From a virus (Duplodnaviria > Caudoviricetes): a DNA stretch of 25,524 bases. Both the position numbers and the translations under genes were made by a program. The notes below the pieces were generated by a model. The model saw nothing but the letters and a program-made list of their open reading frames with translations. It did no database searches and was not told the DNA's origin. The first letter of the stretch is position 1. The number at the start of each line of letters is the position of its first letter. The stretch spans positions 1 through 25,524 of IMG/VR virus record IMGVR_UViG_3300037722_000081, one strand, 5' to 3'. Below, one piece after another: positions 1 to 25,524 of the stretch.

Positions 1-96
1 CTCACGCAGATTTTTAATTGATTTTGTTTGAAATTTGGCACGCTCTTCGAAATGTGTCACCATCATGGAAATAATCAAACTCACTGAGGATTAATC

Positions 97-591
97 ATGG
101 CTAGAGGTGGAGCAAGGCCAGGGGCCGGAAGGCCTAGAAAGAAATCAGTAAATAAGAATGACGCGCAAAAATGTACATCTGTCGATGTAGTAAAGGCAGA
201 AGATCGATGTCAATCTCAATCCTCTGCGGATGCATCCAGGAAGGTGGAGGCGCTTGCAGGGTTTGGGCTTGTCGATACTGAAATAGCGCACGTTCTTGGT
301 ATAACCGTATCCGAATTAAAAAGCAGGTATGGGGCAGAGGTATTGAAAGGGCCAGCCCAGGCGGTGGCTAATGTTGCCAGATCTCTATATGGGCGGGCTA
401 CCGATCCAGATAAGCCAGATGTAAACGCATGTATATTTTGGCTTAGGGCGATGGGAGGCTGGAATGATAAAGCAGATAAAGGCCAATTAGGAAAGAAGGA
501 AGCAAAGTCAGACGCCGCAAAAAAGGCGGCTACTGGGCGATTCTCACAGCAGAAGCAGCCGTTCAGCGTGGTTGAAATAAATAAAAAATAA
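97..591 (+). CDS. terS: Terminase small subunit
   Basis: N-terminal GGARPGAGRP basic motif, a central HTH-like segment (GLVDTEIAHVLGITVSELK) and a C-terminal GKKE...AAKKAATGRF tail typical of proteobacterial phage TerS. GAGGA RBS upstream; lies upstream of TerL. Confidence 0.8.
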   Translation: MARGGARPGAGRPRKKSVNKNDAQKCTSVDVVKAEDRCQSQSSADASRKVEALAGFGLVDTEIAHVLGITVSELKSRYGAEVLKGPAQAVANVARSLYGRATDPDKPDVNACIFWLRAMGGWNDKADKGQLGKKEAKSDAAKKAATGRFSQQKQPFSVVEINKK

Positions 592-611
592 AAATATATC
601 CCTAATTCATG

Positions 612-641
612 TTGACTTTACCACATAAAGGTATATACTAT
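612..641 (+). promoter_or_regulatory. Sigma70-type promoter with a palindromic operator candidate, driving the insert between terS and terL
   Basis: TTGACT (612-617) with TATACT (634-639, 16-bp spacer) or TACTAT (636-641, 18-bp spacer). AT-rich upstream element. CTTTA-N5-TAAAG inverted repeat at 616-630. Confidence 0.65.
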
Positions 642-686
642 ATTTAACGGTAAGGGAATGGCCCGCCGGGAAACAGGAGAAATATC

Positions 687-902
687 ATGGCATACAGCGA
701 CACGTACTGCGAGTTTTTCGGGCGCATCGACGAGAACGGTAATGTAGCGGTTTTCCACAACGACGGAGAGGCGGCTACAAGGATGGATTGCAGCCTCTAC
801 GCGGTAGATTCTGACGGCAGCCAGAGTGTGCGCTACGAGCACCCGGAGGGGATCATCATCACCCGCGCCGATGCCGAAAAAATCGGACTGGAAATCGAGT
901 GA
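687..902 (+). CDS. Small acidic hypothetical protein (moron-like insert)
   Basis: 71 aa, AGGAG RBS, directly after the promoter, GTGA overlap with the next gene. Confidence 0.75.
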   Translation: MAYSDTYCEFFGRIDENGNVAVFHNDGEAATRMDCSLYAVDSDGSQSVRYEHPEGIIITRADAEKIGLEIE

Positions 903-1096
903 GCGGAGGCAAGCGCGAGGGGGCCGGAAGGCCCGCCCTTCCAGACGGACTTAAAAAGGTTGGGGTATATATAAAATTGCCCCCATTTTTGATAAGAGGT
1001 CTTGATGCCCTGCAAGAAAGCAGAGCAGTTTTGATTGAGCGTGCATGCAAAGAAGTTTATGGAATTGGGGGTGAAAATGGCTCACAAAAGAAATAA
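899..1096 (+). CDS. Small DNA-binding protein (GGxRxGAGRP motif plus ribbon-helix-helix-like domain)
   Basis: MSGGKREGAGRP followed by the strand-like VGVYIKLP and helices ending SRAVLIERAC, an RHH-like pattern. Translationally coupled to the upstream ORF. Confidence 0.6.
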   Translation: MSGGKREGAGRPALPDGLKKVGVYIKLPPFLIRGLDALQESRAVLIERACKEVYGIGGENGSQKK

Positions 1097-1676
1097 TGTC
1101 AGCAGAGAGTTCCGGCACGGAATGCGCGGAGAATCTGCCATACGCTGCATTGGCGACCTATATACTGGCTGTGAAATAATGGGTCTCACAAAGGGTGATT
1201 TCTCGATGATCGACATTCTCACTCATTGTCTTGATCAAACCGGTATAGCTGACGTTGTAATAGGCACATGGACTGCTGGACATGCAGACGTTAAGCAGGC
1301 GGAGAGAATTTTCACTAATGGGGGTATTAGTAATCTAAGGATGCTTGTCGATAGGTCTTTTCCGAACCGGCAGCCTAAATATTTCCAGCGAGTTATAGAG
1401 GCGTTCGGGCCGGAGTCCGTCAGATTAGCGCGATTTCATGCAAAATTCATATTGATAAAATCTGAAACATATAATCTTGTTGTGCGTACTAGCATGAATC
1501 TGAACGAAAACAAACGCATAGAGCTGTACGAGATTTCAGACGATGCGGAAATGATGGGTTATTATGATGAAATAGTGGAAGCGCACTTCAGCCAGCCGAT
1601 GGAGGATAGCTATTCAGCATTCAAATCTTTAAAAATAGGCCCTGAATTGGCTGCTTCTGACAGCTGGGCTTTGTGA
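1077..1676 (+). CDS. Phospholipase D (HKD)-superfamily protein, possible nuclease
   Basis: HAKFILI (HxK) followed by TSMNLNEN (the S-x-N element of PLD-like domains). ATG 1077 follows GGGGGTG. GTGA overlap with terL. Confidence 0.65.
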   Translation: MAHKRNNVSREFRHGMRGESAIRCIGDLYTGCEIMGLTKGDFSMIDILTHCLDQTGIADVVIGTWTAGHADVKQAERIFTNGGISNLRMLVDRSFPNRQPKYFQRVIEAFGPESVRLARFHAKFILIKSETYNLVVRTSMNLNENKRIELYEISDDAEMMGYYDEIVEAHFSQPMEDSYSAFKSLKIGPELAASDSWAL

Positions 1677-3379
1677 CCTGGACAACTTCTTGCCCTGACT
1701 GGGGCGATAGAATCAAGATAGGAACATCTATAGTTCCACCTCCAATTTTTCCTGCCGAGGCGGAGAGTGCTCTTGCTATATTCAAAGACTTAAAAATCGT
1801 TGATGCACCAGGAAGCCCTACTTTTGGAGATGTTGGCGCTGAATGGGTGTTTGATATTGTCAGGTCAGTATTCGGGGCGTACGATTCCGGGTATGATTCC
1901 AACGGGTACGAGACAGGAAGTCCAACCGCAGGGCGGCGGCTAATAACAGAATGGTTCATCCTGGTACCAAAAAAAAACTCTAAATCGACGCTTGCTGCCG
2001 GCATCATGATGACCGCACTTATACTCAATTGGCGGCAGTCTGCTGAGTTTGCCATCCTTGCCCCGACGGTTGAGGTTGCTACAAACTCTTTTTCACCATC
2101 ACGCGACATGGTTGCCAAGGACGATACGCTTGGGGACTTAATGCTTGTCCAGTCGCATACTAAAACAATAACCAACCGAAACAGCAACGCCACACTAAAA
2201 GTCCTTGCAGCTGATAGTAACACTGTAGGGGGCAAAAAAACCGTAGGCACCTTGATTGACGAGTTGCACCTATTCGGCAAAATAGGGAGCTCGGAAAACA
2301 TGTTCCGAGAGGCAACAGGAGGACTTGCATCACGCCCTGAGGGGTTTGTTATTTACCTAACTACGCAGTCAGATGAGCCTCCATCGGGAGTGTTTAAGCA
2401 AAAATTACAGTATGCTCGGGACGTTCGGGACGGCATCATTCAAGATCCGAGGTTCGTCCCTATAATTTTTGAGCACCCTCCCGACATGGTTAATAGTGGA
2501 GATCATCTCCTGGAAGAGAACATGTATCTCGTTAATCCGAACCTGGGCTACTCTGTAGACAGAGAGTTTCTGACCCGCGAATACCGTAAGGCAAAAGAAT
2601 CCGGCGGGCAGTCGTTCAGCGGATTCATGGCAAAACACGCGAACGTGGAAATAGGACTATCTCTGCGTAACGACAGATGGGCAGGAGCTGATTTCTGGCA
2701 GGAGTGTGCCGGCATTATCACACTCGACGACATTCTAGAGCGGTCTGATGTGATAGAGATAGGCATAGATGGCGGCGGTCTTGATGATCTACTTGGGCTG
2801 GCTGTGCTTGGTCGTGACGCAGTTACTAGGGACTGGTTGCTGTGGACACGTGCTTGGGCTCATCCTATTGCATTGGAGCGGAGGAAATCGGAGGTGTCAC
2901 GGTATAGGGATTTTGAGCGGGCCGGTGATCTTATCATCGTTGGCGAGATTGGCGAGGATGTGGAGCAGGTCGGTGAGATTGTCATCCGGTGCGAGGAGTC
3001 CGGTCTATTGGACAGGGTCGGCGTTGATCCGGTTGGGATCGGTGATATCGTTGATGAAATCACTAGCAGAGACATAGACCATGACCGAGTTGTCGGCATC
3101 CCCCAGGGCTGGCGGTTATCGGGTGCAATCAAAACGCTGGAGCGCCGTGCGGCAGAGAAAACCATCCTCCATGGTGGCACCTCGCTGATGAATTGGTGCG
3201 TGAGTAATGCCCGAGTAGAGCAGAGAGGAAACGCCATATTAGTGACAAAGCAGGCCAGCGGCACGGGTAAAATCGATCCGCTGATAGCTGTTTTTAATGC
3301 CACTGCGCTGATGGCCATGAATCCTGAACCACGTGGCGGTCGATCGGTATACGAGGATCGTGGTGTGATGGTGATTTGA
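1673..3379 (+). CDS. terL: Terminase large subunit (Terminase_1 type)
   Basis: Walker A-like PKKNSKST, Walker B LIDELH, coupling motif LTT, nuclease motifs GIDGGGLDDL and KIDP. 568 aa. Confidence 0.95.
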   Translation: MTWTTSCPDWGDRIKIGTSIVPPPIFPAEAESALAIFKDLKIVDAPGSPTFGDVGAEWVFDIVRSVFGAYDSGYDSNGYETGSPTAGRRLITEWFILVPKKNSKSTLAAGIMMTALILNWRQSAEFAILAPTVEVATNSFSPSRDMVAKDDTLGDLMLVQSHTKTITNRNSNATLKVLAADSNTVGGKKTVGTLIDELHLFGKIGSSENMFREATGGLASRPEGFVIYLTTQSDEPPSGVFKQKLQYARDVRDGIIQDPRFVPIIFEHPPDMVNSGDHLLEENMYLVNPNLGYSVDREFLTREYRKAKESGGQSFSGFMAKHANVEIGLSLRNDRWAGADFWQECAGIITLDDILERSDVIEIGIDGGGLDDLLGLAVLGRDAVTRDWLLWTRAWAHPIALERRKSEVSRYRDFERAGDLIIVGEIGEDVEQVGEIVIRCEESGLLDRVGVDPVGIGDIVDEITSRDIDHDRVVGIPQGWRLSGAIKTLERRAAEKTILHGGTSLMNWCVSNARVEQRGNAILVTKQASGTGKIDPLIAVFNATALMAMNPEPRGGRSVYEDRGVMVI

Positions 3380-3381
3380 TG

Positions 3382-3410
3382 TTGACAGCCGTCTAGTAAT
3401 GCAGTAAACT
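3382..3410 (+). promoter_or_regulatory. Sigma70-type promoter upstream of the head genes
   Basis: TTGACA (3382-3387), 17 bp, TAAACT (3405-3410). A second candidate is TTGCAT (3435-3440), 17 bp, TAGTAT (3458-3463). Confidence 0.6.
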
Positions 3411-3478
3411 ATTTGCATAGGCTTATGGTGCCTATTGCATTATGTAGTAAAATCCCATAGTATCCCCATAAGAAACAT

Positions 3479-3646
3479 ATGGGGACGCTATTGAAGGACA
3501 TTTTTCCAGACGTTCTAGCGGCTGCCGGCCTATGCCTGATGGGGTATGGGCTTTGGCTCGTTGCGCCGTGGGTGTCGTTTTCAGTATGTGGTGCCATCAT
3601 GCTGTCCGGCGGAGTTGCTCTATCAACCCCGGCTAGGCGTAAATGA
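3479..3646 (+). CDS. Small two-TM membrane protein between terL and portal (not in the ORF track)
   Basis: Hand translation gives MGTLLKDIFPDVLAAAGLCLMGYGLWLVAPWVSFSVCGAIMLSGGVALSTPARRK (55 aa). ATGA overlap with portal. Such small hydrophobic genes are common at this position in HK97-like phages. Confidence 0.75.
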   Translation: MGTLLKDIFPDVLAAAGLCLMGYGLWLVAPWVSFSVCGAIMLSGGVALSTPARRK

Positions 3647-4884
3647 TGGGCATCCTATCCTCAATCCTGGAGAAACGCTCTCAGCATCCCAGGGACCCCG
3701 CTATAGCTGAATGGCTGGGCGGTGGTGTCAACACGGCGGCAGGAATTGCCGTTACCCCCGATTCGGCCATGCGTGAGGCTGCCGTTTATGCCTGTGTCCG
3801 AGTTTTAGCCGAGTCAGTCGCCCAACTCCCCCTATTTGTCTACCGCCGCAGGAAATCGGGCGGCAAAGACAAAGCGTCCGATCACTCACTGTACGAAATC
3901 CTGCACAATCGTCCAAATCGCTGGCAGACCAGCTTTGAGTATCGCGAGTCTCTAATGGGCGCGGTTACCCTACGGGGTAATGCGGTCAGCCGAATTGTGG
4001 CTACTGGCGGCGGTGGTGTATCTGAACTGATTCCGTTAATGCCTGACCGGGTGAAGATATTCCGAGCACCTGACGGCAGGCGGGCTTATCGCTATCGCCC
4101 TGAGAACGGGCAGGATGAAATCCTGTTACAGAATGAGGTTCTTCATGTTCCAGGTCTATCGATCGATGGACTTAGCGGACTAGCTCCAATTACCTATCAC
4201 CGCGAAACTGTTGGCGCGTCTCTTGCATTGCGTGAGTTTGGATCCCGGCTGTTTAAAAACGGCACACACATAGGGACCGTGTTCGAGCATCCTAACAAGC
4301 TGACAGAATCATCACAGAAGAACCTGAAAAAGAGCCTTGATGACAATTTCTCAGGTGTCGCAAACGCTAATAAGGCGATCATCCTGGAAGAGGGGATGAA
4401 GATAGCGAAGCTGGGGATGACCTCCGAGGATGCCCAGTATCTCGAATCGCGTAAATTCTCCCGCTCTGAAATTGCGTCTATCTTCCGCGTGCCCCTCTAC
4501 AAAATTGCCGGCGATACTGAATCGACAAAAGGCTGGAGCACCCTGGAGCAGCAGTCAACAGACTTTGTGACGGATACCCTTATGCCGTGGCTTGTGCGTA
4601 TTGAACAGGCCATTGCACGGGATCTGCTTACCGCCACTGATAGGCGTAATGGGATATTCGCAGAATTTAACGTGATGGGGCTTTTGCGCGGCGATGCCGC
4701 TGCACGGTCAGCTTACTACACAGCGAGATTTAACACAGGGTCCCTGTCTCCGAACCAGATCCGTGAACTGGAAAACGAGAACCCGCAGGATGGCGGTGAC
4801 GTGGCATTTGTACCGATGAACATGATCCCGATTGACCAAGTAGGGCGGTCTGATGGAAACACAGAGGAGCCGGATAATGGCTGA
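3643..4884 (+). CDS. Portal protein, HK97 family
   Basis: AVYACVRVLAESVAQLPL, PNRWQTSFEY, LRGNA, ILEEGM, EIASIFRVP and SPNQIRELEN motifs. 413 aa. Confidence 0.95.
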   Translation: MMGILSSILEKRSQHPRDPAIAEWLGGGVNTAAGIAVTPDSAMREAAVYACVRVLAESVAQLPLFVYRRRKSGGKDKASDHSLYEILHNRPNRWQTSFEYRESLMGAVTLRGNAVSRIVATGGGGVSELIPLMPDRVKIFRAPDGRRAYRYRPENGQDEILLQNEVLHVPGLSIDGLSGLAPITYHRETVGASLALREFGSRLFKNGTHIGTVFEHPNKLTESSQKNLKKSLDDNFSGVANANKAIILEEGMKIAKLGMTSEDAQYLESRKFSRSEIASIFRVPLYKIAGDTESTKGWSTLEQQSTDFVTDTLMPWLVRIEQAIARDLLTATDRRNGIFAEFNVMGLLRGDAAARSAYYTARFNTGSLSPNQIRELENENPQDGGDVAFVPMNMIPIDQVGRSDGNTEEPDNG

Positions 4885-5455
4885 CGAAATCGAAAGACGT
4901 ACACTTGATATCGAGTTGCGTGTTGAGCGGCGAGAAGATGGACCGGCCAAGATTGTAGGCCATGCCGCCGTTTTTAACTCGCTATCTGAGGACCTTGGTG
5001 GATTCCGAGAGCAGATCGCGCCAGGCGCATTTGCGGACGCGGTGAAAACCGATGATGTGCGGGCGCTGTGGAACCACAACCCCGACTACGTACTGGGTCG
5101 CAATCGGGCTAAAACGCTGACGTTATCCGAGGATTCGCGTGGGCTGAAGATCGAGGTTGACCCTCCTGATACGCAATTTGCCCGCGACCTGATGGTATCC
5201 ATCGAGCGCGGAGATGTTTCACAAATGTCGTTTGCTTTCTCAGTGAGGGCGAACGGCCAGAATTGGGGCAAGGATGATGATGGGCAGGTGGTTAGAACGC
5301 TGACGAATGTCAGGCTGTTTGATGTATCTCCAGTCACCTATCCAGCCTACCAGCAAACCGATGTCGCAGTCCGTAGCATGGAACAGTGGCAGAAGGCGAA
5401 CGTGCCGGACTACAGCGTGAAGCTGCGGCATCTGCAGTTGATTGGACTGGAATAG
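4877..5455 (+). CDS. Prohead protease, HK97 family
   Basis: GHAAVFNS, FREQIAPGAF, ALWNH, LGR, MSFAF and LFDVSPVTYPAY motifs. ATG 4877 follows GAGGAG. Confidence 0.93.
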   Translation: MADEIERRTLDIELRVERREDGPAKIVGHAAVFNSLSEDLGGFREQIAPGAFADAVKTDDVRALWNHNPDYVLGRNRAKTLTLSEDSRGLKIEVDPPDTQFARDLMVSIERGDVSQMSFAFSVRANGQNWGKDDDGQVVRTLTNVRLFDVSPVTYPAYQQTDVAVRSMEQWQKANVPDYSVKLRHLQLIGLE

Positions 5456-5488
5456 TCCGAAACGTAAACCACGACAGAGGAAAAACTA

Positions 5489-6715
5489 ATGGCAGACATT
5501 AAAGAACTTCGAAATAGCCGGGGAAAGGCAATTGCTGATGCCCGCTCAATCCTGGAAAAGGCCGAGGCTGAAAAGCGTTCGCTGACTACTGATGAGAGTG
5601 ATCAGTATGATAAGCACATCGCAGACGCCCAGCGACTGAAGGACGACGTAGACCGCGAGGAGCGCCAGCAGGAGCTTGAGCGCGAGGCTGCTGCATCCTC
5701 GTTCCGTAATCAGGACGGAAAAAAGGAAGAGCGCAAAGAAGTTTCAGACTCCCCACGGGCGACGGAAGAATATCGCGCTGCCTATGAGCGGTTCGTCCGT
5801 GGCGGCTTGGCCGGCCTGAGTGGTGATGAGGTTCGCGCACTGTCATCCGGGACCGATACCCAGGGCGGTTATCTGCTGATGCCCGAGCAAATGGTTGATG
5901 GCATTATACAAGCTGTTGACAACATGACGTTCATCCGCCAGCGCGCAACCAAGTTCCGCGTGCCTACCGCTACCAGTCTCGGCGCGCCGACTCTGGACGC
6001 CGATCCTGCAGACGCCGATTGGACCGTTGAGCTGGCTACTGGCAGCGAAGATTCTACCATGGCGTTCGGCAAGCGGAAACTTGAGCCGCATCCCCTTGCG
6101 AAGCGTATCAAAGCATCGCGAGACCTGTTGAACCGTCTGCCGGGTGTAGAGCAGTTTGTCATTGACCGTCTGGCCTACAAATTCGGTGTGACGGAGGAAA
6201 AGGCGTTCATGACCGGATCGGGTGCACAGCAGCCGCTTGGCCTGTTTACGGCATCCGCTGACGGCGTGCCCACTAGCCGCGACGTATCTACCGGCAACAC
6301 CGATACAACCATCACATTCGATGGGCTGATCAATGCAAAGTACAGCCTCAAGGGACAGTACTGGGCTAATTCGGATTGGCTGTTCCACCGTGACGCAATC
6401 AAGATGCTTGCGAAGATCAAGAACGGCGAGGGCCAGTACATTTGGAGAGAGTCTGTTCGAAGTGGCGAGCCTGACACCCTGCTTGGGCGTCCGCTGATGA
6501 TGTCTGAGTATGCGCCGAACACGTTCACCACTGGCCTCTATGTCGGGATGTTCGGTGATTTCTCGCATTATTGGATTGCTGACGCCATGGATATGGAGCT
6601 TCAGAGACTGGTTGAACTGTACGCCGAGACAAACCAAATTGGCCTGATCGGACGAATGAAAATGGACGGACAGCCTACGCTCGCAGAGGCTTTTGCCCGC
6701 GTAACTCTCACCTGA
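5489..6715 (+). CDS. Major capsid protein, HK97 fold with N-terminal coiled-coil delta domain
   Basis: Charged helical N-terminus of about 115 aa, then GGYLLMPE, E..AFMTGSG..QPLG, KNGEGQYIW, TLLGRP and FGDFS motifs. Confidence 0.95.
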   Translation: MADIKELRNSRGKAIADARSILEKAEAEKRSLTTDESDQYDKHIADAQRLKDDVDREERQQELEREAAASSFRNQDGKKEERKEVSDSPRATEEYRAAYERFVRGGLAGLSGDEVRALSSGTDTQGGYLLMPEQMVDGIIQAVDNMTFIRQRATKFRVPTATSLGAPTLDADPADADWTVELATGSEDSTMAFGKRKLEPHPLAKRIKASRDLLNRLPGVEQFVIDRLAYKFGVTEEKAFMTGSGAQQPLGLFTASADGVPTSRDVSTGNTDTTITFDGLINAKYSLKGQYWANSDWLFHRDAIKMLAKIKNGEGQYIWRESVRSGEPDTLLGRPLMMSEYAPNTFTTGLYVGMFGDFSHYWIADAMDMELQRLVELYAETNQIGLIGRMKMDGQPTLAEAFARVTLT

Positions 6716-6726
6716 GGATTGACACA

Positions 6727-7173
6727 ATGAACCTTTCTAAGAATGTAAAAATCATGGAAGTGGGTGCGCCGGTTACCGCTGCATCTGATACTGACGACAA
6801 TTCCGACCGTATCGACATGAGCGGTTGGGATGGCGTTGTATTCATTGCGCCTGTTACCGATTCTGCCGCTACTGGTGTGGCGACTATCACTATCGAGCAA
6901 AACACCACTGACGCAGATTCCGGCATGGCCGCTCTCGATGGTGCAACCGCTACCGATACTTGCGCTGTCAATGATGACCTCAATGATCAACTGTTGGTAG
7001 TCGATGTTGTCAGGCCGCGTGAGCGTTACGTACAGTGTGTACGAACTTCGGCCACGGCTAATATCGCGTTCGGAAATGTCATTGCGATTCTGTACCGTGG
7101 TCGTGTAGCGCCCGTAACAGCAGACACCAGCGTGTTGGCGCAGACTCTGGTTGTGTCTCCGGCTGAGGCGTAA
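6727..7173 (+). CDS. Putative capsid decoration/cement protein
   Basis: Beta-rich 148 aa immediately after the capsid gene. IDMSGWDGVVFI and RERYV motifs resemble jelly-roll cement proteins found at this position. Confidence 0.5.
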   Translation: MNLSKNVKIMEVGAPVTAASDTDDNSDRIDMSGWDGVVFIAPVTDSAATGVATITIEQNTTDADSGMAALDGATATDTCAVNDDLNDQLLVVDVVRPRERYVQCVRTSATANIAFGNVIAILYRGRVAPVTADTSVLAQTLVVSPAEA

Positions 7174-7175
7174 AA

Positions 7176-7391
7176 ATGCGTATCAGGATGATCACCTCAA
7201 TGGCCGGGCCTCACAGTAGTGCAGCGCCCGGTCAGATCATCGATGTAGATGAGCAGACCGCCAAGGCTCTGACCTCTGGCGGGTATGCTTTCTATGTCGA
7301 TAAACCTCCTGTATTCAATCAACCAGAGGCGGCAGTCATTCAGCCGCCTGAAACTGCAGTTAAACGGACGTACCGAAAGAGGAATAAATAA
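7176..7391 (+). CDS. Small head-associated hypothetical protein
   Basis: 71 aa with PGQIIDVDEQTAKAL...GYA and a basic tail, typical of small genes between capsid and adaptor. Confidence 0.6.
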   Translation: MRIRMITSMAGPHSSAAPGQIIDVDEQTAKALTSGGYAFYVDKPPVFNQPEAAVIQPPETAVKRTYRKRNK

Positions 7392-7930
7392 TGGTTGACG
7401 CAACTTATCAAGCGAAAGTTTACATGACGGATGGAGGCGATAAGCAGGTAATCGCCTCAGGCGGTGAGTTGGATGTTGAGTCTGGCGGCGCGTTTAAAAT
7501 CGCTGGTACTGCTGTTACCGCAAGCGCCGCAGAACTCAACGGCGATTCCGCGAAGGTGACCACGTTCACCATGGCTGCCGCATCTGCCGCCGCAAACGTT
7601 TCAGAGGTAACCATCACAGCTAAGGATGCCGCAGGGGCTACCCTGGCCGGAGTGCATAACTTCGACCTGTGGCTGTCGGATGCCGCAACCGGCGCAGGTC
7701 TTACCGGGACCGCAGCCTCTGGCACAGTGACTGCAAAGTCTGCATCCGGCGAAGTAGTAGGCACCTACACTGCCAAGAAAGCACTGCGCGTGCAGACGTT
7801 GGCGACTGGTATCTTTATCCTGGAAATCACTGATACGGGAAAGACCGCGTTCAAGGTTGCTGCTTCTGCTCCTGGTACTGGTAAAACGGTAGTAGGAATT
7901 ACTCTTGAGGCTGGAGATTATGGTGCCTGA
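7391..7930 (+). CDS. Putative head fibre/decoration protein
   Basis: N-terminal KVY..DGGDKQVIASGGELDVESGG resembles head-fibre N-termini. Ala/Thr-rich, located in the head module. Confidence 0.5.
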   Translation: MVDATYQAKVYMTDGGDKQVIASGGELDVESGGAFKIAGTAVTASAAELNGDSAKVTTFTMAAASAAANVSEVTITAKDAAGATLAGVHNFDLWLSDAATGAGLTGTAASGTVTAKSASGEVVGTYTAKKALRVQTLATGIFILEITDTGKTAFKVAASAPGTGKTVVGITLEAGDYGA

Positions 7931-7932
7931 TT

Positions 7933-8304
7933 ATGAGCTATATCCAACGGCATGAGGTATCGCTGACGACAGACGCAGGCGGCGACGTGACAGGCTACAC
8001 GCCTGTTATTACTGGCAAGCTGTCGCAGATACGATACGTAAAAACCGATTTCGCTGATGGCGTCACCTTTGCTGTCACGGCAGAGGCTACCGGCGAGACG
8101 CTATGGAGTCAGGCGGCAGTAAACGCATCGGCAACCGTAGCACCAAGGCAGGCCACGCACTCAACGGCAGGAGCCGCAGCGTTATATGCTGGGGGCGGGT
8201 CTGCTGTTCTGGACAAGATTTCTCTCGCTCTGGATAGAGTAAAAATCGTTGTCTCTGCTGGTGGTAATGTCAAAACCGGAACGATGCATGTGGTGATCGA
8301 GTGA
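7933..8304 (+). CDS. Hypothetical virion protein
   Basis: 123-aa beta-rich ORF coupled to its neighbours in the structural operon. Confidence 0.6.
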   Translation: MSYIQRHEVSLTTDAGGDVTGYTPVITGKLSQIRYVKTDFADGVTFAVTAEATGETLWSQAAVNASATVAPRQATHSTAGAAALYAGGGSAVLDKISLALDRVKIVVSAGGNVKTGTMHVVIE

Positions 8305-9098
8305 AAATAATTACACCTCCTGTTGCAGAGCCTCTGCATATCACCGATGCAAAGCTGCATCTTCGATTAGTGGCTGCACTTGCTGATGCGGCTGCATATA
8401 CGCGGGAGGATGATTATCTAATAGGGATTATTGCAGCGGCCAGGCAGACGGCTGAGGGCGAGACCTGGAAATACCTTGTAACTCAAACTCAGGATGCGTA
8501 TTTCGGCGCATGGCCTGCAGTTATAAAATTGCCGCATCCTCTCAGGTCAGTTGATGTAATCGAATATACTGATGATGCAGGAACGGTTACGGCGTTTACC
8601 GATTACAGCGTTGATTATGATGGTGCGCAGATAGTACCAGACGATTCATGGCCGTCCGTGTCGCTTGCAGATGTGAATCCTATAAGGGTCAGGTACAGGG
8701 TGGGATATGTGACCCCATTCACGGCAGACTCAGGGACTGACACGCTTACAGCGCTTAATCACACGTATGCAAATGGCGATACCGTCAGGCTGTCAGTGTC
8801 TGGCGGTGCATTGCCTACTGGCCTATCTACATACGCCCAATATTACGTGGTCGGCGTATCTGTCGATGATCTGCAATTATCGGCTACTAGCGGCGGCGCT
8901 GCCGTGTCGTTTTCGACTGCTGGAAGCGGAACCATGTTTCTGGGTGAGATTCCTCCAGCAACGATTGCTGGTATGAAGCTGGTGATTTCTGGATTGTACG
9001 AAGAGAGGGGGGAAATTATTGTCGGTGCGTCAGTAGCGAGTGTTCCGCGTGCAGCGTCTTCTATGTTCGACCTTGATTCAGCAAAAGGATTTGTATGA
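8301..9098 (+). CDS. Head-tail adaptor (gp6-like) with an inserted beta domain
   Basis: PVAEPL...AKLHLR, IAAARQTAE and C-terminal IPP...MKLVISGLYEERG are gp6-like. About 78 extra residues lie at roughly 8712-8945. Confidence 0.85.
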   Translation: MKIITPPVAEPLHITDAKLHLRLVAALADAAAYTREDDYLIGIIAAARQTAEGETWKYLVTQTQDAYFGAWPAVIKLPHPLRSVDVIEYTDDAGTVTAFTDYSVDYDGAQIVPDDSWPSVSLADVNPIRVRYRVGYVTPFTADSGTDTLTALNHTYANGDTVRLSVSGGALPTGLSTYAQYYVVGVSVDDLQLSATSGGAAVSFSTAGSGTMFLGEIPPATIAGMKLVISGLYEERGEIIVGASVASVPRAASSMFDLDSAKGFV

Positions 9099-9147
9099 CG
9101 GATATTAATACATTAACGCCATCTTTGCATTTCATTGAGGGCGAGTG

Positions 9148-9468
9148 ATGAAGCCGGGCCGCATGGATCGAATAATCGAGATACAGCGGGCAACGGTATC
9201 ACAGGACGCCTATGGCGAGGAAATACAGACATGGGCTAAAGTCGATGAGTATTGGGCTGAGAGGATAGACCTAAAGGGATCTGAGCGTTTCACAGCTATG
9301 CAGACTGCGGCGAATATAACCGCGATATACCGAGTTCGGTGGCACGCTGGTCTTACCGCAGAGGATAGACTGATAGATCAGGATAGCAGGGAGTACGACA
9401 TAAAGGCAGTTATAGAGATTGGGCGGCGTCAGGGATTTGATATTTATGTTTCTGCGAGGGCTGAGTAA
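9148..9468 (+). CDS. Head closure / head-tail joining protein (SPP1 gp16-like)
   Basis: GRMDRIIEIQR..QDAYGE..W....WA....G.E and YDIKAV motifs; expected position. Confidence 0.88.
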   Translation: MKPGRMDRIIEIQRATVSQDAYGEEIQTWAKVDEYWAERIDLKGSERFTAMQTAANITAIYRVRWHAGLTAEDRLIDQDSREYDIKAVIEIGRRQGFDIYVSARAE

Positions 9469-9962
9469 TGGCAAAAGCATTTTCATTTGCTGTGGACTTT
9501 AGCGAGATTGACAAAATGCTTGCGCAGTTGCCAAAGTCAATGAGCAAAACAGTAATGCGCAACGCCCTAAAAAAGTCTGCTAAGCCGATTAAACAGGCAG
9601 CTGAAAGCGCCGCGCCTGAGGATGACGGCGTACTGAAAAAGAGTTTTAAAATATCTCCAAAGCGTGCAGGTCGTAGGCCGAGATCAAAGAATGGTGTTTA
9701 TATATTTGTCGGATCAACAGCGCCACACGCCTGGCTTGTTGAGCATGGCAGCGGACCACGTGCGCATGAAAGTGGAAAGAGCACTGGGCAGATGCCGGCG
9801 AATCCATTTTTCAGAAATGCTTGGGATGCCAATAAAAACGAGTCGCTGAAAATATTGACAAAAGAGATAGAGGCCGAGCTATTGAAAGCAGCCAAACGGC
9901 TAAGCACACGCGCACAGAGCGGCAAGCTAGGCAAGGCAGCAACCAAGGCGTTGCTTAAATGA
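9468..9962 (+). CDS. HK97 gp10-like tail completion protein
   Basis: APEDDGVLKKS, AWLVEHG and MPANPFFRNAWD motifs. Confidence 0.85.
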   Translation: MAKAFSFAVDFSEIDKMLAQLPKSMSKTVMRNALKKSAKPIKQAAESAAPEDDGVLKKSFKISPKRAGRRPRSKNGVYIFVGSTAPHAWLVEHGSGPRAHESGKSTGQMPANPFFRNAWDANKNESLKILTKEIEAELLKAAKRLSTRAQSGKLGKAATKALLK

Positions 9963-10351
9963 TCGAGGCAGCAGTAAGGGCCGTATTGATAGCGAACGCT
10001 GGAGTTACTGCTTTAGTAGGTACTCGGGTATACGTTGGAATTCTGCCTCAAGATCCTACATATCCGGCGCTGACGATACAGCCTATTAGCTATAACGCAG
10101 ACAATCATTTGACTGATGCCGGAGACATGCAGTGGGACAGATTGCAGATAGACGCTTGGGGTGAGACGTATGCAGCAACGCATCAGCTTTATAAGGCTGC
10201 GATTGACGCGATTAATGGAAATGCTTTTTCTGGCACAGGGTATCGGATCGGATCGGTAACCGTGCAAGTGGGCGGCGGATACCGATATGAGGAATCCGTA
10301 AAAATACACCGGCGCCATTTTGATGTCGGAATATGGTTTGAACTAACGTAG
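9959..10351 (+). CDS. Tail terminator (DUF3168-like)
   Basis: LVGTRVY...PQ..YP and RLQIDAW motifs; lies before the tail tube gene. Confidence 0.8.
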   Translation: MIEAAVRAVLIANAGVTALVGTRVYVGILPQDPTYPALTIQPISYNADNHLTDAGDMQWDRLQIDAWGETYAATHQLYKAAIDAINGNAFSGTGYRIGSVTVQVGGGYRYEESVKIHRRHFDVGIWFELT

Positions 10352-10363
10352 AGGAAAATTAAA

Positions 10364-11002
10364 ATGGCAATTGAATCGCAGGGCACAACCCTTGAAATCG
10401 AAACCGGTACCGGAGGTGCTGTAACTATTACAGATATTTCTGTTGGATATCCTACAATCTTGACTGCTGTCGCTCACGGGCTGACTGCTGGCGACGTGGT
10501 GGCGCTTGCTGATTTTGCTGGCGCGGATGCTGCCACTCTGAACGGAGAGAGCGCGGTAGTTCAGTTTGTAACTACCGATACTTTCGCTGTTAGGATCGAC
10601 ACAACCGGTGATACGATCACCGATAATACTGACGCTGCCACCGCGACGCCGGCATCCTATACAGCAATCGGGGAGGTGATTGATTTTGATGGTCCAGGTG
10701 GATCAGCATCGGTGATTGACACTACTCATCTGACGTCTACCGCAAAAGAGAAGATGATCGGACTGGCAGATGAAGGGCAATTCACGTTCTCGTTGAATGC
10801 CGCTTTTGATAACGCCGGACAATCTGCATTCAGAACGTCAAGGACTGCACGCACTCGCAAGCATTACAAGGTCACTTACTCTGATGCCACGGTGCAGATG
10901 TTTTACGGGTACGCGATGGCGTTTTCCACTAGCGGTGGAGTTGATGACAAAGTGAATGCGTCCGCAACCATCGAGATCGACGGAGCGGCAACCACGGCAT
11001 GA
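10364..11002 (+). CDS. Major tail tube protein with an inserted small beta domain
   Basis: SQGTTLEI, IGEVIDFDGPGG, IDTTHL, GLADEG and GGVD motifs of lambda-like tail tubes. Insertion at roughly 10412-10651. Confidence 0.88.
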   Translation: MAIESQGTTLEIETGTGGAVTITDISVGYPTILTAVAHGLTAGDVVALADFAGADAATLNGESAVVQFVTTDTFAVRIDTTGDTITDNTDAATATPASYTAIGEVIDFDGPGGSASVIDTTHLTSTAKEKMIGLADEGQFTFSLNAAFDNAGQSAFRTSRTARTRKHYKVTYSDATVQMFYGYAMAFSTSGGVDDKVNASATIEIDGAATTA

Positions 11003-11358
11003 ATCCCATAACCGGTCTTGCAGAGGTCGATATCTGCGGCGAGAAATACTCAATCCGATTTGATTGGGAAGCTCTTGCCGCAGTGACGGCAGAGCATGGG
11101 GACGCGCCTAACCTGTTCTTGCCTGAGATCGTGGCCAGTGTTGCGTCTATCGGCATGCGCAAACACCATCCTGATATGACTGCCGAAAAGATACGCGAAC
11201 TGTCGCCTCCTCTGATCCCGTTCGCACATGCAGTGCAACAGGCTTTACAGTGGGCGTACTTCGGGGCCGAGGCTCTGCCAGAAGATGAAGGACAAAAAAA
11301 AAGCCCTCAGAAGGGTGGGTGGTGGCAGCGTATCAGGCGGCTGTTCGAGAAGGGATAG
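10999..11358 (+). CDS. Tail assembly chaperone (gpG-like)
   Basis: Lies between tube and tape measure and contains an A9 slippery run at 11294-11302. Confidence 0.8.
   Translation: MNPITGLAEVDICGEKYSIRFDWEALAAVTAEHGDAPNLFLPEIVASVASIGMRKHHPDMTAEKIRELSPPLIPFAHAVQQALQWAYFGAEALPEDEGQKKSPQKGGWWQRIRRLFEKG
11293..11303 (+). promoter_or_regulatory. Programmed -1 ribosomal frameshift site
   Basis: CAA AAA AAA AG gives an A AAA AAA heptamer in the chaperone frame. The -1 frame stays open to 11564. Confidence 0.8.
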
Positions 11359-11564
11359 ACCCGTTAGCGTTCTGGGAGTTGACGCCATACCAGGCAAGGA
11401 TAGCGATGGTAGGGCTGAGGGATGGGCGCACAACGCTTGCATGGCAAATTGCCGCGCTTAGCAGACAGAAGAGATTGCAAAACCTGGAGCAGCTAATGAC
11501 CAAGAAACGAAAGAATGTTGGCACGGATCTAAAAGCGGCTCTTAAGGGGTTTGGAAATGCCTGA
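11301..11564 (+). CDS. Tail chaperone frameshift extension (gpT-like part of gpGT)
   Basis: The -1 frame encodes GIDPLAFWELTPYQ, the P..FW.LTP motif typical of gpGT extensions. Confidence 0.78.
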   Translation, partial: KPSEGWVVAAYQAAVREGIDPLAFWELTPYQARIAMVGLRDGRTTLAWQIAALSRQKRLQNLEQLMTKKRKNVGTDLKAALKGFGNA

Positions 11565-13647
11565 AATTGGACACCTCCGCGCCGCACTAAGCGCAAACTC
11601 AGCGGCTTTTGAAGCAGATATGAAGAAGGCAAGGAATGCCGTGCGCTCTAATGCAAAGGGCATGGAAAGGGCGATGGAGAGCGTTGGTAAGAAGTTTGAC
11701 GATGGAATAAAAAAACTTAACAAATATGGTGGGACAGCCGCCGCCGCCGCCGCCGCTGGGTTTGTTGCTTTAATAAAGAGTCAAATCAATGCGGCAGACG
11801 CCATAGGGAAGTTGGGTGCACAGACAGGCACGACGTCAGAATACTTGTCAAGCATGCAGTTTGTAGCTGAGCAGTCCGGCATAACGCTTGAGACTGTAGG
11901 TAAAGCAGCGCAGCGCATGGCAAAAAACATGGATGACGCCCGTCGCGGAGTTATTGAAGCAAAAGAAGCATTTGCAGTGATGGATATCGCGTACCAGGAT
12001 GGCAACGGAACACTGCGCGACACCGAGGAGGTTATAAACGAGATTGCCGATAAATTTTCCAAGCTAGAGAACGGCGCAGAAAAAACAGCCCTTGCTGTAA
12101 AAGTGTTTGGGAAATCAGGTGCAGAACTGATTAACATGCTTAACCTTGGTAGCACTGGTATAGAGGGGCTGCAGAAAAAGGCTGAAGAAATGGGCCTTGT
12201 GATCAGCACAGAGACAGCCATGCAGGCGGCTTTTTTCAACGATCAAATGAACGAGTTGAAAAATACAGGGGTAGGTTTTGGGCGCACTCTCGCCATGGAT
12301 ATGATCCCTGGATTAATAGATGCAACAGCAGCCATTAAGTTGGCATACAAAGAGGCCGGTTTCGGCACTGCCGCATTTATCGCATTAGGTGCCGCTGCAT
12401 CTGCTATTGTTACTAAATCAACTACAGCCAAAATCAATGAAATAGATAGTCAAATAAATGGACTTAAAGATACCACGCTAGGATTTTATAAAGAAGTCTC
12501 TGAGGTTTCGCCGCTACTTACTAAAATAGGGTTTCACACTGACCCAGAAGGAGAGATAGAACGGCTGTTAGGCGAGAGGAAAAAATTAGCAGATCAGCTT
12601 GCTGAAGAAGAGGCATCACTCAAAAAGCGTCAGGAAGACGCGCTAAAGCGACAGGCCGAGGAAGCAGAATCACGACGCGAGGCAACAGAAAAACTTCGTG
12701 CTTCGTTTGAAGAGCGTATGCGAATGCAGGCCGAAGAGAAAAAGGCAGAGATGGAGAAGGACGCCGCTAATCGCAAAATATTACAGACAGAGGAACAGCG
12801 AAAACAATCAATATCAGACACCATAGAAGGTCTGGAAAAAGAACTGTCTGTATTGGGAATGACAAAGGCACAGCTTGTTGATTATGAGTTATCACTCCTA
12901 AAAGCGACCCCTGCACAAAGAGCATTTGCTGCAAGCCTGGCCGAAGAAGCAGAAGAAAAACAACGCGCACTAGATCTGAATGAAAAATATAAAAGCGACC
13001 TTGACAGGATTGGAGATTCTCTTGCGGAGCTTAAAAGGCTTTATGATCAAGGACTGATTTCGCTTGATGTATACACATCTGCCCAGGCTGATGTTTGGGG
13101 CATGGTGGCCGATAAGTCAGAAAAAACCATTGACGAAATGGCCGAGTTCCAAAAGGCTGCAGCGCAGAACATGCAAGACGCATTCGCGCAATTTCTGTTC
13201 AACCCGTTCGACCAGGGAATTGACGGCATGCTATCCAGTTTTGTAACAACCATCCACAAGATGGCGTCAGAACTGCTCGCACAAAAAGCATTGATGGCGC
13301 TATTCGGTGCTGACTTCGGTGGCGGTGGCAATATTGGCGGGTTTATCGGAGGTCTGCTTGGTTCTGGTAAAGCAATCGGCGGGCCAGTAAGTTCAGGTAT
13401 GATATACCCAGTCAATGAGCGCGGGCCAGAACTTCTTAATTTAGGAAGCCAGCAATTCCTAATGATGGGCAATCAGAGCGGATCTGTCACACCAAATAAC
13501 CAGATCGGGAATAGTGCGTCTGGAGAAACAAATATCCGCGTTATCAACGTGACAGACCCGTCAATGGTTGCTGATTTCATGTCGTCACCTGATGGAGATA
13601 GGGTATTTATTAATATGCTGTCGCGTCACGGTATACAGCCCGGATGA
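11557..13647 (+). CDS. Tape measure protein
   Basis: About 696 aa, Ala-rich helical/coiled-coil, N-terminal IGHLRAALSANSAAF and C-terminal A.GGPV...Y.VNERGPEL. ATG 11557 follows AAGGGG. Confidence 0.92.
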   Translation: MPEIGHLRAALSANSAAFEADMKKARNAVRSNAKGMERAMESVGKKFDDGIKKLNKYGGTAAAAAAAGFVALIKSQINAADAIGKLGAQTGTTSEYLSSMQFVAEQSGITLETVGKAAQRMAKNMDDARRGVIEAKEAFAVMDIAYQDGNGTLRDTEEVINEIADKFSKLENGAEKTALAVKVFGKSGAELINMLNLGSTGIEGLQKKAEEMGLVISTETAMQAAFFNDQMNELKNTGVGFGRTLAMDMIPGLIDATAAIKLAYKEAGFGTAAFIALGAAASAIVTKSTTAKINEIDSQINGLKDTTLGFYKEVSEVSPLLTKIGFHTDPEGEIERLLGERKKLADQLAEEEASLKKRQEDALKRQAEEAESRREATEKLRASFEERMRMQAEEKKAEMEKDAANRKILQTEEQRKQSISDTIEGLEKELSVLGMTKAQLVDYELSLLKATPAQRAFAASLAEEAEEKQRALDLNEKYKSDLDRIGDSLAELKRLYDQGLISLDVYTSAQADVWGMVADKSEKTIDEMAEFQKAAAQNMQDAFAQFLFNPFDQGIDGMLSSFVTTIHKMASELLAQKALMALFGADFGGGGNIGGFIGGLLGSGKAIGGPVSSGMIYPVNERGPELLNLGSQQFLMMGNQSGSVTPNNQIGNSASGETNIRVINVTDPSMVADFMSSPDGDRVFINMLSRHGIQPG

Positions 13648-14801
13648 AAGAGACAACCACCTATTTCGGTGAGGTTGAGTTAATACCACATCCAGCCACA
13701 GAACCAATGACCGAATCATTGGAATGGCTGACCGATCTACTCACATCTATTGATGGTACTGATACTGCAACACAGATTCGAGTCGCACCCAGGCAATCAT
13801 TTTCATTCGGAGTCGTAGTTGATGACCCAGCTGCCTATGTCAATGAGGCATATCGCAGCGCAGACGATCAATGGGCTGTGCCTGTTTGGTATGAGGCTCA
13901 GCAGGCTGGGTATGATATTTCTGGCGGCTGGGATCTTAATTGGAATCAGGATTGGGATGGAAGGGCAATAATAGTAATAGACGAAACTCTAGGCGATTTC
14001 AGGGACGAGTCTCTTGCCATTGTTTGGAAAAGCGCAACAAATTACAGGCTGCTAGATGTAAAGTCCGTTGAATCTGGCAGATTGGTTCTCGCGGACTCAT
14101 CGGACGAGAGATACAACGGGCTGCTGATGCCTGTGCGTGTTGGACGAGCAAGGGTAACCAGGGATGCCAACGCAGCGCTGGCTAATATTTCGGTGTCATT
14201 TAATGCAGACGACAACGCCGCGATAACAGTATCAGCGCCATCACAATATCTGTCGGACGATATATTTACGGATGAGCCATTGCTTTCGAGCGAATACCTC
14301 ACGGATGAATATCAAACACGAATGGATTTGATAGACAATACTACTGGAGTTATATCCACATATACGCCGTGGACTAATAACCGTATTGTTCGACAGCATA
14401 GAACTGTCAGACATGGCCTATCTGACGGCCGTGATTTGCGCGAATTACTGCACCGGAGAGCCGGACGGTATCGCCCATTCTGGATGACACATCACGAAAA
14501 TAATTTGGTCGCGGTCGCGGTTGGAACTGGAACGCTTGATGTGACTGGTTATGACGAAAGCCGTACTCATATTTCTGTTCTGGCAAATGGATCGCATCTA
14601 TACAGAGCGATAACCAGCACGTCAGACGAGGGTGGCGGAGTTACCCGGCTGAACATAACCGATCTTGGTGTGACGCTTGGCGAGATCGATAGTGTATCCT
14701 ATCTCGGATTATGGCGTCTTGCTGCCGACAGGGTAGAGATATCCCACCAGGCTGGCGGCATTGCCATATCAACCATTCCGATTGTTGAGGTGACACCGTG
14801 A
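13644..14801 (+). CDS. Tail tip / distal tail-like structural protein
   Basis: Follows the tape measure. E.LEWLTD, R..PRQSF, PVW and GRYRPFW motifs are typical of the gene preceding DUF2163 in this tail type. Confidence 0.7.
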   Translation: MKETTTYFGEVELIPHPATEPMTESLEWLTDLLTSIDGTDTATQIRVAPRQSFSFGVVVDDPAAYVNEAYRSADDQWAVPVWYEAQQAGYDISGGWDLNWNQDWDGRAIIVIDETLGDFRDESLAIVWKSATNYRLLDVKSVESGRLVLADSSDERYNGLLMPVRVGRARVTRDANAALANISVSFNADDNAAITVSAPSQYLSDDIFTDEPLLSSEYLTDEYQTRMDLIDNTTGVISTYTPWTNNRIVRQHRTVRHGLSDGRDLRELLHRRAGRYRPFWMTHHENNLVAVAVGTGTLDVTGYDESRTHISVLANGSHLYRAITSTSDEGGGVTRLNITDLGVTLGEIDSVSYLGLWRLAADRVEISHQAGGIAISTIPIVEVTP

Positions 14802-15547
14802 TTGAGCTATATCATTTTTCATCTGACACGCAGGATCTGTATTACACATCCTCAACCATTGCCGTCACGTTTGGCGGTAACGTATATACGCCTATTTCCA
14901 TCTCTCGCGGCGATGACCTTCAGACGCGAGACCTCAATAAATCAACAATGTCCCTTGATACGACGCTGGCAATAGCATTGCCCTACGTAAAAGACAGGCA
15001 CGAATACGTTACATCTGTGACCATTTATCAGGAGGATGCAGGATCATATAGCGCGATCTGGAAGGGGCGCGTGGTTAAGGCGTCATTGTCTGATGGGCGT
15101 GGAAAAATCGACTGCGAAAAGGTGTTCACCAAGTTCAAATTTTACGGGTTGCGAGAAAGGCAGATGCGGCAATGCCGGTTCGCACTGTACAAGCGCGGAT
15201 GCAATTTAAACCATGATGATTTCGCCATTGCCGGCACAGTATCTGATATAACTGGCAACACCGTAACCGTATCAGCCGCATCAGGATACGATGATGGCGA
15301 GTTTATCGGTGGAATGATAAAGCCGCCGTCAGGCATATTCCGATACATTGCAAATCACGTCGGCAGTGTCTTGACACTTATGGAGCCTATAGACGGTCTA
15401 TCTGTCAGCGACGCGGTTACTATTTATCCTGGCTGTGACCGGTCGCGCTCTCGATGCAATACGCGATTTGACAACCTGGACAACAACGGCGGGTTCTATT
15501 GGATCCCTACAAAAAATGTGCTTACCGGCACATCGTCAATATTGTGA
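14798..15547 (+). CDS. DUF2163/BR0599-family tail tip protein (gpL-like, putative Fe-S)
   Basis: CRFALY..GC and the C-terminal PGCDRS..RC..RFDNLDN.GGF.WIP cysteine motif. Confidence 0.85.
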   Translation: MIELYHFSSDTQDLYYTSSTIAVTFGGNVYTPISISRGDDLQTRDLNKSTMSLDTTLAIALPYVKDRHEYVTSVTIYQEDAGSYSAIWKGRVVKASLSDGRGKIDCEKVFTKFKFYGLRERQMRQCRFALYKRGCNLNHDDFAIAGTVSDITGNTVTVSAASGYDDGEFIGGMIKPPSGIFRYIANHVGSVLTLMEPIDGLSVSDAVTIYPGCDRSRSRCNTRFDNLDNNGGFYWIPTKNVLTGTSSIL

Positions 15548-15556
15548 GAATTAGCC

Positions 15557-15790
15557 ATGTGGCCACAAATAGGAATATGGGTTGCGACGTCGGTACTCGG
15601 TTATTTATTTAGGCCGAAGCCGCCAGGGCCTCCTCCACCTGCAAATCTGGCAGACATAAAAGTCCCGACCGCAGAGGAGGGAAGGGAAATCGGGGTGCTG
15701 TTTGGTACGCGGGATATATCTACACAAAATTGCGTATGGCACGGCGATTTGAAGGTAACGCCCATCCGCAAAAAAGGCGGGAAAAAGTGA
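15557..15790 (+). CDS. Small tail assembly protein
   Basis: PTAEEGREIGVLFGT...N.VWHGD...PIRKKGGKK, a conserved small gene of this tail module. Confidence 0.75.
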   Translation: MWPQIGIWVATSVLGYLFRPKPPGPPPPANLADIKVPTAEEGREIGVLFGTRDISTQNCVWHGDLKVTPIRKKGGKK

Positions 15791-15978
15791 ACGATAATGT
15801 AACAATCAACGATGTGCTGAAGGCGAAAGGGTGCGCTCGCGGTGCGTTGAGATTTTGCCGACGCCATGGCCTCGATGAGAAACGTTTTTTTTCTACCGGT
15901 CTGCCAATATCAGAGTTAGAACACATTAATGACGCGATGCTAAAAGCAGTTATCGAGGTAGCCCGTGGGCGGGAGTAA
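15787..15978 (+). CDS. Small tail-module protein
   Basis: GTG start overlapping the previous stop. C.RG...F..RHGLD...F...G motif conserved in this tail module. Confidence 0.7.
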   Translation: MNDNVTINDVLKAKGCARGALRFCRRHGLDEKRFFSTGLPISELEHINDAMLKAVIEVARGRE

Positions 15979-18900
15979 AAAACAAACTATTGGATACAAG
16001 TACAGCCTAGGGATACATACAGTATCTCTAAAGGGGCCTGTCGACGCCCTGAAAAGAATCACCTTTGCGGGTGATAAAGTCGTGTATTCAGGAAGCGCAA
16101 TAGATGAGCAGATATCGATAAATAAGCCGGACGCATTTGGCGGAGAATCGAAGGAGGGCGGAGTTGTTGGGTCTATTGATGTGCTTTCTGGAGGGCCTAC
16201 GCAAACGAAAAACGACTACCTACAGTCGCAATTTGGAACAGACATACCGGCATTTAGAGGAGTTGCAGGACTTGTATTTCGGCAGGTACAGCTATCCAAT
16301 CACGCATATCTAAAGCCGTGGGTGGAGCGGTGGCAGAGGATACACGTTAGGCAGGATGGGATCGCTCAGTGGTATGACGCAAAGTCTGAAATAATAACCT
16401 CAAAATACAGCTTCGGATATGACGACGTATGGAAATATAAAGTCGTGTCGGCGGCGGAGGGCGGTTCATCGGGTGTGCCGTCCGAATATATCAGCCCATC
16501 GTACGATGATACGGCGTGGAGCACCGGAAACGGTGGTTTCGGAAGTGGCGGGCCTGGAGCGGGGTTGGGAGTTGGGACATTCGTCGCAGCCGGCGAAGTT
16601 GGGAAGGGCATCTGGCTGAGGAAGCAGATTGATGTTGACGTCCCTCAGTACGTCGGGGATATCACGCTGGACATATGGCACGATGACGGGGTTTGGATTT
16701 GGTGGAATGGAACGCCGGTAGCGGTTACACAAGACCCCTCACAATATTTTCATAGCACGGCAACTATTCCTGTTGGGGACATAACTCAGTCAAATGTCAT
16801 TGTTATGCAGGTTCTGGACTCAGTTCCTGACGGCTCTCCGTCACATATCTATGCTGGAATGGATATTCTTTCAGATGGCATAGGCCACTCAGATATGAAC
16901 CCTGCCCACATAATCCGTGAGTGCATTACAGACCCAGATTGGGGAAGCCGTCACCCTGAATCTGATTGTGATGACGCAGATTGGACGCCTGTCGCGGACG
17001 CCCTTTACGCCGAAGAATTCGGACTTTCGTATTTCTGGGACAATCCAAACGAAACAAACGATGATCTTAAAGAGGAGATATTACGACACATAGATGCCAC
17101 GCTTTATGTGTCGCGCAGCACAGGAAAATTCATATTGAAATTAATCCGAGATGATTACGACGAAGGGTCGCTTGTCACGATTGATGAATCAAATATAGCT
17201 AGGGTAGAAAATTACGCAAGGCCATCATTTGGCGAGCTGACCAACACCGTTACAGTCAGATACTGGGATGCGTATACAGGAAATCAGGGCGCTGTAACTG
17301 TTGATAATCCTGCTCTTGTGCAAATGCAGGGCGGAGTTAATGCGGTAACAATAGATTATCCCTCAATAACCAATAAATCACTCGCTGTCAGGGTTGCTCT
17401 GCGTGATCTCAGGGCATTATCAACGGACTTGGTTACATGTACGATCTATGCAAACAGCGCAGCAAAATCCATTAATCCAGGCGACGCATTTAAATTTGAG
17501 TTTGCAGATTACCATGACGGCTATCTGATAATGAGAGCAGATAAAATCGCGTACGGTGACGGGCGCAGTGACAGGGTTCGTATCGAGTGTGTGCAGGATG
17601 TTTTTTCAATCTCTACAATACAATCTGTGTCGTCAAATGATACAGAATGGACCGACCCATCCCAGACGCCTGATCCAGCTACATATCGTATAGTTGAGGA
17701 AGCGCCGTATTACGAACTTGTGCAGAGGTTGGGAGAGTCACAGACAGAGGCGCTATTAACAGATAACGAATTTGCAGGATTCCTTGTTGCAACTGCTGCA
17801 AACCCTGGTTCTGCAATTAACGCGATTCTGAACGTCGACGCTGGTTCAGGATATGAAGATTTTGGAGTAGTAGAATTTAGCCCATATGCGTTCCTGGATG
17901 GCGACCTAGCGCAAGAGGCTGGACCGTCAACTTTTTCAATAACTGGCGCTGTCGATGTTGATGATGTAGTTGTCGGAACACACGTTCAGATTGGCTCTGA
18001 GTTGATGCGAGTCGATGCCGTATCATCCACATCAATTACCGCTGGACGCGGTGTGCTAGATACTGTACCTAATGCGCACACAGATGGCGATGTCGTTATA
18101 TTTTGGGATGAATACGCAGGATCGAATGAAGTAGAGTATGGATCAAGCGCGTCTGTCGATGTTAAATTGCTGACGTCATCAGGCGCTGGTACTGTAGATA
18201 TTTCGGCTGCTACCGCAGACACGGTTACTTTTGACCAGAGGGCATATCGCCCATATCCTCCGGGAAACGTGAAAATCAATACCGACGCATATCCTGAGGC
18301 GATAGGCGGATCTGATGCGCTTACAGTATCGTGGTCTCATAGGGACAGGCAGCTCCAGACAGCCGGCACGCTACAAGACACAACGGAAACGGATATTGGT
18401 CCCGAAACCGGCACAACATATACACTCAGGATCTACGGAGAGACTGACACGCTGATCAGGACCTATACGGGACTCACTGGTGCGAGCCAGGAATATCCCG
18501 TAGAAACTGAAAAAACAGATTCAGAAATACCGTCAGATACTCCAGGCGATGAAGATTTTGATAGTGTTTCTTCTCTTCTACACATGGATGACACGGATGG
18601 CAGCGCCACGTTTACCGACGTCACTGGAAAAACGTGGACTACGACGGGCAATGCGCAAATTGATACTGATCAATCAAAATTTGGCGGTTCATCGGGTCTG
18701 TTTGATGGCAATGGAGATTATATAACCAGCCCATCGAGTGATGACTTTGGATTCGGGGCAGGAGATTTTACAGTAGAGGGATGGTTCAGGCCGACGAGTT
18801 GGAATACCAACGGATTTCTCGCGGATTTCCGGCTAAATGCTGGCAATTCATTCATGGTCTGGTGTAGCCAGAGCGGGCAGCTAAATCGGCTAGGGTATTC

Positions 18901-19348
18901 CACGGAGAGTGGGACTGCCTTCGTTTATGGGGCAACTCAATTCACGCTCAGCGCATGGAACCACTGGGCGGTGGCCAGATCAGGTACTACAGTACGCGGG
19001 TTCTTGAGTGGTACCCTGGTGTTTACAACTACCGATAGCCGGACGTTCGCCAGCCCACAAGGTGTGTATATCGGGTCCAGCACATCGGCTAGTCAAGGTG
19101 CGATCGGACACATTGATGATGTTCGCATAACGAAAGGTGTTGCGCGATATACTGCGTCGTTCACACCTCCTGACGCACCATTCGATGATAGTGCATCTGG
19201 TGAAGCTGGATATAGAATAAATGGCGAATTGCGGATAGAGTTAGAATCTGTTCGCGATGGACTAACAAGCTACCAGAATCACGATATCACAGTACTCCGC
19301 GAGGGATACGGATTTAATTACGGAAAACTTTATGGAGGGTCGGCATAA
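15965..19348 (+). CDS. Central tail tip / host-specificity protein (gpJ-like) with two inserted carbohydrate-binding-like domains
   Basis: MGG.KKQTIGYKY, PAFRGV, DMNPAHIIRE, LKLIRDDY and RAYRPYPP core motifs. Jelly-roll insert at about 16400-16890 and ConA/LamG-like insert at about 18545-19190. Confidence 0.88.
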   Translation: MGGSKKQTIGYKYSLGIHTVSLKGPVDALKRITFAGDKVVYSGSAIDEQISINKPDAFGGESKEGGVVGSIDVLSGGPTQTKNDYLQSQFGTDIPAFRGVAGLVFRQVQLSNHAYLKPWVERWQRIHVRQDGIAQWYDAKSEIITSKYSFGYDDVWKYKVVSAAEGGSSGVPSEYISPSYDDTAWSTGNGGFGSGGPGAGLGVGTFVAAGEVGKGIWLRKQIDVDVPQYVGDITLDIWHDDGVWIWWNGTPVAVTQDPSQYFHSTATIPVGDITQSNVIVMQVLDSVPDGSPSHIYAGMDILSDGIGHSDMNPAHIIRECITDPDWGSRHPESDCDDADWTPVADALYAEEFGLSYFWDNPNETNDDLKEEILRHIDATLYVSRSTGKFILKLIRDDYDEGSLVTIDESNIARVENYARPSFGELTNTVTVRYWDAYTGNQGAVTVDNPALVQMQGGVNAVTIDYPSITNKSLAVRVALRDLRALSTDLVTCTIYANSAAKSINPGDAFKFEFADYHDGYLIMRADKIAYGDGRSDRVRIECVQDVFSISTIQSVSSNDTEWTDPSQTPDPATYRIVEEAPYYELVQRLGESQTEALLTDNEFAGFLVATAANPGSAINAILNVDAGSGYEDFGVVEFSPYAFLDGDLAQEAGPSTFSITGAVDVDDVVVGTHVQIGSELMRVDAVSSTSITAGRGVLDTVPNAHTDGDVVIFWDEYAGSNEVEYGSSASVDVKLLTSSGAGTVDISAATADTVTFDQRAYRPYPPGNVKINTDAYPEAIGGSDALTVSWSHRDRQLQTAGTLQDTTETDIGPETGTTYTLRIYGETDTLIRTYTGLTGASQEYPVETEKTDSEIPSDTPGDEDFDSVSSLLHMDDTDGSATFTDVTGKTWTTTGNAQIDTDQSKFGGSSGLFDGNGDYITSPSSDDFGFGAGDFTVEGWFRPTSWNTNGFLADFRLNAGNSFMVWCSQSGQLNRLGYSTESGTAFVYGATQFTLSAWNHWAVARSGTTVRGFLSGTLVFTTTDSRTFASPQGVYIGSSTSASQGAIGHIDDVRITKGVARYTASFTPPDAPFDDSASGEAGYRINGELRIELESVRDGLTSYQNHDITVLREGYGFNYGKLYGGSA

Positions 19349-19704
19349 TGGCCGCATCAATCGAGCCACGTTTTAACCTATACCACGGATGGACTCTCGG
19401 AGAGTCCGGGTGGAATACTGGCATGGATGCTAACCTGCTTCGCATCGGTCATGCTGGAGTCCACCTATCAATCATTGATCGTGATTTAACCGCACCGCCT
19501 GGCGGTCCGACTGCGGGCGATACGTATATCCCCGCAGCAACAGCGACGGGTGATTGGGCTACACATGAAGGCGATGTTGCTGTATGGGACGGATCTGAGT
19601 GGCTGTTCTACGTGCCTCGAACTGGGTGGTTGGCGTTTGTTGAAGATGAGGAAAAAATCTCCGTGTACAAGTCTGGTGCGTGGAGTGCCGGGGTAGCGAT
19701 ATGA
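19348..19704 (+). CDS. DUF2793-family virion protein
   Basis: SIIDRDLTAPP..P..GDTYIP....TGDW...VAVW....W.F..PR.GW.A.V.DE motif. Confidence 0.8.
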   Translation: MAASIEPRFNLYHGWTLGESGWNTGMDANLLRIGHAGVHLSIIDRDLTAPPGGPTAGDTYIPAATATGDWATHEGDVAVWDGSEWLFYVPRTGWLAFVEDEEKISVYKSGAWSAGVAI

Positions 19705-19852
19705 CTACTACGACAGAGCCTAATAGCGGGTTATTCACAAACGAAAATTTCACGTCCGGGCAAGCCGGGTGGGCAGATAACTGGGTTGCAAACCAAAAAC
19801 GGATAGGCAGGATAGGGTTTCAACTCACAATCATTGATCGTGATTTAACCGC
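19469..19852 (+). repeat. 25-bp exact direct repeat within the duplicated DUF2793 domains
   Basis: CAATCATTGATCGTGATTTAACCGC at 19469-19493 and 19828-19852. Confidence 0.9.
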
Positions 19853-20909
19853 GCCGCCAGGGTCTCCATCTGACGGCGATACGTATATACCAGCATCAGT
19901 TGCCAGTGGGGATTGGACAGGACTCGAAAACCATGTTGTTGTTTATGAATTGTCTAGCACGTCATGGATAGACTACACGCCAAGAGAGGGATGGACGGCG
20001 TTTGTTTCTGACGAAAATGTATCTATCGGGTATAACGGATCTGCGTGGTTCGATATGACGTTTTCGCTTACTGCCGGAGGCGTTCTAAGCGGCACATACC
20101 CAAATCCAGGGTTTGCCGTAGACATGGCAACGCAGTCAGAACTTGATGCGCATACTGGTGACACAGCAAATCCGCACAGCGTCACCAAGGCGCAAGTTGG
20201 ACTTACAGACGCTGAGGATAAGACGTTTTCAACTGGCGTTGCAGACGCCACGCATGCAGCAACATCGAAATCAACACCGGTCGATGCGGATGAATTGCCT
20301 GTTTCTGATAGCGCAGCATCGTGGGCTATAAAAAAGCTGACGTGGTCTAATATAAAGGCAACGCTCAAGACTTATTTCGATACCCTATACGCAACAGTTT
20401 CTCACACTCACGCGCAAGATTCTGTAAAAATATCACAGCTTGTCGCGTCTGACGGTTCGCCAGATCCAGCAGTATCAGTTGATGCCGCAGGTAACGTAGG
20501 TATTGGAACGGCGGCGCCAGACGCTAATATGCAGGTCAGCGGGACAGGAGTAGTGCTTAATTATACCGAGAGTACAGACGGGGGTCCTGTGCAAATTCGG
20601 ATGCGTACAGATTCGTCGAATAGACGATTTTTAGCCGTCGACAATAGCGACGTAACGGAATCGCAGGTGGAGTTCGCGGCTGGGTTAATAACATTTGCTG
20701 GCACATCAATTACGGCTGATAAATATCTGGAGTTGGATGGTTCTGGGGCCACTGTTACAGGCGACATCATGTTGCCCGCACCAACTGTGCCAGGTTCTGC
20801 ATCCGCAACAGGTACGGCTGGAACAATATCTTGGGACGAAAACTTTTTATATGTGTGCGTTGAAACGGACACATGGAAACGTGCTGGCATTGCAACATGG
20901 GAATCGTAA
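19701..20909 (+). CDS. Tail fibre with N-terminal DUF2793 domain
   Basis: Second DUF2793 copy, then HTGDTANPHSVTKAQVGL and GNVGIGT fibre motifs and a C-terminal GTAG.I.WD.N.LYVCV..DTWKR module. ATG 19701 overlaps the upstream stop. Confidence 0.8.
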   Translation: MTTTTEPNSGLFTNENFTSGQAGWADNWVANQKRIGRIGFQLTIIDRDLTAPPGSPSDGDTYIPASVASGDWTGLENHVVVYELSSTSWIDYTPREGWTAFVSDENVSIGYNGSAWFDMTFSLTAGGVLSGTYPNPGFAVDMATQSELDAHTGDTANPHSVTKAQVGLTDAEDKTFSTGVADATHAATSKSTPVDADELPVSDSAASWAIKKLTWSNIKATLKTYFDTLYATVSHTHAQDSVKISQLVASDGSPDPAVSVDAAGNVGIGTAAPDANMQVSGTGVVLNYTESTDGGPVQIRMRTDSSNRRFLAVDNSDVTESQVEFAAGLITFAGTSITADKYLELDGSGATVTGDIMLPAPTVPGSASATGTAGTISWDENFLYVCVETDTWKRAGIATWES

Positions 20910-21070
20910 AAATATTACTCACTGCATGGTTGCTCCTGGTATCTCCAATGGTGTCGGCCACGGAGTTGTATTGCACTCCTGAGCTGAAAGCCATTGACAC
21001 GATCAAGATCATCATCACACCGGATGGTGTTCGTATCGTCCCGGTCAAACAGAAAGAGGAATCAAAATGA
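20897..21070 (+). CDS. Small exported or membrane-anchored protein
   Basis: MGIVKILLTAWLLLVSPMVSA is signal-peptide-like; 57 aa; coupled to the next gene. Confidence 0.55.
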   Translation: MGIVKILLTAWLLLVSPMVSATELYCTPELKAIDTIKIIITPDGVRIVPVKQKEESK

Positions 21071-21309
21071 AATTACTGTTAGTTGCGCTGGTAACAATCG
21101 CCCTGTCTGGGTGTATTACTGACCCTGTTAGAGATAAAGTCGCTGGTGCTTATGATGTGGGTCTAGAAAAGGCAGAGGGTTTTATTTGTAACGATGCTTC
21201 AATTGGTTCAATTATACGCAAATATGGCATTTCATCTGATAGGGCAAAGGCATGGAAAGACTTTTGCTTTGGTAAGTCTGCACTTGATATAGCAACAGAT
21301 AAAAATTAA
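21067..21309 (+). CDS. Lipoprotein (possible o-spanin or exclusion protein)
   Basis: MKLLLVALVTIALSG-C lipobox; GAGGA RBS; lies in the lysis region. Confidence 0.7.
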   Translation: MKLLLVALVTIALSGCITDPVRDKVAGAYDVGLEKAEGFICNDASIGSIIRKYGISSDRAKAWKDFCFGKSALDIATDKN

Positions 21310-21711
21310 ATGAGTAAAATCACTCCATTAGCTTGTACTAACCTCGGTTGGCTTTCCAAATATAAGTGGCGTCTGGATGAGACCACAACAGTAAGAATTC
21401 CTGTATATGGCATTAGTGCAACTACAAAAGACAGGTGGTTAACACTAGCACCAAATGGTGATCTTACCTATATACGTGGCTACTGTTGGGATGGTGGTAG
21501 CGGCCCAACATGGGATACTGAAAACGTGCGTTATCCTAGTATGGGGCATGATGGCCCTTATCAGCTAATGCGAGAGGGAATAATAGATAGCCAGTGTAAA
21601 TATATCATTGATACGGAACTCGAAATAGCATTGCTAAAGGAAGGTACAAATCCAATAAGGGCCAGAGTATGGTATCTTGGGGTTAAATATTTCGGATGGA
21701 TGAGCCTATGA
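21310..21711 (+). CDS. DUF1353-like protein
   Basis: GYCWDGGS.P, HDGPYQ and RARVWYLGVKYFG motifs. Confidence 0.7.
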   Translation: MSKITPLACTNLGWLSKYKWRLDETTTVRIPVYGISATTKDRWLTLAPNGDLTYIRGYCWDGGSGPTWDTENVRYPSMGHDGPYQLMREGIIDSQCKYIIDTELEIALLKEGTNPIRARVWYLGVKYFGWMSL

Positions 21712-22106
21712 AAAACGAACCTTTCAACTGCGGTATAACGCTAATTAATTTCTCCCCAAGAGAATTCTTTTGCCCGTGCTGCGGCGTGGAGAAGATGAAT
21801 AAAACCACGCTGCTACGCATCCAGCGGCTGCGCACGGACTACGGAAAGCCGATCGGCGTTATCAAAGGCGGCGGATATCGATGCGAGAAATATGAACGAT
21901 CGGGAACATCCGCTCACCGAGAGGGCCGCGCAGTTGATACGGCTCATCCACGCGCCGATCATTTCCTGCTTGTCGATTTGGCATTCAAGCACGGATTCCG
22001 TGGCATTGGTGATAAAAATATCAGTGGCGTCTACCAACTGCATATGGATGATGCGGAAGATATCCCGGTAGTCCGGCCACGCCCCTGGAAGTGGACATAT
22101 CCGTGA
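21708..22106 (+). CDS. Endolysin, peptidase M15 family (Zn peptidase)
   Basis: NF...EF.CPCCG, GYRC, SAH..GRAVD and LHMD zinc-ligand motifs. ATGA overlap with the upstream gene. Confidence 0.85.
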   Translation: MKNEPFNCGITLINFSPREFFCPCCGVEKMNKTTLLRIQRLRTDYGKPIGVIKGGGYRCEKYERSGTSAHREGRAVDTAHPRADHFLLVDLAFKHGFRGIGDKNISGVYQLHMDDAEDIPVVRPRPWKWTYP

Positions 22107-22342
22107 TGGATGAGACCATGTTAATTTCTATCCTGCTTGCCCTGGTCGGTGCCCTATTCGGGTTTCTGGTAGCGATCCTGAGCTGGATGGGCGGCAAGGT
22201 TTATAACAAACTCGCCGAGATGGCCTCGAGTCTGCACCACGTGGAGAACGATCTTCGCGGTCAACTGGCAGATTTAGATCGGAGGATATACGTCGTCGAG
22301 CGGTCGTGTGGTATAGATGTCACGGATCGACGACATACGTAA
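22106..22342 (+). CDS. Single-TM protein with coiled coil (holin-like or inner-membrane lysis protein)
   Basis: Hydrophobic N-terminal helix followed by a heptad-like segment. TGATG coupling to the endolysin; last + strand gene. Confidence 0.55.
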   Translation: MDETMLISILLALVGALFGFLVAILSWMGGKVYNKLAEMASSLHHVENDLRGQLADLDRRIYVVERSCGIDVTDRRHT

Positions 22343-22391
22343 CCACGTCGTTCATCTATATTTGCCTGGGTCCGATGAATATCTGTTAGCC
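22337..22391 (+). other. First recombination site of the cassette array (attI-like or degenerate attC)
   Basis: Ends in core GTTAGCC (22385-22391), preceded by CGATGAA-TATCT (box plus 5-bp spacer). Also has TAAC at 22340-22343 and a TTCATC/GATGAA inverted repeat, but spacing is not canonical attC. Confidence 0.45.
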
Positions 22392-22571
22392 CGCTAGATA
22401 CCGGCCTATTTCTTTCGTATGCCCGCAATGCTCGCACTCCCAGTATTCGACTTGCTGGCATCCATCATCAGCCCAGTCAAGCTTCATCGGCTTCATGTGG
22501 CATACCGGAGGCCGCTGGCTAACAACAGCATCAACATGGGCCGACTGAAGCTGCGCGGTCTCTGTGGTCAT
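22386..22571 (-). CDS. Cassette 1 ORF: small Zn-ribbon-like protein
   Basis: PVCH..M...W.CEHCGH. The TAA stop is the complement of the TTA in the GTTAGCC core. RBS (AGGGG) and ATG lie inside the next attC. Confidence 0.65.
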   Translation of the reverse strand: MTTETAQLQSAHVDAVVSQRPPVCHMKPMKLDWADDGCQQVEYWECEHCGHTKEIGRYLAG

Positions 22572-22622
22572 GTTCAACCCCTGTGGGCCGCTCCAGGCGG
22601 CCAGTTATGCTGGGCGTTAGCC
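22517..22622 (+). mobile_element. attC integron cassette recombination site (106 bp)
   Basis: R'' GGCTAAC, 5 bp, L'' CAT(C)AAC ... L' GTTATG, 6 bp, R' GTTAGCC. Extra-helical C and an imperfect inner stem are present. Confidence 0.85.
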
Positions 22623-22653
22623 GCCGCCAGTCGGAACCAGCTGCGGCAGTTGG

Positions 22654-22854
22654 TTACGCCGGCTCGTAGTTGGCCTCGAAGAAAGCCTGATCAACCAGCC
22701 ATTTGTCGTCAGGGTTAGCGGGGTTGATTGCGATCATGTCGCCCTCTTTCGGGTTGCCTTCGGGCGACACGCTCACACCAGCCAAATCTTCGCCGGGAAC
22801 GTAGTGGCGCATGGGCTGAATCGACTTCTTACGGTAGTTTTGAAACTCGCTCAT
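22654..22854 (-). CDS. Cassette 2 ORF: hypothetical protein
   Basis: MSEFQNYRKK...GDMIAINPANPDDKWLV...FF..NY (66 aa), wholly between two attC sites. Confidence 0.75.
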   Translation of the reverse strand: MSEFQNYRKKSIQPMRHYVPGEDLAGVSVSPEGNPKEGDMIAINPANPDDKWLVDQAFFEANYEPA

Positions 22855-22872
22855 CTTCGTTTTGTTCCAAGC

Positions 22873-22959
22873 GGCTAACAAAAATTTCCACCCGACGCCG
22901 GGAAGTCCGGCGCTTGCCCTGGCCGCCGTGCAGGGCGCGGGTGAAATTAGGCGTTAGTC
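22873..22959 (+). mobile_element. attC integron cassette recombination site (87 bp)
   Basis: R'' GGCTAAC, AAAAA, L'' TTT(C)CACCCG(A)CGCC ... GGCG CGGGTG AAA, TTAGGC, R' GTTAGTC. Both canonical extra-helical bases are present. Confidence 0.92.
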
Positions 22960-23127
22960 GTCAAGGTCGATCACCTTTGAAAAAGTGCCAAGATCGCTGT
23001 CGTTGTCGTTGCACCACACGTCTGCGCTTGCCGCAGTATCAAATGTGCGCGCTTCGCCGTCTGCTACAGTTACCAGTCCAGCATCGTAAATTCTTCGCTC
23101 CCCGCTCCATGTTAAAATCACAAACAT
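22954..23127 (-). CDS. Cassette 3 ORF: 57-aa acidic hypothetical protein (not in the ORF track)
   Basis: Hand translation gives MFVILTWSGERRIYDAGLVTVADGEARTFDTAASADVWCNDNDSDLGTFSKVIDLDD. Strong AAGGAGG RBS. The TAA stop lies in the R' core of the attC at 22953. Confidence 0.8.
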   Translation of the reverse strand: MFVILTWSGERRIYDAGLVTVADGEARTFDTAASADVWCNDNDSDLGTFSKVIDLDD

Positions 23128-23147
23128 GCTCGCCTCCTTAAAAAGCC

Positions 23148-23226
23148 GCCTAACCCGGCGGTCAAGTTCGCTACACTTCGTTCCGCTCGGGCGGGCTATC
23201 GCCCGCCGCTTACCTTTGCGTTATGG
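23148..23226 (+). mobile_element. attC integron cassette recombination site (79 bp)
   Basis: R'' GCCTAAC, CCGGC, L'' GGT(C)AAG ... internal hairpin GGCGGGC-TATC-GCCCGCC ... L' CTTACC, TTTGC, R' GTTATGG. Confidence 0.88.
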
Positions 23227-23228
23227 CG

Positions 23229-23453
23229 CTACCAATCCACGCCAGCAACATCAAACTCGACGCTGCACTCCGGGCAAATGGCTTGGCACTTGAATTGCTC
23301 ATGTGAATCCATCCAGCATTTCTCTGGCAGCACGTTATTAAGCAGCCAGCCGTCATCATTCAGGCTAGTGTCGGCGACCAAATCAAAATAATGCCCGCAC
23401 TCAGGACATTCCGCGTTTAACTCAATTACAAGAGTGGGTTTTACTGGTTCCAT
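23229..23453 (-). CDS. Cassette 4 ORF: Zn-finger protein (two CPEC motifs)
   Basis: CPECG...CPECS. Stop lies 2 bp from the GTTATGG core; the 5' end overlaps the 3' end of ninB. Confidence 0.75.
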   Translation of the reverse strand: MEPVKPTLVIELNAECPECGHYFDLVADTSLNDDGWLLNNVLPEKCWMDSHEQFKCQAICPECSVEFDVAGVDW

Positions 23454-23904
23454 CCAAAACATCCTCGTAATATTTAATTGCCGGATCAGACCAGATCACA
23501 CCAAGATCACTACCGTAGGCATACAGAAATGCCACGAATGCAGACGCCTCAGCGACTCGAAACCGTCTGCTACTCGCCCTGATCGTGACAGTCCGCATGC
23601 CGTCCAGGCTTGGTATTACTCGGCCTGGATGCGATAATGGCGTGCCCTGTCGCTTCATTTCTTCGCTGAACTCGTCTATCAGAAGGGCCTTCCAGGTCTC
23701 ATCATCGTATTTTCGGCCATCTACCTCAGTCCGTGCGATATCTGCTATCAGAGCATGATATAGACGCTCCTGATCGCGGGATTTGCTGGGTCGCTGGATA
23801 GTGACCTCGACCGGTCCGCCGATCAGAGCTTTCATCACGGCATCGGACGCAACAGCCATGCTGTCGCGCATGTTATATGCCTCTTTGATGATGATTGATC
23901 TCAC
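23422..23904 (-). CDS. ninB: NinB/Orf-family recombination protein (copy 1)
   Basis: KSRDQERLYHALIADIA, ETWK, PSLDG, SSRRF...F...LYAYG..LGVIWS match the NinB/YbcN pattern. Confidence 0.8.
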   Translation of the reverse strand: MRSIIIKEAYNMRDSMAVASDAVMKALIGGPVEVTIQRPSKSRDQERLYHALIADIARTEVDGRKYDDETWKALLIDEFSEEMKRQGTPLSHPGRVIPSLDGMRTVTIRASSRRFRVAEASAFVAFLYAYGSDLGVIWSDPAIKYYEDVLDGTSKTHSCN

Positions 23905-24122
23905 GATTCAGATCCCTGCTCTACCATCCTGAGAGATGCCGGACCGCCAACGTAGTGCCGGCCGTCCGACGTGAACGACTTTATGTATTTCCTGCCGTCG
24001 AATCTTGTAAATTCGACATACACGGGATATGTATATCCTGGTTTAGAAGTGGATGTTACTATTCCCGGGCCGAAGGATTTTGAATAAACCCTATCGCAGG
24101 ACTTGAATTTTATACCGCTCAT
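23901..24122 (-). CDS. Small SH3/KOW-like hypothetical protein
   Basis: FKSCDRVYSKSFGPGIV...YPVYVEF...FTSDGR; GTGA overlap with ninB. Confidence 0.65.
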   Translation of the reverse strand: MSGIKFKSCDRVYSKSFGPGIVTSTSKPGYTYPVYVEFTRFDGRKYIKSFTSDGRHYVGGPASLRMVEQGSES

Positions 24123-24173
24123 GGATCACATTCCTGTTACAGGAAACAAAATTGTTGGCATATTGACATATCA

Positions 24174-24752
24174 TCAATCAATGCTGATAATTTCCCTAAA
24201 CCGTTTTTCCATTTCATCACCCGCAGCCAACGCAGCAGCCCGCGCAGCCCGCGCAGCCCACGCAGCCCGCGCAGCCCACGCAGCCCGCGCAGCCCACGCA
24301 GCATCCCCCGCAGCAGCCCCCGCAGCAGCCCACGCAGCAGCCTCCGCAGCCCACGCAGCATCCTGCGCAGCCCACGCAGCATCCCCCGCAGCAGCCCACG
24401 CAGCAGCCTCCGCAGCCCACGCAGCAGCCTCCGCAGCATCCATATCTTCTTTTGTGGCATCGCAGGTCGCGTACCGCTCTGCTACATCCAGAGCATCGAT
24501 AGATCGCTGGTCGGTCATAAGATGTTGCACCTTGCGTGCGCACCACACCGCGTACAGTATCCATTCCCGGTCATGATCTGGAGCTGACCGTGTGCACCAA
24601 AGTGCATCATCCAGACCGTTACTGTCGATGATCGTCTCAAAGCTAAGCGGCTCATCGTCCGCTTTCGTTTTTCCGAGATGCGTTAGCAGTTTCTCCCAGC
24701 CATCTGTGCAGGGTGAGCACTCCCGGATTTTATTTAGCGTGGTGTAGATCAT
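24174..24752 (-). CDS. Ala/Trp-repeat protein (Imm5-like domain)
   Basis: AVWCAR.V...D.RS..ALDVAERYA followed by AAWAA/AA.AA repeats, a common phage family. AAGGA RBS and its own promoter. Confidence 0.75.
   Translation of the reverse strand: MIYTTLNKIRECSPCTDGWEKLLTHLGKTKADDEPLSFETIIDSNGLDDALWCTRSAPDHDREWILYAVWCARKVQHLMTDQRSIDALDVAERYATCDATKEDMDAAEAAAWAAEAAAWAAAGDAAWAAQDAAWAAEAAAWAAAGAAAGDAAWAARAAWAARAAWAARAARAAALAAGDEMEKRFREIISID
24223..24438. repeat. Coding tandem repeat of 9- and 12-bp GCAGCC-based units
   Basis: Repeated GCAGCCCGC / GCAGCCCAC / GCAGCAGCC units encoding (A)AWAA(R/E/G). Confidence 0.9.
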
Positions 24753-24788
24753 GCATATGTCCTTTTCGGCATCTATATGGTTGACGTG

Positions 24789-24823
24789 TGGGCATTATGC
24801 CCATGCCTGTTGACTGCTGTCAA
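24789..24823 (-). promoter_or_regulatory. Leftward sigma70-type promoter overlapped by two palindromes
   Basis: Minus-strand TTGACA (24823-24818), 18 bp, CATAAT (24799-24794). Palindromes TGGGCAT-T-ATGCCCA (24789-24803) and TTGAC-TGCT-GTCAA (24810-24823). Confidence 0.7.
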
Positions 24824-24830
24824 TAGTCAT

Positions 24831-24851
24831 CCCCTTAGCTATGCGTTATGC
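24831..24851 (+). mobile_element. Right half of an attC site (L'-R' only)
   Basis: CCC-CTTAGC, TATGC, GTTATGC has the same layout as the right arm of the 23148-23226 site. No left arm is visible; the promoter occupies that position. Confidence 0.55.
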
Positions 24852-24854
24852 CTC

Positions 24855-25235
24855 TTAGTCATCTTCTGCGGTTTCTATCTCGCCACCAACATGCAGCGCC
24901 ATCAGCTTCTGCCCGCAGCATCCGTAGCTGGCTACCCATACCGGCGTCAGCGCGCCCATCACGAAATCGCCGCCTTTGTAGCCACATAACACTTGGCCCA
25001 TCGCGGCTTTGCACTCGGCCAGTAAATCAGCGGCCGGGCGCGTGCCTTCCTCCCGCCCAAACGCCAAGTCGCTGTAGTAGCCACGGTAGCTGTGCGCGCT
25101 GTTCAAGTTCGCAACCTCTGCGCCTTCAGGCATCGCTTCCAGAGCGTCGATCAGCTTGCCTAGCATCATCTGCGTTTCAGCGCGCTCTCGTTGCCATTGC
25201 GCGCCCATTCCGTCCATCAAAGCCTGTATGTTCAT
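24855..25235 (-). CDS. Cassette-like ORF: phage hypothetical protein
   Basis: 126 aa with HSYRGYYSDLAF and GYKGGDFVM...TPVWVA. Bounded by GTTATGCC (24845) and GTCATAAC (25259-25266). Confidence 0.8.
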   Translation of the reverse strand: MNIQALMDGMGAQWQRERAETQMMLGKLIDALEAMPEGAEVANLNSAHSYRGYYSDLAFGREEGTRPAADLLAECKAAMGQVLCGYKGGDFVMGALTPVWVASYGCCGQKLMALHVGGEIETAEDD

Positions 25236-25524
25236 TCACGTTCCCCATTGTTGTCACCGTCATAACCTGTCAGTCCAGCGGACGTCGTTGACTGATCCAC
25301 AGTCACATCTACAAACCACTTTTCATAGGCCAGCAATGCTGGCTCAGACCATGAAACCTGATGTTCAGCGCCGAACGCATAAATAATTTCAATCAGGTCA
25401 GAGAATTCTTTTTTTCTAAGCTTTCTTGTCGATACCCCAAGAACAACAAATCCGCCATCTATTCCAGGCACTGCCCTTTGCTTTTTTAATGACGCGGTAA
25501 ATATGTTTTTCCAATCCTCTTCCT
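25232..25524 (-). CDS. ninB: NinB/Orf recombination protein (copy 2; 5' end outside the window)
   Basis: The frame is open to the window edge: EEDWKNIFTASLKKQRAVPGIDGGFVVLGVSTRKLRKKEFSDLIEIIYAFGAEHQVSWS, closely resembling the lambda NinB C-terminal half. Confidence 0.88.
   Translation of the reverse strand, partial: EEDWKNIFTASLKKQRAVPGIDGGFVVLGVSTRKLRKKEFSDLIEIIYAFGAEHQVSWSEPALLAYEKWFVDVTVDQSTTSAGLTGYDGDNNGERE
25260..25293 (+). mobile_element. Degenerate attC (R''-L'' intact, R' lost)
   Basis: TCATAAC, CTGTC, AGT(C)CAGCGG, ACG, TCGTTGACT. No GTT at the expected distance downstream. Confidence 0.6.

Follow-up and report, generated by a model that had tools for sequence, protein, structure and literature searches.

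Arrays of attC sites in phage genomes have been described by Qi et al. (2023, PMC9892861), who report recombination between attI1 and five such sites with IntI1. The phage CALINs presented there, for example in Tetrasphaera phage TJE1, resemble the locus studied here in having at least two attC sites, no nearby integrase, and small phage-type ORFs. The main text of that paper, through its discussion, does not report a polarity rule for gene versus attC or a phage attI family. Complete bacterial integrons, both class 1 and sedentary chromosomal, are described in PMC4889954 and share with our locus the attC anatomy, the G|TT crossover, and chimeric junctions. According to the same source, bacterial cassettes are mostly transcribed opposite to intI, from Pc (Cury et al. 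2016). The choice of the attC strand is set by the extrahelical base, as described in PMC2727003. SALINs and secondary GWT insertions, as presented in bioRxiv 10.1101/2022.09.11.507474, are similar to our locus in that cassettes lie outside a complete integron and IntI acts in trans.

Here, we analyzed the whole linear IMG/VR record IMGVR_UViG_3300037722_000081, which is 25,524 bases long and 51% complete and is referred to as the window. It is a tailed-phage fragment, in which the plus strand carries the terminase, portal, protease, capsid, tape measure, tail, and M15 endolysin genes, and from about 22.4 kb the genes lie on the minus strand, two ninB copies among them. The cassette array sits at the convergence of the early (minus) and late (plus) operons, and it showed no match to 50,697 cultured phage records; no RNA data set carrying it was listed. 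With three attC sites and no intI match in a record that is 51% complete, the array falls under the CALIN definition. The features around it are as follows.

21696..22106, plus strand: endolysin, peptidase M15, late operon (phrog_894, E 3.8e-12; PF08291 over the cut-off)
22091..22342, plus strand: last late gene, presumably holin-like (position and hydrophobic N terminus)
23422..23904, minus strand: NinB/Orf recombination mediator, early gene (PF05772, E 4.4e-14)
24794..24823, minus strand: sigma-70-like promoter match, 11/12, aimed at the array (consensus match only)
25232-25522, minus strand: second ninB (PF05772), which reads through the broken attC at 25259..25292

The product of 22091..22342 had no family match in PHROG and Pfam profile searches. 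A second sigma-70-like match (11/12; 24163-24191, plus strand) opposes the early genes and faces the match at 24823; antisense control of the early genes is possible. Upstream of the array, the early operon also encodes a 192-aa phrog_18326 protein (24174-24752, minus strand), whose tandem repeat at 24214-24480 is rich in alanine (AAWAA). Directly after each of the two ninB copies (23422-23904 and 25232-25522, minus strand) comes a former cassette gene that has lost its attC or has a broken one. Elsewhere in the window, the adjacent tail genes 19348-19704 and 19680-20909 (plus strand) have a common 122-nt repeat with 74% identity, which represents a duplicated N-terminal domain, and at 1035-1676 (plus strand) the small terminase gene is separated from the large one by an endonuclease-like gene (phrog_16945) and a small gene.

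The array was compared with public contigs, of which X2, X4, X5, and X6 come from other studies, some possibly from one campaign, and X1 is possibly the source. Its features are listed below.

22352..22391, plus strand: candidate attI, crossover G22385 to T22386, with a GAAT-N4-G|TT motif
22386..22616, plus strand: cassette 1, 231 bp; the X4 contig begins exactly at 22385 behind an attC-like arm
22386..22571, minus strand: cassette 1 ORF, 61 aa, CxxC motif, stop on the core
22517..22622, plus strand: attC1, 106 nt (z -2.3; 5/300 shuffles as stable; recombinogenic-fold probability 0.53)
22617..22953, plus strand: cassette 2, 337 bp, 9/9 own-end match; an X2 contig covers 22622-22956 and then continues with other sequence
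22654..22854, minus strand: cassette 2 gene, 66 aa, phage family of 34 proteins, PGDYG-like as a lead only
22873..22959, plus strand: attC2, 87 nt, branched terminal structure (z -3.6; 1/300 shuffles; fold probability 0.40)
22954..23220, plus strand: cassette 3, 267 bp; another X2 contig covers 22952-23223, with foreign DNA on both sides
22954..23127, minus strand: cassette 3 gene, 57 aa, AGGAG ribosome site behind R'', stop on the core
23148..23226, plus strand: attC3, 79 nt (z -2.0; 8/300 shuffles; fold probability 0.007)
23221..23462, minus strand: cassette 4 remnant; an X2 contig begins at 23220
24829..24852, plus strand: attC of which the right half (L' + R') is present and the left half is missing (from sequence; repeat family D9, common with the right end of attC3)
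24855..25235, minus strand: cassette gene for a 126-aa protein (phrog_12889), now with a broken site on either side
25259..25292, plus strand: broken attC with R'', L'', a collapsed loop, and an L'-like arm, R' lost (against the intact site of locus L002)

The three full attC sites, all on the plus strand, show the R''-5 nt-L''-loop-L'-5/6 nt-R' anatomy with an extra C in L'', and this extrahelical base is at position 4 of L'' on the plus strand in all three. They were the only sites over the detector threshold in the window, with a background of 2 matches per 400,317 shuffled bases. The bottom strand of attC3 was predicted to fold poorly into the active form (probability 0.007), and a terminator-like hairpin lies within this site. 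attC3 is also 79% like the attC of a plasmid cassette array, in which the annotated neighboring genes are sense. Sites about 90% like attC1 were found with other genes in the X4 and X6 contigs. The reference for the broken site at 25259..25292 was the intact attC upstream of an 87%-identical homolog of the 126-aa gene in L002; broken attC sites probably fix old cassettes in place. A candidate fourth full attC at 22337-22391 was rejected (z -0.8, 60/300 shuffles as stable, without the extra base).

The start of the cassette 1 ORF is predicted within the attC1 loop, and this ORF has one other homolog (81% over 69%). The cassette 2 gene matched 356 viral stretches versus 3 in bacterial genomes, with slightly different search patterns, and its Atlas clusters were 80-92% viral. 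These viral matches came via an alignment query; a single-sequence scan with the cassette 2 protein found nothing. Most viral homologs of the cassette 2 gene are without a flanking attC: the detector placed a site within about 150 nt upstream in 4/80 loci (the best 80 of 356), and inspection by eye found a flanking attC in 6/64 loci. The cassette 3 gene has one homolog (88%). The cassette 4 ORF (23229-23462) is zinc-ribbon-like by weak matches below the cut-off, and the detector scan of the window found no attC of its own for this cassette.

All cassette ORFs in the window are on the minus strand, and the attC top strand is the plus strand. The window cassettes thus depart from the canonical layout, in which the ORF is on the attC top strand with attC downstream. 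We wrote a polarity-aware attC detector, with a Vibrio prophage integron, TJE1, and a plasmid array as controls. An initial strict version recovered 2/16 Vibrio sites and was relaxed afterwards; at the lower threshold, 12 of the 16 published sites of the Vibrio prophage integron were recovered, all on the gene strand, together with one weak opposite call. Real sites were still missed at threshold 12.5, and therefore the counts are lower bounds. Loci were collected via two window genes, with 31/31 loci for the 126-aa gene and the best 80 of 356 for the cassette 2 gene. Under a ribosome-site rule, 36 of 57 phage sites were antisense only, 2 sense only, 2 both, and 17 none, and the same rule gave 0 antisense, 6 sense, 0 both, and 14 none for 20 control sites (Fisher 4e-6). 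The 151 sites near phage intI were 103 antisense, 5 sense, 2 both, and 41 none. PHROG matches in 29 pairs comprised 11 antisense ORFs, 5 of which were the bait gene, versus 2 sense ORFs, and a longest-ORF rule was noisier, with 17 antisense versus 11 sense. The polarity controls were all called on the gene strand: 12 sites of the Vibrio prophage integron, 2 of TJE1, and those of the plasmid array. One record, G001 (L128:3659-4764, plus strand, and 8204-17245, minus strand), has terminal repeats and two attC arrays of opposite polarity, with 4 and 13 sites at threshold 12, and no TIGR02249 match.

The match between the two ends of a cassette is an already known, textbook signature. The preliminary description had presented pairwise complementarity between each cassette lead and the R'' of its own attC as the footprint of circular-cassette integration. 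All eight end motifs that it named were recovered at their positions and with their match counts; the pairwise match within the window is thin, weaker than that description suggests. Cassette 2 is the sole clear discriminator in the window, with 9/9 for its own end versus 7/9 for the linear partner. For cassette 1, the own match of 7/7 was reproduced and the linear partner at 22616 likewise gave 7/7; therefore, this cassette does not discriminate. The own match of cassette 3 exceeded the linear one (7/8 versus 5/8), and the lead at 22616 fitted equally well (7/8). For the distal R'' at 25259, the match to 24845 was obtained (7/8, 7/9), and 23220 was as good or better (7/8, 8/9); both sites around this distal unit are broken. 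When four R'' were assigned to five leads, 6, 2, and 3 of the 120 assignments reached the observed total at 7, 8, and 9 nt, respectively. The circularization in silico that had been proposed as a check improved the constrained fold of one cassette in three: cassette 2 changed from -24.7 (linear) to -32.1 kcal/mol (circular), a gain of 7.4 seen for this cassette alone, and no improvement was found for cassette 1 (-24.7 circular versus -24.9 linear) or cassette 3 (-17.4 versus -17.7 kcal/mol).

In addition to the window, the end match was investigated in populations of related loci. Among 29 distinct two-site cassettes, the cassette's own lead was better than the linear partner for R'' in 22, worse in 2, and tied in 5 (P = 3.6e-5; 0/10,000 permutations), and near viral intI (79 of the best 80 loci, the partial L146 being left out) the own end prevailed over the linear one by 74 to 8 among 90 cassettes (P = 1.6e-14); merging was limited to identical sites, and the related contigs are not independent of one another, so that these P values overstate the evidence, and the direction is clear. 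For the 126-aa gene, a perfect 5/5 own-end match was found in 8 of the 14 loci examined (of 31), with five different cores; the window showed 4/5, L001 showed 1/5, and five loci showed none.

The preliminary description had also proposed a search for the same boundaries beside different neighbors, and these were found at G|TT positions in contigs from other studies. Breakpoints in X2, X4, X5, and X6 fell at 22385, 22389, 22617, 22623, 22952, 22956, 22963, 23220, and 23223, and the new neighbors in these contigs begin within 0-10 bases of the G|TT crossovers. An X2 contig carries 22952-23223, that is, the entire cassette 3 and its attC, between unrelated flanks. Further X2 pieces start at 22617 and 23220, and X5 ends at 22963. 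In one X1 contig, 318 other letters between 22957 and 23206 replace cassette 3. Cassettes 1, 2, and 3 and the start of cassette 4 were all met with other neighbors. From the related-phage counts together with the neighbor switches at G|TT, we conclude that the end match is the footprint of circular-cassette insertion. The earlier claim of unit-wise site-specific insertion is thereby supported, mainly by data from outside the window (related phage cassettes and contig breakpoints).

Further breakpoints were located off G|TT, at 22519 (twice), 22659 (three times), 22866, 22875, 23149, and 23205-23206 (three times); those at 22519, 22866, 22875, and 23149 are at R''. Since many breakpoints are off G|TT, other routes also reshuffle the array DNA. 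Near-identical attC sites and the cassette 2 leader recur with other genes. This leader (22617-22659; 43 nt, noncoding) is followed by different sequence in X1, X2, and X6, and attC2 with 7 flanking bases likewise accompanies other genes, both in the same sample and in others. A pattern search with the leader gave 0 viral stretches, and therefore the evidence for frame reuse is that of the contigs. No excised-circle or clean-deletion joint was found among the contigs listed, and contigs drop rare forms. An endolysin scan for empty-site relatives yielded one relative (39%), and exact patterns from 22366-22388 matched 0 viral and 0 metagenome stretches. A looser pattern had one match, which was within unrelated coding DNA without attC and was taken as chance.

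The segment 22352-22391 is likely an attI, a call that we make from sequence with moderate confidence. A 24-site phage attI matrix was derived from near-intI cores picked by own-end match alone (28/43 loci, 24 distinct), in which GAAT-N4-G|TT is common. With this matrix, 22385 ranked 6th of 734 GTT sites; its score of +2.7 is near the low end of the leave-one-out range, and the other four array cores scored -8 to -12. With a 5-site attI matrix, 22385 ranked only 106th of 734. The last 11 bases at 22385, AATATCTG|TT, are identical in the intI-adjacent attI of L149 and L157. In addition, 22352-22389 recurs in an X6 contig between flanks that differ from those in the window, so that 34 bases upstream of the crossover move along with it. 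Leftwards, this contig has a ribosome site and six codons resembling, by eye, the IntI starts of L134 and L136, a link to the intI start that comprises 30 letters. Readings of 22385 as a bare secondary site or as the remnant of an attC right arm were ranked below attI (X6 contig, L149/L157, matrix). A consensus scan found no Pc-type promoter near 22385 reading into the array.

The record, at 51% completeness, gave 0 matches to TIGR02249 and PF00589 for an integron integrase or tyrosine recombinase. Backbone identity in the X2 and X6 contigs ends at 22346 and then differs, and the 9 bases between the stop of the holin-like gene (22342) and the attI-like segment (22352) hold no intI. We infer that intI was likely lost at about 22347-22352. 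Among viral intI loci, 44/79 have upstream attC sites opposite to the intI strand (133 versus 3 sites). The phage IntI proteins scored over TIGR02249 in 6/6 cases tested, and the IntI-specific insertion was seen in the four that were aligned. A full IntI over the cut-off was present in only 1/21 array-bearing viral records and in 0/3 near-complete ones. In G013, which has a cassette 2 homolog, an IntI over the family cut-off lies about 300 bases downstream, and G006 has the 5' half. In L181 and G006, intI or its 5' half is near the early/late convergence, as in the window; in L181, intI and a second integrase-like ORF adjoin minus-strand holin-like ORFs (read from translations). A phage check with PF03354 was positive in 1/16 intI records; because PF03354 is one terminase family, the phage status of these records rests on IMG/VR and CheckV (6 at 95-100%). 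The intI of G006 (L127:6804-7400) is cut after about 116 profile positions by an apparent tRNA 3' end (by eye) and looks as if split by a prophage attachment site. In G013-type phage integrons, attC-like sites with variant cores (L123:565-622 and L134) escaped the detector, and the G013-type IntI has a C-terminal extension (387 aa).

We therefore favor, with a probability of roughly 0.8, a phage-borne cassette array that was inserted as circles, likely by IntI at the likely attI at 22385, and whose intI was likely lost. IntI would have put the cassettes in one by one, and it would fold and recombine the attC bottom strand as in bacteria, which would place the attC of each cassette upstream of the gene. 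As the array forms the 3' end of the early transcript, its genes would be read only if they lie on the bottom strand; with attI at the operon junction, new genes would join the end of the operon. Transcription of the cassette genes would start at a phage promoter past the array end that is distal to attI and not at Pc, and selection would favor bottom-strand genes, co-directional with intI. With intI lost, the array could be shuffled further only if the host or a different phage supplied IntI. Swaps by homology or microhomology probably contribute too.

The strongest rival accepts the attC sites as real in origin and regards them as shared boundaries across which Red-like homologous recombination now swaps genes without IntI. 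We consider this explanation rather unlikely. Two ninB genes adjoin the array and the record has no intI match, pieces nearly identical to attC1, attC2, and the leader are found beside other genes, some breakpoints are at R'', at 22659, and inside attC3, and a crossover within attC would likewise keep a cassette's own ends together, all of which would fit such swaps. However, the whole of cassette 3 and its attC is found, from G|TT to G|TT, between unrelated neighbors, and the DNA that precedes 22385, 22617, and 23220 in contigs beginning there is dissimilar and offers no homology for recombination. Many phages also have an intact intI and attI.

An origin from bacteria, either as a chromosomal integron fragment taken in one block or by drop-off of cassettes by a host IntI at GWT (attG), follows routes that are both described in published text (Qi et al. 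2023, PMC9892861; bioRxiv 10.1101/2022.09.11.507474), and attC3 does resemble a bacterial plasmid attC. It is nevertheless very improbable for this locus, given the phage-type cargo (356 viral versus 3 bacterial matches for the cassette 2 gene), the antisense genes, which are unlike the bacterial controls, and the phage attI motif at 22385, which moves with 34 upstream bases as a bare GWT would not. Least credible of all is the explanation that the hairpins are terminators or incidental palindromes whose ends match by chance. The population end match (22 versus 2 and 74 versus 8) and the exact breakpoints refute it, and the canonical extrahelical spacing in three sites and the low shuffle background also speak against it, although attC3 contains a terminator-like hairpin and, within the window, 2-6 of the 120 assignments reach the observed total. 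A broader version of the preferred circle insertion by IntI is put forward tentatively: phages may run an integron system of their own, including a phage IntI clade, a phage attI family, and an inverted cassette pool, in which new cassettes arise from phage genes dropped into a reusable frame. Such a frame would consist of the 43-nt leader and attC, at times with the start codon inside attC. The making of new cassettes is stated as unknown in PMC4889954; if true, frames reused with different phage genes would be a concrete, testable lead and a visible route to cassette creation.

Altogether, the array is likely an inverted-cassette phage integron that has likely lost its intI and kept its attI. 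Our literature search, in which subscription papers were mostly outside the scope, did not turn up a published rule of inverted phage cassettes or a published family of phage attI sites. The results show, resolved to the base, that phage early genes are shuffled in the manner of integron cassettes in natural populations, with a polarity opposite to that of bacterial cassettes. In TJE1, the two detected sites are on the gene strand, whereas the genes in the window are antisense and the window array likely keeps an attI. Unlike SALINs, the array has several cassettes stacked at one site with an attI-like motif and not at a bare GWT. The related phages are like bacterial integrons in that intI points away from the array and attI is just upstream. 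In contrast to bacterial integrons, the genes in the window run towards attI, those of the relatives are co-directional with intI, and some starts lie inside attC. Placed behind a bacterial Pc, an inverted cassette would not be expressed, and therefore the phage and host pools would be functionally separate despite their common recombination chemistry.

Follow-up and report, generated by a model that had tools for sequence, protein, structure and literature searches.

An attC array in a phage genome with its cassette genes antisense to the recombination sites

In integron models, strand selectivity is taken to serve the placing of genes under the promoter Pc. The stretch of DNA analyzed here, 25,524 nt from a Caudoviricetes virus (IMG/VR record IMGVR_UViG_3300037722_000081; hereafter the window), raises the question of whether a phage can hold such sites with every gene facing the other way and, if so, how the array would be used. 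The preliminary description had taken the + strand as the attC top strand and placed all five cassette ORFs on the − strand (Table 1).

Table 1. Features of the array and its surroundings (window positions).
Feature	Position	Strand	Details
Endolysin	21696-22106		phrog_894
Final late-block (head-tail-lysis) gene, following the endolysin	22103..22342	+	adjoins dock; no PHROG match
11-codon stub, likely the remnant start of a lost intI	22320..22355	−	ATG offset shared with L767
Candidate attI-like dock	22352..22391	+	core G|TT at 22385/22386; left end of array
Cassette 1 ORF	22386..22571	−	61 aa; C-terminal part Cys/His-rich; stop in core
attC A	22517-22622	+ (top strand)	106 bp; arm pattern, covariance model; cassette ends match 7/7
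Cassette 2 ORF	22654..22854	−	66 aa; conserved phage protein, no assigned function
attC B	22873-22959	+ (top strand)	87 bp; arm pattern, covariance model; cassette ends match 7/7
Cassette 3 ORF	22954..23127	−	57 aa; strong ribosome-binding site; stop in core; one cluster, 88%
attC C	23148-23226	+ (top strand)	79 bp; arm pattern, covariance model; cassette ends match 6/7
Cassette 4 ORF	23229..23453	−	74 aa; two CxxC pairs; phrog_4173, E 2.6e-5; end match 6/7
Non-cassette block	23422..24823	−	ninB, two phage ORFs (24174-24752 = phrog_18326), sigma-70-like promoter
attC right half (L' to R')	24833-24851	+	19.5 bits, top of window on both strands (5-nt-spacer right-arm profile)
Cassette 5 ORF	24855..25235	−	126 aa; phrog_12889, E 4.3e-20
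attC left half (R'' to L'')	25260-25283	+	left-arm score 16.4 bits, rank 2 in window

The polarity of the sites can be read directly. On the + strand, the left arm of sites A, B and C consists of AAC, 5 nt, three paired bases and an unpaired C, with GTT at the right, and all three sites have the attC anatomy of R''/R' cores, paired L boxes, an extra-helical base and 5–6 nt spacers. The rule of the extra-helical base was also applied at bacterial integrases: of 202 sites there, it orients 198 with the top strand opposite to intI. A covariance model trained on 60 bacterial attC sites scored A, B and C at 34.1, 48.3 and 25.4 bits on the + strand and reported a single one of them on the − strand as well, at 8.5 bits; both the bulges and the covariance check that had been proposed thus bear out + as the top strand. 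At a pattern score of at least 5, the window gave three matches, with site C at 4, compared to two matches (scores 5 and 8) in 30 shuffles of the window. An Rfam search of the window returned no match. With three whole sites, the window exceeds the two attC sites that define a CALIN.

Whole attC sites terminate cassettes 1–3 only. Cassette 4 has an R''-like core alone (23454-23460), and cassette 5 lies between two half-sites, 1.4 kb from the other cassettes; a second ninB (phrog_72) reads with its 3' end through the left half-site (25260-25283). The R'/R'' ends of cassettes 1–5 are nevertheless complementary at 7/7, 7/7, 6/7, 6/7 and 6/7 positions, each pair around one short ORF. All five ORFs are antisense to the attC top strand and none is sense. 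Their stops fall where the preliminary description had put them: the TTA of the core supplies the stop at 22386 (core at 22385) and at 22954 (core at 22953), and the distance past the 7-mer core is 2 bp for the stop at 23229 and 3 bp for that at 24855. The stop of ORF2 (22654) lies 31 bp past its core. A codon model gave the − frames of ORFs 2–5 scores of +6 to +20 and the four overlapping + frames −2 to −30, which argues against the + frames being the real genes. ORF1 scored weakly (2.6). Its start codon lies inside the loop of attC A, and its sole homologue (81%, across 69% of the length) has a different N-terminus, the match covering the last 42 residues only. ORF2, as a single query, retrieved no viral loci; its alignment as query did, and its relatives comprise 34 matches (counting itself), 378 stretches in viral contigs and 6 phage records.

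The preliminary description had suggested that inverted cassettes form a phage-adapted class and proposed tabulating gene orientation against attC polarity in phages and bacterial integrons. Genes were called by a custom script, which was checked by eye against three annotated records; P12002L, whose sites the detector missed, was left out of scoring. In viral contigs, 232 of 256 cassettes were antisense (8 sense, 3 mixed, 13 without a gene), compared to 7 of 142 in bacterial integrons, all from Pseudomonadota (101 sense, 5 mixed, 29 without a gene; Fisher p = 1.6e-68). A same-pattern bacterial control of 40 cassettes yielded 4 antisense and 31 sense, and a crude longest-ORF test called 196/256 viral and 17/142 bacterial cassettes antisense. 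Such a phage-type class therefore exists, and its orientation is far from random; most phage arrays in the survey have the reversed layout. Sense cassettes occur in phages too (TJE1, L315, L353, L361), L306 combining intI with one. A first viral pattern scan was dropped because its pattern was too loose and its matches mostly chance. We also rejected terminators as an explanation for the polarity, since the top-strand T excess is tiny in phage sites (5.77 versus 5.29) and reversed in bacterial ones. Bottom strands hold fewer stop-free frames than top strands (0.47 versus 1.03), so flipping the gene does not ease read-through.

Could the whole array have been captured from a host lineage with antisense chromosomal integrons, which would then serve as the reservoir? 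A few antisense cassettes do occur in the bacterial arrays of both surveys, and the controls span Pseudomonadota only, but the bacterial antisense and mixed cases include toxin-antitoxin-like pairs (judged by eye) and several weak calls. When 346 viral cassette proteins were compared with 182 bacterial cassette bodies, a single protein had a match, in sense; in this sample, nothing backed the earlier idea of host integrons as a silent reservoir. Phage families were matched by 26 of 80 antisense genes, and among 80 viral loci that carry ORF2 relatives, just 5 have a credible attC close by. We therefore regard host capture as unlikely. The reservoir that we did observe consists of other phages, some of which encode an integron integrase themselves.

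These phages bear on the array's left end, a feature additional to the preliminary description. The candidate dock is identical at 29 of 37 letters to the site before intI in L767 and also resembles the sites before intI in L713, L721, L746 and L749, all five of which carry an integrase gene. It recurs in other contigs with different neighbours: three contigs in runs X1, X2 and X4 share only 22352-22389 with the window. From the other side, contigs in runs X2 and X4 track the window through the last late gene to 22346, where the X4 contig diverges; this gene may be holin-like, judging by its position and hydrophobic N-terminus. Based on these similarities, the array head is likely an attI-like docking site. 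A GTCTA motif at −11 from the first core was found in 13 of 57 viral arrays versus 1 of 1,211 control cores, as well as at first-cassette starts beside bacterial intI; it is absent from the window's dock, whose assignment is by similarity alone. As an exact pattern, the dock had no metagenome matches, and looser patterns gave 16 viral and 69 metagenome matches, none of them convincingly similar or accompanied by intI at the site; their high dock scores were set aside as circular. The 18 arrays compared showed no fixed genomic context, 8 continuing in the gene direction, 7 meeting convergent genes and 3 ending otherwise.

The dock also points to a lost integrase. The ATG of the 11-codon stub lies 32 nt from the core AAC, an offset at which the intact integrase of L767 also starts, and the stub is likely the relic start of an intI. 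Using tblastn, we found no intI match in the 25.5-kb record, which is a fragment, so that the gene could lie elsewhere. All seven phage integrases tested passed the TIGR02249 cut-off. In a quick tree that scatters phage integrases overall, the five with window-like docks cluster together (SH-aLRT 88), and their intI points away from the dock. At phage integrases, the attC top strand is opposite intI in 97 of 101 sites and 47 of 61 cassettes are antisense; cassettes, attI and intI thus share one direction.

This normal polarity of attC relative to attI and intI weighs heavily against a backward insertion of sense cassettes, whether through top-strand recombination (Nivina 2016) or through an integrase with switched strand preference. 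Top-strand insertion is known at a low rate (available text of PMC5027507), and some related bodies bear different attC cores, diverging soon after R''. Backward insertion, however, would flip gene and attC jointly, and here the gene alone is flipped. Mean core identity is 0.70 in 40 pairs sharing the upstream body versus 0.50 in 24 pairs sharing the downstream one: the attC stays with the body upstream on the top strand. We consider this explanation largely refuted and very improbable. Three pairs with upstream bodies 99–100% and attC sites 96–100% identical diverge inside or just after the R' core. Cassettes 2–4 recur in other contigs at 95–99% identity, with different neighbours and with borders at the cores (cassette 2, 22956; cassette 3, 22952/23223; cassette 4, 23220); another X2 contig holds cassette 3 whole (22952-23223), and in X2 contigs the match to cassette 4 begins at 23220 and reaches 23455. 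Shared cassettes therefore part at the canonical G|TT, and the hairpin travels at the 5' end of the gene.

The same recurrence speaks against a dead relic array, in which real sites would be kept as terminators or as short recombination homology with no integrase acting. Consistent with a relic, the window shows no intI, the IntI cut-off excludes all 50 virus records with antisense arrays, 21 of which are ≥90% complete, and sites are lost from two of the five cassettes. Yet cassette ends match 7/7 in 180 of 256 viral cassettes, similar to 94 of 142 bacterial ones, which, together with the near-identical cassettes in new surroundings, makes a relic improbable. No gradient of decay away from the dock was seen over 50 arrays (rho 0.04, p 0.52), and the site decay in this window is thus anecdotal.

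As for expression, the promoter layout suggests that a phage transcript running leftward would cover the ORFs. The preliminary description had further suggested that the bottom strand, as the non-template strand, could fold into hairpins more readily. The sigma-70-like promoter (24823-24794) points toward cassettes 4 to 1, and a consensus scan found no Pc upstream of attI directed into the array, the nearest + match (21934, 9/12) lying inside the endolysin gene. A − strand hairpin with a T run at 23161-23146, whose fold is no better than that of shuffles, could end the leftward transcript ahead of ORFs 3 to 1. A GC-skew flip near 22,500 tracks the coding strand and is uninformative on replication direction.

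Taken together, we consider it probable that the window holds an integron array with genes antisense to attC and a likely attI head, the likely integrase-less descendant of a phage-encoded integron, in which transcription of the cassettes would start at a phage early promoter and run towards attI. The integron integrase would act in trans, coming from the host, a prophage or a co-infecting phage; it would cut the folded bottom strand as usual and insert the circles at the dock. In intact relatives, the placement and orientation of intI with respect to attI and attC are the usual ones, yet the gene lies within a one-directional early block; transcription would thus enter from the array's far end, and expression would be limited to antisense cassettes. 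The hairpin of a cassette stands in front of its gene, and the cargo consists of ordinary phage accessory genes, often DNA methyltransferases. The reversed layout likely allows phages to reshuffle accessory genes of their own by means of an integron enzyme, giving them a site-specific tool for swapping genes such as methyltransferases. We suggest only tentatively a mirror-image integron economy, in which phage integrases and integrase-less docks might trade antisense cassettes of ordinary phage genes, with polarity as a filter and genes with and without attC exposing the step of cassette creation. If this is true, host cassettes, many of them anti-phage, would go unexpressed in a phage dock, as would phage cassettes inside a host integron, and phage genes caught in both states would reveal how cassettes are created. 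The origin of new cassettes is stated as unknown in the available text of PMC4889954; ORF2-type genes, mostly plain phage genes and sometimes cassettes, provide direct material on it, as does ORF1, a gene end joined to a start-supplying hairpin.

Phage attC clusters without an integrase, with DNA methyltransferase cargo, have already been published (Qi et al. 2023, PMC9892861), and the window is alike in this respect; in the literature searched, we found no description of the reversed gene polarity. Two H101 sites were reported there to recombine with IntI1 better as the bottom strand, at G|TT. The annotated genes between the four sites of H101 are antisense, although the available text calls H101 typical; that text (main and part of the supplement) makes no mention of gene-to-attC polarity, uses 'antisense' and 'opposite' 0 times and does not describe phage-type intI in early gene blocks. 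Canonical integrons, as covered in the available text of PMC4889954 and PMC5027507, share the attC anatomy, the end match, the crossover point and the way in which intI is placed and directed with respect to attI and attC. In contrast, phage-type genes face attI, each behind its hairpin; the role of Pc would pass to a phage promoter, with every new cassette entering at the end most distant from it. Unchanged chemistry combined with opposite gene polarity in a large phage class represents a second way of using the integron system. In atypical integrons of the Treponema type (available text of PMC3607928), intI and cassette genes likewise share one direction, but there intI is transcribed towards attI, whereas the phage relatives have intI facing away from attI, as is usual, and their cassette genes flipped. 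Insertions at attG secondary sites (bioRxiv 10.1101/2022.09.11.507474, available text) are also made by the integrase away from the intI gene; attG, however, is a chance GWT, whereas the window's first site is a conserved dock common to phage intI loci.

In all three whole attC sites of the array (A, B and C), the + strand has its unpaired C in the left arm, and so does the aadA7 attC top strand shown in the supplement of PMC9892861. A covariance model built from 60 bacterial attC sites, with the structure supplied by hand, scored all three on + (see table); it is not fully independent of our unpaired-base rule for polarity, because its training sites were oriented by that rule, which placed the top strand opposite the integron integrase gene intI at 198 of the 202 attC sites next to bacterial integrases. 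The preliminary description had placed the attC top strand on + and five cassette ORFs on −. Unpaired C and scores bear out the former; ORF calls bear out the latter, including the stops it had reported. The array sits at the junction between the + and − gene blocks of this 25.5-kb phage record.

Features of the window
Feature	Coordinates	Strand	Evidence
attC A	22517-22622	top strand +	unpaired C; covariance model 34.1 bits
attC B	22873-22959	top strand +	unpaired C; covariance model 48.3 bits (8.5 on −)
attC C	23148-23226	top strand +	unpaired C; covariance model 25.4 bits
Terminase, capsid, tail, endolysin genes	up to 22342	+	ORF and PHROG calls
ninB and further small genes	from 23422 on	−	ORF and PHROG calls
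Sigma-70-like promoter	24823-24794	−	11/12 consensus matches

Checking ORF orientation against attC polarity, we found viral cassettes mostly antisense (ORF opposite the attC top strand) and bacterial ones mostly sense. Searches of stored viral sequence with two attC patterns gave an estimated 710 and 520 matching stretches. In the 160 loci having long flanks, with sites and genes taken from our own site finder and gene caller, 232 of 256 distinct cassettes were antisense, 8 sense and 3 mixed, and 13 had no call. Among 79 contig groups, 72 were antisense, 4 sense, 1 tied and 2 without a call. The 112 short viral loci held 28 cassettes (20 antisense, 0 sense, 8 none). Among 142 cassettes at 80 bacterial intI loci, 35 of which had cassettes, 7 were antisense (101 sense, 5 mixed, 29 none). 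The proposed inverted class does exist in phages, and its orientation is non-random. A same-pattern control, in which the first attC pattern matched 33 of 401 Pseudomonadota genomes (30 loci and 20 wider regions used), gave 40 cassettes: 31 sense, 4 antisense, 4 mixed and 1 none. By longest ORF, without a codon model, 196/256 viral versus 17/142 bacterial cassettes were antisense.

A minority sense class exists among phages: sense-oriented phage genes in TJE1, L315, L353 and L361 count against a strict antisense rule. In TJE1 (HQ225832, L124; 244-1519) the cassettes are sense and a methylase runs through R'' into attC. Near 4000-4600 of L315, whose called cassettes are sense, the motifs upstream of first-cassette starts are similar on the two strands, which suggests two dock copies. 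Phage contig L306 (2055-4057) holds intI and one sense cassette resembling a small multidrug-efflux gene, among tail genes. H101 has four attC sites with top strand + and three annotated genes between them on −; Qi et al. (PMC9892861) recombined attC sites of this phage with IntI1, and we paired the tested ones by eye with their Table S3.

In the best 80 of 559 confirmed viral stretches surveyed for integrases, the attC top strand lay opposite intI at 97 of 101 sites, attC lay ≤2.5 kb upstream of phage intI in 43, and the 61 cassettes near intI comprised 47 antisense, 6 sense (all L718), 1 mixed and 7 without a call. All seven phage integrases tested passed the TIGR02249 cut-off. Most antisense arrays lack intI: none of 50 antisense-array records (50 of 72 groups; 21 records ≥90% complete) had an integron integrase passing that cut-off.

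At the left end of the array lies an attI-like site, the dock (22352-22391). Its positions 22352-22389 are all that three contigs of runs X1, X2 and X4 have in common with the window; their printed flanks differ on both sides for X4 and for X1, possibly the window's own source sample, and on the left for X2. The motif GTCTA occurred at −11 in 13 of 57 viral arrays with a placeable first-cassette start, versus 1 of 1211 control cores, and also at first-cassette starts beside bacterial intI; the window's dock is of a different type. Similar to it are the pre-intI sites of L767 (29/37 letters), L713, L749, L746 and L721, whose integrases cluster in a quick tree (support 88). Cassettes, dock and intI of L713, L746 and L767 are co-directional with downstream genes that, by eye, look like excisionase and phage integrase. 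In L767 the start of the integrase is 32 nt away from the AAC of the core, and at an equal offset the window has an ATG with an 11-codon stub; tentatively, and read by eye, loose letters of the X1 and X2 contigs extend it as M-T-N-L-Q-R-A (compare M-N-L-Q-E-A in L767). The window has probably lost its intI, and an integrase might act on its array in trans.

Among 514 viral sites, attC core similarity was 0.70 in 40 pairs with only the upstream body in common and lower, 0.50, in 24 pairs with only the downstream body in common; at least three near-identical pairs among those listed diverge within or right after R'. X2 contigs match window 22622-22956, 22952-23223, 23220-23378 and 23205-23455 at 95-99% and are then unlike. 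The borders coincide with the cores of cassettes 2, 3 and 4, and crossover therefore falls at the usual G|TT; together with the shared-body pairs, they imply that the hairpin goes with the 5' end of its gene. In two sets (L340/L366/L385/L331 and L411/L441/L494/L497/L508), cassette bodies are 86-97% alike and attC cores merely 46-78%, a pattern suggesting that hairpin cores may have been swapped from cassette to cassette.

Antisense cassettes are the mirror of normal ones. The TAA of the core serves as stop codon in 94/232 antisense viral versus 49/101 sense bacterial cassettes, the median start offset is 30 versus 27 nt, and 76/232 versus 3/101 read into the next attC. A PHROG search of 80 from 231 antisense genes matched 26, including five DNA methyltransferases and two Lar-like proteins.

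Within the window, only cassettes 1-3 keep a whole attC; cassette 4 has a core alone, and cassette 5 is bounded by two half-sites whose profile scores rank first and second across the window. ORF1 starts within the loop of attC A, and its C-terminal 42 residues have one match (81%), a protein whose N-terminus differs. ORF3 has a single matching cluster (88%), and ORF4 and ORF5 both have PHROG matches. ORF2 has 34 matches, itself among them; credible attC sites lie near its relatives at 5 of 80 viral loci, all antisense and two directly adjacent, and most of its copies resemble ordinary phage genes. X1 and X4 contigs share the 44 bp with which cassette 2 opens (22616-22659) and then enter another gene; the junction is a second GTTA (22653) holding the ORF2 stop. 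The cassette may therefore be chimeric, with a new gene inside an old cassette shell.

Transcription would enter the array from the right, with cassettes 4 to 1 possibly read from the sigma-70-like promoter and cassette 5 from beyond the window. Two short palindromes (24787-24823), possible operators, overlap that promoter. A + strand sigma-70-like match (24163-24191; 11/12) is antisense to ORF 24174-24752, facing its 3' end; this phrog_18326 protein has a long Ala-Trp-Ala repeat, with length variants in related contigs. Two ninB genes (23422-23871, 25232-25524) are 33% identical over 80 aa, and the end of either runs into the R'' end of a cassette, overlapping its ORF. Between the two genes lies a promoter-bearing block, which may have divided the array.

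Neither terminator asymmetry nor easier read-through explains the phage polarity. PMC5371416 reports more recombination for attC bottom strands that lie on the lagging-strand template, an effect whose bearing on the window would depend on its replication direction. Antisense polarity may act as a filter against host anti-phage cassettes (bioRxiv 10.1101/2024.07.02.601686), an idea that fits two host-like sense cassettes, judged by eye, in phage arrays (L342, L438). The suggestion that host integrons form a silent reservoir found no support in our small cassette comparison.

The attC polarity, gene strand, cassette borders, dock similarity and intact relatives are established directly; the expression mechanism we infer. 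The literature searched, outside which lay most subscription papers and the figures and Dryad file of Qi 2023, contained no published account of systematic antisense cassettes or such a layout. Set beside phage CALINs, which have already been published (PMC9892861), antisense phage arrays are a real, widespread and apparently unpublished integron variant.
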